Assembly: GCA_024408565.1 (NCBI GenBank)
Contig: JAKSUW010000005.1
Coordinates: 1 to 54,131 of the forward strand
From: Bacilli bacterium
Lineage (GTDB): Bacteria; Bacillota_I; Bacilli_A; RFN20; CAG-826
Direction of reading: 5' to 3'
DNA: 54,131 nt
Shown here: positions 1 through 54,131 of the stretch, in pieces
How positions within the stretch are numbered: the stretch's first letter is position 1
Layout of the letters: every line of letters starts with the position of its first letter
The notes under the pieces: generated by a model
Seen by the model: the letters and a program-made list of their open reading frames with translations, nothing else
Databases searched by the model: none
Told to the model about the DNA's origin: nothing
Program-made: the position numbers and the translations under genes

Positions 1-70
1 CCTTTCTTCTTTAAAAGCGATTCGTGGTTACCGTGTTCAACAATATCACCTTGGTTAAGCACAAAAATAA
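1..70. repeat. Direct-repeat copy of the 3' part of the ABC transporter gene (matches 1702-1771); probably continues past the left window edge
   Basis: 1-70 is identical to 1702-1771 except for one base (pos 56 T vs C at 1757). Confidence 0.95.
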
Positions 71-152
71 TTAACATAAATCTAATCTATTAACCGCTTT
101 TTCAATTTATTAATATCGCCGCCAAGGTTTTGTAATATTCAAAGTAATCTCA

Positions 153-1583
153 TTAGTTCCAATAATAAGAATTGCCAGCGGTTGGTGTATCTTTGAAGGA
201 TCCACCAGTGTTTGAAAACATACTTTTAACAGCATCTTTAGGAATTTGAGTGGGACATTTAAATATTAGTGTTGCTCCACTTCCTTCACTCACATTTAAA
301 GAAGTGCAGCCTCGGAACATAGCGTCGTAACAAGAATCCGCTAATGTGGTCGCAGGTAAAGTAGGTGCTTCAGCAAGAGAAGTGCAACCGTCGAACATAA
401 AGTGGTAACAAGAATCCGCTAATGTGGTCGCAGGTAATACAGGCGCTTTAGTTAATCCACTTTCACAAAACATTGAATTATAGCAGTTTTGTGCAAGCGT
501 TTTTGCAGGGAGTCCGGGGGCTTCAGTCAAACTAGTGCAACCGTAAAACATAGCGTTATAGCAACCATCAGCGAGGACGGTGGCGGGGAGGGCAGGGGCT
601 TGAGTAAGAGAAGTGCAGCCATAAAACATGCTAGCATAACAGCCATACTGTAAATTTGTTGTATAAGATGACAAATAATCGGTAGGAACAGTGACTAAAC
701 CACTATATCGAAACATGCCATAACAGCAGTTCTCTTCTAATGTGGTTGCGTTAATTGCTGGAATATTGGTTAATTTAGAGCAACTATCAAATAAGTACAT
801 GTAACAATATTTAGAAGGAAGACCGGGCAATATCAATGCGCTTGCATCGCTAATATTGCATTCCTTAAATAAGTAAGTAAAGCAATAATCAACTGGTGGC
901 GTATCATTAAAAGTAAAATTCTCTTTATCAATTATGGACATAATATCCCCACTAACAACAAAATCTGAACCTTCAGACGTTACGAAAGATGTATAAATTC
1001 TATAGGTTTGCGCCATTCCGCTTGGGTTATTTCCTCTTAAATAAATTGTCTCATCTTTACTGAATTTATGAATTTCAACGGGTTCATCTGGTTTTACAAG
1101 AGAAGCGACCTTTGTCCAATTATCACGATCGAGAGAATACTCTAAATTCACATTATGTAGCGGCGCGCTTTTTGTTTTTCCCACATAACTTAAAGTTCCA
1201 CCACCAGTTGAATTACAAGTAAAACTAAGATAATCATGCGCTTTGCGTGGATCAGTCGCAGTAACTATAACTTCAACATTATTACCAGGCATTACACATG
1301 TAAAAGTAGCATTCTTATCTACAATGTTATAGGTGTAATCATCAACGCCTTTGACTGTAATATCATTTTGATTAGGTAAAACATAATTATCATCCGGGAC
1401 GATAGTAATTGATACATTAGCGCCTTTTTTATATTGCGGTTTAATTTCGTATTTATCGTTAACTTTACAATTCGTACCATCAAAGTGGAATGTATAACTA
1501 TTAGAAGGAGTTGGGGAACCACCACAGCCAACCAAAAATGATGCCGCCATAAACGGCACTACCAATAACTTTAGTTTTTTCAT
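153..1583 (-). CDS. Surface lipoprotein with an N-terminal beta-sandwich (divergent InlB B-repeat-like) region and C-terminal ~26-aa Cys-rich BspA/LRR-like repeats
   Basis: Signal peptide with lipobox FLVGC; RBS AGAGAGG upstream; repeated unit LPATTLAxxCYxxMFxGCTSLxxAP. Confidence 0.75.
   Translation of the reverse strand: MKKLKLLVVPFMAASFLVGCGGSPTPSNSYTFHFDGTNCKVNDKYEIKPQYKKGANVSITIVPDDNYVLPNQNDITVKGVDDYTYNIVDKNATFTCVMPGNNVEVIVTATDPRKAHDYLSFTCNSTGGGTLSYVGKTKSAPLHNVNLEYSLDRDNWTKVASLVKPDEPVEIHKFSKDETIYLRGNNPSGMAQTYRIYTSFVTSEGSDFVVSGDIMSIIDKENFTFNDTPPVDYCFTYLFKECNISDASALILPGLPSKYCYMYLFDSCSKLTNIPAINATTLEENCCYGMFRYSGLVTVPTDYLSSYTTNLQYGCYASMFYGCTSLTQAPALPATVLADGCYNAMFYGCTSLTEAPGLPAKTLAQNCYNSMFCESGLTKAPVLPATTLADSCYHFMFDGCTSLAEAPTLPATTLADSCYDAMFRGCTSLNVSEGSGATLIFKCPTQIPKDAVKSMFSNTGGSFKDTPTAGNSYYWN
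327..437. repeat. Intragenic exact 33-bp direct repeat (327-359, 405-437), period 78 bp = 26 codons
   Basis: gtaacaagaatccgctaatgtggtcgcaggtaa occurs twice. Confidence 0.9.
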
Positions 1584-1658
1584 ATAATGAAACCTCTCTA
1601 TGCTTTGATGTTAGTATATTTGAAAAAAAAATTCAATGTTGGGGCAAAAAGTCTATCT

Positions 1659-3467
1659 TTACGCGTCCGCAAACTGGGAATTATATAATTCCGCGTAGAA
1701 GCCTTTCTTCTTTAAAAGCGATTCGTGGTTACCGTGTTCAACAATATCACCTTGGTCAAGCACAAAAATAACATCCGCGTTCTTAATGGTTGATAAGCGG
1801 TGGGCGATAATAAAACTTGTCCGCCCTTTGGTGAGTTCATCCATCGCTTTTTGGATGACAATTTCGGTTCTAGTATCGACACTACTAGTGGCTTCATCAA
1901 GAATCAGTAACGGGGCGTCTTTAATAATCGCCCGGGCAATGGTTAATTGTTGTTTTTGTCCTTCGGACAAGTTGAGTTTATCATCAAGCATGGTGTCATA
2001 GCCATGCGGCAAAGTTTTAATAAAGTGATCAAGCCCCACCGCTTTTACTACTTCATCAAGTTTTTCATCACTTACATGTTTTTTGTTATAGACAAGGTTT
2101 TCTCTTACGGTTCCAGTAAAGAGCCAAGTATCTTGTAAGATCATATTAAATAATTCGTGGACGCGCTCACGCTTTAAGTCTTTCGTGGAAACGCCATCAA
2201 TCTTAATATCACCCGAATTTAATTCATAGAAACGCATTAATAAATTAACAATCGTGGTTTTGCCAGCACCCGTTGGGCCAACAATGGCAATCTTTTGACC
2301 AGGCTTAATATGCGCGGTGAAACCATGAATAATTTCTTTGTTTTTAACATAACCAAAGCGGATTTTATCAAAGATAACTTCACCCTTAATCGTCTTTAAT
2401 TTATTTTGTTTATGGTCCTCGTTACTAAGCTCAGTTTGTTCCAGTAACGCAAAGACTCGTTTACTGGCCGCGCTGGCTTGTTGAATGGAAGTCATTGATT
2501 GAGCGAAGGTCGATAAGGGTTGAGCGAATAAACGGGAATAAATGACAAAAGAAAGAATCGTACCAAGGGTCACTAAGGTGCTCCCATCGATAATAAACAT
2601 AATGCCAAAGACAAAGATTAATACATAAGATAAATTACCGGCAAACACCATGATGTGCATATTCATGCCTGAGAGAATCTGTGACTTCCAGTTATCTTCG
2701 TATAGGCAATTATTCGTTTTAATAAACTTCGCTCTTTCAAACGCGTTAGCGGCAAAGATGCGGACAATCTTGTGATTAGTAAAGACTTCTTCAATTTGTC
2801 CATTCATCGTGCCTAAATCATCTTGCTTCCGGTTAAAGTATTTTTGTGATTTAGCGAGCACAAACGCCATCGCAATAAAGCCAACGATGGAAGAACCAAT
2901 TGTAATAAAAGCGAGAATCCAGTTACTTCTAAACATCATCACGATGGTGCCTAAGAATAAGGCGAATGAACTAATTAAGTTCGCGACTGAGCTCGCAAGC
3001 GTTTGACTAATCGCATCTACGTCGTTAGTCACGACTGATAAGGTATCGCCAATGGTCGTGGTATCAAAATAGTTAAGCGGGATTTTGTTAACTTTATCAC
3101 TAATATCACGCCGTAAGCGGTAGCTAATATATTGCGTCACGTTGGCCATGATTAATTGTTGACCATAGGAAAGAAGTGCCCCACCAACATATAAACCAAT
3201 TAATAAATAGGCGATGGCTAAGAATTCATCCATATCAACACCATCAGGACGAGTAATGCCGTTGGTAATAATGTTAACTAAATCTTTAACTTTTTCAGGC
3301 CCGATGACTGAACAAACGGCTCCGCCGATGGCTAAAATAATCGCGACAATAATCGCGGGCAAATAGCGTTTACCATACACCACAATTTTCTTGAGGGCGT
3401 GGAAATCCGCTTTTTCTTTTGGCCCTGAACGTCTCCGGGGGCGCATCCCACCCATCATCCCCGCCAT
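1659..3467 (-). CDS. Heterodimeric ABC exporter subunit (TMD+NBD), TM288/EfrB-like
   Basis: Walker A GPTGAGKT, Walker B LILDE, degenerate signature LSEGQ, H-loop IAHR; start overlaps the partner's stop. Confidence 0.92.
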   Translation of the reverse strand: MAGMMGGMRPRRRSGPKEKADFHALKKIVVYGKRYLPAIIVAIILAIGGAVCSVIGPEKVKDLVNIITNGITRPDGVDMDEFLAIAYLLIGLYVGGALLSYGQQLIMANVTQYISYRLRRDISDKVNKIPLNYFDTTTIGDTLSVVTNDVDAISQTLASSVANLISSFALFLGTIVMMFRSNWILAFITIGSSIVGFIAMAFVLAKSQKYFNRKQDDLGTMNGQIEEVFTNHKIVRIFAANAFERAKFIKTNNCLYEDNWKSQILSGMNMHIMVFAGNLSYVLIFVFGIMFIIDGSTLVTLGTILSFVIYSRLFAQPLSTFAQSMTSIQQASAASKRVFALLEQTELSNEDHKQNKLKTIKGEVIFDKIRFGYVKNKEIIHGFTAHIKPGQKIAIVGPTGAGKTTIVNLLMRFYELNSGDIKIDGVSTKDLKRERVHELFNMILQDTWLFTGTVRENLVYNKKHVSDEKLDEVVKAVGLDHFIKTLPHGYDTMLDDKLNLSEGQKQQLTIARAIIKDAPLLILDEATSSVDTRTEIVIQKAMDELTKGRTSFIIAHRLSTIKNADVIFVLDQGDIVEHGNHESLLKKKGFYAELYNSQFADA

Positions 3468-5227
3468 TAGAGTTCGCTCTCCTTTAATTGTGATAACGCG
3501 ATTTCGCGATAAATTTTACAAGTCTTTAAAAGTTTTTCGTGTTTCCCTAACCCGACCATTTTACCCTTATCGATAACTAAGATTTGGTCCGCGTTTTTAA
3601 TCGTGCCAATCCGTTGGGCCACAATAATAATTGTGGTATCTTTTAAATATTCTTTTAAGCCCTTCCGCACTAACATATCCGTTTTATAATCAAGCGCCGA
3701 GAAAGCATCATCAAGAATTAAGACTGGTGCATTTTTATAAATTGCCCGGGCAATACTAAGCCGTTGTTTTTGTCCACCCGAGAAGTTTGTTCCACCTTGG
3801 GCCACTTCGGTGCGCACGCCGTTTTTTAGGCGATGGACAAAGTTAGCCTGCGCCGTCTTAATCGCGTAGCGGAAATGCTTATCATCATCTTCGATTGCTT
3901 GATTACTACCATAGGTAATGTTTGATTTAATATCACCTCTAAATAAGATAGCCTTTTGGGTAGCAATCGAAATATTATCGGTAATATCTTTTTGGCTAAA
4001 TGATTTAATGTTTTCACCATCCAATAAAATTTTGCCTTTACTTACATCGTAAAAACGCGGAATTAAATTAATAATTGAAGATTTACCTGAACCCGTCGCA
4101 CCGATAATTGCAAAGGTGGTGCCAGGCTTAATCGTGAAATTAATATTCTTCAAACAAGGTGATTGGGCGTCAGGATAAGCAAAAGAAACATTTTTAAAAG
4201 TGACTTCACCACGAATCCGTGGATGTTTATTTTCTTTGGGATAAACAATACTAGTTTTGGTATCAAGGACTTCGTTAATCCGCCGCGCTGAAACAATGGA
4301 GCGTGGTAATAAAATAAAGATTAAGATGAGCATCATAAACGCGATAACGACTTGAAGAGCGTATTGGGTGAAAGCAGTCATATTCGCGATGATTTGAGCC
4401 CGTTCCGCCGCACTGGCGGGATCAGTTAACGGGATTTGATTAATTAAACAAGCGGCAATCCAATAGATGGCTAAAGTTAAACCACTCATACATAAAGTCA
4501 TCACTGGCATCATGACGCCCATTGCCCGTGAAGTGAATAAGTTATTTTCAGTTACCGTTTTATTAGTCACGCCAAATTTATTGGATTGATACTCTTCCGC
4601 GTTAAAGGCGCGAATAACGCGCACACCCGTGATGGTTTCACGCATCGCGTTATTTAAATCATCGGTTAATTTTTGAATCTTTTTAAAGCGCGGATAACAA
4701 ACTAGAACAATAAGACCAACACAAGCGATAATCACTAATACACAAATTAAAACCGCCATAGTCCATTCAATACTGGTCGAGGAAATTTTACAGACGGCCC
4801 AAATAGCTAAAATCGGCGCTTTAATTAAAACCTGCATGCCTAAGGCAATAAACATTTGCATGTTGACTACGTCATTCGTAGTCCGCGTAATTAAACTGGG
4901 GGTGGAAAATTTATTCATTTCCGCATCGGAGAACGAGGCAATTTGGTCATAAAGTTTACTACGTAAAGTCCGCGAGAAGTTAGCGGCGATGTGACTAGAA
5001 AAATAGCCAGTAGCAATCGCGGCACACATACTCGCAAACGCTAGACCTAACATAATCCCACCGTTAATCCAGACTTCGTTTTTATCCTGCTCGGCTATTG
5101 ATTCAGTTAACTTCGCTGTGTAATCAGGGATTGTTAAATCAAGGTAAACTTGTAAAACAATTAAACCAATCGCGATGATTAAAAAAGCGATGTCACGTTT
5201 TGATAGATGTTTAAAAATTTTTAACAC
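3467..5227 (-). CDS. Heterodimeric ABC exporter subunit (TMD+NBD), TM287/EfrA-like; GTG start
   Basis: GATGSGKS, FSGGQKQR, degenerate Walker B LILDD and switch VAQR. Confidence 0.92.
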   Translation of the reverse strand: MLKIFKHLSKRDIAFLIIAIGLIVLQVYLDLTIPDYTAKLTESIAEQDKNEVWINGGIMLGLAFASMCAAIATGYFSSHIAANFSRTLRSKLYDQIASFSDAEMNKFSTPSLITRTTNDVVNMQMFIALGMQVLIKAPILAIWAVCKISSTSIEWTMAVLICVLVIIACVGLIVLVCYPRFKKIQKLTDDLNNAMRETITGVRVIRAFNAEEYQSNKFGVTNKTVTENNLFTSRAMGVMMPVMTLCMSGLTLAIYWIAACLINQIPLTDPASAAERAQIIANMTAFTQYALQVVIAFMMLILIFILLPRSIVSARRINEVLDTKTSIVYPKENKHPRIRGEVTFKNVSFAYPDAQSPCLKNINFTIKPGTTFAIIGATGSGKSSIINLIPRFYDVSKGKILLDGENIKSFSQKDITDNISIATQKAILFRGDIKSNITYGSNQAIEDDDKHFRYAIKTAQANFVHRLKNGVRTEVAQGGTNFSGGQKQRLSIARAIYKNAPVLILDDAFSALDYKTDMLVRKGLKEYLKDTTIIIVAQRIGTIKNADQILVIDKGKMVGLGKHEKLLKTCKIYREIALSQLKESEL

Positions 5228-5359
5228 GCGTTCTTCCTCAATTAATTACTAACCTATATATGATAACTAAATTAAGAAAAAATGATAGGATTTTATCGTT
5301 TTATTCATTGCCATCTGATAATAATTTTTGTGAAATTATTAAAGTTTAAGGAGTACATT

Positions 5360-6013
5360 ATGTCCGCTAAAAAGAATCCCAACGTCCACGTTTTCCATCA
5401 TCCATTAATTTCTCATAAGATGGCCATTTTAAGAAATAAATATACGAGTATTGTTGAATTCCGTCGCGCGATTAAAGAGATTGCAATGCTTGAATGTTAT
5501 GAAGCGCTTCGCGATATTCCAACCGCGGCTCAAACGATCGTGACTCCACTAGAATCAACACGCCAACATGTTATCAAAGAAAAAGAGATTTGCTTTGTTC
5601 CAATTTTACGGGCGGGCTTAGCGATGGCCGAAGGCTTTATTGATTTAATGCCCAGAGCGAAAGTTGGCCACATTGGTATCTACCGTAATCCTAAAACCAA
5701 AAAACCCGTTGAATATTTTATTAAATTACCGCGTAATATTTCTAAATTACGTGTGTTTTTAATTGACCCCATGTTAGCCACTGGTGGTAGCGCCATTGAA
5801 GCGGTTAAACGCTTATATAAACACGGGGCAAAAAATGTCACCTTTGTTTGTATGGTCGCTGCGCCTGAAGGCGTTAAAGCTTTTACAAAAGCTTGTCCGC
5901 ACGTCAAACTCTATATCGGTACTTTAGACCGCGAACTTAATAAAAATAAATATATCTTGCCGGGTATCGGTGACGCGGGTGATAGAATCTACGGCACAGA
6001 AGAAGAAATCTAA
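5360..6013 (+). CDS. upp: Uracil phosphoribosyltransferase
   Basis: HPLI, VPILRAG, DPMLATGGS, PGIGDAGDR motifs; start moved to ATG 5360 after AAGGAG. Confidence 0.96.
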   Translation: MSAKKNPNVHVFHHPLISHKMAILRNKYTSIVEFRRAIKEIAMLECYEALRDIPTAAQTIVTPLESTRQHVIKEKEICFVPILRAGLAMAEGFIDLMPRAKVGHIGIYRNPKTKKPVEYFIKLPRNISKLRVFLIDPMLATGGSAIEAVKRLYKHGAKNVTFVCMVAAPEGVKAFTKACPHVKLYIGTLDRELNKNKYILPGIGDAGDRIYGTEEEI

Positions 6014-6520
6014 TTAGAAACTTTCTTTGTTGTTATCGCTACTAACAATATCAACGACGCGTGTCATTGATATTTCTTCATGGAAAGTTGTGTGTTTTGG
6101 ATTAACGCATAGTGCGATTAAAGAAACAATCGCACTAAAGCCAAGGGTTAATACCGCGGTGACAATACGGGTGGTTTCTCTTAGAAACATTGTACGGACA
6201 CTAGGCCCTTTAAGGGTTTGTTTATCAATAATCCGGATGCCCATAAAACGTTTACCGATTGTTTGCCCATCCCAATAAACCGGTAAGGCAACAAAGTAAA
6301 GAATAACAACACAAATTAAGACCGCCCCGCCAATTCCGGAAGCAATCCATAACGCTACAATACTGGCAGGCCGTACATCATTCACTAAAACGTTAGCCAA
6401 TGCAAAGATTGATGGTAATAACAAGACCACCGCAACGATAAGTAATAAAGCGAAATCAAATAGCAACGCGAAAACCCGTTTCTTAGGTTTTGCGTTTAGG
6501 ATTTGTCTAGCGTCTTTCAT
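6014..6520 (-). CDS. RDD family membrane protein
   Basis: KRVFALLFD, GQTIGKRFMGIRI, HE..S.T.VV; start at 6520 directly after the NUDIX stop. Confidence 0.85.
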   Translation of the reverse strand: MKDARQILNAKPKKRVFALLFDFALLLIVAVVLLLPSIFALANVLVNDVRPASIVALWIASGIGGAVLICVVILYFVALPVYWDGQTIGKRFMGIRIIDKQTLKGPSVRTMFLRETTRIVTAVLTLGFSAIVSLIALCVNPKHTTFHEEISMTRVVDIVSSDNNKESF

Positions 6521-6521
6521 A

Positions 6522-7127
6522 CTAATCAAAAATGACCTTATCCATTTGCGCTGCTTTAATCATCCGTGTGATTTCTTCTTTTGTCCCTTTAAAAGATAAC
6601 TTTGGTAGTTTCTTTGGATTAAAGAATTTTACATCCGTAGTTTCGTAACAATGGCGTTTTAAATCCTTCGCGACTTGCGCTTTAAAAACGGCGACAAACG
6701 CTGGAATCGTCACATGGTGTTTAAAGGGGATTTGGTGTAATAAACCAACAAACTTAATGTCTTTAATGATGACACCTGCTTCTTGTTTTACTTCTTTTGC
6801 GGCGGTATCACTCGCTGATTCATATAAGTCACACCAACCACCAGGTAAAGAATAACCGCCATCAACTTTTTCTTTAACCATTAAGACTTCGCCTTTTTTA
6901 TTAAAGACCACGGTCCGTACCGAAATATTAGGCGTTGGATAAACAAATTTTGTAAAGTAGTTATTCCGGTCAAACTTCACTTCTTGAAAATGCTCAAGCA
7001 TCGTTTTGGTCAAATCAGAAATCTCGTGATAGTTATCTAGGGCATAGGGATCAGTTGAATAAACTAAACCCGTTTTGGCAATGGCTTGGACCTTAATTAA
7101 GAAATCATAAAATTGCTTATTTTTCAT
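6522..7127 (-). CDS. NUDIX hydrolase with N-terminal Nudix_N domain (YjhB/ADP-ribose pyrophosphatase-like)
   Basis: QAIAKTGLVYSTDPY N-domain, YPTP, LPGGWCD..ES..DTAAKEVKQEAG Nudix box; start moved to ATG 7127. Confidence 0.88.
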   Translation of the reverse strand: MKNKQFYDFLIKVQAIAKTGLVYSTDPYALDNYHEISDLTKTMLEHFQEVKFDRNNYFTKFVYPTPNISVRTVVFNKKGEVLMVKEKVDGGYSLPGGWCDLYESASDTAAKEVKQEAGVIIKDIKFVGLLHQIPFKHHVTIPAFVAVFKAQVAKDLKRHCYETTDVKFFNPKKLPKLSFKGTKEEITRMIKAAQMDKVIFD

Positions 7128-7152
7128 TGCGCTTATATTATAGAATATAACT

Positions 7153-7530
7153 ATGTTAAATTTCGTAGATTTTGTCTTGCTGATTCTTCTATGCACAGTT
7201 ACTGCGGTTGTTTTAATCTTTGCGACTGGCATTGTTCATACTAAACCTGGCTATGTAAGCGTTATCGAAAAGCACCGTAAATTTTATCGTTTAGAAACGC
7301 GGACGATGAGTTATTATCTCCCCTTTATTTATAAAAAAGTGGCTTATTACCCAACGAATGTGAATGGGATAATTAAAACCCGGTATAAGAAAGTTATCAC
7401 TTATCGTATCGTTGATGTGATGAAACTTTACACTAGTAAAATTGAACTCAAGAAATTATTAAGCGAAGAAAAAAATCTCGAGGCGAACCTCGAGCAATTA
7501 TTTGGCATCAAAATTATTAAAGTCGAATAA
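7153..7530 (+). CDS. Small membrane-anchored protein resembling a truncated SPFH/band-7 N-terminus
   Basis: N-terminal TM helix followed by GIVHTKPGYVSVIEK...YYLPFIYK. Confidence 0.55.
   Translation: MLNFVDFVLLILLCTVTAVVLIFATGIVHTKPGYVSVIEKHRKFYRLETRTMSYYLPFIYKKVAYYPTNVNGIIKTRYKKVITYRIVDVMKLYTSKIELKKLLSEEKNLEANLEQLFGIKIIKVE
7469..7494 (-). terminator. Probable intrinsic terminator for dacA, lying inside the convergent ORF
   Basis: Minus strand CTCGAGG-TTCG-CCTCGAG-A-T7, about 40 nt after the dacA stop. Confidence 0.65.
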
Positions 7531-7531
7531 G

Positions 7532-8287
7532 CTATTCGCTTTCGTTCATGCGGTAAAGTAATTCACGCACAAATTTATCAGGGCTCACTGTATCAAGTTC
7601 ACCAATTTGGGCGATGGAAATACGACCTGTTTCTTCTGAAACCACCACGGTAATGGAATCGGATATTTCACTAATGCCAATCGCGGCCCGGTGCCGTGAA
7701 CCATATTTGCCCGTTAAGGCTTTAGTGGTTGGAGTATAATAAACGCTCGCGGCATAAATCATATTATCTTTGATAATAACCGCGCCATCGTGTAAGCGAG
7801 TGCCCGGATAAAAGATTGTGGTTAATAATTCACTTTTCACTGGCGCATTAATAATGGTGCCGTTTTTCGTTAACGGAGTTAAATTATCGTGTTTTTCAAA
7901 AGTAATAATCGCCCCGATTTTTTGCCGGCTACACGCAAGAACCGCTTTCTCTACTTCTTTCACTAACGCTTCCCGGTCAATAATTTTTTTCGGCATATGT
8001 TTCTTATTAATTTCACCGTGTGGTGACTTAGAAAAAAGTGCCCGGATGGCGCCAAGCTTAAGAATAGCTAACACTAAAACAAAAGCCGTACCAACCACTA
8101 ATAAAACATCTGAGACTAAATTTAAATTGAATAAACAAGCGACAACAATTAAACCAAAGAAACCAATTAGTCCTAACACTAACCATTTATTAAATTTAAT
8201 CTTAATCGCAAGTAGAATCACCGCCGCAATCAGAACAAGCCCAACGGAGAGATCAACGATTGTACGAACGTCACTAAAGTCCAACAT
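7532..8287 (-). CDS. dacA: Diadenylate cyclase, CdaA/DacA type
   Basis: Three N-terminal TM segments; LHDGA and GSRHRAAIGISE motifs; VVVSEETG. Confidence 0.92.
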   Translation of the reverse strand: MLDFSDVRTIVDLSVGLVLIAAVILLAIKIKFNKWLVLGLIGFFGLIVVACLFNLNLVSDVLLVVGTAFVLVLAILKLGAIRALFSKSPHGEINKKHMPKKIIDREALVKEVEKAVLACSRQKIGAIITFEKHDNLTPLTKNGTIINAPVKSELLTTIFYPGTRLHDGAVIIKDNMIYAASVYYTPTTKALTGKYGSRHRAAIGISEISDSITVVVSEETGRISIAQIGELDTVSPDKFVRELLYRMNESE

Positions 8288-8318
8288 AGTTATAGATATT
8301 ATATATTAAGTTTTTCAT

Positions 8319-8876
8319 TTAATCTTTCATTATCTTACTTAAGAGTGCTTTCACCTCGTCAGGTGAAATGGCATAAACTTCTGGTAAATTACGACCAATT
8401 TCAATGTAATCAAGACCATAGCCAAACAAGAAATAATCTTCGGTGATTAGCTTACCGACATAGTCAATTTTCACTTCACATTTCCGCCGGGAACGCTTAT
8501 CAAATAAGGCAACGAGGATAATCCGTTTGGGATGATATTTTTCTTTAATATAATCAAGTAAATATTTCATAGATAAACCGGTATCAACCACATCTTCTAC
8601 TAACACTAAGGTCCGACCATCGACTTTAAAATCAATTCCCCGTGACATCGTTACTTTTTCGGTAGACTCGGTACCAGCGTAAGAAGAAATTTGAATGAAT
8701 TCGGTATAAACATAGGGCTTAATATTTTCCGCTAAGTCCATCATAAAGTTGAGCGCCCCTTTCATGATTCCAACAACAACTGGAATATGCTCTTCGTTCT
8801 CTAAATCTTTACTAAGTGCTTCCCCAATCCGCTTCGTCGTTGCTTGGATTTCGGCGCGGGACATGACTAGTTCCAT
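8319..8876 (-). CDS. hpt: Hypoxanthine phosphoribosyltransferase
   Basis: GIMKGA, LVEDVVDTG, FLFGYGLDY; ATG 8876 overlaps the xpt stop, with AAGGAGG upstream. Confidence 0.93.
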   Translation of the reverse strand: MELVMSRAEIQATTKRIGEALSKDLENEEHIPVVVGIMKGALNFMMDLAENIKPYVYTEFIQISSYAGTESTEKVTMSRGIDFKVDGRTLVLVEDVVDTGLSMKYLLDYIKEKYHPKRIILVALFDKRSRRKCEVKIDYVGKLITEDYFLFGYGLDYIEIGRNLPEVYAISPDEVKALLSKIMKD

Positions 8877-9457
8877 TAGCATTCCTCCTTACTAAAAATG
8901 GGACGATTGTTGGTAAAGCCGGTGATGCGAGCGCAAGCGCATACCTTAACACCTAGCTCTTCAATCCGTTTCCGCCCACCTTGCATTTCTTTTTCGCACG
9001 CCACCGCTACACCAAGCGGGATGGCTTTCGCTTGTAAACACATTTTAATTAAACCAACGGAGGATTCACCCGCCGCTAAAAAGTCGTCAACGATTAATAC
9101 TCGTTCACCTGGTTTTAAAAAATCTTGGGCAATATAAATATTGTTATCCGTGTTATGGGTAAAAGAATGGACCGTATAAGAATAATTATGATCACTCGCG
9201 GTGACCGTGGTTTTACTTTTTTTCGCAAATACAATTGGCACATCACCTAACTCCATCGCGACCGCGACCGCAAAGGCAATGCCACTTGCTTCAATCGTTA
9301 TCACCTTATCAACGTTTTGAAAATGTTGGGCGATAAAATGCGCTACCGCTTTTAAAACTTTCATATCAATTTGGTAGTTTAAAAATGAGTCAACCTTTAA
9401 AATTGAATTATTGAGAACAACCCCTTCCTGGAGGATTCTGTCTTCTAATAATTTCAT
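8876..9457 (-). CDS. xpt: Xanthine phosphoribosyltransferase
   Basis: MKLLEDRI, LKVDSFLN, TIEASGI, VDDFLA. Confidence 0.92.
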   Translation of the reverse strand: MKLLEDRILQEGVVLNNSILKVDSFLNYQIDMKVLKAVAHFIAQHFQNVDKVITIEASGIAFAVAVAMELGDVPIVFAKKSKTTVTASDHNYSYTVHSFTHNTDNNIYIAQDFLKPGERVLIVDDFLAAGESSVGLIKMCLQAKAIPLGVAVACEKEMQGGRKRIEELGVKVCACARITGFTNNRPIFSKEEC

Positions 9458-9488
9458 AAGCGGTAATAATTAGTAATTATTATAAACC

Positions 9489-11636
9489 TTAAATATGTTT
9501 TGGTCTACGAACTTTTTGATAGAGTAAAACGAAAGCGCAAATAATCATTAAAACCGTTAAACCGGTATCGGCTAAAACTGAGTAAATCATATCCATATCC
9601 TTTACTACGATATCCACAATCATCACCCCAAATTTCACCGCTAAAGAAAAGACGACGCAGAACCACGCCCGGTTCCGGGTCATCTTGGCAATCTTATGGG
9701 CGTCATATACCTTAGCAGGATTATCATTCATAATAACAACATCAGCGTGATTGACCGCGATATCACTACCAATTCCACCCATCGCAATCCCAATATCGCT
9801 ACGCATAATACTTGGAGCGTCGTTAATCCCATCGCCAATAAAAGCAACTTTTTTGTTAGGATCACTCATTTCCATTTCCAGGTACTTAGTTTTTTCATCG
9901 GGTAAGAGTTCACTATGCCAGCGGTCAATCCCTAAAGCTTCACAAGTTTCTTTCGCGGTTTCTTCTTTATCGCCAGTGAGTAAAACAATTTCTACGCCCG
10001 CGTGATGCAAGAGATTTACCATCGGTTGAGCGTCTTTCTTTAATTCATCACTTAACACGGCGTAACCAGCGTATTGTCCATCGACGGCTAAATAAATCAC
10101 CGTGCCAATATCACTAACTTCATCAACCGTAACACGGTGCGATGATAAAAAGAAACGGCTCCCAACCACAATCGCGTGATCTTGGTAGCGAAGGGAAACG
10201 CCTTTCCCCGCTTCTTCTTGATAATTCTTAACCGCATTAATATAATCTTTAGCTTTGACCTCGTGCATAATCGCTTTCGCAATTGGGTGATCGCTTAAAC
10301 ATTCCGCGGCATAAAGATATTCCTTAAATTGCTCTACGCTTAATTTATTCGGCACAACTTTCGTCAGCATAAACGCACCATGGGTTAAAGTCCCGGTTTT
10401 ATCACTGACCAGTTTTTTCAGTTTCACTAATTCATCTAAATAATTCGCGCCTTTAACAATAATGCCGTTTTTACTTGCTAGACCAATTCCAGCGAAATAG
10501 GAAAGCGGCACACTAATAACAATCGCACAAGGACAAGCAATGACGATGAGATTTAGTGCTTTCTTGGTCGCTTCAACCCAATCAGTCGTGGCGCTACCCC
10601 AAATGACGAGTAATAAAATCGCCGCGATAATAACACCCGGTGTGTAGTATTTAGCAAACTTCGTAATAAAGTTTTCGGCTTTCGCTTTATGTTCGCCACT
10701 ACTTGCCACTAATTCTAAGATTTTACTAACAGTTGATTCTTGATAAATCTTCTTCACTTGGAGCGTTAAAGTGCCGCTTTTGAGCATACAACCTGACAAA
10801 GCTTCATCCCCCGCTTTCACGTGCTTAGGGACATATTCGCCAGTTAAAGAAGATATATCAAGGTTCCCTTCTCCTTCAATCACTTCGCTATCAACCGGGA
10901 TTGTCTCCCCCACTTTTACAATAATTAAATCGCCAACTTTTAAGTCTTGGCTTTTGATCGTCTTAGTTTCAATGCCATCAAAATAAGTGGCAGTTTCTGA
11001 ACGTTCATCGACCGCGGTCGAAATGGCGTTCCGACTTTTATTTGTCGCATAGTGTTCAATCATTTGCCCAATTTGGAAAAGAAGGATCACCATCGTTGCA
11101 TCAAAGAATGGTTCGTAGCGGCCATCTTCTTCTGGGAACACCGCGGTTAAAATAGAAACACCAACCACCGCTAAAGTGATTAATAAGAATTCATCAATCG
11201 GATTTTTAAGATGAATAATCTTATAAATAACTTTATAAAAAATTGAATAACCAACGATAAGAATCGCGATTAAATAAAGAATTAAACATGCAATATTATT
11301 TTGATCACGAAAGAAAGCGAAGCGACCAACAAACATTAAAATGGCCGCAATGATAATGCGACCTAATAAAATAATGTTTTTCGTGGTGAAGAACTTTTCG
11401 CGTTCTACATTTTGTTTCGCATCACTAATATATAAGTCATTGCTTTCAACTTGTTTAATAAGCCGCTTAATTTCTTCAATGCTTAATGGTTGATCTTTAT
11501 AGGTGATGTATAACCGCGCTCCAGCAAAATCAATCCGCGCGTATTCAATTCGCGCGTCGTGATTAAGAAATGACTCCGTTTTTGCGGCGCAGTTCGCACA
11601 ATCAAAACCTCGGATGGTATAAACTTTTTTCATCAT
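9489..11636 (-). CDS. Heavy-metal-translocating P1B ATPase (Cd/Zn/Pb, CadA/ZntA-like)
   Basis: N-terminal GFDCANC, TGE, CPC, DKTGTLT, HP, GDGIND. Confidence 0.92.
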   Translation of the reverse strand: MMKKVYTIRGFDCANCAAKTESFLNHDARIEYARIDFAGARLYITYKDQPLSIEEIKRLIKQVESNDLYISDAKQNVEREKFFTTKNIILLGRIIIAAILMFVGRFAFFRDQNNIACLILYLIAILIVGYSIFYKVIYKIIHLKNPIDEFLLITLAVVGVSILTAVFPEEDGRYEPFFDATMVILLFQIGQMIEHYATNKSRNAISTAVDERSETATYFDGIETKTIKSQDLKVGDLIIVKVGETIPVDSEVIEGEGNLDISSLTGEYVPKHVKAGDEALSGCMLKSGTLTLQVKKIYQESTVSKILELVASSGEHKAKAENFITKFAKYYTPGVIIAAILLLVIWGSATTDWVEATKKALNLIVIACPCAIVISVPLSYFAGIGLASKNGIIVKGANYLDELVKLKKLVSDKTGTLTHGAFMLTKVVPNKLSVEQFKEYLYAAECLSDHPIAKAIMHEVKAKDYINAVKNYQEEAGKGVSLRYQDHAIVVGSRFFLSSHRVTVDEVSDIGTVIYLAVDGQYAGYAVLSDELKKDAQPMVNLLHHAGVEIVLLTGDKEETAKETCEALGIDRWHSELLPDEKTKYLEMEMSDPNKKVAFIGDGINDAPSIMRSDIGIAMGGIGSDIAVNHADVVIMNDNPAKVYDAHKIAKMTRNRAWFCVVFSLAVKFGVMIVDIVVKDMDMIYSVLADTGLTVLMIICAFVLLYQKVRRPKHI

Positions 11637-11638
11637 AA

Positions 11639-12883
11639 CTAATAAGGCAAAGGATATTTATCGAGTAATTTCTTAATATCAGCTCGCGCCGCTTTTAACG
11701 CTACTTCATCATCACGGTGTTTAAGAATTGTGTCAATTAAACGTGCGACTTCACGAACATCATCTTCTTTAAAACCACGGGTTGTCATCGCGGGTGTACC
11801 AATCCGTAGACCACTCGCTTTAAAGGGTGGTAAAGGATCACGCGGAATCGCGTTTTTATTTAAGGTAATATTATTTTTATGTAATAAAGTTTCCGCTTCT
11901 AATCCATTAATGCCTAGTTTTGTTATAACTAAAGTGAAGAGGTGATTATCGGTACCGCCACTCACCACTTCATAACCCATCTTAATAAATTCATCAACCA
12001 TTGCTTTAGCGTTCTTAACGATTTGCTGTTGATAAGTTTTAAATTCCGGTTGGAGCGCTTCATGGAAAGCGACCGCTTTTGCGGCAATCACGTGTTCTAA
12101 TGGCCCGCCTTGGCAGCCTGGGAAAATACTACTATTAATCTTTTTAATAATCTCTTCATTGTTAGTTAAGATAATGCCACCACGTGGTCCTCTTAAGGTC
12201 TTGTGGGTCGTAGAAGAAACTACATCTGCTACTTCACACGGATTAGGATGTAGACCCGCCGCGATTAAACCAGCAATATGTGCCATATCGACAAATAAAT
12301 AGGCGCCGACTTCATCACAAATAGCCCGGAACTTTTTAAAATCAATGATGCGAGAATAGGCGCTTGCCCCCGCAATAATCATTTTGGGTTTACATTCTAA
12401 AGCAATACGCCGAACTTCATCATAATCGATATAACCTTGATCGTTCACGCCATAAAATTTCGCATTAAAATCTTTTCCTGAGAACGATAATTTATAACCA
12501 TGTGTTAAGTGTCCACCCGCGTCTAGGCTCATACCTAAAACAGTTCCACCATTAGGCACTAAGGCTTTATAAACAGCCATGTTCGCACTACTTCCGCTAT
12601 GGGCTTGAACGTTCGCATATTTCACATTAAATAATTTACATACCCGGTCAATTGCTAGCCGTTCAGCGTTATCGATAAATTCACAACCACCATAATAGCG
12701 TCTACCTGGATAACCTTCCGCGTATTTATTAGTTAAAACACTACCTTGTGCTTCTAAGACCGCTAACGAAACATAGTTCTCACTAGCAATGAGTTCAATA
12801 TTATCCCGTTGCCGGTTTAGTTCGTTTTGAATCTGTTGATAAAGTTCTGGATCCACTTCTTGGAGTTTCTTTTTGTTCATCAT
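11639..12883 (-). CDS. glyA: Serine hydroxymethyltransferase
   Basis: [33 protein letters not shown]; start moved to ATG 12883 (12880 possible). Confidence 0.97.
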
Positions 12884-12961
12884 AAGTGATATTTTATCAT
12901 AGATAAAAAGCAATGATAATTTTTGTGCTTTTGTTAAGAGAAAACGCTATAATTAAACCCG

Positions 12962-13747
12962 ATGAGTGAATGTAATCATAACTGTAATGAATGTAATCAA
13001 AAAGACTGTGGCGAACGCTCGTTAGCGTTTAAACTTCATCCTAGTAGTCATATTAAACATACCATCGGCATTTTTAGTGCAAAGGGCGGAGTTGGTAAAT
13101 CACTCGTCACTTCTTTACTCGCGATTAAAAAAGTGCGAGAAGGGAAGAAAGTCGCCATCCTTGACGCGGATGTAACTGGACCAAGTATTCCAAAAGCCTT
13201 TAACGTAAAAGGACCGCTTTACGCTGAGGAAGGAGCGATTATCCCGTTAGTAAGTCAAACGGGCATTAAAATCGTTTCCGCTTCATTGTTACTTGATAAT
13301 AACAGCCAACCCATTCTTTGGCGGGGTCCGCTCATCGCGGGGATGGTCAAACAATTCTACACCGATGTTAATTACGGCGATTTAGATTATTTATTTATCG
13401 ATATGCCACCCGGAACCGCCGATGTTTCATTAACGGTTTTTCAATCACTAAACCTTGAGTCAATTATCATTGTTACGACCCCACAAGATCTTGTTAACGA
13501 AATTGTTACTAAAGCCATCGAGATGGCTAAAAAAATGAATATTAAAGTTTTAGGTATTGTGGAAAATATGGCATACGCCATTTGTCCTGATTGCCATAAA
13601 AAGTTCAAATTATTTGGTGAATCTCACGTTAAAAAAGTAGCGGACTTTTATCAACTACCAATCTTAGGGGAAATCCCGATTGACCCCGCCATTAGTAAAC
13701 TCGTCGACAGCGGAATGATTGAACTAATTAAAGATACTTATCTATAG
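12962..13747 (+). CDS. Mrp/NBP35 family Fe-S cluster carrier ATPase
   Basis: N-terminal Cys cluster, KGGVGKS, DADVTGPS, WRGP, DMPPGT, ENM..CPDC. Confidence 0.93.
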   Translation: MSECNHNCNECNQKDCGERSLAFKLHPSSHIKHTIGIFSAKGGVGKSLVTSLLAIKKVREGKKVAILDADVTGPSIPKAFNVKGPLYAEEGAIIPLVSQTGIKIVSASLLLDNNSQPILWRGPLIAGMVKQFYTDVNYGDLDYLFIDMPPGTADVSLTVFQSLNLESIIIVTTPQDLVNEIVTKAIEMAKKMNIKVLGIVENMAYAICPDCHKKFKLFGESHVKKVADFYQLPILGEIPIDPAISKLVDSGMIELIKDTYL

Positions 13748-15638
13748 AAGTCTTTTTCTTCTTTTTGAATTTTTGTCTTAAAAATTTATCAGTTCTTTTG
13801 TCAATCTCTTGACAATTCTTGCGAATTAATTGAATGATTTCATTCTTACTCATTTCGGGTTTATAGCCTTTAAACTGGAATAATTTAATCAGCGAAACGA
13901 GCTCATTAACCGTCCGGTTATTAAGCATTTCTTCGCTCCGCAAATAGTTAGAAAGCTGCGCGACCGTGAAGTCAACGTTTTCGTGAATAAAACCGAAAGT
14001 TAATAATCCAGTGGCTAATGTTTCTGGTTCAAATCGTTTTAAATAACGACGTACATAGTCTTCGTATTTCACCTCTTCATTTACTTCGGAGACCACCGCA
14101 CTAGTCCGATTAGTCAAACGACGACAGATATGGTAAGTGGCAATACCTAATAGCATAGCAGTGGCAATCGAACCAATTTGCATACTCCCTTCAATTACCC
14201 CAATTGATAATAATTTAAAGGGTGGGAAGAGAAGGATTAGTCCACCGATTCCCGAGATTAAAATCGAGCAAACCGTTAATAAGTTAGTATTATCATCAAG
14301 ATTAATATCCTTAAACATTCTTAAGCCCGAAACAGAAATATAACCGTAAAGGGCTAAACAAATACCGCCCATAACACAACTTGGAATGGTCTGAAGTGCA
14401 GTGCTAAATGGTGCGAGGAAAGATAAGATAATACAAATACACGCTGTTGTAAAAGTAGTAATAACGGAAGCGTTCCGCGTCATCGCTACGCACGCAATAC
14501 CTTCGCCATATGAAGTGTTAGGACAAATACCCAAAACTGTACCAGAAATACTGCCCACTCCATCACCAAGTAAAGTCCTTGTTAAACCAGGATCAGTTAA
14601 TAGATCGTGTTCAATAATTCGACTCATGTTTTTGTGATCCGCTAAGTGTTCAGCAAAACTTACAATCGCAATTGGGCAGAAAGCTAACACAATCGCCCCC
14701 ACTCCTGACCACGATAAGGCACCAACAAAGACATGATTATCAACTAAAATCTGAGTTAATTGTTTGGCATTTTCTATTACAATCTCAATTTTAACTTCGC
14801 CTATCATAAACCATTCTGGGTGAATCGCATTATAGAAATTAGCTTGATCAACAATAAATTGAGGATCAGGTTGACCAGTAATTAACTCTTTTATGCCTTC
14901 GGCCAAAGAGATATGCGGTACTTGAAAGAAGGACTGCCAACTCACATTCGTAAATAATTTTTGCACTGGTGTCCAGTCAATAATTTTTAAATAGTCAGTG
15001 TTAGTTGCGTTACCAATCGCCGTAAAAATAGAGGCCAAACCATAGCCAACTAAAATGCCAATGATAAAAGGAATTAGTTTAATACCTTTGTAGCGCATCT
15101 GGACCGAACAAATAACCACCGTAAAGAAAGCAACTAATCCACATAGTAATGCAACAAGATTATAGGCTTTAAATTCACCTTGGCTTGCCGAGACGATGTT
15201 GCCCATAGCGCTACCGGCTAAACTTAAACCGATTAAAGCCACAACTGGTCCAATAATCACTGGCGGCAAAATACGATTAATCCAATGAACGCCAACAAAT
15301 TTCACGATGATAGCGATAATGACATACATTAAGCCACTTAAAATACCGCCCAGTAAAATGCCACAATAGCCAAACGCTAAGGCCGATGGGAAAGCGGCAA
15401 TATAAGCGAAGCTACTTGATACCACGATTGGTGATTTGCCTTTGGTAAATAAGATATAAACAATGGTCCCAACACCAGCGCCTAAAATCGCACTCGGGAT
15501 TTGACTAGGAACACCAATTGCGACTGGCACTGCAACGGTCGCGGCTAAAATCGCTAGCAATAATTGAGTAGAATAAAGTAATAGATTTTTAAATTTCGGA
15601 CGATCGCCAACTTGGTAAATGAGCTCGTTACTTTGCAT
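13728..15638 (-). CDS. Uracil/xanthine permease (NCS2, UraA/PyrP-like) with an internal insertion and C-terminal extension
   Basis: SSFAYI, EHLADH, GDG..PNTSYGE NAT signature; sits at the end of the pyr operon. Confidence 0.88.
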   Translation of the reverse strand: MQSNELIYQVGDRPKFKNLLLYSTQLLLAILAATVAVPVAIGVPSQIPSAILGAGVGTIVYILFTKGKSPIVVSSSFAYIAAFPSALAFGYCGILLGGILSGLMYVIIAIIVKFVGVHWINRILPPVIIGPVVALIGLSLAGSAMGNIVSASQGEFKAYNLVALLCGLVAFFTVVICSVQMRYKGIKLIPFIIGILVGYGLASIFTAIGNATNTDYLKIIDWTPVQKLFTNVSWQSFFQVPHISLAEGIKELITGQPDPQFIVDQANFYNAIHPEWFMIGEVKIEIVIENAKQLTQILVDNHVFVGALSWSGVGAIVLAFCPIAIVSFAEHLADHKNMSRIIEHDLLTDPGLTRTLLGDGVGSISGTVLGICPNTSYGEGIACVAMTRNASVITTFTTACICIILSFLAPFSTALQTIPSCVMGGICLALYGYISVSGLRMFKDINLDDNTNLLTVCSILISGIGGLILLFPPFKLLSIGVIEGSMQIGSIATAMLLGIATYHICRRLTNRTSAVVSEVNEEVKYEDYVRRYLKRFEPETLATGLLTFGFIHENVDFTVAQLSNYLRSEEMLNNRTVNELVSLIKLFQFKGYKPEMSKNEIIQLIRKNCQEIDKRTDKFLRQKFKKKKKTSIDKYL

Positions 15639-15695
15639 AAAAAAATCTATCTATTTATAGATATATTATACCAAGTATAATAAGGTAAAAATCAA

Positions 15696-16778
15696 CTAAT
15701 GTTTTTGTTCGCAATAGATGCACTTAAATTCGCCTTTTTTATTGGTCGGGACGAATTTATGTTCGTGCTCTTGCTCAACGCCAGAAATGCAACGTGGATT
15801 TTTGCACTTTAAATCGTAGCGGACTTTCTTCTTATCAAATAAGGGTTCTTTCTTCGGATTCTTTTTCGCGAGATCTAACAATTTAAGAATTAACGCCATT
15901 CGAATATATTTTCCGTTTAGCGTTTGCCGGAAATACGCTGCACGAGGATCATCATCCACCTTCACGCTAATTTCGTTTACGCGTGGTAAGGGGTGAAGAA
16001 TTCGTAAACTCTTCTTGGCCTTTTTTAATTTATCAGTCGTTAAGACATAAGAATTCTTTAGGCGTTCATATTCTTTTTGGTCAAAGAATCTTTCACGTTG
16101 AATCCGGGTCATATAAAGAATATCTAAGTCTTTAATGTTATCTTCTAAGCTTGTCACTTCTTTATATTTCATATGGTTCTTTTTAATGATGTCATTAATG
16201 ACATAATCAGGCATCTTTAATTCTTTTGGTGAGATTAAGACGAGCTTAATATTTTTGTAACGTGACATCGCTAAAGTTAAGGAATGAACGGTGCGACCAT
16301 ATTTAAGATCACCGCACATACCAATCGTTAAATTATTAAATCCTCCCTTCTCACGATAGATTGTTAATAAATCCGCGAGCGTTTGGGTTGGGTGAGCGTG
16401 CATACCATCGCCAGCATTAATGACGGGAACATTCGCCGCTAAGGCGGCCACTAAACCCGCGCCATCTTTAGGGTGACGAATCGCAATGATATCCGCAAAA
16501 TTAGAAACCACTTTGCAAGTATCCGAAACGCTTTCTCCCTTTGCGCTACTACTTGAAGTAGCTTCGCTAAAGCCTAAAACATTACCACCTAATTCCATCA
16601 TCGCCGCGGTAAAAGATAAACGCGTTCTTGTTGATGGCTCAAAGAATAGCGTCGCGAGTTTTTTACCTTCACAAGCGTGAGCGTATTTCTTCGGATGCTT
16701 AATAATGTCACAAGCGGTTTTACATAATTCGTCTAATTCTTTGACGGATAAATCTTTAATATCGATTAAACTACGCAT
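15696..16778 (-). CDS. pyrB: Aspartate carbamoyltransferase catalytic subunit fused to a PyrI-type zinc-binding domain
   Basis: [18 protein letters not shown]; C-terminal CKNPRC...CIYC. Confidence 0.95.
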
Positions 16779-16780
16779 AA

Positions 16781-17422
16781 CTATCCTTTAATCCAACTCT
16801 CATCACTCGGGTTATTACGGAAAGCGAGTAAACGCTTAATATCTTCGCTCTTAATATAATTTTCTTGAGCGGCAACTTCAGCAATCACATCAAAGTTAGT
16901 AAGTGAATATGTTGTGACTTTCGCTTCGGCTAAAGCATCTTTACTCTTTTGCATATTATAGGTAAAGATTGAAACCATACCTAAGACATTAACACCCGCT
17001 TCACGGAGTACCTTAATAACTTCTAAGGATGAGCCACCAGTAGAGATTAAATCTTCAATCACCACCACTTTCATACCACTAGTTATCTTACCTTCAATTT
17101 GGTTTTTCCGTCCGTGGTCTTTAGCGCCCGCTCTCACATAACCCATTGGTAGACGAAGAAGATGACCAACAATCGCCGCGTGAGCGATACCCGCGGTCGC
17201 GGTACCAACAACCGCTTCCACTTGGGGAAACTTCGCTTGAACGGTTTCCGCTAACGCGTTTTCCACATCATTTCTTACTTTGACAGAAGTTAAAGTTAAA
17301 CGGTTATCACAATAAACCGGACTTTTAATACCGCTTGCCCAAGTAAAGGGTTCATCAGGCCGAAAGAAAACCGCTTTAATACTGAGGAGATCTTTCGCAA
17401 TTAATTCTTCAATTTTTTCCAT
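16781..17422 (-). CDS. pyrE: Orotate phosphoribosyltransferase
   Basis: [27 protein letters not shown]; start moved to ATG 17422 after AAGGAG. Confidence 0.96.
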
Positions 17423-17433
17423 CGTTATACTCC

Positions 17434-18132
17434 TTATTTTATAAACTCTTTGACACACCGTTCATAGGCCGCCACTGGATCAATTGCTTCCGTAATAGGC
17501 CGACCCACTACAATATAATCAGAACCAATCGCGTTAGCTTGTTCAGGTGTCATAACACGTTTTTGATCGCCTTTATTTGAATCCGCAAAGCGGACACCTG
17601 GCGTCACGGTTAAGAAACTACTACCACAAGCATCATGCACTTTCTTGGCTTCAAGTGGTGAACATACGACACCATCTAAACCACTATCTTTGGCGTTCTT
17701 CGCGTAATGCATCACCACATTAGCGATGTCATCTTTAATTAATAAATCGGTTTCCATCGCTGCTTGGTCAGTCGAAGTTAATTGCGTAACCGCGATTAAT
17801 AAAGGCCGCGTTCCATCCGGACGAGTTAAACCTTCTAAGGCCGCTTTCATCATCGCTTTTGTTCCTGAGGCGTGACAGTTAACCATATCAACATCAAGAT
17901 TACTTAATACACGCATACTCTTCTTTACCGTGTTTGGGATATCGTGTAATTTTAAATCTAAGAAAATCTTATGACCGCGGGCTTTAATGGCTTTAATAAT
18001 ACTTGGTCCCGCACTATAAAAAAGTTCCATGCCAATTTTCACAAACGGCTTCTTATCCTTAAATAAATCGAGAAATTTGAGTGTGGCTTCTTCGCTAGCG
18101 AAGTCGCAAGCAATAATGACATCTTTTCCCAT
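17434..18132 (-). CDS. pyrF: Orotidine-5'-phosphate decarboxylase
   Basis: KIGMEL, FLDLKLHDIPNT, TPGVR, VVGRPI. Confidence 0.97.
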   Translation of the reverse strand: MGKDVIIACDFASEEATLKFLDLFKDKKPFVKIGMELFYSAGPSIIKAIKARGHKIFLDLKLHDIPNTVKKSMRVLSNLDVDMVNCHASGTKAMMKAALEGLTRPDGTRPLLIAVTQLTSTDQAAMETDLLIKDDIANVVMHYAKNAKDSGLDGVVCSPLEAKKVHDACGSSFLTVTPGVRFADSNKGDQKRVMTPEQANAIGSDYIVVGRPITEAIDPVAAYERCVKEFIK

Positions 18133-19043
18133 TATTTACATCCCCCGATAATTTCTTTTAACGCTTTAATTTTATAATGAGACATTACGCGTGGTAAATC
18201 CTTAACGATTTTATAAGCAGCGTAAGGGTCCACTAAATTAGCGGAACCAATCTCAACGGCGGTAGCGCCCGCTAACATCATTTCGATAACATCTTCCGCA
18301 CTAGAAATGCCACCCATACCGATAACAGGAATCTTGACCGCGTGAGCGACTTGATAAACCATCCGTAAAGCGATTGGAAACACCGCATCACCACTATAGC
18401 CACCAAAGGTGTTTTTAAGAATTGGTGAGCGTTTCTTTAAATCAATCCGCATTCCTAAAATGGTGTTAATAAGTGATAAACCATCCGCCCCCGCTTTTTC
18501 ACAGGCTTTAGCGATTTCAACAATATTCGTGACATTAGGTGAAAGCTTTACGATGATTGGTTTTTTACTGACTTTCTTGACTGCTTTAGTGACTAACGCG
18601 GCGTTTTTGGCGTCTGTTCCAAACGCCATACCGCCACCATGAACATTAGGGCAAGAAATATTAATTTCAATCCAACCAACTTGGGGACATTTATTTAGTT
18701 TTTTCACCACACTTACATATTCATCAATTGAGAAACCACTGACATTGGCCATCACTGGTTTCTTAAAGAACTTTTTCATCTTCGGTAGTTCAACTTTAAT
18801 GACTTGATCAATACCAGGATTTTGTAAGCCTACCGCGTTAAGAACGCCGTTTTTGCCTTCGGCAATCCGTGGGGATAAATTACCAAACCGAGGTTTTAAA
18901 GTTGTACCTTTAAAGGAGAAAGTGCCTAAGAGATTTAGATCATAAAGTTTAGCGAATTCTTCGCCATAACCAAAGGTACCACTCGCAGGAATCACTGGGT
19001 TAGTTAAGGTGATGCCACATAGTTTAACTTTGGTGTCTACCAT
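18132..19043 (-). CDS. pyrD: Dihydroorotate dehydrogenase class 1B, catalytic subunit
   Basis: ASGTFGYG, NAVGLQNPG, NISCPNV, KLSPNV. Confidence 0.95.
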   Translation of the reverse strand: MVDTKVKLCGITLTNPVIPASGTFGYGEEFAKLYDLNLLGTFSFKGTTLKPRFGNLSPRIAEGKNGVLNAVGLQNPGIDQVIKVELPKMKKFFKKPVMANVSGFSIDEYVSVVKKLNKCPQVGWIEINISCPNVHGGGMAFGTDAKNAALVTKAVKKVSKKPIIVKLSPNVTNIVEIAKACEKAGADGLSLINTILGMRIDLKKRSPILKNTFGGYSGDAVFPIALRMVYQVAHAVKIPVIGMGGISSAEDVIEMMLAGATAVEIGSANLVDPYAAYKIVKDLPRVMSHYKIKALKEIIGGCK

Positions 19044-19756
19044 ATAATCTCCTTGCCAAGAAAGACCGGCCCGTCTTTACAGACACGCTTCGCGCCTTCC
19101 TCAGTCTTAATTGTACATCCCATACACGCTCCAAAGCCACAACCCATTCTTTCTTCTAAAGAATATTCGCCGACTTTTGCTAACGTATAAACCGCTTTTA
19201 ACATCGGAATTGGACCACAGGCATAAACATAATCATAATGAAGTTTTTTCATCGCATCGGTGACTAAACCTTTAACACCTACACTACCATCAAGCGTAGT
19301 CACAATCACTTTCACGCCGAGCTTTTTAAATTCGTTCACATAAAATAATTCATTCTTCTTATTAAAGCCAAGAATGACGGTTACATCTTTCTTTTGTCTC
19401 TTTAATTCCTTGGCTAAGAAGTATAGCGGTGGGATACCAACTCCACCACCGACTAATAAATTGTGTTTTTTCGCGTTAGTTAAATTATATCCGTTACCTA
19501 AACTAGTTAAGACATTCACTTCAGTATGAAGTTTACTAAGTTTATCCGTCCCTTTCCCAACCACTTTATAAATTAAGGTTAATTGGTTTTTATTCGCATC
19601 ACAAATCGAGATGGGACGGCGAAGATAGTAGCCAGGAATTTTTAGATTCACGAATTGTCCTGGATGCATCGTATCGATCTTACCAGCTAAAACTAAACGA
19701 TAAACATCGCTAGTGAGAGGGTGATTTTCTTTAATCGCTAAAACTACTTCTTTCAT
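19037..19756 (-). CDS. pyrK: Dihydroorotate dehydrogenase electron-transfer subunit
   Basis: LRRPIS, GGGVG, MGCGFGACMGC...C [2Fe-2S] motif; start at ATG 19756. Confidence 0.94.
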   Translation of the reverse strand: MKEVVLAIKENHPLTSDVYRLVLAGKIDTMHPGQFVNLKIPGYYLRRPISICDANKNQLTLIYKVVGKGTDKLSKLHTEVNVLTSLGNGYNLTNAKKHNLLVGGGVGIPPLYFLAKELKRQKKDVTVILGFNKKNELFYVNEFKKLGVKVIVTTLDGSVGVKGLVTDAMKKLHYDYVYACGPIPMLKAVYTLAKVGEYSLEERMGCGFGACMGCTIKTEEGAKRVCKDGPVFLGKEIIW

Positions 19757-19757
19757 A

Positions 19758-22700
19758 CTAGGCATCAATCGTGGAAATCTTTAAGGTTGTCTCCTCTAAT
19801 ACATCAAGTAAGACACCTACAGTGTCTAGACTTGTAAACATCGTGACATTATTTTCGGTTGCCACTTGACGAATCCGGTAGCCATCGCGTTCTTCACCAA
19901 ACGCGCCGACATCTTGCGTATTAATAATATAGGCAATATGACCTTGACGAATCGCATCAGGAATTTCGTTTGATCCATTAGAAATCTTTTGCATAATGTG
20001 TGTACGAATGCCACGTTTCTTTAAATATTCCGCGGTGCCTTTTGTCGCACAGATATTAAAGCCGAGTTCATAGAAACGTTTCACTAACGGGAACGCTTCG
20101 TTTTTATCTTTATCGGCAATGGTCACAAAGATAGTGCCAAAGTTTTTTACTTTCATGCCACTAGCTTGTAGGGCCTTAAATAGCGCCCGGTGCATATCAT
20201 CATCGTAACCAATCGCTTCGCCCGTTGATTTCATTTCGGGACTTAAATAAGCATCTAGACCCCGTAACTTATTAAAGGAGAAAACAGGGACTTTCACATA
20301 CCACCGTTTCTTTTCGGGGGCGTATAGTTCAAAGATACCTAATTCTTTAAGGCTCTTACCTAAGATAACATCCGTTGCAATATCGGCGAGCGAATAACCG
20401 GTTGATTTAGAAAGGAACGGGACAGTTCGCGAGGACCGTGGATTCACTTCAATGATATAAACCCGTTCATGATCATCGACAATAAATTGAATATTAAATA
20501 GACCGATGATGCCAATCCCTAAACCGAGTTTCTTAGAGTACTCTAAGATAGTGCCTTTTACTTTATTAGAAATCGAGAACGCGGGGTAGACACTAATGGA
20601 GTCACCTGAGTGAATACCGGTCTTTTCGACTAACTCCATAATGCCTGGCACAAAGACATTTGTCCCATCACAAATAGCGTCGACTTCGCATTCTTTACCA
20701 AAGATATATTTATCAACGAGAACCGGTTTGTCTTCATCAATTTCCACCGCTGTCTTTAAATAGCGACGAAGTTGCGTTTCATCGCCCACGATTTGCATCG
20801 CGCGTCCACCTAAGACAAAGCTTGGCCGGACTAAAACTGGATAGCCTAATTTCTTTGCCGTTTTCACGCCTTCCTCAATGTTAGTCACCGCGCGTCCTGG
20901 TGGTTGAGGAATATGTAGTTTTTCAAGTAAACGTTCGAATAAATCACGGTTTTCCGCCCGGTCGATAGCCTTGCAATCAGTCCCGATTAATTTCACTCCC
21001 ATCGCATCAAGTGGATCGGCTAAGTTAATCGCGGTTTGTCCACCCAGTGTCGCAATGACACCATATGGTTTTTCATAATCAACAATCGCCATCACATCTT
21101 CAGGGGTTAATGGTTCAAAGTAAAGTTTATCCGCGGTCGTGTAGTCAGTCGAAACGGTTTCGGGGTTATTGTTAATAATGATGGCTTCATAACCCGCCCG
21201 TTTAATCGTTTGGACTGCGTGGACGGTTGAATAGTCAAATTCCACTCCTTGACCAATCCGAATCGGACCCGCCCCAAGGACCACCACTTTCTTTTTCTTA
21301 GTTAAGCGTGATTCATTTTTCTCTTTTGGATTAAATAAATGCTTATAAGTGGAATATAAGTAAGCGATATATTTGCCCGTATGGAGAGTATCGACCATCT
21401 TGAAGATGGGTGTAATCTTATTCTTTGTCCGGTAACGATAAAGTTCGATATCACTCATTCCCCAGAGGCTCGCAATGCAATGATCAGAGAAGCCCATGGC
21501 TTTGGCTTTCTTGAGTAAATTTAGATCTTTATGTTTTGCTTTTAATTGATTTTCCACATCCATAATCCGCTTTAAAGCGTCTAAGAAAAGTGGCGTAATC
21601 ATAGTAATCTTTTGAATCTTTTTCACATCTTCACCCATCCGTAAAAGTTCCGCGATAGCGAAGAAGTTATCATCTTTAAATTGAGTGATATACTCAAGTA
21701 ATTGTTTCTTAGTGTAACCTCTAAATTTCTTAAGATATAAATGGTTCGCACCAATTTCTAACGAACGAATCGCTTTTAGATAACAGGCTTCAAGGCTATC
21801 ACCAATTGCCATGACTTCACCTGTTGCTTTCATTTGGGTTGATAAGACGTTACTCGCTCTTGAGAATTTATCAAAGGGGAAGCGTGGGAATTTCGCAATC
21901 ACATAATCAAGCGTTGGTTCTTTACTTGCGAAGCCACCTGCGACGGGAATTTCTTTTAAACGCATTCCAACTGCAATCTTCGCCGTAACACGCGCGATTG
22001 GATAACCACTCGCTTTCGAGGCTAAGGCAGAAGAACGCGAAACCCGTGGATTAACTTCGATTAAATAATATTTACTAGTTTTTGGATGAAGAGCGAATTG
22101 AACGTTACAACCACCTTCAATCTTTAATTCCTTAATAATCTTAATCGCGGAGTCGTTAAGCATTTTGTAATCATGTTTACTTAAGGACATAATGGGTGCC
22201 ACAACGATGCTATCACCCGTATGAACACCAACGGGATCAACGTTTTCCATTCCGCAAATTGTGATCGCGTTATTGTCGTGGTCACGCATAACTTCGAATT
22301 CGATTTCTTTATACCCTTTCACACTCTTTTCGATTAGCACTTGGTGAACGGGGGATAAGGCGAAAGCGTTAATACCAATCTCCACTAATTCTTTTTCGTT
22401 ATTAGCAAAACCACCACCGGTTCCACCTAAGGTAAAAGCGGGACGTAAGACAACGGGATAGCCAATTTTCTTAGCGGCGACAATCGCTTCATCAACACTA
22501 TAAGTAATGATAGAAGGAATCACTGGTTCGTGAATCTTCATGCACATTTCTTTAAAGAGTTCACGGTCTTCCGCGCGTTCAATTGAAGAAGCAGGCGTTC
22601 CTAACAGTTCAACATTACATTCTTTTAAGATGCCTTTCTTTTCAAGCTGCATCGCTAGGTTAAGTCCAGTCTGTCCGCCAATGCCAGGTAAGATAGCGTC

Positions 22701-22946
22701 TGGTCTTTCGTAACGAATAATCTTCGCGACATATTCAAGAGTTAAGGGTTCCATATAAACCTTATCGGCGATACTCGTATCGGTCATAATCGTCGCGGGG
22801 TTCGAGTTTACTAAAACAACTTGATAGCCTTCTTCTTTTAAGGCAAGACAAGCTTGAGTACCCGCGTAGTCAAATTCCGCGGCTTGGCCAATCACAATTG
22901 GACCAGAACCAATGATGAGAATCTTCTTTAAATCTTTTCTTTTCAT
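19758..22946 (-). CDS. carB: Carbamoyl-phosphate synthase large subunit
   Basis: IGSGPIVIGQAAEFDYAG, two ATP-grasp halves, EVNPR, C-terminal MGS domain. Confidence 0.97.
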   Translation of the reverse strand: MKRKDLKKILIIGSGPIVIGQAAEFDYAGTQACLALKEEGYQVVLVNSNPATIMTDTSIADKVYMEPLTLEYVAKIIRYERPDAILPGIGGQTGLNLAMQLEKKGILKECNVELLGTPASSIERAEDRELFKEMCMKIHEPVIPSIITYSVDEAIVAAKKIGYPVVLRPAFTLGGTGGGFANNEKELVEIGINAFALSPVHQVLIEKSVKGYKEIEFEVMRDHDNNAITICGMENVDPVGVHTGDSIVVAPIMSLSKHDYKMLNDSAIKIIKELKIEGGCNVQFALHPKTSKYYLIEVNPRVSRSSALASKASGYPIARVTAKIAVGMRLKEIPVAGGFASKEPTLDYVIAKFPRFPFDKFSRASNVLSTQMKATGEVMAIGDSLEACYLKAIRSLEIGANHLYLKKFRGYTKKQLLEYITQFKDDNFFAIAELLRMGEDVKKIQKITMITPLFLDALKRIMDVENQLKAKHKDLNLLKKAKAMGFSDHCIASLWGMSDIELYRYRTKNKITPIFKMVDTLHTGKYIAYLYSTYKHLFNPKEKNESRLTKKKKVVVLGAGPIRIGQGVEFDYSTVHAVQTIKRAGYEAIIINNNPETVSTDYTTADKLYFEPLTPEDVMAIVDYEKPYGVIATLGGQTAINLADPLDAMGVKLIGTDCKAIDRAENRDLFERLLEKLHIPQPPGRAVTNIEEGVKTAKKLGYPVLVRPSFVLGGRAMQIVGDETQLRRYLKTAVEIDEDKPVLVDKYIFGKECEVDAICDGTNVFVPGIMELVEKTGIHSGDSISVYPAFSISNKVKGTILEYSKKLGLGIGIIGLFNIQFIVDDHERVYIIEVNPRSSRTVPFLSKSTGYSLADIATDVILGKSLKELGIFELYAPEKKRWYVKVPVFSFNKLRGLDAYLSPEMKSTGEAIGYDDDMHRALFKALQASGMKVKNFGTIFVTIADKDKNEAFPLVKRFYELGFNICATKGTAEYLKKRGIRTHIMQKISNGSNEIPDAIRQGHIAYIINTQDVGAFGEERDGYRIRQVATENNVTMFTSLDTVGVLLDVLEETTLKISTIDA

Positions 22947-24148
22947 ATCTTTTTACCTCGATAGACAACTTTTTGCTTGTGAAGGGTTAGATAATTTACT
23001 CCACTTACCTTATATCCCTTAAACGGCGTGTTTTTCCCTTTCGAAAGAAATTTACTTGGGTTAATCGTCGTGGTTTCGTTTAAATTCCACACGCTAAAAT
23101 CACCATTATGTTGATAGTTAAACCGTTTCCGTGGATTAATCACTAATAATTCCATTAGTTTATCTAAACTAATTACCTTCTTTTTTACAAGGTAAGTATA
23201 TAAAAGCGGGAAAGCGATCTCTAATCCGGACGCCCCAAATAAACTATTCTTTAATCCGCGGTTCTTTTCTTTCAAAGCGTGTGGAGCGTGATCAGTTGCA
23301 ATCATATCAATCGTGCCGTCTTTAATACCTTTAATAAGCGCTAACTGATCAGCTTTGCTTCTAATCGGCGGATTAATTTTATACATTCCATCTTCTTTAA
23401 GCATTGCATCATTAAGCAATAAATAATGTGGAGCGGTTTCTGCGGTAATATTGACTCCCGCTTTCTTAGCCTTTCTAATTAAATCCACGCTTTCTTTACT
23501 CGAAACGTGACAAACATGAAAAGCACATCCAGTTAGTTTCGCTAACTTAATATCGCGTTTTACTTCTTCGTATTCACTTGAAGAAGGAATACCAATATGG
23601 TGATGTTTTTTTGCATAGACACCATCATGAATATAACCGCCTTTTGTTAAGGCTTTCACTTCGCAATGCGCGGCAATGACTTTATGAAGTTTCTTCGCTT
23701 GCTTCATCGCCTCTTTCATAAGCGCTTCGCTTTCAACGCCTTTCCCATCATCGCTAAACGCCATGACTAAAGGTGCCGTTTTTTCTAAGGGTGATAGACG
23801 CTTACCTTCTTCATTTAAAGAAATAGCGCCATACGGCACTACTTCAATGACACTATCTTTCTTGATAATGGATAATTGTTTCTTAAGATGGGTGGGAGTA
23901 TCGCTCACCGGATTAAGATTTGGCATCGTGGCGACTAAAGTATAACCGCCTCGTGCAGCCGCTAATGAACCCGTCTTAATACTCTCCTTATAAACAAAAC
24001 CCGGCTCCCGGAAGTGCACATGCACATCCATGAAGCTCGGGATAAAGGTATATTTTGCTTGATTATATTGAGGATAACGCTTGAGGAATTTTAAAACATT
24101 TTGCTTAATTAACTTGGGTAAAATAATGTTCGCTTTGACTGCTTTCAT
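22943..24148 (-). CDS. pyrC: Dihydroorotase
   Basis: DVHVHFREPG, MPN, ATDHAPH, SKGKNTPF; start at ATG 24148 (TTG 24184 possible). Confidence 0.94.
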   Translation of the reverse strand: MKAVKANIILPKLIKQNVLKFLKRYPQYNQAKYTFIPSFMDVHVHFREPGFVYKESIKTGSLAAARGGYTLVATMPNLNPVSDTPTHLKKQLSIIKKDSVIEVVPYGAISLNEEGKRLSPLEKTAPLVMAFSDDGKGVESEALMKEAMKQAKKLHKVIAAHCEVKALTKGGYIHDGVYAKKHHHIGIPSSSEYEEVKRDIKLAKLTGCAFHVCHVSSKESVDLIRKAKKAGVNITAETAPHYLLLNDAMLKEDGMYKINPPIRSKADQLALIKGIKDGTIDMIATDHAPHALKEKNRGLKNSLFGASGLEIAFPLLYTYLVKKKVISLDKLMELLVINPRKRFNYQHNGDFSVWNLNETTTINPSKFLSKGKNTPFKGYKVSGVNYLTLHKQKVVYRGKKI

Positions 24149-24167
24149 TAAATTTTCACTCTTATAA

Positions 24168-24195
24168 ATTGTAATAGTTTTCAAAACCTTTGCAA
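24168..24195 (-). promoter_or_regulatory. Putative sigma-A promoter of the pyr operon
   Basis: Minus strand TTGCAA-16 nt-TACAAT. Confidence 0.45.
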
Positions 24196-24230
24196 GTTTT
24201 TTTATTTATGAAATAAACAAGAGGAAAAAA

Positions 24231-24551
24231 TTAGAATTCAGCTTTAAATAAACTAATAATATAACCCAAAGTTTTTCTATCCAAAGTTTCGACATATTGA
24301 TAGTGACGTGCATTTAAATCAAGTGAACGTACATGAGCGACCAAAACTTGACCCTTAATTTCGCCGCATTCGACATCAACTCGTAATGGATGAGAATGAT
24401 ATTTCGAAGTAATTGGTAACAATAATGCTAATCCGCCTGCCTTACGATTAAATATATCATTAGAAATAACTAGTGCTGGCCGCCGACCTTTTTGTTCATG
24501 CCCCTTAATAGGATCAAAATCAATAAAAATAATATCGCCTTGTCTTACCAT
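24231..24551 (-). CDS. MazF/PemK family type II toxin (endoribonuclease)
   Basis: QGDI..IDFDP..GHEQKGRRPALVIS, PITS, RSLD..AR. Confidence 0.92.
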   Translation of the reverse strand: MVRQGDIIFIDFDPIKGHEQKGRRPALVISNDIFNRKAGGLALLLPITSKYHSHPLRVDVECGEIKGQVLVAHVRSLDLNARHYQYVETLDRKTLGYIISLFKAEF

Positions 24552-24808
24552 TCTTCATTGCCTCGTTTCTTGCCCCAACTAACTTCACGCACTGGATCGT
24601 TTTTGATTGGACCATGTTCTTTTTCGTAATTAGAAAAAACGTCAGCCAACTTAATTTCGAGTTCTTCATATGCCTTTTCAAGCGTAATTTTGCTATTTGC
24701 CGTTTTAATTTCTAAATGATCACCAACTGATAAATCTAAATTTTTCAACACGCTAGACGGAATAATAACGCCTTTGCTATTGCCGAATTGAATAATTTTT
24801 GTATACAT
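24545..24808 (-). CDS. MazE/AbrB family antitoxin
   Basis: KIIQFGNSKGVIIP, C-terminal WG...G.EEW; overlaps the toxin start. Confidence 0.9.
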   Translation of the reverse strand: MYTKIIQFGNSKGVIIPSSVLKNLDLSVGDHLEIKTANSKITLEKAYEELEIKLADVFSNYEKEHGPIKNDPVREVSWGKKRGNEEW

Positions 24809-24821
24809 ATATATCTCCTAT

Positions 24822-24845
24822 TGTATATACATATGTTATAACATA
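24822..24845. promoter_or_regulatory. Tandem palindromes, probable TA autoregulation operator
   Basis: TGTATATACA (24822-24831) and TATGTTATAACATA (24832-24845) are perfect palindromes just upstream of the antitoxin RBS. Confidence 0.6.
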
Positions 24846-24895
24846 GCACCGTAAAAAACAATACTTAAATATATATGGCATTTTTTAATTATTAA

Positions 24896-26497
24896 TTATT
24901 TATATAAATCCCACACTAAAGTGCCATAGGCTTCTTTAATTGGGACGATAATTGGATGTGCATTGTTGCCATTTGAACCATGTTGACACATATAGAGTTG
25001 GCCATCATCTTCAAAAATCATACTGTGTCCACCGTCTTCATCGTTATACATGCCCTTTGCGTACAACATCCGATTTTGGTGAACCCACGCATTAGGATTA
25101 TCAATTTCCGCTTCGCCTTCACGGTTAATCAACATGCCTGTTGCATAACCACCAGGAACATCAGAACCGTTTGACCATATCATGACTAAACTTCCATCTT
25201 TCATTTTATGAACAAAACAGCCATCGGTAATGTGATCTTTTGTGCACCATGGCCCATCATTAGCTTTAAAAAGTGTTACCGGATCGCCATCGATAGTTTT
25301 CAAATTTTTTGACAATTTCACAATATTCATTCTGCCAATTTCGCCTGGACAATCAACCCATTCTTTAACATAGATTAGCCACGGCTGTTTGTTTTCGTCA
25401 ACATACAATGTTCCATCAATCGTGCAGCCTAAAGAATCATCAGTAATATGTCCTGGTTTGACAGTATTATTAGGATGTTCAGAAATTGTAACAAAATTTT
25501 TATCGGGCGACGAACTTTCAAAAACAGTTACCCCACGTTTTCCGGTCGCCGCGCTGTTGTAAGTAGTGAACATATAATATTTACCATTATATTTATGCAT
25601 TTCTGGCGCCCAACGTTGTTCAGCGACATCAGCTTGACTACTAGTAACGATTTCGTGATTTAGAAGCGTCCATTCATTTTTAAACGAACCGGTTGTGTGA
25701 TAGCACCGCCACTCAATTCCTTCCCAATTGGTTGTGCCGTACATATAATAATCGTCTCCTTCTTTCAAAATAAATGGGTCACGAATAGCACGAAATGTAC
25801 CCGGTATGTCTTCAGGTAAAGTAATTTCGGTAATCTTGTCGGGTTTACATTCGCCAGTAACTGATAAATTGCCTGGCACCTTCAAACCATCTTCGTTGCA
25901 ATAATCAGTTAATAGATGATCAATCGCACAGGTTCTCGATAATTCAGTTGTGTAGCCAATAACTATTTTTCTATCTTCAATCTTAATCGCGTACCCATTA
26001 TCTTCTAAATTTTTGGACAACGATTCCGATTCTTTACGTCCGTGATCAATGACAATCTCTCTTTTACCCACAGGTTCTTTAACATCCTTAATCGGCAAGG
26101 TATAACCTTTATAATAAGATAAAGCATCATTAATTTGGTAGGCATCTTGTAGAGCAGTCGATTTATCCGCCACAATCCGATATGATTCATCAACAACAAG
26201 TGGGAGAACTTCACTATTCCAAGTCGCCCATAATGTTAAGTTGCCCGTAGTACCTTTTTTAATTTCAGTAATAGGTTCACCCGATTCACCACCTAAAAGC
26301 CAACCAGTAAACTCATAGCTACAATCGGTTGGATCCTTGAGTGTAAAAGCGTCATTAACCGTGTAGCTCGTCGGATTATTAGCCGTCGCGCCTTTTAAGT
26401 TTTCATAAGTAATTGTTGACGATTTAACGCCACAACTAGTAAAGGTGCCAACCATTGATAAGGAGGCAATCCCGATTAAAAATAATTGTTTCTTCAT
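24896..26497 (-). CDS. Lipoprotein glycoside hydrolase family 43 with N-terminal InlB B-repeat-like and GH20-N-like domains
   Basis: Lipobox FTSC; YEFTGW...LWATW repeat; RDPFI, WAPE, IDG, GGHS five-blade propeller motifs. Confidence 0.82.
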   Translation of the reverse strand: MKKQLFLIGIASLSMVGTFTSCGVKSSTITYENLKGATANNPTSYTVNDAFTLKDPTDCSYEFTGWLLGGESGEPITEIKKGTTGNLTLWATWNSEVLPLVVDESYRIVADKSTALQDAYQINDALSYYKGYTLPIKDVKEPVGKREIVIDHGRKESESLSKNLEDNGYAIKIEDRKIVIGYTTELSRTCAIDHLLTDYCNEDGLKVPGNLSVTGECKPDKITEITLPEDIPGTFRAIRDPFILKEGDDYYMYGTTNWEGIEWRCYHTTGSFKNEWTLLNHEIVTSSQADVAEQRWAPEMHKYNGKYYMFTTYNSAATGKRGVTVFESSSPDKNFVTISEHPNNTVKPGHITDDSLGCTIDGTLYVDENKQPWLIYVKEWVDCPGEIGRMNIVKLSKNLKTIDGDPVTLFKANDGPWCTKDHITDGCFVHKMKDGSLVMIWSNGSDVPGGYATGMLINREGEAEIDNPNAWVHQNRMLYAKGMYNDEDGGHSMIFEDDGQLYMCQHGSNGNNAHPIIVPIKEAYGTLVWDLYK

Positions 26498-26513
26498 AAT
26501 TTCATTTTACATT

Positions 26514-26539
26514 AAAAAAGCGCCCGTAGGCGCCTTTTT
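26514..26539 (-). terminator. Intrinsic terminator of the ribosomal superoperon
   Basis: Minus strand GCGCC-TACG-GGCGC-T6 about 20 nt after the rplQ stop; T-run on both sides. Confidence 0.85.
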
Positions 26540-26554
26540 GTAAATTGAGTCAAA

Positions 26555-26953
26555 TTATTCAACAAACGCAACGATGACGCGTTTAGCACCATCTCCACGC
26601 CGGTTCACACATTTATATTGATGCGTGTAACCACCATGCCGGTTCTTATAGCGAGGGCCTAAGACTTTAAAGAGTTTAGTTAACGCTTTCGTGTTATCGC
26701 CACTCTTTTCGTTTCTTAAGAGTTTAAGCGCTTCACGCCGCGCGGCTAAGGTGTCTTTCTTCGCTAAGGTAATGAGATGATCAATATTCTTAACGAGTTG
26801 TTTAGCGACACCGCTAGTGACCGTAATCTTTTCGTGAAGAATTAATTCGGTCGCGACGTTACGTTGCATCGCGTGTTCCCGCGTTGCGGTCCAACCGGTC
26901 TTAAACCGAACACCGGTCTTACCATGGACGTTCTTTCTACCATGCGCTGCCAT
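26555..26953 (-). CDS. rplQ: 50S ribosomal protein L17
   Basis: LILHEKI.VT, RY..R.GGYT, RRGDGA; position after rpoA. Confidence 0.95.
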   Translation of the reverse strand: MAAHGRKNVHGKTGVRFKTGWTATREHAMQRNVATELILHEKITVTSGVAKQLVKNIDHLITLAKKDTLAARREALKLLRNEKSGDNTKALTKLFKVLGPRYKNRHGGYTHQYKCVNRRGDGAKRVIVAFVE

Positions 26954-26955
26954 AA

Positions 26956-27936
26956 TTACTTATTCTCCGTTGAATAGTCACGGAAGGCTAAGCCAAGCGA
27001 AGCGAGTTTTTCCTTCACTTCTTTTAAGCTCTTCTTACCTAAGTTACGGACTTTCATCATCTCGTCCTCGGTCTTTTGAGTTAATTCATAGACGGTCGTA
27101 ATGTTCGCTCTTTTTAAGCAGTTATACGAACGGACGGATAAATCAAGATCTTCAATTGGTGTTTCGTTGACTTTGTTATCTTCTTTGACTTCCACTGGTG
27201 GTTCTTCGAAATGAATTTCAAAGTTCTCACTCTTAGCGAATTCATTTAAGTGGGCGATTAAGATATTCGCCGCCGTAGTAATCGCTTCTTGTGGTTTCAC
27301 TGAACCATTGGTCCAGACTTCTAAAGTTAACTTATCGAAGTGTGAATCGTGCTTCACCCGAGTAGGTTCGACATCATAACTCACTTTCACAACTGGACTA
27401 TAGTTACTATCGGTATCAATCCGACCAATTTGGTTGGGGTGATCGTTATTCGCTTTATTGGCTTCGGCGGTCACATAACCACGACCGCAACGGGCAAATA
27501 AGCTCATGTGTAAACGACCATTCTTGCCTAAGTGAGCAATCTCTAAGTCCGGATTAATAACACTCACCATGCCTGGGCATTCGATGTCTTTTGCGTAGAC
27601 GGTGCATGGACCTTTCTTATCGATTTCAAGGCGTTTACTTTCTTCGCTATCATCATCAATCTTTAAGATTAAATCTTTAAGATTAAGTGTGATGGTCATC
27701 ACGTCTTCTTCGACACCTTCTAAGGCTTCAAATTCGTGACGCGCACCATCGATTTCAATGGCGAAGATACTCGCGCCTGGTAAGGCACTTAATAACACCC
27801 GGCGTAACGCGTTACCAATCGTTAAACCAAAACCTCTTTCGAGAGGTTCAACGACGAACTTGCCGTAGTTATTCTCTTCGCTTAAGGTATCGACACTGAA
27901 GTTAATCTTTTTAAATGCTTTTGGTAAATTATTCAT
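26956..27936 (-). CDS. rpoA: RNA polymerase alpha subunit
   Basis: EPLERGFG, GNALRRVLLS, LSVRSYNCLKRA, NLGKKS. Confidence 0.98.
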   Translation of the reverse strand: MNNLPKAFKKINFSVDTLSEENNYGKFVVEPLERGFGLTIGNALRRVLLSALPGASIFAIEIDGARHEFEALEGVEEDVMTITLNLKDLILKIDDDSEESKRLEIDKKGPCTVYAKDIECPGMVSVINPDLEIAHLGKNGRLHMSLFARCGRGYVTAEANKANNDHPNQIGRIDTDSNYSPVVKVSYDVEPTRVKHDSHFDKLTLEVWTNGSVKPQEAITTAANILIAHLNEFAKSENFEIHFEEPPVEVKEDNKVNETPIEDLDLSVRSYNCLKRANITTVYELTQKTEDEMMKVRNLGKKSLKEVKEKLASLGLAFRDYSTENK

Positions 27937-27973
27937 AAATATTTTTCTCCTTTTAAATATAAATAATGTTTAA

Positions 27974-28363
27974 TTAGCCTCTAGGCCGTTTCTCTGGACG
28001 GCAACCATTATGTGGGACAGGTGTCGTATCGACGATACTAATAATTTGCATCCCCGCGGCGACGAGTGCCCGAATGGCGGACTCTCTTCCAGGACCAGGA
28101 CCCTTCACATTAACATCTAGTTGACGAATGCCTTGATTAAACGCTGCTTTCGCGGCAGCTTCACTCGCGCTTTGCGCAGCAAAGGGAGTCGACTTCTTCG
28201 CGCCTTTAAAACCTAAGGTACCAGCGCTAGCCCAACTAATCGCGTTACCTTGTTCATCGGTAATCGTGACAATCGTGTTATTAAAGGTGCAATGAATATG
28301 GGCGACGCCTTTGGTAAACGCACGTTTAATTTTCTTTTTTCTCGTTGTTGCTGTTTTTGCCAT
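27974..28363 (-). CDS. rpsK: 30S ribosomal protein S11
   Basis: [29 protein letters not shown]. Confidence 0.98.
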
Positions 28364-28378
28364 AACGTTCCTCCTTCA

Positions 28379-28759
28379 TTAACCTTGTTGTTTCGCTTCT
28401 TTCTTATTCGCGATGGTCTTTCTTGGACCTTTACGCGTACGGGCGTTAGTTCTCGTGCGTTGACCACGAACGGGTAAACCCCGTTTATGGCGCATTCCAC
28501 GATAGCACCCGATTTCGGTTAAGCGTTTAATGTTTAACGCGGTCTCTCTCCGGAGATCACCTTCGACGCGGATCTTGCTAATCTCGTTACGGATCGCTGA
28601 GAGCTCCTCGCCTTTTAAATCTTTCACCCGTGTATCTTCTGATACTTTCGCGTTCTTACAAATGCGTTTCGCCGTGGTATCTCCAATCCCATAAATGTAG
28701 GTTAAAGAAACGACGACGCGCTTTTCATTAGGTATATCAACACCTACAATACGTGCCAT
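28379..28759 (-). CDS. rpsM: 30S ribosomal protein S13
   Basis: [28 protein letters not shown]. Confidence 0.98.
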
Positions 28760-28773
28760 GCCTAATTTCCTCC

Positions 28774-28887
28774 TTATCCTTGTCTTTGCTTGTGCTTGGG
28801 GTTCTCACAAATCACCATGACTTTGCCATGGCGGCGGACCACTTTGCACTTATCGCAAATTGGTTTGACGGAAGGTCTTACTTTCAT
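28774..28887 (-). CDS. rpmJ: 50S ribosomal protein L36 (Zn-binding type); not in the ORF track
   Basis: Manual translation [37 protein letters not shown]; RBS AAGGAG. Confidence 0.97.
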
Positions 28888-28920
28888 AAAATTTCTCCTT
28901 CGTGCCTTTTTGCACAACCT

Positions 28921-29142
28921 TTAGTTTTTATGTCTAAAGGTAATTCGGCCCCGTGTTAAATCGTAGGGGGAGATTTCCACTGTGACTCGATCACCTGGGA
29001 GAATACGAATGTAATTCATTCGAATTTTTCCAGAAACGGAAGCCAGAATCACAACGCCGTTTTCAAGCTTTACCCGAAACATGGTGTTGGGTAAGTTTTC
29101 CACGACCGTGGCCTCTACAGTAATGACGTCAGCTTTTGACAT
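28921..29142 (-). CDS. infA: Translation initiation factor IF-1
   Basis: [25 protein letters not shown]. Confidence 0.98.
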
Positions 29143-29145
29143 TTA

Positions 29146-29919
29146 CTACTTAATCTCCTTTTGCTCCGTCGGACTCATCGTGAGGATTTCATACCCCGTT
29201 TTGGTCACGACTAGCGTATTTTCGTAATGGCTTGATAGTTTACCATCTTTCATCTTGGCTGTCCAGCCGTCTGATAAAATTCTGGTTGCATATCTACCTT
29301 CGGCAATCATCGGCTCGATTGCTAAGCACATCCCTTCTTTTAAGATGGGTCCGGTACCACTTAATCCGTAATTAGGGATGCTTGGATCTTCGTGTAGATG
29401 CGTACCAATCCCGTGTCCAGTGTAATCCCGCGGAACGGAATAGCCATGACTCTCCGCGTAAGCTTGAATCGCGTGGGAGACATCACCAAGGTGAATGCCT
29501 GGTTGAATGAGCTTTACACCAGTAAAGAAACATTCTTCAGTGACTTTAACGAGGCGTTTCGCGTTTTCTTTCGCGATGCCTACTACGTAAGTCCGACAGG
29601 CGTCCGCACAATATCCGTTTAGCGTTACCCCTACATCAAGCGAGACAATGTCGCCATCGTGAAGAATAATTTTGTCGCTAGGAATGCCGTGTACGAGTGT
29701 ATCATTCACACTCACACAGATCACTCCGGGATAGCCTTGATAGTCTAGGAAAGTTGGGATTCCTCCCTCCTTCCGAATTACTTCATCGGCTTTGTTAGCG
29801 AGAGCTAAGGTTGAAACCCCAGGGACACAGAGGGGTTTTAACGTGGTGAACACTTTCGCAACCACTTGCCCCGCTTGGCGCATAAGCGCAATTTCGCGAG
29901 GACTTTTGATGGAAATCAC
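29146..29919 (-). CDS. map: Methionine aminopeptidase type I (GTG start)
   Basis: SVND..VHGIP, GHGIG..LHEDP, AIEPM, HYENT. Confidence 0.96.
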   Translation of the reverse strand: MISIKSPREIALMRQAGQVVAKVFTTLKPLCVPGVSTLALANKADEVIRKEGGIPTFLDYQGYPGVICVSVNDTLVHGIPSDKIILHDGDIVSLDVGVTLNGYCADACRTYVVGIAKENAKRLVKVTEECFFTGVKLIQPGIHLGDVSHAIQAYAESHGYSVPRDYTGHGIGTHLHEDPSIPNYGLSGTGPILKEGMCLAIEPMIAEGRYATRILSDGWTAKMKDGKLSSHYENTLVVTKTGYEILTMSPTEQKEIK

Positions 29920-29921
29920 TA

Positions 29922-30575
29922 TTACTTAACCTCTACGGCTTGACCCGCTAAAGCAAGTACTGCGTCAGCCGGCTGCATTCCATCAATTGAGGTGACATAA
30001 CCCTTAGCTTCATAGAAACTAAGTAAGGGTTTCGTGTCACTATAATAGTGCGCTAAACGCGTCTTGAGCGAAGCTTCGTTATCATCTGGACGTTGCATGA
30101 GTGGTCCACCACAATGGTCGCAAATGCCTTCCACTTTGGGTGGGACATTAACGACGTGATAGGGCGTTCCACAATTCTTGCACACCCGCCGGCCGGAGAT
30201 GCGTTTCACCAAAATCGCTTCATCCGCCGTAAGATTAATAACTAAGTTCACCGGACGGTTTAACTTAGCGGTCAACTTCTCCAAAGCTTCCGCTTGCGCT
30301 AAGGTGCGTGGGAAGCCATCAAGAAGATAACCATGACTACAATCGTCTTGGGCAAGTCGAGCTTCAACGATACCAATGGTAACGTTGTCGGGGACAAGGT
30401 CCCCTCTTGCCATGTAGTCTTTGGCGAGTTGACCGAGTTCGGTTCCCGCCTTTATCGCTTCGCGAAACATGTCACCCGTTGAAATGTGCGGGATGTGATA
30501 CTTCGCGACCAGACGCTTTGCTAAGGTGCCTTTACCTGCACCGGGAGGTCCCATAAGGATAATATTACTTTTCAT
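29922..30575 (-). CDS. adk: Adenylate kinase (Zn-LID type)
   Basis: GPPGAGKGT, HISTGD, LDGFPRT, CKNC...CDHC. Confidence 0.97.
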   Translation of the reverse strand: MKSNIILMGPPGAGKGTLAKRLVAKYHIPHISTGDMFREAIKAGTELGQLAKDYMARGDLVPDNVTIGIVEARLAQDDCSHGYLLDGFPRTLAQAEALEKLTAKLNRPVNLVINLTADEAILVKRISGRRVCKNCGTPYHVVNVPPKVEGICDHCGGPLMQRPDDNEASLKTRLAHYYSDTKPLLSFYEAKGYVTSIDGMQPADAVLALAGQAVEVK

Positions 30576-30578
30576 AAA

Positions 30579-30986
30579 CTATAAACTTGCTCCTGCTGCT
30601 TGGACTTCTTCAAACGACTTGCCCGCTAAAAGGCCATCGATTTGCGCATTTAATTCAATCGCGACACCAACCACAATGATAAGGCTTGTACCACCTAAAG
30701 CCAAGGACTTATCATCGCCAAAGGCGTGCGCTAAGGTTAACACTACTGGTAAACCCGCAATGAAGGCTAAGGATATTGCGCCTAAGCAAGTAACGCGGTT
30801 TAAGACCTTACCAACATAACGTTCAGTTTCGTTACCGGGACGAATACCTGGAATATAAGAACCTGACTTTTGGAAGTTCTCCGCTAATTGTTGTGGGCTA
30901 ATTTGAATGCTCGCATAGAAGAAGCAGAATAAGATAGTTAAGGTGAGATAGATGAGAAGTCCCCACGGGAATTCAATATTACCCAT
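30579..30986 (-). CDS. secY: SecY C-terminal part (TM8-TM10)
   Basis: FCFFYA, YIPGIRPG.ET..Y, GGTSLIIVVGVA; preceded by GGGGAGG-6 nt-ATG. Confidence 0.88.
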   Translation of the reverse strand: MGNIEFPWGLLIYLTLTILFCFFYASIQISPQQLAENFQKSGSYIPGIRPGNETERYVGKVLNRVTCLGAISLAFIAGLPVVLTLAHAFGDDKSLALGGTSLIIVVGVAIELNAQIDGLLAGKSFEEVQAAGASL

Positions 30987-31001
30987 TGGTGGCCTCCCCC
31001 G

Positions 31002-31934
31002 CTACGAGAAGATTTTTCGCCACGGGTCGTTCGCGGCATAAACGCTAATAAAGCTTGCGATCACGCTTGGTGCAAGCATAATGCTACTAGCAAAGATGAC
31101 CGGAATAACACCAGCGGAGTTAATCTTGATTGGTAAGAAACTCGCCCGCGCCATGGTTGGATTTGCGCCACCACGACCCGCGTGTTGAACCGGGATCTTT
31201 CGTTTACTTAATTCAATAAAGACGACGAAAGAAATAATGAGAACAAACACTAAGATATAAAGGATAAACTGGAAGCTACCCTTTAAGATTTCACTCGCTG
31301 GACGACCAATGCCTGGTAACACCCATTTTTCAAACGCGGTTTTAATTTGGATTGGTAGACTCCGGATACAACCCGCAAAGATAATAACCGAAATACCATT
31401 GCCTAAACCTTTACTAGTGATCTGGTCACCTAACCACATCATGAGCATTGAACCAGCGAGAATAACAATAATAATGTAAATATAAGACCAAGGCGCTGGG
31501 ATTTGACCGTCTAAGGTAATTAATGATTGGTTTTCCATGGTCTTGATAATGCCATAAGCTTGGACTGAACCAAGTAGAAGCGTTAAATAACGAGTCGCCA
31601 TTTCGCTTTTCTTCCGGCCATATTCACCTTGCTTACTTAATTCAGTTAAAGCGGGTAAAACATCTTTACTTAATAATTGGACAATAATTTGAGCGGTAAT
31701 ATATGGACTAACACCAAGTGCGAAGATGGAGAAGTTTTGTAACGCACCTCCACCAATTAAGTCCATTAAGCCAACCGCTCCAGCGTTTTTTAACGCCTCG
31801 GCTAAATCAGGACTTGGTGTAACACCAGGAACAGTAATCGTCGCCCCAATCCGAATGACTAAAAGAATCATGATTGTAAATAAAATCCGACTCATGACTT
31901 CTTTGTTCTTTAGGATGTTAGCGATTTTCTTCAT
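31002..31934 (-). CDS. secY: SecY N-terminal part (TM1-TM7), ending at an in-frame TAG
   Basis: SIFALGVSPYITAQII, G.GNG.S..IFAG, INSAGVIPVIFA; same reading frame as the C-terminal part. Confidence 0.88.
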   Translation of the reverse strand: MKKIANILKNKEVMSRILFTIMILLVIRIGATITVPGVTPSPDLAEALKNAGAVGLMDLIGGGALQNFSIFALGVSPYITAQIIVQLLSKDVLPALTELSKQGEYGRKKSEMATRYLTLLLGSVQAYGIIKTMENQSLITLDGQIPAPWSYIYIIIVILAGSMLMMWLGDQITSKGLGNGISVIIFAGCIRSLPIQIKTAFEKWVLPGIGRPASEILKGSFQFILYILVFVLIISFVVFIELSKRKIPVQHAGRGGANPTMARASFLPIKINSAGVIPVIFASSIMLAPSVIASFISVYAANDPWRKIFS

Positions 31935-31940
31935 TAAATG

Positions 31941-32381
31941 TTATTTAATTTCCTTAATACTACCACCGGCTTTCTCAATCTTTGCTTTCGCGGATTTTGA
32001 AAACTTGTGGGCTTCAATATTGAGTTTCTTTTCTAAGGTTCCTTGACCTAAGATTTTCACTCCGGAACACTCACATTTTATAACACCATCACTTTTTAAT
32101 AAAGTGGGATTCACATTTGTTCCATCTTTATAACGGTTTAATTGTTCGAGATTAACGCAGGCATATTCCTTGCGGTTCATGTTGCTAAAACCGAACTTTG
32201 GTAACCGACGGTATAAGGGGTTTTGACCACCTTCGAAACCAACTTTCATATGGCCCGAACGGCTCCGTTGGCCTTTATGACCTTTGCCGCACGTCTTCCC
32301 ATTACCACTACCAACGCCCCGGCCTTTCCGGTACGCCTTCGTGACACTACCTGGAGTGTATTTTAATTCGTTTAGACCCAT
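31941..32381 (-). CDS. rplO: 50S ribosomal protein L15
   Basis: [26 protein letters not shown]. Confidence 0.97.
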
Positions 32382-32383
32382 AT

Positions 32384-33046
32384 TTACTTCGCCTCCTCAG
32401 GTTGATGATGTTCATCGACTAAGCCGCGGAGTTCCCGCACTTGGCGGTAGCTCTTTAATTGGCTAATCGCGTTATGGGTGGCGCGAATAACGTTAATACT
32501 CGCTCTTGCCCCATAAACTTTACTCACCACGTTCTTTAAACCCGAAAGTTCAAGAATGGCCCGCACTGGACCACCGGCAATAATACCAGTACCAGCCGGC
32601 GCGGGTTTTAAGTAAACTTTCGTCGCACCATATTTACCCATCACTTCGTGAGCAATCGTGGCGCCTTTAACAATATGAATGTTATACATGTTGTGACGTG
32701 CCGCTTCCAGTGACTTCTTAATCGCATCGGGTACTTCACCACTCTTTTCCATCGCAAAACCGTATTTGCCTTTCTTATCGCCGATCACCACTAACGCGCT
32801 AAAACGCATGTGACGACCACCTTGAACGGTCTTAGAAATCCGGTTAATATCAACGACTCTTTCTTCGTACTCTTTCCGTTCATCACGACGCATCCGACCA
32901 TGGTCACGGCGATTCCGTCCGTGTTGAGGACGAGCGTGTTCACCGGGTTTACCTTCCGCTTTTTTATCGGTAGGTTTTACTTCACCTTTTTTCTCGACCG
33001 CTACTTTCTTGTCCGCGGCAACTTCTTTCTTCATTTCTTCTGGCAT
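32384..33046 (-). CDS. rpsE: 30S ribosomal protein S5 with N-terminal extension
   Basis: [34 protein letters not shown]. Confidence 0.97.
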
Positions 33047-33056
33047 AGTTCACTCC

Positions 33057-33413
33057 TTAGAATTTTAATCCGCCTTTCCGGGCAGCTTCGGCAAGCGCCG
33101 CAACGCGACCATGATAAATATAACCACCACGATCAAACACGATGTTAGTAATTTTCTTGGCTTTGCAAGCTTCCGCTAAAGCGGCACCGACTTTACTCGC
33201 GGCCTCGACATTACCACCGTTAGTAAGTTTTAAACCTTTGCTACTCACCGATAATAAAGTCATGCCTTTAGTATCATCAATGACTTGAACTTCAATGTTC
33301 TTGTTCGAACGGAAGACGACGACCCGTGGGGTCTTGCTATCGCCTTTGACTTTCGCTCTCACGCGAGCGTGACGACGAACTCTTTCTTGATTACGTGAAT
33401 TCTTCTTAATCAT
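33057..33413 (-). CDS. rplR: 50S ribosomal protein L18
   Basis: [20 protein letters not shown]. Confidence 0.97.
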
Positions 33414-33427
33414 AAGCTAGCTCCTTA

Positions 33428-33997
33428 TTACTTCGCCCCACCAGCGGCTGGACCACCGGCTGCGGTCGCTCTCTTACCTTCCTTATGCGGTACATATTCG
33501 CCCACATAACGAATACCTTTACCTTTATAAACTTCAGGTGCCCGAGCATCATGGATTAAGGCCGCGGTTTGACCCACCGCTTGTTTATCAATGCCTTCCA
33601 CAATGATATTAGTGGCATCTTTACAGGTAATCTTACTATTAGGTTCAGGGGTAATAATAACAGTATGCGAATAACCAATGTGTAAACAAAGTTTCTCGCC
33701 TTGCATATTCGCCCGGTAACCAATACCGCGAATCTCTAACGCTTTCTTATAACCATCAGTCACACCGATGACCGCGTTATTTAAATTCGCGCGAACGGTG
33801 CCGTGGTTCGTCTTATTGACTTGTTCATCGTTAATCCGTTTGACACTTAAAATGCCATCTTTAAATTCACAAGTGATACCAGGAATAAGGCGCACATCTA
33901 AGGTGCCTCTTGGTCCCATGACTTTCACTTTTTCTGGACGGATATCTAGCGTCACTGTGCTAGGAATCTTAATAATTTTAAAACCGATACGTGACAT
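33428..33997 (-). CDS. rplF: 50S ribosomal protein L6
   Basis: MSRIG, GIGYRA, PE.YKGKGIRY; start at ATG 33997 after AAGGAG. Confidence 0.97.
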   Translation of the reverse strand: MSRIGFKIIKIPSTVTLDIRPEKVKVMGPRGTLDVRLIPGITCEFKDGILSVKRINDEQVNKTNHGTVRANLNNAVIGVTDGYKKALEIRGIGYRANMQGEKLCLHIGYSHTVIITPEPNSKITCKDATNIIVEGIDKQAVGQTAALIHDARAPEVYKGKGIRYVGEYVPHKEGKRATAAGGPAAGGAK

Positions 33998-34008
33998 ACT
34001 GATCTCCT

Positions 34009-34410
34009 TTACCACACATAGGCGAGGACTTCCCCACCCACTCCTAACGCGCGGGCTTTCGCATCGGTCATCACACCTTTGGAGGTACTAATGATGGCGA
34101 TACCTAAGCCTTTTAAAACTCGTGGAAGGTGTTCGGTGTCACTAGTCACCCGAAGACCAGGCTTCGAGATTTTCTTTAAACCCGAAATAACTTTTTCACC
34201 TTTCGCACCATACTTTAAAGTAATAGTAATGGTCTTTTTCACTTCGCCTTTTGAGACACTAAAGTCTTTAATAAAACCTTCGTCTTTTAAGATTTTGGCG
34301 ATTTCTTCTTTCATTTTGCTACTTGGCATATTCACCGTTTCATAACGTAAGGCGTTCGCGTTACGAATCCGGGTTAACATATCGCTAATTGGATCAATAA
34401 TCATACTCAC
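34009..34410 (-). CDS. rpsH: 30S ribosomal protein S8
   Basis: [28 protein letters not shown]. Confidence 0.98.
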
Positions 34411-34416
34411 TCCTCC

Positions 34417-34602
34417 TTACCAAGAACTCTTCTTCATGCCTGGGATTTCGCCTTTATAGGCTAATTCTCTTAAGCAAATCCGGCAGAGTTTAAACTTACT
34501 ATAAACCGCGTGTGGACGACCACAGCGTTCACAGCGAGTGTATTCTCTCACCTTAAACTTTTGGGGTTTCTTACATCTAATTTTTTTACAAGTTTTTGCC
34601 AT
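34417..34602 (-). CDS. rpsN: 30S ribosomal protein S14 (Zn-binding type Z)
   Basis: [16 protein letters not shown], 61 aa. Confidence 0.97.
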
Positions 34603-34613
34603 AGTGTTCTCCT

Positions 34614-35231
34614 TTATCGATTAAACGGCATTCCTAATAAATCAAGTAACGCCCGCGCTTCGCGGTCACTCTTCGCGGTAGTAACTACCACGATATCCAT
34701 TCCCCGCACTTTACTCACCTTATCGTAGTCAATTTCGGGGAAAATTAATTGTTCTTTAATACCTAAGGTATAGTTACCATGACCATCAAAGGCTTTCGCT
34801 GAAACGCCCCGGAAGTCACGCACCCGAGGAAGCGCAATACTTACTAACTTATCAAAGAATTCGTACATCTTGCTTCCGCGTAAAGTGACTTTACAACCAA
34901 TCGCTTGACCTTCACGAAGTTTAAAAGTCGCGATGGACTTTTTCGCTCTCGTCACCACGGGATGTTGACCAGTAATTAAACCTAACTCTTTCACTGAATC
35001 ATCAATGTATTTTGAGTTCGTGGTCGCATCGCCAATACCAATATTAATGACGATCTTCTCAAGCCGTGGAACGGCCATTTTGCTTGTATAGTCAAACTTC
35101 TTAATTAAAGCTGGAATAATTTCGCCCTCGTATTTACTTTTTAATCGAGGCGTATAATTCGCTTTCTTATTACCAGCGCCCGCTTTCTTCGCGGCGGGTT
35201 TTTTGACTGCTGTTTTAACTTCTTCCGCCAT
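34614..35231 (-). CDS. rplE: 50S ribosomal protein L5 with N-terminal extension
   Basis: [21 protein letters not shown]. Confidence 0.97.
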
Positions 35232-35242
35232 AGTGAACCTCC

Positions 35243-35548
35243 TTAAATCGCTGTGCCGGTCTTTTTATTAACCCGGACTTTACCTTTTTCTGTTTTCTTA
35301 TAACCGACTTTTACGGTTTTCTTCGTTTTGGGATCAATTAATGCAACGTTTGACACATCAATTGGAACATACACATCGAGCACGCTCCCTTCGGGAGTTT
35401 GTTGGGTGGGCTTATTATGTTTCTTATGCACATTCACGCCCTCTACCACGACACGGTGAAGTTTCGGAAGGACACGTTGAACAATCCCTTCCTTACCTTT
35501 ATCCGCACCAGCGATGACTTTGACTTTATCACCTTTTCTAATCTTCAT
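35243..35548 (-). CDS. rplX: 50S ribosomal protein L24
   Basis: [18 protein letters not shown]. Confidence 0.97.
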
Positions 35549-35559
35549 ACGCTTTCTCC

Positions 35560-35934
35560 TTATAAGACCTCAATCGCTAAGGACACGATTTTCATAAATC
35601 CTTCGCCCTTATCACGAAGTTCACGTGCGACTGGACCAAACACACGAGTACCAACGGGTGTCCCATCATCGTTAATTAAAACGCAAGCGTTATCATCAAA
35701 CGCGATTTGACTACCATCTGGACGGTTATAGGCTTTCTTCGTGCGAACGATGATCGCTTTAACAACATCGCCTTTCTTGACTTTGCCATTCGGAATCGCT
35801 TCCTTCACAGCGCAAAGCACGATATCACCAATCCCCGAAGACTTGCGGTTAGAACCACCGTAGAGGTTAAAGATTCTGACACTTCTAGCGCCGCTATTAT
35901 CGGCGACCACTAAATTGGTTTCCTTTTGCACCAT
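35560..35934 (-). CDS. rplN: 50S ribosomal protein L14
   Basis: [24 protein letters not shown]. Confidence 0.98.
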
Positions 35935-35936
35935 AA

Positions 35937-36407
35937 TTACTTTTCCTCCTTCTTTTCGTCTTCGGCATTCTTAGCTTCTTCCGCCTTCTTAGCCGCTTCT
36001 TCCGCTTTTTCTTTTTCTTCTCTTAAACGAGCGTGTTCGGCTTCGATTTCCGCCACCTTCTTATCGGTCACGGCTTTTTCTTGCGCCTTCACGTCTTTAA
36101 TCTTTTCTTCGACGTTTAATTCCGCGGTGTTAATCTTAATTTCCGCTAACGCTTTCTTATCAATGCTCACTAAGCGGAATCGCTTTAATTTCGAGATGGG
36201 TTTAGTGCCCATGATTGTCACCACGTCGTTAACTTTCGCTTTATTCTTTTCATCGTGCACATAATACTTCTTCGCATATTTCACGCGCTTGCCGTATTTA
36301 GCGTGCTTACGATAAGTTTCAACTAAGACCACAATGGTCTTATCCATTTTGGTCGAAATGACCACACCTTGCATGGTGCGGCGTTGACCACGTACTAACT
36401 CTGACAT
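35937..36407 (-). CDS. rpsQ: 30S ribosomal protein S17 with long C-terminal Glu/Lys/Ala extension
   Basis: [24 protein letters not shown]. Confidence 0.96.
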
Positions 36408-36409
36408 AC

Positions 36410-36643
36410 TTACTTAGCCTCCTTTTTACTCGGAGCGGATTTTTTCTTTTTCTCCGCGATTTCGCGTTCTTTTAAAACGGTGTTAATCCGCGCGATATCT
36501 TTCCGAATCCCGTGGAGTTGTTCACCATGTTCAAGTTGCCCAACGGCTTTCTTCCGACGGAGATTAAATAATTCTTCTTGTAAATGATAAAGCTTATCTT
36601 TTAATTCGTCAGTCGGTAAGGCTTTGACATCATCAATTTTCAT
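36410..36643 (-). CDS. rpmC: 50S ribosomal protein L29
   Basis: [18 protein letters not shown]. Confidence 0.95.
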
Positions 36644-36645
36644 AA

Positions 36646-37059
36646 TTACTTCTCTCCTTTCTTCACAATCTTACAATGAATCGGTAATTTATAAGCGCAT
36701 AGGCGTAACGCTTCGCGAGCCGCACTGGCGGGGACGCCACCGATTTCAAACATAATGCGGCCCCGTTTTACCACGGCCACATAATATTCAGGGTTACCTT
36801 TACCAGAACCCATCCGGACTTCGGCGGGTTTCTTGGTTTTGGCTAAATGGGGGAAAATCTTAATCCAGACTTTACCTGCCCGGTTGGTATAACCGGCTAA
36901 CACAATCCGCGCCGCTTCAATTTGGCGGTCGGTAATCCAAGCGCCTTCCATGGCCTTAAGGCCAAAGTCACCGTATTGGACTTCATTACCCGCTTTACTC
37001 TTCCCTTCATACTTAATCGCATGGGGACGGCGGTATTTCATTCTCTTTGGTTGTAACAT
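36646..37059 (-). CDS. rplP: 50S ribosomal protein L16
   Basis: [23 protein letters not shown]. Confidence 0.98.
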
Positions 37060-37832
37060 TACTTATTCCCTCCTTCCGCTTTTTCCTCACTCACTTCGCG
37101 GCGTGGACGACGATCACGGTTAAACCGTGGACGACGTGGTTGGGGTGCTTCTTGTGGCATATTGGCCTCGGCTTCAAGTTCTTCCTTACTTTTATAATTA
37201 CCACGGCAGATCCAAACCTTTACCCCTAAACGACCATAAGTGGTCTTCGCTTCCGCAATCGCGAAATCAATATCACTCCGTAAGGTATGAAGCGGGATAA
37301 TTCCGTCTTTATAACCTTCGTTACGCGCAATATCAGCACCACCTAAACGGCCGCCGACTAAAGTCCGGCAACCTTTCGCACCGGCTTTTCTCACGCGAGA
37401 AATGGCTTTCTTTTGGGCGGTTCTAAAGCTCGCCCGGTTTTCTAATTCTAAGGCAATTTGTTGAGCGACAATCGCCGCATCTAAATCAGGATGTTTCACT
37501 TCAACGACGTCAATTCTTAACTTACCTGATTTAACAATCTTTTGTAAGGCTTGGTTGATCTTAGTGATGTTACTACTATCTTGACCAATCACAACGCCAG
37601 GTTTAGCCACAAAGGGCATGACCACAACTTTATAACTACCATCGTTATTCTTCTTTCTTTCGATTTCGATATGGGAAACAAGTGCGTCTTGGCACGCCTT
37701 CATTAAATATTTCCGAATCGCGATATCTTCTAATAAGAACGCACTATATTTATCACCATCCGCGTACCACCGAGAATTCCAATCCCGATTGATACCCATT
37801 CTAAAACCAACTGGATTAACTTTATGACCCAT
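37059..37832 (-). CDS. rpsC: 30S ribosomal protein S3
   Basis: [30 protein letters not shown]. Confidence 0.98.
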
Positions 37833-37833
37833 A

Positions 37834-38259
37834 TTACTTCTCCTTCACGGTGACTGTCACAATGGACGCCCGTTTCACTTTACCACTTGCGCTACCTTTC
37901 GCTCTTGGCATATAACGTTTCATCTTAATGCCATCGTTCGCGTAGGCTTTCACAATATAGAGTTTGTCATAATTCATATTGAAGTTATTACTCGCATTCG
38001 CGGATGCACTCTTAATGACTTTAATAATGTCGCGAGCGCCTAACTTATTCGTATTGTTTAAAATCGCAATGGCTTCGCTCACGGGTTTATTTCTCACTAA
38101 ATCAAGTAGTAAGCGGGCTTTCCGTGGCGTCATTCTTAAATCACGCGCAATCGCAGTGGCTTCCGTGACTGGAGCCTTCACCACTTTCTTTGCTTCTTTT
38201 TCTTTCTTCTCAGCTTGCGCTTTCTTTTCTGTTTTGGGTTTTCTTTTTAAAATCGCCAT
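37834..38259 (-). CDS. rplV: 50S ribosomal protein L22 with N-terminal extension
   Basis: TPRKARL, SA.ANA, PRAKG.A. Confidence 0.96.
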   Translation of the reverse strand: MAILKRKPKTEKKAQAEKKEKEAKKVVKAPVTEATAIARDLRMTPRKARLLLDLVRNKPVSEAIAILNNTNKLGARDIIKVIKSASANASNNFNMNYDKLYIVKAYANDGIKMKRYMPRAKGSASGKVKRASIVTVTVKEK

Positions 38260-38269
38260 AACTTACTCC

Positions 38270-38650
38270 TTATTTCTTCGCGGCTGGTGCAGCAGCGGGT
38301 GCAGCGGCTGGTGCGGCAGCAGCGGGTTTTGCTCCAGCGGCTGGTTTAGCAGCTGGGGCTGCAGCAGCGGCAGCGGCCTTATCTTCCGCGTTATTACCGG
38401 TATGCATATGGAAGGTTCTCGTTGGGGCGAATTCACCTAACTTATGACCGACCATATCTTCGGTAACGTACACCGTGATATGTTCACGCCCGTTATACAC
38501 CGCAAAGGTTAACCCGACAAAATCCGGGAAAATCGTTGACCGGCGACTCCAGGTCTTAATAATTGATTTCTTATTAGCCTTGTTTAAAGCTTCTACCTTC
38601 TTCATGAGGGAAGCTTCAACGTATGGTCCTTTCTTTAAACTTCTTGCCAT
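38270..38650 (-). CDS. rpsS: 30S ribosomal protein S19 with Ala/Pro-rich C-terminal extension
   Basis: [29 protein letters not shown]. Confidence 0.97.
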
Positions 38651-38662
38651 AAATTATTCTCC

Positions 38663-39493
38663 TTACGCATTCCGACGTCTAATAATGAGCTTGGTGGAGT
38701 GTTGTTTGACCTTCCGGGTCTTCACACCAAGGGCACGTTTACCCCATGGGGTCCGTGGCGCATCGCGGCCGACTGGACACTTACCTTCACCACCACCATG
38801 TGGGTGATCAGGTGGGTTCATCGCACTACCACGAACGGTTGGACGAACACCTAAGTATCTCGTCTTACCCGCTTTTCCGCGGTTAATTAAGGTATAGTCT
38901 TCGTTACCGACGACACCGATGGTGGCGCGGCAATTATTTAAAATCTTCCGCATTTCGCCTGAAGCTAAACGGACGATAACATAGCGACCTTCTTTACCTA
39001 AGACTTGGGCACTCGTTCCTGCAGCGCGACAAAGTTGTCCGCCTTTTCCAGGGTTAAGTTCGACGTTATGGACGAACGTACCTTCAGGGATATTCACGAG
39101 TTCCATCGCGTTCCCCACTTGGACATCGGTCACGCGGCCCGAGATAATGACGCTACCGACTTTGATATCTTTCGGTGCTAAAATGTAGCGTTTCTCGCCA
39201 TCGCGATAATTGACTAAGCAGATGTGGGCGTTGCGGTTAGGATCATATTCGATTGTCGCTACGACCCCAACGATGTCGTCTTTATTCCGTTTAAAATCAA
39301 TAATCCGGTATTTGTGTTTATTACCGCCACCAATGTGACGGGTAGTAATAACACCTTGGTTATTACGACCGCCTGTTTTATTTAACTTTCTAGTTAAACT
39401 TTTTTCAGGTAGGTTAGTCGTAATTTCGTTATACATAACACTACTCATCGCACGACGAGATGGTGATGTAGGACGATAATTCTTCATTGCCAT
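38663..39493 (-). CDS. rplB: 50S ribosomal protein L2
   Basis: [19 protein letters not shown]. Confidence 0.98.
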
Positions 39494-39527
39494 AATGTTT
39501 GCCTCCTATAATTTAGTTAACTGTTAT

Positions 39528-39974
39528 TTATTCCTTGAATAAATCAATGGCTTGACCTTCAGCGATGGTAATAACCGCTTTCTTATAACCTTGGATCTTA
39601 CCTTGGTAGCGGCCACCACGCGTGGTCTTCTTCGCCCGCACGGTTACAACACTCACGTGCGTAGCTTTTACTTTAAATAAGCGTTCAAACGCTAATTTAA
39701 CTTGGGTTTTGTTCGCGCTCGGTTTGACTTTAAAAGTGGCTTGGTTTTGATTTTGAATCATCGCCATGCTCTTCTCAGTAATAATCGGCGCAATAATGAC
39801 GCTAAAGTCATAACGATTGGCTTTGGCCATATCTTTATTGCTCGTGTTCACCTTGACGACTTCTTTCTTCGCTGGCTTCACGGCTTTTTTACTTGCCTCT
39901 TCCTTCTTCGGAGCTTCGGCTTTTTCAGTCGCTTTCTTTGTTTCTTTTTTTGCGACTTTCTTCTCGTCCGCCAT
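39528..39974 (-). CDS. rplW: 50S ribosomal protein L23 with N-terminal extension
   Basis: PIITEKS, ANK..VK, YKKA.IT. Confidence 0.95.
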   Translation of the reverse strand: MADEKKVAKKETKKATEKAEAPKKEEASKKAVKPAKKEVVKVNTSNKDMAKANRYDFSVIIAPIITEKSMAMIQNQNQATFKVKPSANKTQVKLAFERLFKVKATHVSVVTVRAKKTTRGGRYQGKIQGYKKAVITIAEGQAIDLFKE

Positions 39975-40597
39975 TATTTGACCTCCTTCACGACGTCCGC
40001 GGTTAATAATAAGTTACGCGCGTTCATGACGTCATAGACATTTAGATGTTTAAGATCTAAGAGTTTTACGTTGCTTAAGTTATGAGCGGCGTGCATAAGG
40101 TTAGTATCAACCTTACTTACAACCACAAGGGTCTTGCCTTCTAACTTAAGGGCTTTAATAATCTTATTAAAAGACTTTGTCTTTTTATCTGTCTTTAATT
40201 CATCAATCACGACTAAGCCTTTCTTCGCTTTAAGTGATAAAGCACTATACATCGCTAATTGATGTTCTTTCCGGTTTTGGTTTAACTTAAAGTTTTGGAC
40301 ACCCTTTGGGCCAAAGACGGTACCACCGCCAACCCAAATTGGTGAACGAGTCGAACCGGCACGGGCACGACCAGTACCTTTTTGTCTCCATGGTTTCTTA
40401 CCACCACCACTAACTTCACTTCTTTTCTTTGTTTTCGCGGTGGCTTGGCGAGCGTTCGCGTTCGCTAATTTAACCGCGTGATAAATGGCTTGATCGTTAG
40501 GTTTCACCCCAAAGACCTTACTATTTAAATCAATGGTTGAGACTTTAGCGCCAGTGGCGTTAACAACATCAACGGTAATTTTCTTACTTTCCGCCAT
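39974..40597 (-). CDS. rplD: 50S ribosomal protein L4
   Basis: VSGGGKKPWRQKGTGRAR.GS.RSP. Confidence 0.98.
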   Translation of the reverse strand: MAESKKITVDVVNATGAKVSTIDLNSKVFGVKPNDQAIYHAVKLANANARQATAKTKKRSEVSGGGKKPWRQKGTGRARAGSTRSPIWVGGGTVFGPKGVQNFKLNQNRKEHQLAMYSALSLKAKKGLVVIDELKTDKKTKSFNKIIKALKLEGKTLVVVSKVDTNLMHAAHNLSNVKLLDLKHLNVYDVMNARNLLLTADVVKEVK

Positions 40598-40599
40598 AA

Positions 40600-41409
40600 T
40601 TACTTAGCCTCCTTTTTCGCTTTTTCTTGTTGAGGAGCAGCCTTTGGAGCTTCCTTCTTTACTTCGGGTTTAGCTTCAACCTTTGGTTGTTCCGCGGGTT
40701 TTGCTTCCGCTTTGGGCGCTTCTTTCTTCGCACTTAAATCCACTAAGTTCTTCACTTGTTGGGGTTTACCTAATTGGGTGCGGATCGCGCTTCTAATCTT
40801 TACTAATGAATGATTCGCGCCGGGAAGAGCACCTTTAATTAAGATGTAACCTTTTTCGGCGTTAGTCTCTACCACTAAAAGATTAAGGATCGTGACTTGT
40901 TCAAAGCCCCGATGACCTGACATCTTCTTACCTGGTAAGACCCGGTTATTACAACGACCATTGTTAGCAAAGCTACCAACTTGCCGGTGATAACCAGAAC
41001 CATGGCCTTTTGGACCAATCGTATGGTGATAACGTTTAATGGTGCCGGTATAACCTTTACCTTTAGAGGTACCGATGACATCAACAATGTCGCCAGTCTT
41101 AAATAGACTTGCGTCAAGTTTCGCCCCGACCGCTAAGTTTAAGTTATCTAAATCTTTACCAGCGATTTCGCGGTAAAAATTCGCAATTGGGGTATTGGTT
41201 TTCTTCGCATAACCCTTTTCGCATTTATTGGCCTTGGCTTCTTTCTTGGTATCATAACCAATGACGTAAGCCTTATAGCCATCTTTTTCAACGGTTTTAA
41301 TCCGTGTAACTATGTTAGGAAGTACTTCCACGACGGTTACACCATATTGGGTACCATCCGTGGCGAAGATTTGAGTCATTCCTAACTTACGTCCGATAAT
41401 TTGTTTCAT
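40600..41409 (-). CDS. rplC: 50S ribosomal protein L3 with C-terminal extension
   Basis: [26 protein letters not shown]. Confidence 0.97.
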
Positions 41410-41426
41410 AACTCAGTCTTCCTCCC

Positions 41427-41738
41427 TTATAGTTTGATATCAATATCAACCCCACTTGGTAAGTCTAACCGTCTTAAAATATCGACAGTTTCCTTCGTTG
41501 GGTTAGTGATATCGATGAGCCGTTTATGGGTCCGAATTTCAAATTGTTCACGCGCGTCTTTATATCTATGGACCGCTCGTAAGACCGTATAAACTTGTTT
41601 ATCCGTTGGTAACGGAATGGGGCCAACAGTCGTCGCTCCAGTTTTCTTGGCCGCTTCTAAAATCTTCTCGGCCCCAAGATCTAAGATCTTATGGTCGTAA
41701 GCTTTTAAGCGAACCCGAATGATTTTTGCTTTTGCCAT
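41427..41738 (-). CDS. rpsJ: 30S ribosomal protein S10
   Basis: RLKAYDH, GPIPLPT, REQFE.RTHKRL. Confidence 0.98.
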
Positions 41739-41868
41739 GAAATTTCCTCCTTATTTTTACTTTTTTAGGCTATTACTTTCTTCGCTATAATCGAATTCCC
41801 TGGCCACCTTTCATGACAACGCCTATAGGTGTGTCAGCAACCTCGATTAGTCACCGCGAGTGCAAGTA
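41739..41868 (-). promoter_or_regulatory. S10 operon 5' leader (Firmicutes-type conserved leader RNA)
   Basis: Minus strand contains GAGGTTGCTGACACACC, which I recognise from Bacillus-type rpsJ leaders; AATCGA/TCGATT pairing arms; RBS AAGGAGG. Confidence 0.65.
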
Positions 41869-41873
41869 GGAAT

Positions 41874-41902
41874 AACATACTCCCTTTAAGGGTGAGTGTC
41901 AA
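41874..41902 (-). promoter_or_regulatory. Sigma-A promoter of the S10 operon
   Basis: Minus strand TTGACA-17 nt-TATGTT. Confidence 0.75.
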
Positions 41903-42165
41903 ATTATTCTTTTATAGACTAAATCTGAGTTCTTTATGTAAGTCATATAAAATTCATCTTCATCGTGACAATTAATAACTGATCTAATTTGATATTCTAA
42001 TATCGGAATATATGACTCTGGGTTTGAATTACCTATATCTAAGATATAGCAAGTATTACCGATTTCTATACCTTTCCGCTCAAAAAATTCCTTTATTTTG
42101 TTAAAATCATCGTTCCTAGCCCCATTTTCTGTGTCAGACAAATCATAGGATATCCCAATATGCAT
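41899..42165 (-). CDS. Small hypothetical protein, Cas2/VapD-like ferredoxin-fold candidate
   Basis: RBS AAGGAG; N-terminal strand ISYDL, helix, G..I.NTCYI pattern parallel to Cas2; 88 aa. Confidence 0.5.
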   Translation of the reverse strand: MHIGISYDLSDTENGARNDDFNKIKEFFERKGIEIGNTCYILDIGNSNPESYIPILEYQIRSVINCHDEDEFYMTYIKNSDLVYKRII

Positions 42166-42178
42166 GCCTATATCTCCT

Positions 42179-43087
42179 TCACTTAATTATCTCATCCCAA
42201 TCTTTAGGAAAACCTATATAGGATAAATTTAATACATTTGAATGCTTGCGGAAAATTGATTTAATTTGAAAATAAAAACTGTTCCAGTCAAACTTAAAAC
42301 TCTTTTCCATCATTCTTTTCAAAACCAATATGGATAAAAACAATCTAGGACCAAAATTAGGATCAAAGTATTTTTTGTCTTCATCAAATAGTAAAGGCGT
42401 TGTTTTCATAGGCATATTGTATAAACGGCAATAATGTGCACATTTATTTCTTATTTCTAATAAAGTAAGCATCCAGCTATATAATCTATCTGGCGAAATA
42501 CCAAATAAACTAGACACGCATTTTTTGTCCTTTCTTTTCATAATTCTGTATAAAGAAGATAGAGTCCCTAACGAAAATAATTCCGATGCCACCCAAATGG
42601 GAAATTTACCATTATATTTGCCAATATGATGCTTTACAAACGGTTGATCTTTTTGCCTACTTATTTCGTGATTTAAATTTTTCATTATATGTTCATGTAC
42701 AGTTTCATTAAGTTTATCTAGTTTAATCGGATTAAAGTTCTTTGGATTCAAGTATCCAATAGGACCATACGTAATGCCTAAAATATAAGAAATATGAGTT
42801 CTTAAATAAACTTCTAACGTCTCTATCTCTTTAATTAAAATGTTCCGTAATTTACTATCAAAAATATATAAATCGTAAAGAGTTTTAATAGACACGCCTT
42901 GGCGATATTCTTCTTTATTATCTGGCTTAGTAAGACCAGCGCCGTAGGCGGTTAAACGATAATAGTTTACTTTTTGGAGAATCTTAAGCGCGTTTTTACG
43001 ATTGGGGATGGTGAGTTTGTGAAAACACTCTAGGCGATCTAGTTGTTGCTCAAATGTTAGTGCATCTTTTAAACTCAATTTAGCCAT
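42179..43087 (-). CDS. Abi family protein (AbiF/AbiD, Abi_2), HEPN RNase
   Basis: LTFEQQLDRL, VNYYRL, LY.FD..LR, FPIW..EL.SLG.LS, RNKCAH (RxxxxH); start moved to ATG 43087. Confidence 0.92.
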   Translation of the reverse strand: MAKLSLKDALTFEQQLDRLECFHKLTIPNRKNALKILQKVNYYRLTAYGAGLTKPDNKEEYRQGVSIKTLYDLYIFDSKLRNILIKEIETLEVYLRTHISYILGITYGPIGYLNPKNFNPIKLDKLNETVHEHIMKNLNHEISRQKDQPFVKHHIGKYNGKFPIWVASELFSLGTLSSLYRIMKRKDKKCVSSLFGISPDRLYSWMLTLLEIRNKCAHYCRLYNMPMKTTPLLFDEDKKYFDPNFGPRLFLSILVLKRMMEKSFKFDWNSFYFQIKSIFRKHSNVLNLSYIGFPKDWDEIIK

Positions 43088-43095
43088 ATATGTGA

Positions 43096-43140
43096 AAAGT
43101 CCCACCCTGGTACGCATTGTTAAGAGGCGTGGTGGGCTCT
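43096..43140 (-). ncRNA. abiF-motif RNA (putative RNA antitoxin/leader)
   Basis: Minus strand AGAGCCCACCACGCCTCTTAACAATGCGTACCAGGGTGGGACTTT; CCCACC/GGTGGG stem with conserved-looking loop, directly upstream of the abiF-like gene. Confidence 0.75.
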
Positions 43141-43149
43141 GACGTAATT

Positions 43150-43178
43150 ATATTAGTATGGAAAATGTTAGGTGTCAA
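43150..43178 (-). promoter_or_regulatory. Promoter for the abiF RNA and gene
   Basis: Minus strand TTGACA-17 nt-TAATAT. Confidence 0.65.
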
Positions 43179-43246
43179 TACAATACATGCCAAAAAAATA
43201 TTAATCACGTTCCCGTCGCTTTTTTAACTATTACAAAGTAGTTACG

Positions 43247-44302
43247 CTATGCATAAACAATAGTCACTACACTTACTATGTTGCTTGCGAAATCCCATTT
43301 AAGAGCCACTTTATATTTGCTATTTCTATAAAAAATTGAAACATTGAAAATGATAATGAATGGGTCTTCTTTGCGTGCTGACATATGCGAAATTTGGTTA
43401 CTATTAATAGCGTTAGCAATCAATTGCTTTAATTCGTCTTTTTGGAAAACTATTTTCTTATTTTCCGATACGTACTTAAGTTTACTATCCGAGACATTAA
43501 TTTTAGGCATTTTGATATTTTTTATATCAAAATAGAAACAAATGGCGTACTTTAAGTCGTCTTTTAATGCCACTATCTGTTGTGGTCTCGCTGTTAAAAA
43601 AGTAATATAGTATAAATCGTTTATTGGGCATAATTTGAAATTGCCATTGGCAACTTTTACAAAAGTATAATTGCATTTGTCACCATCCTCTGCCACACTA
43701 TAAAGCAATTTTTTGCCGTCTTTGACAAAATTTTGTACTAAAAAATAAGTCAAAGCAAATTTTTCAATTGTAGGAAAAGTTATATTTTTTGAAAATAATA
43801 ATGCACCATTATTTTTAAACGCTTCTACAATTTTTTCTGCAGTTTTATCCGAAATGTTGCAAATTGCCAAAACACATATGTTATGTTTAAAAATAATATT
43901 AAAATCCACCCCGCTATCTTCGAAAATTTTCTTGTATATCCAAATTTTATTTTGATCAATAATTAAATCACCTGTTAAGAAGGCGCATTTAGATTTATCA
44001 TCGAGAACATTGATAGCTGTGTTAATAATCGGTTCAATATAATTACTTCGGGGTAAGGAATCAGAATTAAAAATAAACGCAAAAACATTTGTCGAAGGTT
44101 CAAGGGGCGCCCTTAATTCACTATAATTTATATCATAAGAAGATAATTTTTCTTTAAATTCGAAAAATAGTTTATTAATTAAATCTTTCTTAGTACTTTT
44201 AGGAAAAATACTCGATATGATTTGCAATACATCTGGATTTATTACATGAATGCTTTCCGAAACTTTTTTCTTGTTCATAGCAATATTACATCGTATAGAC
44301 AT
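43247..44302 (-). CDS. Hypothetical protein downstream of the OLD-family gene (alternative start 44278)
   Basis: 351-aa ORF 12 bp after the OLD gene; no motif I can assign. Confidence 0.75.
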   Translation of the reverse strand: MSIRCNIAMNKKKVSESIHVINPDVLQIISSIFPKSTKKDLINKLFFEFKEKLSSYDINYSELRAPLEPSTNVFAFIFNSDSLPRSNYIEPIINTAINVLDDKSKCAFLTGDLIIDQNKIWIYKKIFEDSGVDFNIIFKHNICVLAICNISDKTAEKIVEAFKNNGALLFSKNITFPTIEKFALTYFLVQNFVKDGKKLLYSVAEDGDKCNYTFVKVANGNFKLCPINDLYYITFLTARPQQIVALKDDLKYAICFYFDIKNIKMPKINVSDSKLKYVSENKKIVFQKDELKQLIANAINSNQISHMSARKEDPFIIIFNVSIFYRNSKYKVALKWDFASNIVSVVTIVYA

Positions 44303-44314
44303 ATAAAATTTTGC

Positions 44315-45619
44315 TTATTTTAACAGATTTTTAACTTCTTTTATTAAAGGATTTTCGCTGTTTAAAAAATCACTTACCATTTCTGCTATATCCATTTTTA
44401 TAGGAGAGTCATTATCTGCACCAATATCTTTATAAATATTCAACGAATGGCACTTGGCAAAGAAATCCGCCTTCGTCAAAGGGACGATGGTTGCATCAGA
44501 ATCAAACATTTGTCGATATGTATTAAGAGGAATATATAACTCTATACATTCTTTCGATAGTGAGTGCTCTTCGTCGCCTGAGTCTCCATCTTTAATGGTT
44601 TTACAGGTAAATCCATTGTGAATTAATTCTGATTTAACTGGTTCTATATTAGTATGACCGCCACATTGTATGACCAAATATTTGTTAGTTTCTCCAATAA
44701 TCTCAATGGCCTTTTTAATCCATTTCATATCAGTTTTACCCTCAACTAATACAAAAGTCTTTGTTTTTTCCACGCCACCCAAGTAACTATATAAATCAGT
44801 AATACTTTTCACATTATCGGTAAACAAAGGAACTACATCATTAATATCAGTTATTTTCATTATTTGTGTAGAATGAGTTGTTATTAAAGTTTGAGCAATT
44901 TTTTCTTTAATTGCAGCAACTAAATTCTCAACATTTTTATAGGAAAAAGAATTTTCTATCTCATCTATCCCGAGAATCACATTCTCATAATTTCCTGTAG
45001 TTAGCAAAGCATAAACTAAATTTTTTTGATATCCTGACCCGCGCCCTTCTAACGGAACCCCAGAACTATCTATGTTATACTTGATAGCCTTTTTAATATC
45101 GAGAGTTGAATTTGGCAATAAAGTTGTTGAATTGGCATTTTGAACAACTAACATTTTTCCGTCTATACTTTTCAAAATATCGTTTATCGCATCGTTAGCT
45201 GCATCAGTGATACTTTTGTCAGTTCCATCTCCAATTATTTTCTTTTCAACAATTGAGGATGCTAAATTCTCTAATATCTCAACAGGATTATCATTGTTAT
45301 ATGGAATATAGATATAAGATATCCCTTTTATATCCGCAATATTCATAGAAAGTTTTTCATCGAGTCTATAAGTTTTTCCTTTATAAACCTTTTTGATAAA
45401 TTTTTTCCCATCCGTAAAAATGCCAAACACCACCTCTTCATCTGGATTTCTAACAAAATCGGGATTTATTTTTTTGTCATTAAAAAATATATCTAGTGCT
45501 TCTAAAATGGTGCTTTTTCCAGAATCATTATCGCCAATGATAACATTATGTTTTTGAAAATAGATTGTTTTATCTTCGAATGCTTTAAAATTTTTGATAT
45601 AAATAGATTTTATTATCAT
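44315..45619 (-). CDS. OLD-family ATP-dependent nuclease (ABC ATPase + TOPRIM)
   Basis: I.IKNFKAF, GDNDSGKST, RGSG, IDEIENS, ITTHS; TOPRIM LVEGKTD, CGG, DGD. Confidence 0.85.
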   Translation of the reverse strand: MIIKSIYIKNFKAFEDKTIYFQKHNVIIGDNDSGKSTILEALDIFFNDKKINPDFVRNPDEEVVFGIFTDGKKFIKKVYKGKTYRLDEKLSMNIADIKGISYIYIPYNNDNPVEILENLASSIVEKKIIGDGTDKSITDAANDAINDILKSIDGKMLVVQNANSTTLLPNSTLDIKKAIKYNIDSSGVPLEGRGSGYQKNLVYALLTTGNYENVILGIDEIENSFSYKNVENLVAAIKEKIAQTLITTHSTQIMKITDINDVVPLFTDNVKSITDLYSYLGGVEKTKTFVLVEGKTDMKWIKKAIEIIGETNKYLVIQCGGHTNIEPVKSELIHNGFTCKTIKDGDSGDEEHSLSKECIELYIPLNTYRQMFDSDATIVPLTKADFFAKCHSLNIYKDIGADNDSPIKMDIAEMVSDFLNSENPLIKEVKNLLK

Positions 45620-45641
45620 ATATTTTGTTATCTCCTTATTT

Positions 45642-45674
45642 CATTATTGTATGCGACAATAATGCTATTATCAA
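45642..45674 (-). promoter_or_regulatory. Promoter of the OLD operon overlapped by a 9-bp inverted repeat
   Basis: Minus strand TTGATA-17 nt-TACAAT; CATTATTGT-N5-ACAATAATG at 45642-45664. Confidence 0.65.
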
Positions 45675-45814
45675 TGAAGGAAATCTACTAGAAACGAAGG
45701 CAGAAGATTCAAATAATCTCTTTTTACCTGCCACCCCTCGTTATCATTCGATGAGATGGGACTACTCGATGATAACTAAGTTATCATAGATTCTGTACTA
45801 TATATAGATTAATT

Positions 45815-45940
45815 AAAAATCTCCTACATATACTCCATATATAAAACTCACTATATATAAAGTATTATCTTAATAATCAAAACCCTGTTGTGCTAACTAG
45901 AGGGTACCCCACCACCCCATGATTGCGCAGCAATGATGGG
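45815..45940. repeat. Structured direct repeat, copy 1 (126 bp)
   Basis: Aligns with 46837-46963 with 5 substitutions and 2 small indels; contains hairpins ACCCT...AGGGT and CCCATGATTGC-N3-GCAATGATGGG. Confidence 0.93.
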
Positions 45941-45988
45941 TCACGCCCACATCTCACCGCTTTCTAATTCATAATCGATAAGCACCGA

Positions 45989-46780
45989 TTAATCGAACAT
46001 ATATTCGAGTGAACTATTATCATCTACTACATCAAGAATAGTTTCGTTCTTCTTTTGAAGTGTATAAGAGGTCTTAACCTTAAGGTTTTCTTTAATATAA
46101 CGAGACATTCTTCCTTTCGTGGGCGCCTTTAATAAATGTCCACCACTACCTAATACTTTTAAAGTAAAGACATACTTCCCTTTCTTCAAAATAATCTCAG
46201 TGGGACTAACTTTCTTTAATTTAACTAGATTATAAGTAGATAAATAATATTCATGATTATTGTTCTTAATAAAACAAAGAACGCCAATAAACTTAAAAAA
46301 CATGATCGGAATAGTGGCAATCGCTAAAGTAACCGTCTGATGATTGATAACTGAATTATACCAAACATACTTCTTCGGGAAATTAACCCCACGATCACCT
46401 TCAATATAACCCACTCCATGATTAAAACTATATTGTTTGTTATTATAAATAACACTACCTTCTAAAGTATGATACATCGAATAGATTTCATGCTTACATT
46501 CAAGCGGAAGAATACTAAATGGACCCATGACTCTTTTTCTTAGTGGATGTAGTTCGCCTAAGCTAATTATCCCTTCTAAAGACATATCTTCTTGTTTAAT
46601 CTTAAAATTAACCTTATTGTCAATTACTTTTACTGACTCTTTATCATTAATCACATGCGCTCCATCGTTAGTGATCACCTGTAACTCTGGACCATCATCT
46701 GAAGAACTAATAATAACCGCAAAAGAAAAACCATTCTCACTTACAAACTTATAATACTTACCAAAGAAATATTTTTTCAT
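45989..46780 (-). CDS. Tocopherol-cyclase-like family protein
   Basis: YFFGKYYK, MGPF..P.ECKH.IYSM.H, GYIEGDRG.NFP..Y.W; start at ATG 46780. Confidence 0.75.
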   Translation of the reverse strand: MKKYFFGKYYKFVSENGFSFAVIISSSDDGPELQVITNDGAHVINDKESVKVIDNKVNFKIKQEDMSLEGIISLGELHPLRKRVMGPFSILPLECKHEIYSMYHTLEGSVIYNNKQYSFNHGVGYIEGDRGVNFPKKYVWYNSVINHQTVTLAIATIPIMFFKFIGVLCFIKNNNHEYYLSTYNLVKLKKVSPTEIILKKGKYVFTLKVLGSGGHLLKAPTKGRMSRYIKENLKVKTSYTLQKKNETILDVVDDNSSLEYMFD

Positions 46781-46836
46781 TGCCTTAAATATTATCATAA
46801 CCCACCTACACTCATGTAATCATAATAAAACTAATA

Positions 46837-46963
46837 AAAAATCTCCTACATATACTCCATATATAAAACTTACTATATATAAGTATTATCTTAATAATCA
46901 AAAAACCCTGTTGTGCTAACAAGAGGGTACCCCATCACCCCATGATTGCATAGCAATGATGGG
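46837..46963. repeat. Structured direct repeat, copy 2 (127 bp)
   Basis: Near-identical to 45815-45940. Confidence 0.93.
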
Positions 46964-47282
46964 GCCGCCCCCCCTATACCTCTACCACTTCTTAAATTTA
47001 TGATAGATAACTAATTGAATTACCATATCTAACATCATCCTTATAAGTTAACAGTCGATAATCGATTAATGAATAAATAAGAGTCAGAAAAACTGTCATA
47101 TACCTAATATTAAAGAAAGAATCAGAGAAATCAATGCGGAAATTGAAGATGAGTGGTAACACCTATATTATGTAAACCAAACGAGTCATTTTAATATTTT
47201 TTATATTTATTCATAAATATATCCATTAAATATACGCAAAATGCCTCTTCCTTTTTACGTATGTAGTATTAGGAGGTATTTT

Positions 47283-47954
47283 ATGTTACAAAATAGTGAG
47301 GCTATTCAAAATCATGAGGAAGTTATCCAAAATAACACTCTTAGTGAAGATGAAGAAGATAAGGAGTTTGATCGCTTATTAACCGCTATTACGAGTATTT
47401 TAAATATCAAAGACTCTTGGTTTAGGTTCATCTTAGTTGATACATCTAATGGTAACAAGCTAGATGATGACTTTGCTATGCCATCCGGTATGGGTATTGG
47501 AGGCGGAAAGAAATATATTATCGCGATTGATGGAGAATTATGGACTAAATATATTGAAGAAACTAATCCAAAGATGAAAATAAAAAGATGTGCAGCATTC
47601 GTACGAGTTATCTCTCATGAATTTATGCATCTATATCAATTCAAGCATTCGTTTGATAAATACGCTAAAGAATTTTATTACGAAAAAAGCCTCCCTCACG
47701 ATCAAGATAATTGGAATTACCGGCAACATAAAAAATACATTAATCTTAGTATTGAACTTGAAGCCTATGCATTTGGACTACTTGTAGAATCTAAAATATT
47801 AAACAGAAAAAGAATAACCTATATCCCTTATGATATTAACAAATACCAATTCAGAAAAACTTATTTACAAATAAAATCTATCTACGAAAAGAAAATAGAA
47901 GAAGCATTTAATTTAAACAAAGAGGAAACCGACACTAAAGTTGTAAGGGAATAA
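47283..47954 (+). CDS. Zincin-like metallopeptidase-domain protein
   Basis: RBS AGGAGG before ATG 47283; HEFMH (HExxH) plus downstream ELEAYAF third-ligand helix. Confidence 0.7.
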   Translation: MLQNSEAIQNHEEVIQNNTLSEDEEDKEFDRLLTAITSILNIKDSWFRFILVDTSNGNKLDDDFAMPSGMGIGGGKKYIIAIDGELWTKYIEETNPKMKIKRCAAFVRVISHEFMHLYQFKHSFDKYAKEFYYEKSLPHDQDNWNYRQHKKYINLSIELEAYAFGLLVESKILNRKRITYIPYDINKYQFRKTYLQIKSIYEKKIEEAFNLNKEETDTKVVRE

Positions 47955-47974
47955 TAAGCGTATCCTAAACTAAG

Positions 47975-48023
47975 AAATTCCTATATATAACCATGTTGTG
48001 TAACAAGAGAGTACCCAATGATT
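47975..48023. repeat. Degenerate, condensed third copy of the island repeat
   Basis: aaccatgttgtgtaacaagagagtaccc (47989-48016) matches 26/29 of the copy-2 core aaccctgttgtgctaacaagagggtaccc; flanks aaattcctatatata and atgatt also echo the repeat. Confidence 0.7.
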
Positions 48024-48076
48024 AAAACTATATTTGGTTATTATAAATAACACTAAAATTTTCACAATAATTATGC

Positions 48077-48162
48077 AAAATGTTGGAAAAGTGCAAATAA
48101 TATAATGTAAAAATGTTGGAAAAATGCAAAAAAATAGCAAAAAAATGTTGGAAAAATGCAAA
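48077..48162 (+). repeat. Three phased 21-bp direct repeats upstream of the AAA ATPase
   Basis: AAAATGTTGGAAAA(G/A)TGCAAA at 48077, 48110 and 48142 (periods 33 and 32 bp), followed by TATAAT at 48170. Confidence 0.9.
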
Positions 48163-48197
48163 AATAATGTATAATAATGAGCAAAATAGGAGAAAAT

Positions 48198-49493
48198 ATG
48201 CTATTTAGAAAAGTTACAGATAAAATAGATAATTGGTATAAAAGCAACAAAACCGCATTGTTAATCGACGGCGCACGTCAAGTCGGTAAAACCACTATTA
48301 TTGAAGAATATCTTAATAATAGCGGCATAGATTATGTCGAATTTAATTTGTTTGATAACAAAATTGCCTGCAACGCATTTAATACCGCCATTGATGCCGA
48401 AGATCTATTACTTAAATTATCAGCAATTGCCAAAAAACCTATGACTAAAGGAAAAACTGTAATATTCGTTGATGAAGCTCAAGAGGCTGATGATGCAATT
48501 ACACCTATTAAATTTTTAGTAAAGAACGGCAGTTACCGTTTTATATTTTCTGGGTCTTTACTAGGGGTCAAAATGAAAGATATACAATCCATTCCGATTG
48601 GGTTTATGTCAGTTATTAATATGTATCCAATGGACTTTGAAGAATTCTTAATTGCTAATTCGGTTAATAAAGATACCATCGGATATTTAAAACTTTGCTA
48701 TCAACAATTTAAACCAGTTGATAGCGATATACATAGACAAATCATGAATATCTTTAATAAATACCTTGTTGTAGGCGGTTTGCCAAAAGCGGTTAAAGAA
48801 TATGTTGAAACTAATAACATTGATAAAGTAAGAGATGCTCAACGTGATGTCGATAAAGGCTATTTAATGGACGTTGCAAAATATAATTACGCTGAGAAAT
48901 TACTAATAGATGATATATATGAACTAATTCCCAGTGAGTTGAATGCCAAAAATAAGCGCTTTATCATTAAATCGTTAGATAAGAAAGCTAGATATTACAC
49001 TTATGAATCAAGTCTTGTGTGGTTAAAGAATAGTGCGATTGGTTTATTCACTTATACAGTCGATGAACCAGTATATCCACTTAGAGCGAGTGTTAAAAGA
49101 CAATTATTTAAGTTATTTTTATGCGATACCGGTTTATTAGTATATAAGTTAACTAAAAACACCGCCGCTAAGATATTAACTGGTCATATTAATATCAATT
49201 ATGGTTCAATCTATGAATCAATAGTCGCGCAAGAATTAACAGCGCATGAGATTCCTTTATATTATTACAACAACAAGAAGCATGGAGAGGTTGATTTCTT
49301 AATCGAAGACAATGATCAAATCATTCCAATCGAAGTAAAAAGTGGAAAAGACTACGATAGACACGTCGCATTAAACCAATTAATGAACATTGAAAATTAC
49401 CACATTAATAAAGCGTATGTTTTGTATAACGGAAATGGTGAGATTAAAGGTAAAAAAATATATATGCCAATCTATTTTGTGATGTTTATATGA
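48198..49493 (+). CDS. AAA_14 + DUF4143 family ATPase with C-terminal PD-(D/E)XK-like domain
   Basis: GARQVGKT, FVDEAQ, SGS, YPMDFEEF, GGLP, KLFLCDTG, EVDF...IPIEVKSG; RBS AGGAG before ATG 48198. Confidence 0.88.
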   Translation: MLFRKVTDKIDNWYKSNKTALLIDGARQVGKTTIIEEYLNNSGIDYVEFNLFDNKIACNAFNTAIDAEDLLLKLSAIAKKPMTKGKTVIFVDEAQEADDAITPIKFLVKNGSYRFIFSGSLLGVKMKDIQSIPIGFMSVINMYPMDFEEFLIANSVNKDTIGYLKLCYQQFKPVDSDIHRQIMNIFNKYLVVGGLPKAVKEYVETNNIDKVRDAQRDVDKGYLMDVAKYNYAEKLLIDDIYELIPSELNAKNKRFIIKSLDKKARYYTYESSLVWLKNSAIGLFTYTVDEPVYPLRASVKRQLFKLFLCDTGLLVYKLTKNTAAKILTGHININYGSIYESIVAQELTAHEIPLYYYNNKKHGEVDFLIEDNDQIIPIEVKSGKDYDRHVALNQLMNIENYHINKAYVLYNGNGEIKGKKIYMPIYFVMFI

Positions 49494-50984
49494 TTAAAAT
49501 TGACATTGATGAATTTATCAAGGATATTAATAACAATATCAAAAATTACGCTACGGATTATGAGCGAGTCGGCATTGACTTTAAAACCATCACCCAAAAT
49601 CAAATTAATATTCTTTACGAACGAACACTGTCCTCAATAACTAATTATTTTATCTATACCGAATTTCAAAAACTAAAAACCAATGTAGAATTATGGGCGA
49701 ACGAAACAAAAATACTTTTTGAAAACGGGATTAACGCTTTTGATTTTTCCGATTTAAAGAAAGAAGTAGGCTTAAAGTCAAAAAGTAAATCATATAGAGA
49801 AATGTGGAAAAATTATTGTGTGCCAGATGGCCTTTTTGTTATTAATGATATTATGTACGAGCCATTCTATCTATTTGTCGAGTACAAATTAAACCAAGAC
49901 TTAGTATATATTGATTTAGCATTAGATTACCTAAAATATAAAGCATACACATACAAAAGCCGTTTAAAGTCAGCCTTTGCATTTGTTATATTTGATAAAA
50001 ACGAAAAATATCCAACAATTATTAGTTCAAGTCCCCCGTATTTCCAAATACTAAACAAGACAATTTCGCCATCTATGGATATGGAAAAAAGGGTGTGCAT
50101 ATATAAAAATTTAGAAATTAAAGACGATGACAGTGATTTTGACTTCAACGAATTAAGTGACTCAATACAACAGTTTACCGAATTGTCTACTTTATCATCG
50201 GATATCCTATGTTACGAAGATAAAATCGGACTAATTGCAGACGATAATATTTTTATAAATTCTATGGAAAAGTTTAACAAGCGTATTATTAATGCTCAAA
50301 TTATTAGAGATAATTACAGTTACATAGTGGCTATGTGGAATGCTTGCGAAAAGAACAAAGTGTTTGATGATATTTATAAGGATTTTGATTTAAATTTTAA
50401 AGAAGAATTAACAGACGAAAAAATAATCGATGAAGGATCGCATTATTCTGCATGCTTTGATGAGAGCATTAATTTAAAGGCTAGAGTTCGAGCAATGGAG
50501 GACGGAATAAGAGGTTCTTCTTATGCATCTTTTAATGTAATAGTTCTCATTGATTATTTTAATAATTATTTTGGTATTGATAAAACTATTATTCCTATGT
50601 ATGGCAAAACAAAAATCGGAAGGAATATTAAAGAAAAAGAAGAAATAGATTTCAATAAAACAGCGATGGCACAAAAAGCAAAAATAGATAGACATTATGG
50701 AAATGACTTACAAAAAGGCAAAAAAATTAGAAAATTAACATATGCGTTAATGTATTACATAAAAAAAATTATATGAAACTATCTATGAGATAAATGAAAA
50801 TAATGCAATCGGAGAATATAATGAGGCCTATAAAAGCTATGTTTTAGCTGGTCAATTCAACGAAAAAATAGAAAAAATCAGTCGGCGTTTTAAATATACA
50901 AAACCAATAAAATTGAATATAAATTTAAGAAATACAAAAGCAGAGTTATTAAAACTAGTTGAACACATTATTACAAAAATATAA
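49490..50984 (+). pseudogene. Putative PD-(D/E)XK nuclease, frameshifted at an A8 tract (428 aa as read; 497 aa with A7)
   Basis: VPDG...FVEYK motif; ATGA overlap with the ATPase; removing one A at 50761-50768 extends the ORF by 71 codons to TAA 50982-50984. Confidence 0.65.
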
Positions 50985-50988
50985 ACAA

Positions 50989-51696
50989 CTACAAAATTAT
51001 TCTAATTTCGCGTGGTAAAGACCAAAAAACTTGATATTTATAATTATTTTGGTGTTTTAAAAAAGCATCATCAATTTCCTTTTTTATCTCATTTTTGAAT
51101 TCAGAGGGCAGGTGAATAATCAAATTACTAATACTACTAGTTAAGCCCTTCTTCATTTTGCCTTCTAGCATGGTAGTACATAAGTCTTTTTGATTAAGAA
51201 GAAACTTATTATGCCCGACTTTATTTCTGAGTGCCACTAAAGCTTTTTTATTCGCTTTTGTTTCAACATTCGGGAAAAGTGCAACAAAATCCTCGTCTGG
51301 TAAATGATATGCCACGTCGACTAGATTGCTAAAAAGATCATATGATAATAAATCAAATGTTTTATTGCTGTTTTTTGATAGTTTTCTTGCATCTTCTCCT
51401 ATAAATTTATTACATCCATTAGGCAAATCTTTCTCTAAAGAATACTTATTAGATATATAGGCCCGCATATTTTCTTCTAAAAAGCCCAAAAATTTATATA
51501 GTATCCTTCTAATACGCTTGTCATATCTCATTGTTGAAGCCACTTCACAATAAGTAGGGGTTCTATTTAGTTTCTTTTTGAGAAAATTAGCAACATTGAT
51601 ATGCTCTTGAATCCCGCGCCTGTCTAAATACACCTTAGCAGATTCTATCTCATCAGGTTCAATCTTAACTAATTTGAAAAAACTATCGTAATCCAT
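50989..51696 (-). CDS. Compact Abi-like HEPN domain protein
   Basis: RYDKRIRRILYKFLGFLEENMR (Abi_2-like) and LRNKVGH (RxxxxH). Confidence 0.75.
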   Translation of the reverse strand: MDYDSFFKLVKIEPDEIESAKVYLDRRGIQEHINVANFLKKKLNRTPTYCEVASTMRYDKRIRRILYKFLGFLEENMRAYISNKYSLEKDLPNGCNKFIGEDARKLSKNSNKTFDLLSYDLFSNLVDVAYHLPDEDFVALFPNVETKANKKALVALRNKVGHNKFLLNQKDLCTTMLEGKMKKGLTSSISNLIIHLPSEFKNEIKKEIDDAFLKHQNNYKYQVFWSLPREIRIIL

Positions 51697-52312
51697 ATTT
51701 TTGTTCTAGCTCATTAACCGTTTCTAGTAATAGGGAAAAAGAATCTTTATCTTTAGACCTATTTTTCTTTATTAAATATAACTCTTTAATTTCTACCCAA
51801 TATCCCATCCTTTTTAATTTAGTGAATCGTTCTTGGAAATTCTTAGATTTAGGTATTCTCCCCCATATGTATGCATTGTTTGGTTTATCATAGTATAATT
51901 TGTACCATTTATGATTCTTTTCATCATCAAACATTATTGCGAAATCAGCCGAATATCTATATCCATTAATCTTAAAATTATTACTCTTAATGGTAATAGC
52001 GGATGTTGAATCACAAACATGGGTGTCTTTGGGCAAGCATTCTCTAAATGCGTTCATAATTGTTAATTTGAATTTTTTGGCATCATTAGTAATACCGATT
52101 TTATCTTTTTGAATCATTAAGTTGTAATCTAAATCAATATGCCCATTAGAATCAACTGTAATTAAATTTCTTTTAGCGCTTCCAACGAGGTTGAAAGAAA
52201 AAGTAAATTGACATCTAACAATATTTTGGGTCTTTAAAATAACATTATCAAAATAATTAATTAATTTTAATCTAACTGCTGAAACATTTAAATAAGAATA
52301 GTTATACTTCAT
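51683..52312 (-). CDS. Pol-beta superfamily nucleotidyltransferase (compact SMODS/CD-NTase-like)
   Basis: hGS motif LVGSAKR, DLD, DSTSAITIK strand, third Asp in SADFAI. Confidence 0.7.
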   Translation of the reverse strand: MKYNYSYLNVSAVRLKLINYFDNVILKTQNIVRCQFTFSFNLVGSAKRNLITVDSNGHIDLDYNLMIQKDKIGITNDAKKFKLTIMNAFRECLPKDTHVCDSTSAITIKSNNFKINGYRYSADFAIMFDDEKNHKWYKLYYDKPNNAYIWGRIPKSKNFQERFTKLKRMGYWVEIKELYLIKKNRSKDKDSFSLLLETVNELEQKYGLR

Positions 52313-53360
52313 TTCTATAATGTTTCAAATGTTGCTTTATAGATCTTCCGATAACTTGTCCTAGTTTTACAGGAACAGCATTTCCTATATGTCTAGCAAT
52401 TGTATTCATTGAAAAAGGAATTTTTGGATCAATAAAATTATATTTTTTTGGAAAAGTCTGAAGAATAGCCCCCTCTCTTAAAGAAATCGCTCTATTTTGA
52501 TTTGGGTGTCCGAATCTTCCTGTACCATAACTATAAAATTCTGTAGTAATAGTAGGCCCAATTTTCCCCCAACTCATTCTTCCATAAACAGAAGAATAGG
52601 TGATGCCAGACTTTTTTTTGTGGCAACTGCATAATAGTGACTTTGGCCAATCTTTCCAAGTCCCCCCTTGTTTGGAGGCTTTAATACGCATTAAGTTCTT
52701 TTTAGACAAAGCAGCAGATCGATGTAGTGGATCTTTTGGATATATTTCGCCGGCTTCTATCGGCGGCATGTTACATATAAAAGAATTTATATTTACTTTT
52801 TTTCTATCATGAGTCGGCTTGATTAAATCTATATTACCTAATTTTGATGCCAATAAAACGAATCTGTGCCTATTTTGTGGAATTCCATAATCTGGACAAT
52901 AAACCACTTCTCCGCCACTTGTATAATAACCATTATCATTAAGAATACTGACAAAGTCTTTATATACATTAGTTTTTCTTATAGCAGGAACGTTTTCCAT
53001 AGAAATAATGGTAGGCTTTAATTCTTTAACTATTCTTCCAAATTCCATAAGCAAATCATATTTATCATCACTTTCTCGAGGCACATTCTTAAAACGCTTA
53101 AAACTCATATTTGAAAAGGGTTGGCATGGTGCACACCCAACCAAAATATGAATAGATTTTGGTGAATAATACTTTTTTATATCATTTCCTCTAACAAAAC
53201 GAATATTTTTGTTAACAAATTGAGTTTTATTATTATGCTCATAAGCATATTTACATGTTGCATCATTGTCAAAACCTGCAATAACTTTTAAACCGCTTCT
53301 TTTTAATCCGCAAGTTAAGCCGCCTACTCCGCAAAACAAATCAACAACTTCTATATCCAT
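52302..53360 (-). CDS. DNA (cytosine-5) methyltransferase
   Basis: DLFCGVGG (I), GCAPCQPFS (IV), MENV (VI), PQNRHR (VIII), LREGAILQTFP (IX), IGNAVP (X). Confidence 0.95.
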   Translation of the reverse strand: MDIEVVDLFCGVGGLTCGLKRSGLKVIAGFDNDATCKYAYEHNNKTQFVNKNIRFVRGNDIKKYYSPKSIHILVGCAPCQPFSNMSFKRFKNVPRESDDKYDLLMEFGRIVKELKPTIISMENVPAIRKTNVYKDFVSILNDNGYYTSGGEVVYCPDYGIPQNRHRFVLLASKLGNIDLIKPTHDRKKVNINSFICNMPPIEAGEIYPKDPLHRSAALSKKNLMRIKASKQGGTWKDWPKSLLCSCHKKKSGITYSSVYGRMSWGKIGPTITTEFYSYGTGRFGHPNQNRAISLREGAILQTFPKKYNFIDPKIPFSMNTIARHIGNAVPVKLGQVIGRSIKQHLKHYRNEV

Positions 53361-53482
53361 ATTTTGTGTTCATTAACAAGAATATCATAGCACTTATATT
53401 TTTTGAATATAACAATATTAAAAAATATTTGTATATTTCAGTATACAATGTGTTATTGTTAACATATATAGGGGATTTATTC

Positions 53483-54131
53483 ATGATGAACAAGAAATAT
53501 AAATTGGAGATTGATCCGAGAATTTTAACCGTTTTAAGCCAAAATTTATATTCTAATCTTTACTATGTTCTGTCCGAACTTATTGCTAATGCTTATGATG
53601 CTGACGCGCATAATGTCTATATTAAAATTGATAATTCTACTGTGATTGTTGAAGACGATGGTTGCGGCATGAACAATGATGAAGTAGATAAATATTTAAT
53701 TGTTGGAAACGAATCTAGGAATAGCGAAGCGAATGCAAAAACTAAATTAGGGAGAAATAAAATTGGCAGAAAAGGGATTGGAAAACTTTCCGCATTATCT
53801 ATTTCTACAGAATATAAATTATTAACGAAACAAAATGGCGTTACTAATGGTTTTATTGTTAGAAATAATATAAAACGCGATGAATATCTAACATCAATTG
53901 AAGTTAAGGACGAAATGTTTGAATTTATTAAAGAAACCAAAACTGGAACTAGAGTTGAAATATTTAATGCTAATTTCCAATTTAACGATGATATAGATAT
54001 AATTGCTAAGAATATATTAAAGATATTCCCTATTCTTTCAAAAGACTTTAAACTCAATATATTTTACAAAGATAAACATAAAGTTTTGCAAAATTATGAT
54101 GAAGAAATAATTCAACAGTTATCAACTTTAA
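53483..54131 (+). CDS. MORC/GHKL ATPase (HATPase_c_3), probable restriction component; 3'-truncated by the window edge and not in the ORF track
   Basis: Manual translation MMNKKYKLEIDPRILTVLSQNLYSN...SELIANAYDADA...EDDGCGM...GRKGIGKLS...GTRVEI; frame stays open to the window end. Confidence 0.88.
   Translation, partial: MMNKKYKLEIDPRILTVLSQNLYSNLYYVLSELIANAYDADAHNVYIKIDNSTVIVEDDGCGMNNDEVDKYLIVGNESRNSEANAKTKLGRNKIGRKGIGKLSALSISTEYKLLTKQNGVTNGFIVRNNIKRDEYLTSIEVKDEMFEFIKETKTGTRVEIFNANFQFNDDIDIIAKNILKIFPILSKDFKLNIFYKDKHKVLQNYDEEIIQQLSTL

Follow-up and report, generated by a model that had tools for sequence, protein, structure and literature searches.

The secY gene in the window (the 54,131-nucleotide stretch of contig JAKSUW010000005.1 analysed here) is divided into two open frames by an in-frame TAG, and the explanation that we favour, to which we give roughly even credence, is that the break is a local multi-base artefact and not a property of the organism. 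According to this explanation, a local multi-base error, or a join of poorly supported sequence, would have arisen in a low-coverage metagenome-assembled genome over approximately 31005..30987, perhaps extending up to 31020. A normal Tyr codon and the loop that follows it would have been turned into a TAG and a G-rich stretch which, placed six bases before a conserved Met codon, would then imitate a ribosome-binding site. The true gene would encode an ordinary one-chain SecY with ten transmembrane (TM) segments.

Anatomy of the break in secY

The broken gene lies on the minus strand (31934..30579), with the in-frame TAG as codon 311 (31004..31002). The N-terminal open frame (31002..31934, 310 codons and TAG) encodes hydrophobic segments up to residue 292, which are TM1-TM7 by homology. 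The stop is separated by a 15-nt linker, CGGGGGAGGCCACCA (31001..30987, RGRPP if translated), from an ATG (30986..30984) that is a possible restart codon, and the linker contains the Shine-Dalgarno-like sequence GGGGGAGG (31000..30993), located 6 nt (CCACCA) 5' of this ATG. The C-terminal open frame (30986..30579, 135 codons and TAG) encodes three hydrophobic segments, TM8-TM10 by homology. The minus strand at the break reads ATC TTC TCG TAG CGG GGG AGG CCA CCA ATG GGT, and the ORF listing places both pieces (310 aa and 135 aa) in one frame. The in-frame TAG, the 15-nt gap, the shared frame and the GGGGAGG placed 6 nt before the ATG had been described in an earlier note on this DNA, and all are confirmed from the sequence. 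As assembled, secY is not one continuous polypeptide; a single Pfam SecY match (PF00344, 328.5 bits for a cut-off of 32.2) spans the TAG and covers profile positions 1-305 of 306.

In the hydropathy profile, the break falls between the hydrophobic segments at residues 274-292 and 325-343, and is followed by three segments in all. We take the flanking segments to be TM7 and TM8 by homology, and the break thus sits, by homology, in the extracytoplasmic loop between them; hydropathy and homology agree in this with the location given previously. In the Kyte-Doolittle profile (window 19), nine separate segments exceed the threshold of 1.5, and the expected TM3 (around residues 112-130) is below it. 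The neighbouring ORFs at 31941..32381 and 29922..30575 are presumably L15 and adenylate kinase, as read by eye, which would place secY between rplO and adk, as in the ribosomal-protein (spc) operon. The G+C content of the break region is 0.60-0.64 over 45 nt, which is not diagnostic since another part of secY reaches 0.69, and folding of the RNA around the break gave no significant structure (z = -0.93). At 31018-31016, five codons 5' of the TAG, an Arg codon (CGA) is found where Leu is conserved in at least 95% of the relatives, one more radical change in the cluster that surrounds the break.

A gap of 15 nt between stop and restart codons, with the Shine-Dalgarno-like GGGGGAGG located 6 nt before the ATG, is the anatomy of a coupled two-cistron gene, and it raises the possibility, which we hold tentatively, of a real gene fission in which secY would be expressed as two polypeptides (TM1-7 and TM8-10) from one mRNA. 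Translation would terminate at the TAG through release factor 1 (RF1) and re-initiate 15 nt further on at an ancestral Met, helped by a Shine-Dalgarno sequence that would have evolved in the untranslated linker. A stop-start gap of this length is compatible with termination-reinitiation in translational coupling. The TM8-10 piece would then insert with a short acidic N-terminal tail outside and join the N-terminal piece to give a working channel; the tail of the C-terminal piece would be short and acidic and the next loop is basic, which would fit the native topology.

secY in related genomes

Out of 41 related genomes (the genome containing the window, G000, being counted), 39 have a secY match, and an internal stop is found only in G000, the stops flagged in G018, G026, G032 and G039 being terminal. 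The gene is intact at the break site in all 19 of the relatives' loci, and 79 of the 80 metagenome loci, which are 66-79% identical to the C-terminal piece, are open at secY. A wider sample, taken across the order, comprised 401 genomes, of which 391 have a secY match; among the best 150 of the 393 matches, an internal stop is again present only in G000. The split shared with relatives for which the earlier note had suggested an alignment was therefore not found, secY being intact in all the relatives examined. The absence of a break at this site from all the other secY genes examined is one of the reasons for favouring an artefact, and it counts against a natural two-piece SecY.

The one metagenome locus that is not open (L045, a metagenome contig of a related uncultured bacterium, locus 1038-2402) has a TAA (CAA>TAA) at codon 348 of secY, inside TM8, with no start codon or Shine-Dalgarno sequence behind it, and is an example of an error-like stop. 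Two other broken secY genes were considered as parallels and rejected, as neither resembles the case of G000. In a relative assembled in 220 contigs (G010:C211:3268-4564, L105), secY lies in two frames, with a frameshift or deletion and the TM6 region missing, and this break is probably a misassembly; the secY of G003 contains a run of 65 N.

The closest relatives encode a single-chain SecY (P0002, 450 aa, 87% identical; congener loci L003-L006, 83-84%) which is the same gene, of the same length and in the same position upstream of the gene read as adk, and the Pfam match covers both G000 pieces. They differ in having Tyr (TAT) followed by an acidic loop of the S-E-M-T-P type, where G000 has TAG followed by CGGGGGAGGCC. 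Where G000 has the TAG, 142 of the 148 full-length relatives have Tyr, and all four congener loci have TAT and then read AGT/TCT GAA/GAG ATG/TTC ACA/ACC/ACT, compared with CGG GGG AGG CCA in G000. The earlier note had pictured, as a case against the split, that all close relatives would have an intact gene with the same RGRPP loop: the genes are intact, but their loop is acidic and of the S-E-M-T-P type. At the possible restart codon, Met is present in 145 of the 148 relatives, so that, judged from the alignment, the restart ATG is an ancestral conserved Met and not a new one, which corrects the earlier note on this point.

Neither half is decayed, as had been claimed. Among columns conserved in at least 95% of the relatives, 5 of 168 are changed in the N-terminal piece, a number also seen in other single relatives, where it varies from 1 to 10, and 0 of 63 in the C-terminal piece. 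The latter would be expected of a functional TM8-10 polypeptide, although undecayed pieces are equally expected if the stop is an error. The codons flanking the patch (conserved W, K, I, F, S, P and M) are intact, and frame and length are kept, all of which speaks against an artefact.

These data also bear on a third explanation, which we consider unlikely: a real nonsense allele of recent origin, which would be fixed in the population sampled, or frequent there, with no evolved two-piece design. A low level of readthrough, or re-initiation by chance, would keep the cells alive, or else the sequence would represent a dead-end variant or a decaying copy. The change from the congener codon, TAT>TAG, is a single step, and the undecayed halves would fit a very recent event. 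Such an allele leaves the derived G-rich linker and the charge of the loop unexplained, as these need either time after the stop or an artefact, and the broken gene is the sole secY copy found in a genome that is 90.8% complete.

The linker between the two open frames

Of the 4550 internal in-frame ATGs in G000, 2 have GGAGG at a distance of 4-10 nt on their 5' side. Among 623 first start codons, 128 are preceded by GGAGG or AGGAG, and GGGGAGG occurs 10 times when both strands are counted. The Shine-Dalgarno-like signal is beyond chance. The congener loci carry AGTGAAATGACA where G000 has the motif, which indicates that the motif is derived in G000. A near-perfect Shine-Dalgarno sequence at ideal spacing, with such a low chance frequency, favours the two-piece explanation and is an argument against an artefact.

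The coding properties of the linker are equally unusual. The net charge of the loop is between -5 and 0 in all 148 full-length relatives, and would be +3 in G000 if read through. At the five linker positions, K and R are absent from 137 of the relatives; 9 have one such residue and 2 have two. The read-through loop of G000 has nothing of the S-E-M-T/Y consensus, and it would use AGG, which represents 1.4% of the Arg codons in this genome, as well as GGG (9.2% of the Gly codons). With its odd charge, missing consensus and rare AGG, the linker looks non-coding, as it would be between two cistrons. The earlier note had argued that a single-base sequencing error does not account for the well-placed ribosome-binding site, and this is borne out by the chance frequency of the motif, the charge outlier and the rare AGG: one wrong base is not enough to account for the site. 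The linker is either non-coding DNA that evolved under selection for ribosome binding, or the result of several bases being wrong together.

The linker patch is unique in G000, no second copy having been found in the genome, and there is thus no template for gene conversion or for a repeat-mediated misjoin. A G-rich dense patch in contig C1 that shares GTAGCGGGG was examined and set aside as natural variation in a repeat surface protein.

Host genome and decoding of TAG

The genome G000 is a metagenome assembly of 929,526 bases in 26 contigs, with 90.8% completeness and a G+C content of 38.6%. A Pfam search of this genome yielded one SecY match only, the broken gene, and a second secY copy was rejected as an explanation because none is found in the 90.8% of the genome that is present. 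For a two-piece SecY, it is relevant that this only SecY is accompanied by both RF1 and YidC.

The possibility that the TAG is decoded as an amino acid, by a suppressor tRNA, pyrrolysine-type recoding or programmed bypass, so that a full-length chain results, appears very improbable to us. The frame is kept across the stop, and the genome is incomplete, with not all tRNAs found (tRNA-Tyr, for example, is missing from the 40 tRNA genes found). However, no tRNA with a CUA anticodon is present among these 40 genes, and prfA, coding for RF1, is found with 461 bits, above the cut-off. The stops of the 730 open frames of at least 150 codons are TAA in 540 cases, TAG in 102 and TGA in 88, and neighbours in the same frame split by a single stop are in proportion to this usage (58 for TAA, 8 for TAG and 3 for TGA). 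Of the remaining TAG-separated pairs, the six checked against Pfam either represent separate genes or have no family match. Genome-wide recoding and pyrrolysine were accordingly rejected, RF1 being present, tRNA-CUA not found among the tRNA genes and TAG serving as an ordinary stop, in agreement with the earlier note, and translational bypass was rejected since the sequence shows no take-off and landing codons that match and the RNA has no significant structure. As a separate observation in this genome, contig C20 (67647-72146, L113) encodes a 1500-aa protein with at least 8 Listeria-Bacteroides repeat domains (PF09479, E 8.6e-107), and a 554-aa ORF with no family match lies directly 5' of it in the same frame.

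Other lesions in the genome

A sister genome, G004 (913 kb, 10 contigs), has 92.4% nucleotide identity to G000 over 765 kb and was used for comparing ORFs in both directions. Stops within approximately the first 50 or last 25 residues (start- and stop-calling noise) were left out of the count of breaks, as was one Arg-rich 206-aa ORF which is probably spurious. Among the G004 ORFs of at least 120 aa, 614 have a match of at least 75% identity in G000, and three of these (lon, era and a UPF0029 protein) are broken mid-gene in G000 and intact in G004, and in the reverse direction none of 577 G000 ORFs is broken mid-gene in G004.

The gene for the lon protease (G000 contig C23:20759-23071, plus strand) has a TAA at codon 299, where the residues PWYQ of G004 are replaced by NK*K. 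The patch, at about 21650 of the contig, comprises four consecutive codons with six substitutions, all to A, and lies beside an A-run. Over the remaining 767 codons of this 771-codon gene there are 3 non-synonymous and 112 synonymous differences from G004, the protein outside the patch being 99% identical, and the 35 codons behind the stop have 1 non-synonymous and 6 synonymous differences. The stop is found in G000 alone among 15 genomes. In the gene for the era GTPase (G000 contig C4:26604-27488, L116, minus strand), codon 164, at about 26997 of the contig, is TGA where G004 has TTA (Leu). This stop falls between the GTPase and KH domains and no restart codon follows it; 4 non-synonymous and 28 synonymous differences lie behind it, compared with 6 and 30 before it, so that purifying selection is undiminished and the stop is either an error or very recent. 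The third lesion is a 1-nt deletion (TTATTTT>TT-TTTT) in the gene for a UPF0029 (IMPACT/YigZ-like) protein (G000 contig C21:54913-55485), which is intact in G004; the deletion shifts the frame in the conserved RYFGG motif.

From the sequences compared, the three lesions, which lie in genes that are normally indispensable, look like assembly or sequencing errors and are best read as such, in the case of era and lon because purifying selection continues to act on the sequence behind the stop. The stops of these two genes could also be invoked in favour of a recent allele in secY, but it seems implausible that a genome of approximately 1 Mb would really have lost era, lon and secY at the same time. 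Returning to the artefact, the three error-like lesions in G000, against none in 577 ORFs in the other direction, are another reason for favouring it, and error-like stops in other essential genes of the same assembly, one of them multi-base, weigh against a natural two-piece SecY. The lon lesion in particular shows that a multi-base, base-biased, stop-creating patch can arise in this assembly. The lesions themselves are seen directly in the comparison with G004; that the secY patch would be of the same kind is something we infer from them. With three more lesions in conserved genes of G000, and G004 free of any in 577 ORFs, a multi-base local artefact is a live alternative, and one that the earlier note had left unconsidered.

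The resemblance is partial. The lon and era genes of G000, as well as the secY of L045, are likewise essential genes of metagenome assemblies that are well conserved apart from one in-frame stop, but none of these stops has a Shine-Dalgarno sequence and a start codon just behind it, unlike the stop in the secY of G000. The secY patch is not all to one letter, in contrast to that of lon, and no pre-existing homopolymer is known there. One-base-biased substitution clusters number 38 in G004 and 30 in G000, 175 isolated patches have the same bias distribution in both genomes, and the contig ends of G000 differ about as much as the average (8.0% and 7.6% differences, respectively). With dense patches symmetric between the two genomes and ordinary contig ends, G000 is not generally full of artefact patches, which is a further argument against an artefact in secY. 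A patch of seven substitutions, all to A, was also observed 5' of an A-run at 42 nt from the start of a contig (G000 contig C10:1-70), where it alters the N-terminus of a membrane protein compared to G004; it may be a second artefact of the lon kind, at 42 nt from the contig end.

Search for independent copies of the split

A protein search gave no match of at least 90% identity to the read-through query or to the N-terminal piece, and nothing more than 90% identical to the C-terminal piece, for which the best match is P0153, a partial sequence at a contig end. Both pieces are absent, by exact look-up, from the 15-billion collection, and the DNA pattern of the linker has 0 matches in metagenome_contigs. 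The search for related loci returned 80 loci, all at most 79% identical to the C-terminal piece. The region of the secY break is not present in the sister genome G004, and the nearest sequence readable at the break site has 87% amino acid identity. The protein, DNA and related-locus searches gave no independent second example of the split, which is a further reason for favouring an artefact and a point against a natural two-piece gene.

Five sequencing runs from two studies were matched, with no RNA run among them. In run X2, whose strain is 94% identical to the window, a 1135-nt contig over 30513-31647 bridges the break with 68 differences and no gaps; the positions 30987-31004 are outside the differences listed (40 of 103 rows). 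Run X1, the best match (0.80 of words), has no contig over 30882-31109, and run X3, with a strain identity of 96-98%, has none over 30973-31104; neither of these gaps carries evidential weight. Among the 40 of 103 rows listed, all 10 of the X2 and X3 differences in the C-terminal piece are at third codon positions. This would be in agreement with a functional C-terminal polypeptide, but the same pattern is also expected if the stop is an error.

Many SecY C-terminal "proteins" of 127-142 aa are found in the databases (P0154-P0272), starting at the conserved loop Met or at the Met of MPWGL. They are likely gene-caller truncations at contig ends, since they are mostly on short contigs; P0156, on a contig of 66 kb, and P0246, on one of 23 kb, could be candidates for genuine splits.

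Comparison with known systems

That a gut Bacilli lineage with a genome of approximately 1 Mb runs its only Sec translocon as separate TM1-7 and TM8-10 polypeptides is a somewhat doubtful proposition, but one with consequences. A genuine split would make this SecY the first natural one in two pieces as far as the literature searched shows, and the universal protein channel would then tolerate being broken next to its lateral gate. The gene would also provide a ready system in which to study both channel assembly from fragments and the survival of an essential gene after a nonsense mutation by way of re-initiation. If the break is instead an artefact, a G-rich multi-base error before a conserved Met can imitate an evolved ribosome-binding site, and in-frame stops in essential genes of low-coverage metagenome genomes, including those in era and lon, need a read check first.

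No natural two-piece SecY turned up in the literature search, which counts against one here. The closest engineered case is yeast Sec61p, for which complementary fragments are described in PMC2185549 as complementing for most cut sites, loops 6 or 7 being the exceptions; the work is that of Wilkinson et al. (1997, EMBO J 16:4549), as cited in PMC2185549 and PMC8675477. Separately made N- and C-terminal fragments can reportedly rebuild a working SecY/Sec61 channel, which favours the two-piece explanation. The yeast fragments are engineered, eukaryotic and encoded by separate genes, and the loop 7 that reportedly fails is that between TM7 and TM8, the very loop that is cut in G000. A real fission would hence lie exactly where the engineered cuts reportedly failed. 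The failure of the cut in loops 6 or 7 to complement, as summarised in PMC2185549, is both an objection to a natural split and one of our reasons for preferring an artefact. Overall, the anatomy of a naturally two-piece SecY proposed in the earlier note stands, while the conclusion itself is not established in view of the ancestral Met, the lack of a second sighting, the three further lesions in the assembly and the reported failure at loop 7 in yeast.

Deletion of the same loop is more favourable to a two-piece channel. The yeast sec61 delta-L7 mutant is viable, with strong defects in post-translational import and ERAD, according to Tretter et al. (2013, PMC3897919). The loop between TM7 and TM8 can therefore be grossly altered without cell death, although the change is a deletion within one chain and not a break. 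Finally, SecY is made of two pseudo-symmetric halves, TM1-5 and TM6-10, as presented by Lewis and Hegde (2021, PMC8675477), and the idea shared with a two-piece SecY is that of a channel formed from separate membrane pieces. The evolutionary seam set out there is 5+5, whereas the cut in G000 is 7+3 and runs through the C-terminal half, beside the lateral-gate helix TM7.

Follow-up and report, generated by a model that had tools for sequence, protein, structure and literature searches.

A structured direct repeat around a tocopherol-cyclase-like gene in a Bacilli defence island may be what a local tandem amplification left behind after decay

Bacterial chromosomes contain remnants of tandem gene amplification and of segmental duplication, both of them general mechanisms. 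The repeats of Vibrio chromosomal integrons are about 120 nt long and highly similar to one another, and the Correia elements of Neisseria are small intergenic repeats that alter the expression of neighbouring genes. In the dif (pdif) modules described for Acinetobacter plasmids, small gene modules lie between recombination sites and the recombinase is encoded outside the module (PMC6449649, PMC13141974). Here we analysed a single 54,131-nt contig of an uncultured Bacilli-like genome (hereafter the window, meaning the whole stretch of DNA under analysis) in which two full copies and one remnant of a structured repeat lie within 2.2 kb, all in the same orientation. We found no such element described in the literature, be it as integron-like cassettes in Firmicutes or as repeat-flanked single-gene defence cassettes. 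We propose, giving the proposal about the same chance of being right as of being wrong, that the repeat is what is left of a local tandem (head-to-tail) amplification of a unit of about 1022 nt and not a dedicated recombination site.

The two full copies bracket a single gene on the minus strand (gene A, 45989-46798). Copy 1 (45810-45948, 139 nt) separates the leader of an OLD-like ATPase gene from the 3' end of gene A, and copy 2 (46832-46970, 139 nt) has its left edge 33 nt upstream of the start codon of gene A (ATG at 46798), both as located by blastn and a direct-repeat search. Their 92.2% identity over 141 columns (blastn, E 1.3e-51), with uninterrupted identical runs of 23 nt and longer, bears out the claim of the first-pass annotation that two near-identical copies flank one tocopherol-cyclase-like gene, while the repeat length given there (~126 bp) has to be revised to a block of 139-141 nt. 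The start-to-start spacing of the two copies is 1021-1023 nt (direct-repeat search), and a 28-nt core occurs twice in the window, with 0 of 100 shuffles containing any match. Alignment of the flanks confirmed that the homology ends sharply on both sides: the left flanks score 16.0 against a shuffle mean of 16.0 and the right flanks 22 against 17.8 ± 2.7 (shuffle maximum 29), the right flank of copy 2 being unrelated to that of copy 1. No target-site duplication is present at these borders, which read ...TATAGAT / copy 1 / ATCTCAC... and ...ATAAAAC / copy 2 / CCTATAC..., and terminal inverted repeats were not found either, as among 17 inverted pairs detected in 44000-50000 none connects one end of a copy with the other. 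Copy 3 (47989-48019) is a decayed remnant of 32 nt that retains the region of the first hairpin (HP1, see below) only, at 87.5% identity (blastn, E 7.6e-4), and matches a covariance model of the GC-rich half with 13.8 bits (E 0.017). Its stem is disrupted, and it lacks the segment in which the full copies have their promoter-like -35 box. Measured between the cores, the first unit spans 1023 nt and the second 1085 nt.

Gene A encodes a protein of 269 aa, the conserved part of which begins at the ATG at 46780. It matches Pfam Tocopherol_cycl (PF14249; 33.8 bits, E 2.6e-8), and its predicted model (pLDDT 89.3) is an all-beta double barrel of the AttH/kievitone-hydratase/tocopherol-cyclase-like type that retrieves 7a0q (E 7.7e-9) and 2ich (AttH; E 1e-7) in Foldseek. 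The family is widespread in gut and rumen Bacillota, with 226 homologues at E<=1e-3 and 408 relatives in species-representative genomes, and a strain variant from another assembly is 95% identical (14 of 269 residues differ), with further close relatives on metagenome contigs at 76% and 74% identity. The gene between copies 2 and 3 (47283-47954, plus strand) codes for an HExxH ('zincin-like') protein of 223 aa, counted from the start common to its homologues, that belongs to a rare family (12 representative clusters at E<=1e-3) in which H112, E113, H116 and an ELEAxAF block are conserved, together with a glutamate downstream of HExxH; one relative on a metagenome contig is 83% identical. The protein gave no match in Pfam, PADLOC or NCBIfam, and a fold search returned 0 PDB matches at E <= 0.001, the best one, to ArdC (6i89), being not significant at E 0.99. 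The cargo identities and the opposite orientation of the two genes in the earlier reading are thus upheld by the Pfam match of gene A, by the conserved HExxH with its downstream glutamate and by the strands on which the genes lie.

Neither gene A nor the HExxH gene is characterised, and both reside as single genes in a defence island, a patchwork that includes AbiD/F, an OLD/AriA-like ATPase, PDC-S01 and a methylase plus restriction enzyme, and that has a GC content of 30% versus 41% in the core. An abiF RNA motif (RF03085) at 43100-43136 within the island is the sole Rfam match at gathering level in the window. In agreement with the first-pass annotation no recombinase was found, and no transposase either, among the 43 window proteins scanned, a set outside which the ribosomal-protein-sized ORFs at 30.6-40.6 kb fall, and a tRNA/tmRNA scan for an att-site origin returned 0 genes. 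For the OLD-like protein even the nearest relative has no more than 46-47% identity, and the arrangement is therefore not traceable in relatives.

Copy 3, which had been noted as an eroded third copy following the HExxH gene, is real, but it is short and is joined to the frameshifted stub of what was a second copy of gene A and is now a pseudogene (A', 48018-48055, minus strand). The A' stub aligns with the interior of gene A (46418-46457) at 92.5% identity over 40 nt (blastn, E 8e-10), carries a 2-nt deletion and translates as SVIYNN../..YSFNH against gene A residues 114-128. The junction between copy 3 and the stub falls in a common run, CCATGATT in both the full repeat and gene A but AATGATT in copy 3, where the initial C of CATGATT is changed. 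Since copy 3 is fused to a piece of gene A, the combination of gene A and repeat was once present at least twice, which points to duplication of gene and repeat together and not to independent cassettes.

The GC-rich half of each full copy folds into two hairpins. HP1 of copy 2 (46905-46928) has an intact 5+4 bp stem with a G.G mismatch and the loop GCTA, and HP1 of copy 1 (45882-45905; ACCCT-G-TTGT / ACTA-G-AGGGT) carries a T/A difference that breaks one stem pair, both as seen in ssDNA and RNA folds. HP2, recovered by these folds and by the covariance model, has a 10-11 bp stem with a central G.G mismatch and the loop GCA in copy 1 (45915-45941) and a 6+5 bp stem with a G.G mismatch and the loop ATA in copy 2 (46938-46964). 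Both hairpins form on either strand (the central mismatch becoming C.C on the minus strand) as two separate stems of 9-11 bp, with no pairing between one end of the 139-nt block and the other. The two hairpins of the first-pass annotation are therefore confirmed as folds, but GGGTACCC, which had been placed between them, overlaps the 3' arm of HP1 and is not a separate spacer. Likewise, the HP2 loop does differ (GCA versus ATA) above an unchanged stem, yet this is not covariation, because by our own estimate zero changes in 22 HP2 stem positions at 8% divergence are expected in about 1 case in 6 by chance. No stem of copies 1-3 shows a compensatory change, the two changes in HP1 of copy 3 included. 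Compared with shuffles, the plus-strand fold gives z -5.3 (copy 2) and -2.6 (copy 1) and the minus-strand fold z -3.0 (copy 2) and +0.28 (copy 1, no better than shuffles). The only stretches of at least 40 nt with GC >= 60% in the 30%-GC island are the abiF RNA and the GC-rich halves of copies 1 and 2; this outlier status and the fold z-scores suggest selection for structure, not just a neutral leftover.

The AT-rich half carries, on the minus strand of copy 2 and upstream of gene A, the promoter-like site TTGATT-18-TATAGT (46872-46901; 9 of 12 matches in a promoter scan), with an equivalent in copy 1 (45850-45880) that has a 19-nt spacer. The promoter-like TTGATT..TATAGT reported earlier was thus listed by the scan in copy 2, but the density of such sites in the AT-rich stretch is at chance level (20 found versus 17.5 ± 4.6 expected). 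No good promoter was detected on the plus strand upstream of the hairpins. A terminator scan returned no canonical terminator; a T-run does stand behind HP1 on the minus strand, TTTT in copy 1 and TTTTTT in copy 2. A hairpin plus T-run stands at the 3' end of at least 10 gene A homologues among the 36 loci listed, which indicates that a terminator is usual at that position. We also considered the AT-rich dyad as an operator and discarded it: it folds in copy 1 (z -2.6) and is unconvincing in copy 2 (z -1.6).

Further copies of the repeat were sought in several sequence collections. In the other 52 kb of the window none was found by core matching, blastn or the covariance model, the model of the GC-rich half retrieving only copies 1, 2 and, weakly, 3. 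The exact core pattern (20 fixed bases) had 0 matches in 185,579 species-representative genomes, a scan that does not include the window's own genome and that mostly misses copies below about 95% identity. Across 1,200,390 nt around 80 gene A homologues, blastn gave only chance-level matches of 13-18 nt in the GC-rich half (E 7.3), the best match overall being 29 nt in the AT-rich half (E 3.3e-4), and the two-hairpin covariance model gave one match over these 80 loci at chance level (E 1.5). Copy 1 with its flanks had no blastn match among 72,556 plasmid and 50,697 phage records. The repeats matched no Rfam family at the gathering threshold (whole window) or at E <= 10 (45600-48200), where the weak matches (E 2.7 and E 8) fall inside two coding regions and outside the repeats. 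A regular-expression scan of both strands of 45700-48150 for attC-type boxes (R'' RYYYAAC and R' GTTRRRY) found no R''/R' pair at 35-135 nt spacing, only single boxes at 46219/46225 and 47027/47033 outside the repeats. Thus, only the copies described here were found across the window, the representative genomes, the gene A loci, the plasmids and the phages, and within these collections this is one of the outcomes that the first-pass annotation had named as speaking against its inference.

The neighbourhoods of gene A elsewhere are mostly unrelated from species to species. The homologues are single-copy at 80 of 80 loci, and direct repeats bracket the gene within ±3 kb at 0 of 80. Neither S10, L3, the OLD-like gene nor the HExxH gene was found near any of these 80 homologues, and AbiF, PDC-S01, the 428-aa ORF and the methylase were each found at 1 of 80. 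Separately, inverted pairs span a gene A homologue at 3 of the 80 loci (L010, L028, L075). The many homologues on contigs of ~0.9-1.4 kb, considered as a possible sign of a collapsed multi-copy unit, proved uninformative because an S10 protein cluster behaves similarly (4 of 14 contigs <1.6 kb).

We interpret the repeat as an ordinary intergenic segment that would have been copied together with gene A during local head-to-tail amplification. On the minus strand, the unit of about 1022 nt would comprise 33 nt upstream of gene A, gene A itself, 40 nt and the 139-nt segment, and at least three such units may originally have been arranged as A'-rep3, A''-rep2, A-rep1. A foreign segment with the HExxH gene would later have overwritten the middle gene A'' and part of rep3, and deletions would have trimmed A' and rep3, one of them probably joining the ATGATT run of the repeat to the same run in gene A. 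The GC-rich half, read on the minus strand as HP2 followed by HP1 and the T-run, may terminate gene A transcripts, and the AT-rich half (TTGATT, 18-19 nt, TATAGT), the AT-rich dyad of which is clear in copy 1 only, may restart transcription, so that the duplication would have given the surviving gene A a promoter-like half immediately upstream. Several observations favour this interpretation. At 1021-1023 nt, the period matches the length of gene A with its flanks, and the left edge of copy 2 adjoins the 33-nt stretch that precedes the ATG of gene A, like a head-to-tail junction. A gene A fragment adjoins copy 3 just as gene A adjoins copy 1, in order and orientation alike, so that the repeat travels with gene A in two of three cases. 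The duplicated pieces have diverged to a similar degree (92.2%, 92.5% and 87.5% identity), and attC R boxes, inverted arms between the repeat ends and a recombinase among the 43 proteins are all lacking. Further support comes from the lack of other copies in the collections searched, from the gene A homologues, which are single-copy and unbracketed at all 80 loci, and from the T-run behind HP1, at a position where a terminator is usual. Against duplication stands that the homology is not continuous through the second unit, the flanks being at shuffle level: no gene A remnant was found between copies 2 and 3 (other profile-search matches had i-E >= 2), which is why the middle copy A'' has to be postulated and why copy 2 resembles a sharp-edged solo copy. 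Moreover, the second unit (1085 nt) is close in length to the first (1023 nt), as a cassette array would give. The signs of selection for structure in the GC-rich halves, the lack of a canonical terminator in the scan and the chance density of promoter-like sites count against it as well, as do the narrowness of the searches outside the window and the low identity of the nearest OLD-like relative.

The same unit lengths underlie the idea that the repeat marks a cassette border, at which an integron-like system, or one that recognises hairpins in single strands, would insert and excise single-gene circles of ~1 kb with one repeat each by site-specific recombination, the system itself being encoded elsewhere in the genome. 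Segments of 1023 and 1085 nt with one gene or gene remnant each, the sharp edges of the copies and a gene between direct copies, as expected from a circle integrating at a resident copy, would all suit such a system; the two hairpins with one central mismatch each are reminiscent of strand-selective folded sites, and integrase-less attC clusters are known, also in Firmicutes (PMC4889954). Against it, the R''/R' boxes are absent, two short separate hairpins replace one long bulged hairpin pairing the ends, and the AT-rich half of the element has no structure. The third border is imprecise, the left part of copy 3 being unrecognisable, no stem has a compensatory change, no recombinase is among the 43 proteins scanned and no other copy was found in the window, the representative genomes or the gene A loci, and complete integrons are absent from all the Firmicutes and Tenericutes genomes studied in PMC4889954. 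We therefore regard a cassette border as quite improbable. In its most specific form, in which the 139-nt block would be the site of an undescribed cassette system of uncultured Bacilli/Erysipelotrichales-like bacteria and a recombinase encoded elsewhere would recognise the pair of mismatched hairpins, perhaps in the form of folded single strands, and insert ~1-kb single-gene circles with their own terminator and promoter, it is a long shot. A non-autonomous mobile element, a MITE-like or Correia-like intergenic repeat with promoter and hairpins inserted three times, is hardly more probable than that: the size of ~140 nt, the intergenic position, the sharp borders and the promoter-like box with hairpins do resemble small intergenic repeat elements, but terminal inverted repeats, a visible target-site duplication and a transposase among the proteins scanned are missing, the copies are confined to 2.2 kb of the window, share one orientation and have no counterpart in its remaining 52 kb, and copy 3 is tied to a gene A fragment, which makes the moved unit larger than the repeat. 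The suggestion of the first-pass annotation that the repeat is a recombination or gene-capture site or a mobile element found no support in these tests, which showed no attC boxes, no terminal inverted repeats, no Rfam family, no further copies in the collections searched and 0 of 80 homologues bracketed.

Exchange of single defence genes could also proceed without a dedicated recombinase if the repeat served as portable homology (terminator plus promoter) for RecA recombination or transformation. The arrangement has the shape of a circle-at-repeat (Campbell-type) product, identical runs of at least 23 nt could support low-frequency homologous exchange, and the island is a patchwork of defence genes with 30% GC against 41% in the core; such exchange would, however, require donor copies at other loci or in other genomes, none of which was found in the genomes and gene A loci searched, and from one locus it is indistinguishable from unequal crossing-over after duplication. 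We hold it to be distinctly unlikely. Along the same lines, the portable promoter of the earlier reading survives in part, in that a 'portable terminator/promoter' fits a sharp-edged structured repeat at the borders of single-gene segments, but the island-building role assigned to it found no support. Whatever its origin, the block might be a functional structured RNA or cis-regulatory element, with the twin hairpin as a 3'-end stabiliser, a processing site or an abiF-like small RNA. For this speak the GC-rich outlier status shared with the abiF RNA, the fold z-scores (plus strand, -2.6 and -5.3; minus strand of copy 2, -3.0) and the HP2 stem kept while its loop differs; against it, no Rfam family was returned even at E <= 10, only two sequences are informative and they hold no compensatory change, HP1 is broken in copies 1 and 3, the minus strand of copy 1 is at shuffle level (z +0.28) and the plus strand lacks a good promoter upstream of the hairpins. 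On balance we consider such a function unlikely. Finally, the window is a single metagenome-assembled contig and another assembly contains a strain variant of gene A with 95% identity, so strain variants might have been laid wrongly in series; yet the copies are 8% divergent with both flanks different, and there is one full gene A next to a stub whose frameshift and truncation indicate decay and not a collapsed or doubled haplotype, which makes an assembly artefact scarcely credible.

If duplication is the right reading, the locus would be a small example of defence-island turnover by gene amplification, foreign overwriting and microhomology deletions, and would illustrate, in a useful though ordinary way, that a duplicated intergenic segment can supply a promoter to the adjacent gene. 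If the same block instead bordered other single genes genome-wide, it would point to gene capture as a mechanism in Bacillota, a phylum with essentially no integrons; were a cassette system at work, defence islands would be assembled gene by gene by an integron analogue in a phylum in which no complete integrons have been found. Gene A and the HExxH protein are worth recording in their own right.

Among the described systems, the abiF RNA motif is likewise GC-rich and structured and lies next to a defence gene of the 30%-GC island, but it is a single 37-nt element 5' of its gene and has no match to the repeat in sequence or structure. With regard to IS200/IS605-type ends and PATE, for which subterminal hairpins together with TnpA/TnpB or a matching omega-RNA are expected, the repeat has hairpins with a mismatch, no transposase is among the proteins scanned and no Rfam match appears at E <= 10. 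The borders of pdif modules, as described in PMC6449649 and PMC13141974, are 28-bp XerC/XerD sites on plasmids, in contrast to a 139-nt direct repeat on a chromosome. Correia and MITE elements resemble the repeat in being intergenic, 100-150 nt long, located by gene starts and ends and equipped with a promoter-like box and hairpin potential, but differ in that here terminal inverted repeats and a target duplication are lacking and three copies are clustered in the window instead of many being dispersed. With attC arrays and CALIN the locus has in common single-gene units of ~1 kb parted by highly similar structured repeats of ~130 nt, and with CALIN also that no integrase is nearby and that at least two sites lie within 4 kb on one strand; it differs in having no RYYYAAC/GTTRRRY boxes, two short hairpins and an AT-rich promoter-like half, and its host belongs to an uncultured Bacilli lineage, complete integrons being absent from the Firmicutes and Tenericutes genomes covered by PMC4889954. 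The remnants of tandem amplification share with it a head-to-tail period of one gene plus flanks, direct repeats that bracket the surviving gene, equally divergent pieces and a truncated, frameshifted second gene copy, the difference being that here the homology of the second unit is broken and the HExxH gene replaces the middle gene, for which an extra event would be needed.

The repeat around gene A (45989..46798, minus strand), which encodes an AttH/tocopherol-cyclase-like beta-barrel protein, most plausibly represents what is left of a gene unit duplicated within a fast-changing defence island. By blastn, a 139-nt block (not ~126 bp, as the first-pass annotation had it) occurs at 45810-45948 (copy 1) and 46832-46970 (copy 2), with 92.2% identity over 141 aligned columns (E 1.3e-51) and a spacing of 1021-1023 nt, and its 28-nt core has two matches in the window against no match in 100 shuffles, confirming that a structured repeat flanks gene A in two near-identical copies. 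Homology ends abruptly at both edges of the block: the left flanks of the two copies align with a score exactly equal to the shuffle mean, and the right flanks score 22 versus 17.8 ± 2.7 in shuffles.

On the minus strand, the AT-rich half of the block reads TTGATT and TATAGT, spaced by 19 nt in copy 1 and 18 nt in copy 2, and later AGGAG; the sequence described earlier as promoter/RBS-like is there, but promoter-like hexamer pairs around the repeats are not enriched over shuffled sequence (20 versus 17.5 ± 4.6). Two hairpins, HP1 and HP2, form in the GC-rich half, both with a 9-11-bp stem that a single G.G mismatch (C.C when read from the opposite strand) interrupts at its centre; GGGTACCC, previously taken for a spacer separating them, overlaps the HP1 3' arm. 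HP1 of copy 1 carries a stem-breaking difference, and the remnant copy 3 has two HP1 changes that do not compensate each other. The HP2 stem is indeed intact while the loop differs between copies 1 and 2, though an unchanged 22-nt stem at 8% divergence has a probability of ~1/6 by chance on our own estimate and is weak evidence. The Rfam search proposed in the first-pass annotation gave no match in the repeats even at E ≤ 10, ARAGORN found no tRNA, and a terminator scan of the repeat region found none. A putative functional RNA role of the hairpins would be compatible with any origin of the repeat.

The third, eroded copy reported earlier exists (87.5% identity by blastn; covariance model E 0.017), but it is recognisable over 32 nt only (47989-48019) and is fused to a gene-A fragment. 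The sequence that directly continues it, 48018-48055, matches the gene-A interior at 46418-46457 (92.5% over 40 nt, E 8e-10, blastn), and the minus-strand translation of this stub, SVIYNN and, after a 2-nt deletion, YSFNH, corresponds to gene A residues 115-120 and 124-128. The junction sits in a common run that reads CCATGATT in the repeat (at the start of HP2) and in gene A and CAATGATT in copy 3, with only ATGATT identical across all three; this shared run is a microhomology-deletion signature. A second gene-A copy must therefore once have adjoined copy 3, arranged and oriented as gene A is beside copy 1.

These observations are most simply accounted for by local head-to-tail amplification of a ~1022-nt unit, which on the minus strand would comprise gene A with 33 nt upstream, 40 nt, and then the 139-nt intergenic segment. 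Its amplification explains the 1021-1023-nt period, why copy 2 joins sequence from upstream of gene A, why a gene-A stub adjoins copy 3, why the duplicated pieces have all diverged to a similar degree and why the block is absent from all other sequence searched. The account needs the middle gene-A copy to have been replaced later by the segment with the HExxH gene (47283..47954, plus strand), and three or more deletions to have shortened the outer unit. What weakens this account is that a profile search found no trace of the middle gene-A copy between copies 2 and 3, so that copy 2 looks like a clean solo copy, that the second unit is similar in length to the first, and that the GC-rich half is a compositional outlier in the island, as the abiF RNA is. 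HP2, followed by HP1 and a T-run, would terminate gene-A transcripts on the minus strand and the AT-rich half would serve as a promoter, so that the duplication may have given the surviving gene A a promoter copy.

Across all searchable collections the repeat does not appear to be a family and seems locally unique. The repeat had no blastn match in plasmid and phage collections, and 185,579 species-representative genomes gave 0 matches when scanned for the exact HP1 core, a test that misses copies below ~95% identity and draws on a collection without the window's own genome. In 1.2 Mb around the best 80 of 408 gene-A relatives (flanks of ≤10 kb per side), the GC half had no significant blastn match, and a two-hairpin covariance model gave one hit (E 1.5). 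Gene A is single-copy in 80/80 of these loci, direct repeats bracket it in 0/80, S10 or L3 lies within 10 kb in 0/80, and its neighbours are mostly unrelated between species. At least 10 gene-A homologues, among the 36 loci listed, end in a single hairpin and T-run, an ordinary terminator. One locus (L075) has 82-nt inverted repeats (73-154 and 3599-3680, 91% identical) around a 3.5-kb segment with the gene-A homologue; in another (L014:8198-8995), the homologue lies within a 591-aa ORF that may be a fused form of gene A.

It is possible that the repeat is a true cassette border, site-specific or homology-driven, as a circle with one repeat would, on integrating, likewise leave a gene between direct copies, and the paired mismatched hairpins hint at it too. 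However, the defining features of attC were tested for and are lacking, as the first-pass annotation had recognised, the third border is imprecise, and no second locus with the repeat turned up in the collections searched. Nor is a recombinase in view, again as first stated: no recombinase or transposase domain was found in the 43 window proteins scanned, with small ORFs at 30.6-40.6 kb left out. A MITE-type element is unlikely, since the copies have neither terminal inverted repeats nor a target duplication and are not dispersed in the window, and the differing flanks of the copies and the decayed gene-A stub make misassembly unlikely. We consider it very improbable that the repeat marks something new.

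The modelled gene A product is all-beta (pLDDT 89.3), and in fold it resembles kievitone hydratase, the Fsa2/Phm7 cyclases and AttH (E 1e-7 to 8e-9), which, at the level of a model, is consistent with the weak Pfam tocopherol-cyclase match; gene A is absent from PADLOC. The HExxH protein (the "zincin" of the first-pass annotation) comes from a rare family (1.84 billion proteins yielded 12 representative clusters), conserves H-E-x-x-H and a downstream glutamate, and gave no significant structural relative. Its ORF could begin 14 codons earlier, at 47241, but the homologues begin at 47283, behind AGGAGG, which is probably the true start. At its C terminus, the protein exceeds its two closest relatives by some 10 residues, which would fit a recombination junction near the 3' end of the gene, as if it had been rebuilt there.

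The island (41739-54131; 30.1% GC versus 41.0% in the core, 1-41738) adjoins the S10 operon, and its genes are of defence type from 41.7 kb to the window end. The core carries ABC transporters, the pyrimidine operon, and rpoA and ribosomal-protein operons closed by the S10 gene (41427-41738); at 24231-24808, flanked by the pyrimidine operon and a GH43 gene, a MazF/PemK toxin gene (106 aa) overlaps an 87-aa ORF on its upstream side, and the two presumably form a type II toxin-antitoxin pair. An AbiD/F (Abi_2) gene in the 42179-43136 region is preceded by the abiF RNA motif RF03085 (43100-43136, 44.7 bits), which overlaps the gene's listed start at 43117 by 18 nt, and the gene may in fact begin downstream of this point; an 88-aa ORF without known family separates this gene from the S10 operon. 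At 52302-54131, a cytosine-5 methylase gene (352 aa) diverges from that of a BbrUII/HgiDII-family restriction enzyme with a GHKL ATPase N-terminus, which is cut by the window end. Directly upstream of the island's PDC-S01 ATPase gene, a ~32-nt unit (AAAATGTTGGAAAAATGCAAAAA..., 48077-48166) occurs in triplicate; the array overlaps the gene's best promoter match (TTGGAA-16-TATAAT, 48148-48175) and resembles a series of operator or iteron-type binding sites.

The 190 nt separating the OLD-like gene from copy 1 (45620-45809, minus strand) fold well (z -2.8 for 45620-45850) and contain a palindrome (45766-45790) and a GGCAG...CTGCC hairpin, then TTCGTTTCT; next comes a promoter match belonging to the gene itself (45674-45646, 10/12), which is better and nearer its start than that of the repeat. 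The stretch has no Rfam match and might function as a leader, attenuator or small RNA. The OLD-like ATPase shares just 46-47% identity with its nearest homologue anywhere; together with its own promoter match, this makes it probable that the gene arrived later and was not the one that the repeat's promoter first served. It belongs to a two-gene OLD/AriA/GajA-like unit (43247-45619), in which a 351-aa partner without match in Pfam, PADLOC or NCBIfam accompanies the 434-aa ATPase with its OLD-like TOPRIM domain. The best PADLOC matches of this ATPase are AriA and GajA, and the two genes, on sequence grounds, may encode an unclassified OLD-family defence pair.

Follow-up and report, generated by a model that had tools for sequence, protein, structure and literature searches.

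How is a predicted toxic RNase restrained when its gene starts inside that of a compact nucleotidyltransferase (NTase)? The question is raised by three co-oriented genes near one end of the window (the whole stretch of Bacilli DNA analysed here, 54,131 nucleotides), encoding an m5C DNA methyltransferase (MTase), an NTase of 209 residues and a HEPN protein of the Abi type. A sequence-only reading of the locus had taken all three genes as one candidate defence operon. We find that the NTase and Abi genes form a conserved, so far undescribed two-gene module, which is probably a suicide switch in phage defence.

Layout of the locus

The open reading frames at issue are the following.

53483..54131, plus strand: restriction endonuclease gene of the BbrUII/HgiDII family, divergent to the MTase gene, of which only the 5' part precedes the contig end
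52302..53360, minus strand: m5C DNA methyltransferase gene, 352 aa, first of the three-gene string
51683..52312, minus strand: compact NTase, 209 aa, predicted cGAS/CD-NTase fold, first core component of the module
50989..51696, minus strand: short AbiF-like HEPN RNase, 235 aa, predicted toxin/effector, second core component

The three co-oriented genes described earlier match these coordinates exactly, and both of the overlaps claimed for them can be read in the sequence. The MTase stop and the NTase start share 11 nt (ATGAAGTATAA), while the NTase stop and the Abi start share 14 nt (ATGGATTACGATAG). The two core genes together span 1.3 kb. Scanning 50500–53800 for transcription signals was uninformative: nothing like a terminator appeared, and the 26 promoter-like sites compare with an expectation of 19.6 ± 4.2. 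The two-gene module is probably co-transcribed with the MTase gene, which probably belongs to a BbrUII/HgiDII-type restriction-modification (RM) system. The low-GC defence island of the window contains several systems.

The MTase gene is complete, and its 352-aa product is identified as a C-5 cytosine DNA methylase by PF00145 (E = 1.2e-53), TIGR00675 and the PADLOC MTase_II/DrmMII models. For the divergent restriction gene, the longest open reading frame runs from 53366, and the family match starts near the ATG at 53483. This match, to NF050001, covers profile positions 1–198 of 659 (E = 4.9e-41; 141 bits against a cut-off of 550 bits), and the gene also matches PADLOC REase_II (E = 2.8e-24). 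No further piece of it was found elsewhere in the assembly. GTCGAC, which we take to be the recognition site of HgiDII/BbrUII, has 4 sites against 6.1 ± 2.5 expected, and hence shows no avoidance.

Two predicted enzymes and a missing RNA

The NTase carries the motifs L42-V-G44-S45, D60-L-D62 and D123, with 14 residues between S45 and D60 (GS-x14-DxD). Residues G44, S45, D60, D62 and D123 are invariant across 50 aligned relatives and are kept in 217–220 of the 224 family domains. When the AF2 model (pLDDT 91.8) was compared with solved structures, the best eight VIA matches were all bacterial CD-NTases (Z 10.6–12.1, 177–187 residues aligned), and each of the first 39 matches was a Pol-beta-fold NTase or a Mab21-like protein. 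Chains of cGAS, cGLR and OAS2 are also among the fold matches listed (OAS2 at Z 7.8); the 50 VIA matches listed include none of an MNT. The best Foldseek match is CdnB (7ljo, E = 2.3e-6). Invariant motifs, AF2 model and VIA matches thus agree on the Pol-beta fold and full catalytic set that had been read from the sequence, and on this evidence we place the NTase in the Pol-beta-fold nucleotidyltransferase superfamily.

No Pfam family matches the NTase at E ≤ 0.01, and this holds for SMODS (PF18144), DncV-like (PF21654) and PF01909. Nor does any family of PADLOC, NCBIfam or PHROGs, the last giving only marginal matches of unknown function. Its profile returned only chance matches among the sequences of solved structures (E of at least 0.42), and a plasmid collection gave no tblastn match. 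The family comprises 1195 clusters at 50% identity and, of 399 genomes sampled from the phylum, 57 contain it. Rare members are fusions of the NTase to a nuclease domain, namely PIN7 (P0132), HNH (P0207), GmrSD_N (P0232) and HSDR_N (P0234). NTase-Abi fusions were found neither in 229 proteins nor in 10 longer ones, the search of the longer proteins being weak evidence.

The partner protein has the catalytic motif R157-N-K-V-G-H162, followed by N-K-F. In nine aligned relatives R157, N158, H162 and the motif RYDKRIRR are invariant, and the same three residues are kept in all 25 NTase-linked and all 30 canonical Abi proteins compared; D59, R63 and E74 join them as residues common to the subfamily and the canonical 30. 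The protein matches Abi_2 (PF07751) with E = 6.6e-4 and 20.5 bits. This falls under the cut-off of 25.6 bits, which is passed by 14 of the 20 neighbour genes that match the A2 profile (18 NTase-linked and 2 Abi-only; L052 reaches 43.5 bits and L063 39.0 bits). Its AF2 model (pLDDT 90.3) is matched best in VIA by PbAbiF (8vz6_B; Z 11.4, rmsd 3.8, 221 of 235 residues aligned), and then by Cas13 HEPN domains, the next match standing at Z 7.7. Among the sequences of solved structures, the Abi profile picks out the same 8vz6 at E = 0.27, with only the first HEPN motif aligned. The Abi_2 match under the cut-off and the PbAbiF fold match support the earlier description of an Abi-like HEPN protein; by fold and motifs, we regard it as an AbiF-type HEPN protein. 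Both the NTase and its HEPN partner look catalytically competent across the family, as judged from their conserved residues.

With canonical AbiD/AbiF proteins the subfamily shares the HEPN branch (by fold), the motifs [YF]D..[LI]R...E and RN...H, and a context of defence islands and phages. It differs in several ways. Canonical proteins are ∼300–340 aa long, score well over 100 bits on PF07751 and have an upstream abiF RNA, whereas members of the subfamily are ∼220–250 aa long, lie mostly near or under the Pfam cut-off and have a protein NTase gene in place of the RNA. They also differ at two positions of the conserved first HEPN motif, where Tyr takes the place of Phe. Of 25 NTase-linked proteins, 24 have Tyr at position 58 and 20 have it at position 49; of 30 canonical ones, 26 have Phe at position 58 (and none has Tyr), and 25 have Phe at position 49. 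Hydroxyls specific to the NTase-linked class would suit nucleotidylylation of the RNase. Tyr58 is nonetheless a weak lead, as the NTase-linked and canonical proteins are separate lineages and the difference may be inherited. It is retained by three subfamily members that have no NTase and is missing from three divergent pairs.

Canonical AbiD/F proteins are reported to be toxic and to be neutralised by the upstream abiF RNA, a small RNA that binds AbiF directly (PMC13064643; 10.1101/2025.04.15.648962). The window has a second, canonical Abi_2 gene (42179–43117), and beside it an abiF RNA (RF03085) was scored at 43100–43136, with 44.7 bits against the Rfam gathering score of 37 bits. Near the NTase-linked Abi gene, Rfam gave no match of any kind at E ≤ 1 in 46000–54131, and no abiF RNA was found in nine paired loci (the window's L001 included) or in three Abi-only loci. 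One caveat here is that the Rfam abiF model is insensitive, scoring in just 1 of 20 canonical Abi_2 loci, and hence the absence of matches counts little. The missing intergenic space is the stronger argument: as the Abi gene starts inside the NTase gene, there is no room for an upstream abiF RNA.

Pairing of the two families across genomes

In 18 of 40 related loci of other genomes, genes of the NTase and Abi families are neighbours that overlap or stand no more than 13 nt apart. Sixteen of these co-oriented pairs are in the gene map, where the spacing ranges from −41 to +13 nt and both gene orders occur; two more, L055 and L064, were recovered by eye. The 40 loci contain 41 NTase genes, for which an Abi gene is co-oriented in 18 cases, divergent in 3 and absent in 20, and the Abi cluster is the only recurring neighbour of the NTase. 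Counted from the other side, the Abi subfamily profile has 21 full-length matches in 399 genomes, and 18 of them adjoin an NTase match (degraded in one case, in G280). The three members without an NTase neighbour are in G317, G324 C6 and G116. The genes found upstream of NTase-less Abi genes, a pantothenate kinase gene and a 91-aa open reading frame, do not resemble the NTase.

At most loci, NTase and Abi identity to the window pair drop together. There is also an exchange of partners, in which the Abi protein nearest to the window's, with 81% identity, adjoins an NTase only 41% identical. In phage PV036423.1, an Abi-like gene (hhalign probability 97.6%) overlaps the NTase gene by 26 nt. The adjacency of the two genes is more than chance, and the earlier proposal of an NTase-HEPN pair is supported, the 18 of 40 loci and the 18 of 21 Abi genes showing a real, conserved functional unit. 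The pair matches no system already named in PADLOC, NCBIfam or Pfam, and it was absent from the literature searched, with supplementary tables of the papers on AbiF and the origin of Cas13 outside the scope of that search. A predicted complex of the two proteins scored 0.11 against a mark of 0.32, which speaks neither for nor against binding.

Eleven NTases form a clade with no Abi neighbour. A stop-tolerant genome search with the Abi profile revealed no hidden or decayed Abi genes beside the solo NTases, and BLAST found no small open reading frame or DNA motif shared by their downstream flanks. In the upstream flanks, BLAST similarities were the only signal, and these are at least partly due to tRNA genes. 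Given that the catalytic residues are conserved across the family, the existence of this clade argues that the NTase has a function of its own. At the same time, a toxin that rarely occurs without its partner, and a partner that often occurs alone, are what one would expect of toxin and antidote.

Possible modes of regulation

It is quite possible, if somewhat short of probable, that nucleotidyl transfer by the NTase is what restrains the RNase, in a module of the abortive-infection or toxin-antitoxin type. The AbiF-class HEPN RNase (235 aa) would be the toxic effector, and translational coupling would keep the compact CD-NTase-fold enzyme, predicted to be active, at a constant ratio to it. 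The NTase would act as a negative regulator, with NTPs being spent to keep the RNase off in uninfected cells, and would take over the part that abiF, a non-coding RNA, plays in neutralising canonical AbiD/F toxins. The likeliest route would be covalent nucleotidylylation of the RNase, like that of HepT by MntA, a nucleotidyltransferase reported to neutralise this HEPN toxin by adding three AMPs to a Tyr (PMC7641770). Phage infection would then halt the supply of NTase or reverse the modification, such that RNA would be cut and the infection aborted. The PIN7, HNH, GmrSD_N and HSDR_N fusions fit the NTase as a control module for nucleases.

The parallel with HepT/MntA extends to the genes: in both cases those for a Pol-beta NTase and an Rx4H HEPN RNase are adjacent and often overlap, and fused forms are described there (PMC13000451) just as the NTase family here has nuclease fusions. 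The proteins themselves differ. An MNT has ∼100–140 aa, belongs to PF01909 and is defined by the motif GSX10DXD (PMC7641770), whereas the NTase here has ∼210 aa, no PF01909 match, the longer GS-x14-DxD spacing and a CD-NTase-type helical lobe. The HEPN protein, too, is of another kind, belonging to the AbiF/Cas13 branch, with 235 aa and neither DUF86 nor the RX4HXY tyrosine. At position 164, the +2 position of that motif, Tyr is absent from the 9 aligned and the 25 NTase-linked Abi proteins, and the +3 position after RX4H is an invariant Phe in the aligned nine. On sequence grounds, then, two features count against nucleotidylylation, namely an NTase that is not an MNT and a HEPN partner that lacks the acceptor Tyr. 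The partner exchange described above would likewise be easier with a diffusible product than with recognition of the toxin surface by the NTase.

A diffusible product is also what one would expect if the NTase sensed infection and made a messenger nucleotide or oligonucleotide that turned the RNase on, as in CBASS or OAS/RNase L, a reading that we consider unlikely. The closest solved folds are indeed CBASS CD-NTases (CdnB, CdnD, CdnE, CdnG, DncV), which share the conserved GS/DxD/D catalytic set, and the two-gene layout of NTase and effector is that of type I CBASS. The nearest named Atlas clusters are SMODS/DncV-like as well, with a score of 0.85 that makes them a lead only, 0.9 being the level for anything more. 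Furthermore, OAS, an enzyme of the same fold class, activates the HEPN/KEN RNase RNase L in antiviral RNA decay, and the two constitute an established NTase-HEPN signalling pair. However, the NTase is ∼90–160 residues shorter than CBASS CD-NTases and aligns to about their first two thirds (approximately residues 15–205 of 290 in CdnB and 14–221 of 331 in DwCdnB), where the full two-lobed cage, consisting of the core and a complete C-terminal helical lobe, takes about 270–400 aa; it also has no SMODS/DncV-like Pfam match. Neither Pfam nor the fold search detected a CARF, SAVED, STING or other known nucleotide-sensor domain in the Abi protein, in line with the lack of CARF and SAVED noted before, and the ankyrin and pseudokinase domains through which RNase L senses 2-5A are absent here. 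Where the NTase is fused directly to a small PIN or HNH domain, there is no room for a separate ligand sensor. Moreover, the genomic asymmetry (18 of 21 Abi genes with an NTase, 20 of 41 NTases alone) is not what an activator and its effector would be expected to show and suggests that the NTase protects rather than activates, unlike in CBASS. The likeness to OAS/RNase L is one at superfamily level, with the direction of regulation probably opposite.

A protective product is conceivable, too. The NTase may be an enzymatic replacement for the RNA antitoxin, making an untemplated oligonucleotide that holds the AbiF-like RNase by filling the site where canonical AbiF binds abiF RNA; a phage nuclease or NTP depletion would free the RNase, and infection would be sensed as loss of the product. 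We judge this unlikely, but there is a precedent in Hailong, another two-gene operon in which an NTase negatively regulates a toxic effector via a constitutive product, the poly-dA made by HalB holding the effector shut (PMC13434031). The effector there, HalA, is described as a membrane channel and not an RNase. Consistent with an oligonucleotide guard, the small RNA that neutralises canonical AbiF does so by binding to it directly, the solved PbAbiF structure that gives our best fold match is an RNA complex, and the NTase-linked subfamily has neither an RNA gene nor space for one. Of the 224 NTase domains, 215 retain Tyr179, and the partner exchange is compatible with such a guard. On the other side, the NTase matches HalB neither in sequence nor among the folds listed, nothing favours polymerase activity over a single transfer, and PIN and HNH nucleases, to which the NTase can be fused, are not known to be gated by RNA. 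Protein priming through the near-N-terminal Tyr7 was considered and rejected: 32 of 224 domains have Phe or Trp there, and this aromatic is thus not a priming hydroxyl.

It is more doubtful that the NTase acts on RNA itself, tailing or marking 3' ends (of tRNA, for example) as a second toxin or in the repair or marking of HEPN-cut ends. Terminal uridylyl- and poly(A)-transferases share its fold (Z 7–9), a whole clade of the NTases works without Abi, and three solo NTases (L036, L037, L046) lie directly downstream of co-oriented tRNA genes. The NTase toxins MenT and AbiEii, which modify tRNA 3' ends, offer a parallel. The NTase shows no similarity to either (DUF1814 for AbiEii) in Pfam or among the VIA matches listed, however, and since tRNA genes often serve as integration sites, lying next to one may only mark an island. 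Action on RNA would also leave unexplained the rarity of Abi subfamily members without an NTase.

The sequence-only reading saw the pair as wired into the RM locus, a suicide backup of the PrrC/RloC kind that monitors the RM system and fires when a phage disables it. In the window, translational coupling joins the pair to the MTase, from which the restriction gene diverges, and R-M operons with HEPN genes of the Abi2 family inside them are on record (PMC3710099). This arrangement is not seen elsewhere. Leaving the window aside, a DNA methyltransferase lies within two genes of the pair in 0 of 18 co-oriented cases; the upstream gene differs by locus (a KAP-like NTPase in L031, an AlbA_2/HATPase_c_4 protein in L035), and the only other methyltransferases seen are near three NTases that are unpaired or divergent (L032, L033, L062). 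The phage pair has no annotated MTase or restriction gene in the 8.6 kb shown, and Pfam and NCBIfam detect no PrrC-like ATPase or anticodon-nuclease domain. Of the associations looked for among NTase homologues, then, the one with HEPN genes holds and the one with RM genes does not. The RM link is a property of this genome's defence island rather than of the module: the NTase-Abi pair is the conserved unit, and the MTase probably belongs to a neighbouring type II RM system. A guard role of the PrrC/RloC type is without comparative support, and we regard it as very improbable.

Although defence islands, including that of the window, pack unrelated systems tightly, it is scarcely credible that these are two single-gene systems that merely adjoin, with the families adjacent in both orders and with overlapping ends across many genera, their identities to the window pair falling in step at most loci, and Abi the sole recurring neighbour of the NTase.

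AbiD/F proteins are among the commonest abortive-infection genes and have been proposed as ancestors of Cas13, yet they have so far been known only as RNA-neutralised (type III) toxins. The NTase family, having no Pfam, NCBIfam or PADLOC entry, is missed by current defence-system finders. If the oligonucleotide guard were true, the module would be a bacterial mirror image of OAS/RNase L and a second, RNase-based form of the Hailong guard logic, with the same NTase also serving PIN, HNH and restriction-type nucleases as a portable control unit. More generally, a sizeable branch of the Abi proteins travels with an enzyme of the cGAS/CD-NTase fold, which would put the RNase scaffold under a second, chemically different control and would join type VII nucleotidylylation, the nucleotidyltransferases of the CBASS/OAS type and the AbiF/Cas13 RNases.

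Three overlapping genes and their surroundings

The ORF listing and the junction sequences confirm the sequence-only reading of three overlapping minus-strand genes:

Genes of the overlapping string
52302-53360, minus strand: C-5 cytosine DNA methyltransferase, 352 aa (PF00145, E 1.2e-53; TIGR00675; PADLOC MTase_II and DrmMII models)
51683-52312, minus strand: compact nucleotidyltransferase (NTase), 209 aa (ORF; no Pfam, PADLOC or NCBIfam match)
50989-51696, minus strand: AbiF-like HEPN protein (Abi), 235 aa (ORF; sub-threshold Abi_2 match; weak PADLOC AbiD match)

Read from the junctions, the methyltransferase and NTase genes overlap by 11 nt (ATGAAGTATAA) and the NTase and Abi genes by 14 nt (ATGGATTACGATAG). 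Divergent from the methyltransferase gene lies a restriction enzyme gene of the BbrUII/HgiDII family (NF050001, E 4.9e-41), of which only the 5′ part is present before the contig ends (profile positions 1-198 of 659); no remaining piece of it was found in the 26-contig assembly.

Window positions 42000-54131 form a low-GC island (0.27-0.32, versus 0.37-0.48 before it), which begins right after the ribosomal S10 gene (41427-41738), extends to the contig end and has several defence-type modules packed inside. At 43247-45619 on the minus strand, an OLD-family ATPase (434 aa; AAA_15, 4.4e-25; weak TOPRIM match) is followed by a 351-aa protein without a Pfam family, together a possible Gabija-, PARIS- or AbiL-like pair. 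On the plus strand at 48177-50776, convergent with the Abi gene, is a DUF4143/AAA_14 ATPase matching PADLOC candidate PDC-S01 (1e-169); its gene has a 4-nt overlap with that of a 428-aa protein lacking a Pfam, NCBIfam or PHROGs family.

Family and fold of the two proteins

A search of 5.8 billion proteins returned 73 NTase relatives of 135-257 aa, mostly about 200-220 aa; apart from one probable chimera, they lack Pfam domains. Of 1.84 billion cluster representatives, the NTase profile matched 1195 at E <= 0.001, 283 of them at E <= 1e-30, and the PHROGs match of the 209-aa protein was marginal only. Residues G44, S45, D60, D62, K82, D123, Y179 and S191 are invariant in 50 aligned NTases; each of the five catalytic-type residues is found in 217-220 of 224 family domains, and Y179 in 215. 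With the AlphaFold model, which is confident (pLDDT 91.8, pTM 0.85), Foldseek gave 54 matches at E <= 0.001, CdnB, DncV, CdnG and CdnE in front. The top eight in an all-against-all structural search were bacterial CD-NTases (Z 10.6-12.1, 177-187 residues aligned); the 209 residues cover about the N-terminal two thirds of these enzymes. Below them rank cGAS-like receptors, terminal uridylyltransferases, OAS2 and poly(A) polymerases; no MNT, AbiEii/MenT or HalB chain is among the best 50 matches listed. In the ESM Atlas only unnamed Bacillota clusters appear at 0.98, and SMODS/DncV-like clusters at 0.85 are a lead only. Because the catalytic residues are kept and the confident Pol-beta-type fold matches are led by CD-NTases, the earlier description of a compact nucleotidyltransferase with a full catalytic set was right. 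The predicted structure places it closer to the cGAS/CD-NTase fold class than to MNT.

Extensions longer than 60 aa occur in 13 of 220 NTase family proteins. P0132 has a C-terminal PIN domain (PIN7, 5.6e-16) and P0207 a C-terminal HNH domain (2e-10); among ten longer proteins, P0232 and P0234 join an N-terminal GmrSD_N and HSDR_N domain, respectively, to a full NTase, and P0182 is a tandem NTase-NTase. In several of the other longer proteins the NTase is truncated, and their genes may be broken or wrongly called. Every fusion is a singleton cluster from metagenomes, and in every interpretable case the partner is a nuclease.

Eight relatives of the 235-aa protein turned up, five of them with Pfam Abi_2; the protein itself scores 20.5 bits against a cut-off of 25.6. 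Among the invariant residues are R57-Y-D-K-R-I-R-R64, E74, E75 and R157-N158...H162. The structural model is confident (pLDDT 90.3), and its best match by far is PbAbiF with its non-coding RNA (8vz6_B, Z 11.4, 221 of 235 residues). Cas13 HEPN domains and Swt1 come next (Z 5.5-7.7), Foldseek agrees, and a profile search aligned the RYDKRIRR motif to RFDKKLR of 8vz6. Within the HEPN RNases, it is a short protein of the AbiD/F branch.

Two larger proteins, encoded divergently from an NTase gene in genomes G249 and G073, where TGA is Trp (L059:6686-8503, 605 aa, and L065:4131-5975, 614 aa), have two RNxxxH motifs (RNDVNH, RNKLIH) and an AbiF-like first motif. By these motifs they would be two-HEPN AbiF-like proteins, reminiscent of the fusion proposed toward Cas13. 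Separately, in all seven genomes of genus g26 (G037, G016, G048, G019, G138, G004, G003) the Abi-subfamily profile hits a frame of roughly 198 aa at E 1e-12 to 1e-9. The match covers profile positions 13-115 in five of the genomes, 13-108 in one and 13-214 in another. In each genome the frame lies a long way from any NTase, and it may be a relative that has been domesticated and conserved, or an unrelated one.

Conservation and neighbourhood of the NTase-Abi pair

Among 399 scored genomes sampled from the phylum, the window's own included, the NTase profile matched 57, from 42 of 172 genera, including some in which TGA is a sense codon. From 69 NTase places listed, 46 near-full-length ones were chosen and 40 stretches of about 12.6 kb, holding 41 of them, were taken. 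Left out were partial or stop-ridden matches and the full-length places G196 C29, G324 C32, G185, G071 and G205. Gene calls came from a simple script that takes the longest ORF, with table 4 applied as required.

A co-oriented Abi-subfamily gene lies directly beside 18 of the 41 NTase genes; three (L059, L062, L065) have an Abi-like neighbour in divergent orientation and 20 have no Abi neighbour. Abi matches also abut two of the five unfetched full-length places. The order is NTase then Abi in 11 of the co-oriented pairs and Abi then NTase in seven; the 16 pairs from the gene map are spaced -41 to +13 nt apart (L055 and L064 were added by eye). Counted from the Abi side, the link is sharper: of 21 full-length Abi-subfamily matches in the 399 genomes (E <= 1e-13, covering 190 or more of the 233 profile positions), 18 adjoin an NTase match (one NTase decayed); two of the three away from an NTase (G317, G324 C6, G116) are among housekeeping genes. 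An all-against-all comparison of three genes each side found no other recurrent neighbour of the NTase. In phage PV036423.1, a 225-aa gene matching the Abi profile (hhalign 97.6%, E 2.7e-12) overlaps an NTase gene by 26 nt.

In a FastTree phylogeny (LG+gamma, midpoint-rooted, support not examined) the window NTase belongs to a seven-member clade, and all seven are in pairs whose NTase gene comes first; eleven solo NTases form a separate clade. The solo genes L036, L037 and L046 have co-oriented tRNA genes 115-270 nt upstream of them, an eight-tRNA cluster in L046; this adjacency may reflect sites where islands integrate, or point to RNA as a substrate.

In most loci, the identity of the NTase to its window counterpart declines together with that of the Abi. 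There are two exceptions: P0012/P0075, from adjacent locus tags in one MAG, where the Abi is 81% and the NTase only 41% identical, and P0003/P0076, at 61% and 43%. In the NTase of the former pair, the last 24 residues are identical to the window's at 19 of 24 positions, versus 64 of the 188 alignment columns before, which points to a recombination joint within the 3′ end of the NTase gene; that end would thus travel with the Abi gene. The NTase-Abi pairing is real and conserved.

The proposal that the module is wired into a restriction-modification (RM) locus should be downgraded. In a Pfam scan of neighbours at -2 to +2 in the 40 NTase loci, DNA methyltransferases occurred only in L032 (N6_N4), L033 (D12, beside the solo copy) and L062 (two Dcm), whose NTases are all unpaired or divergent, and none lay within two genes of the other 18 co-oriented pairs (window apart). 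The genes upstream of pairs vary, among them a KAP-like NTPase (L031, 47-nt overlap), an AlbA_2/HATPase_c_4 protein (L035, 19-nt overlap) and an SF1 helicase (L048). Many neighbours of NTase loci are of defence or mobile-element type (ThsB-TIR, AbiH, AAA_21, DUF4143, type I HsdR, recombinases, Fic). The module resides in defence islands and, in the window's genome, has come to sit behind an RM methyltransferase.

Canonical AbiF and a proposed role of the NTase

By a 2026 review (PMC13064643) and a study of C. difficile AbiF (10.1101/2025.04.15.648962), AbiD/F proteins are toxic and are classed as type III toxin-antitoxin systems because a small upstream RNA with abiF motifs neutralises them; the Cas13-origin paper names this RNA RF03085. 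Pfam Abi_2 matches 100 of the 399 genomes, the proteins typically being of 300-340 aa and 100-180 bits, and no NTase lies beside such a strong canonical match in any of the 399. The window has a canonical type III AbiF module at 42179-43136 on the minus strand, 8 kb from the NTase-linked gene. It comprises a 312-aa Abi_2 gene (42179-43117; PF07751, 1.4e-52) and, upstream and overlapping the longest-ORF start, an abiF RNA (RF03085, 43100-43136; 44.7 bits versus a 37-bit gathering score). No Rfam match was found near the NTase-linked Abi gene in the window, whose start codon lies inside the NTase gene and thus leaves no intergenic space for an abiF RNA. Nine paired loci (the window's L001 included) and three Abi-only loci likewise gave no Rfam match to the RNA, a weak negative because the model scored only 1 of 20 canonical loci.

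Aligned together, 25 distinct NTase-linked Abi proteins and 30 canonical ones have a common core of D59, R63, E74, R157, N158 and H162. Position 58 is Tyr in 24/25 NTase-linked proteins and Phe in 26/30 canonical ones (Tyr in 0/30), and position 49 is Tyr in 20/25 and Phe in 25/30 (Tyr in 0/30), a contrast to be read in light of the two groups being distinct lineages; position 57 is Arg in 22/25 and variable in canonical proteins. Tyr58 is kept in the three NTase-less members of the subfamily and absent from the three divergent pairs. Tyr58 and Tyr49 are candidate acceptor sites, only a lead.

A toxin-antidote logic fits the data best: the AbiF-class RNase would be the toxin and the NTase its antidote, with gene coupling giving the two a fixed stoichiometry. 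We favour it because the AbiF-class family is experimentally toxic, because this Abi branch almost never occurs without an NTase while the NTase is often alone, and because the genes are coupled and the usual RNA antidote is missing. In HepT/MntA, a HEPN RNase is neutralised by an NTase through AMPylation (PMC7641770). From the toxin-antidote fit and this precedent we chose, tentatively and with somewhat less than even confidence, a reading in which the NTase would be a catalytic negative regulator of the RNase, most likely by nucleotidylylating it. The MNT family, GSX10DXD spacing and RX4HXY tyrosine that define HepT/MntA are absent here, so the likeness is one of 'works like', not 'member of'.

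That the NTase makes a messenger which switches the RNase on, in the manner of CBASS or of OAS and RNase L, is unlikely; its fold and the partner swap in P0012/P0075 favour a messenger, but the asymmetric dependence of Abi and NTase and the lack of a sensor domain argue against one. An NTase-made inhibitory oligonucleotide in place of the abiF RNA, like Hailong, seems rather improbable. There is a slim chance that the NTase acts on RNA ends, a reading to which the clade of solo NTases and the three solo genes just downstream of tRNA genes lend some weight. A built-in RM guard function, which finds no comparative support among the neighbouring genes, is disfavoured as very improbable, and mere adjacency of the NTase and Abi genes is barely credible.

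No model in PADLOC 2.0, NCBIfam 20 or Pfam covers the NTase, and a full-text literature search, confined to the listings and searched passages of the available papers, returned none that describes AbiD/F proteins with an NTase partner. In the 2013 HEPN survey, Abi2 appears solely as a gene embedded in R-M operons or alongside ParB/HNH proteins (PMC3710099), and a term search of two AbiF/Cas13 papers found no mention of a nucleotidyltransferase. The NTase-Abi pair relates to two known kinds of system, NTase-HEPN pairs and AbiF toxins.
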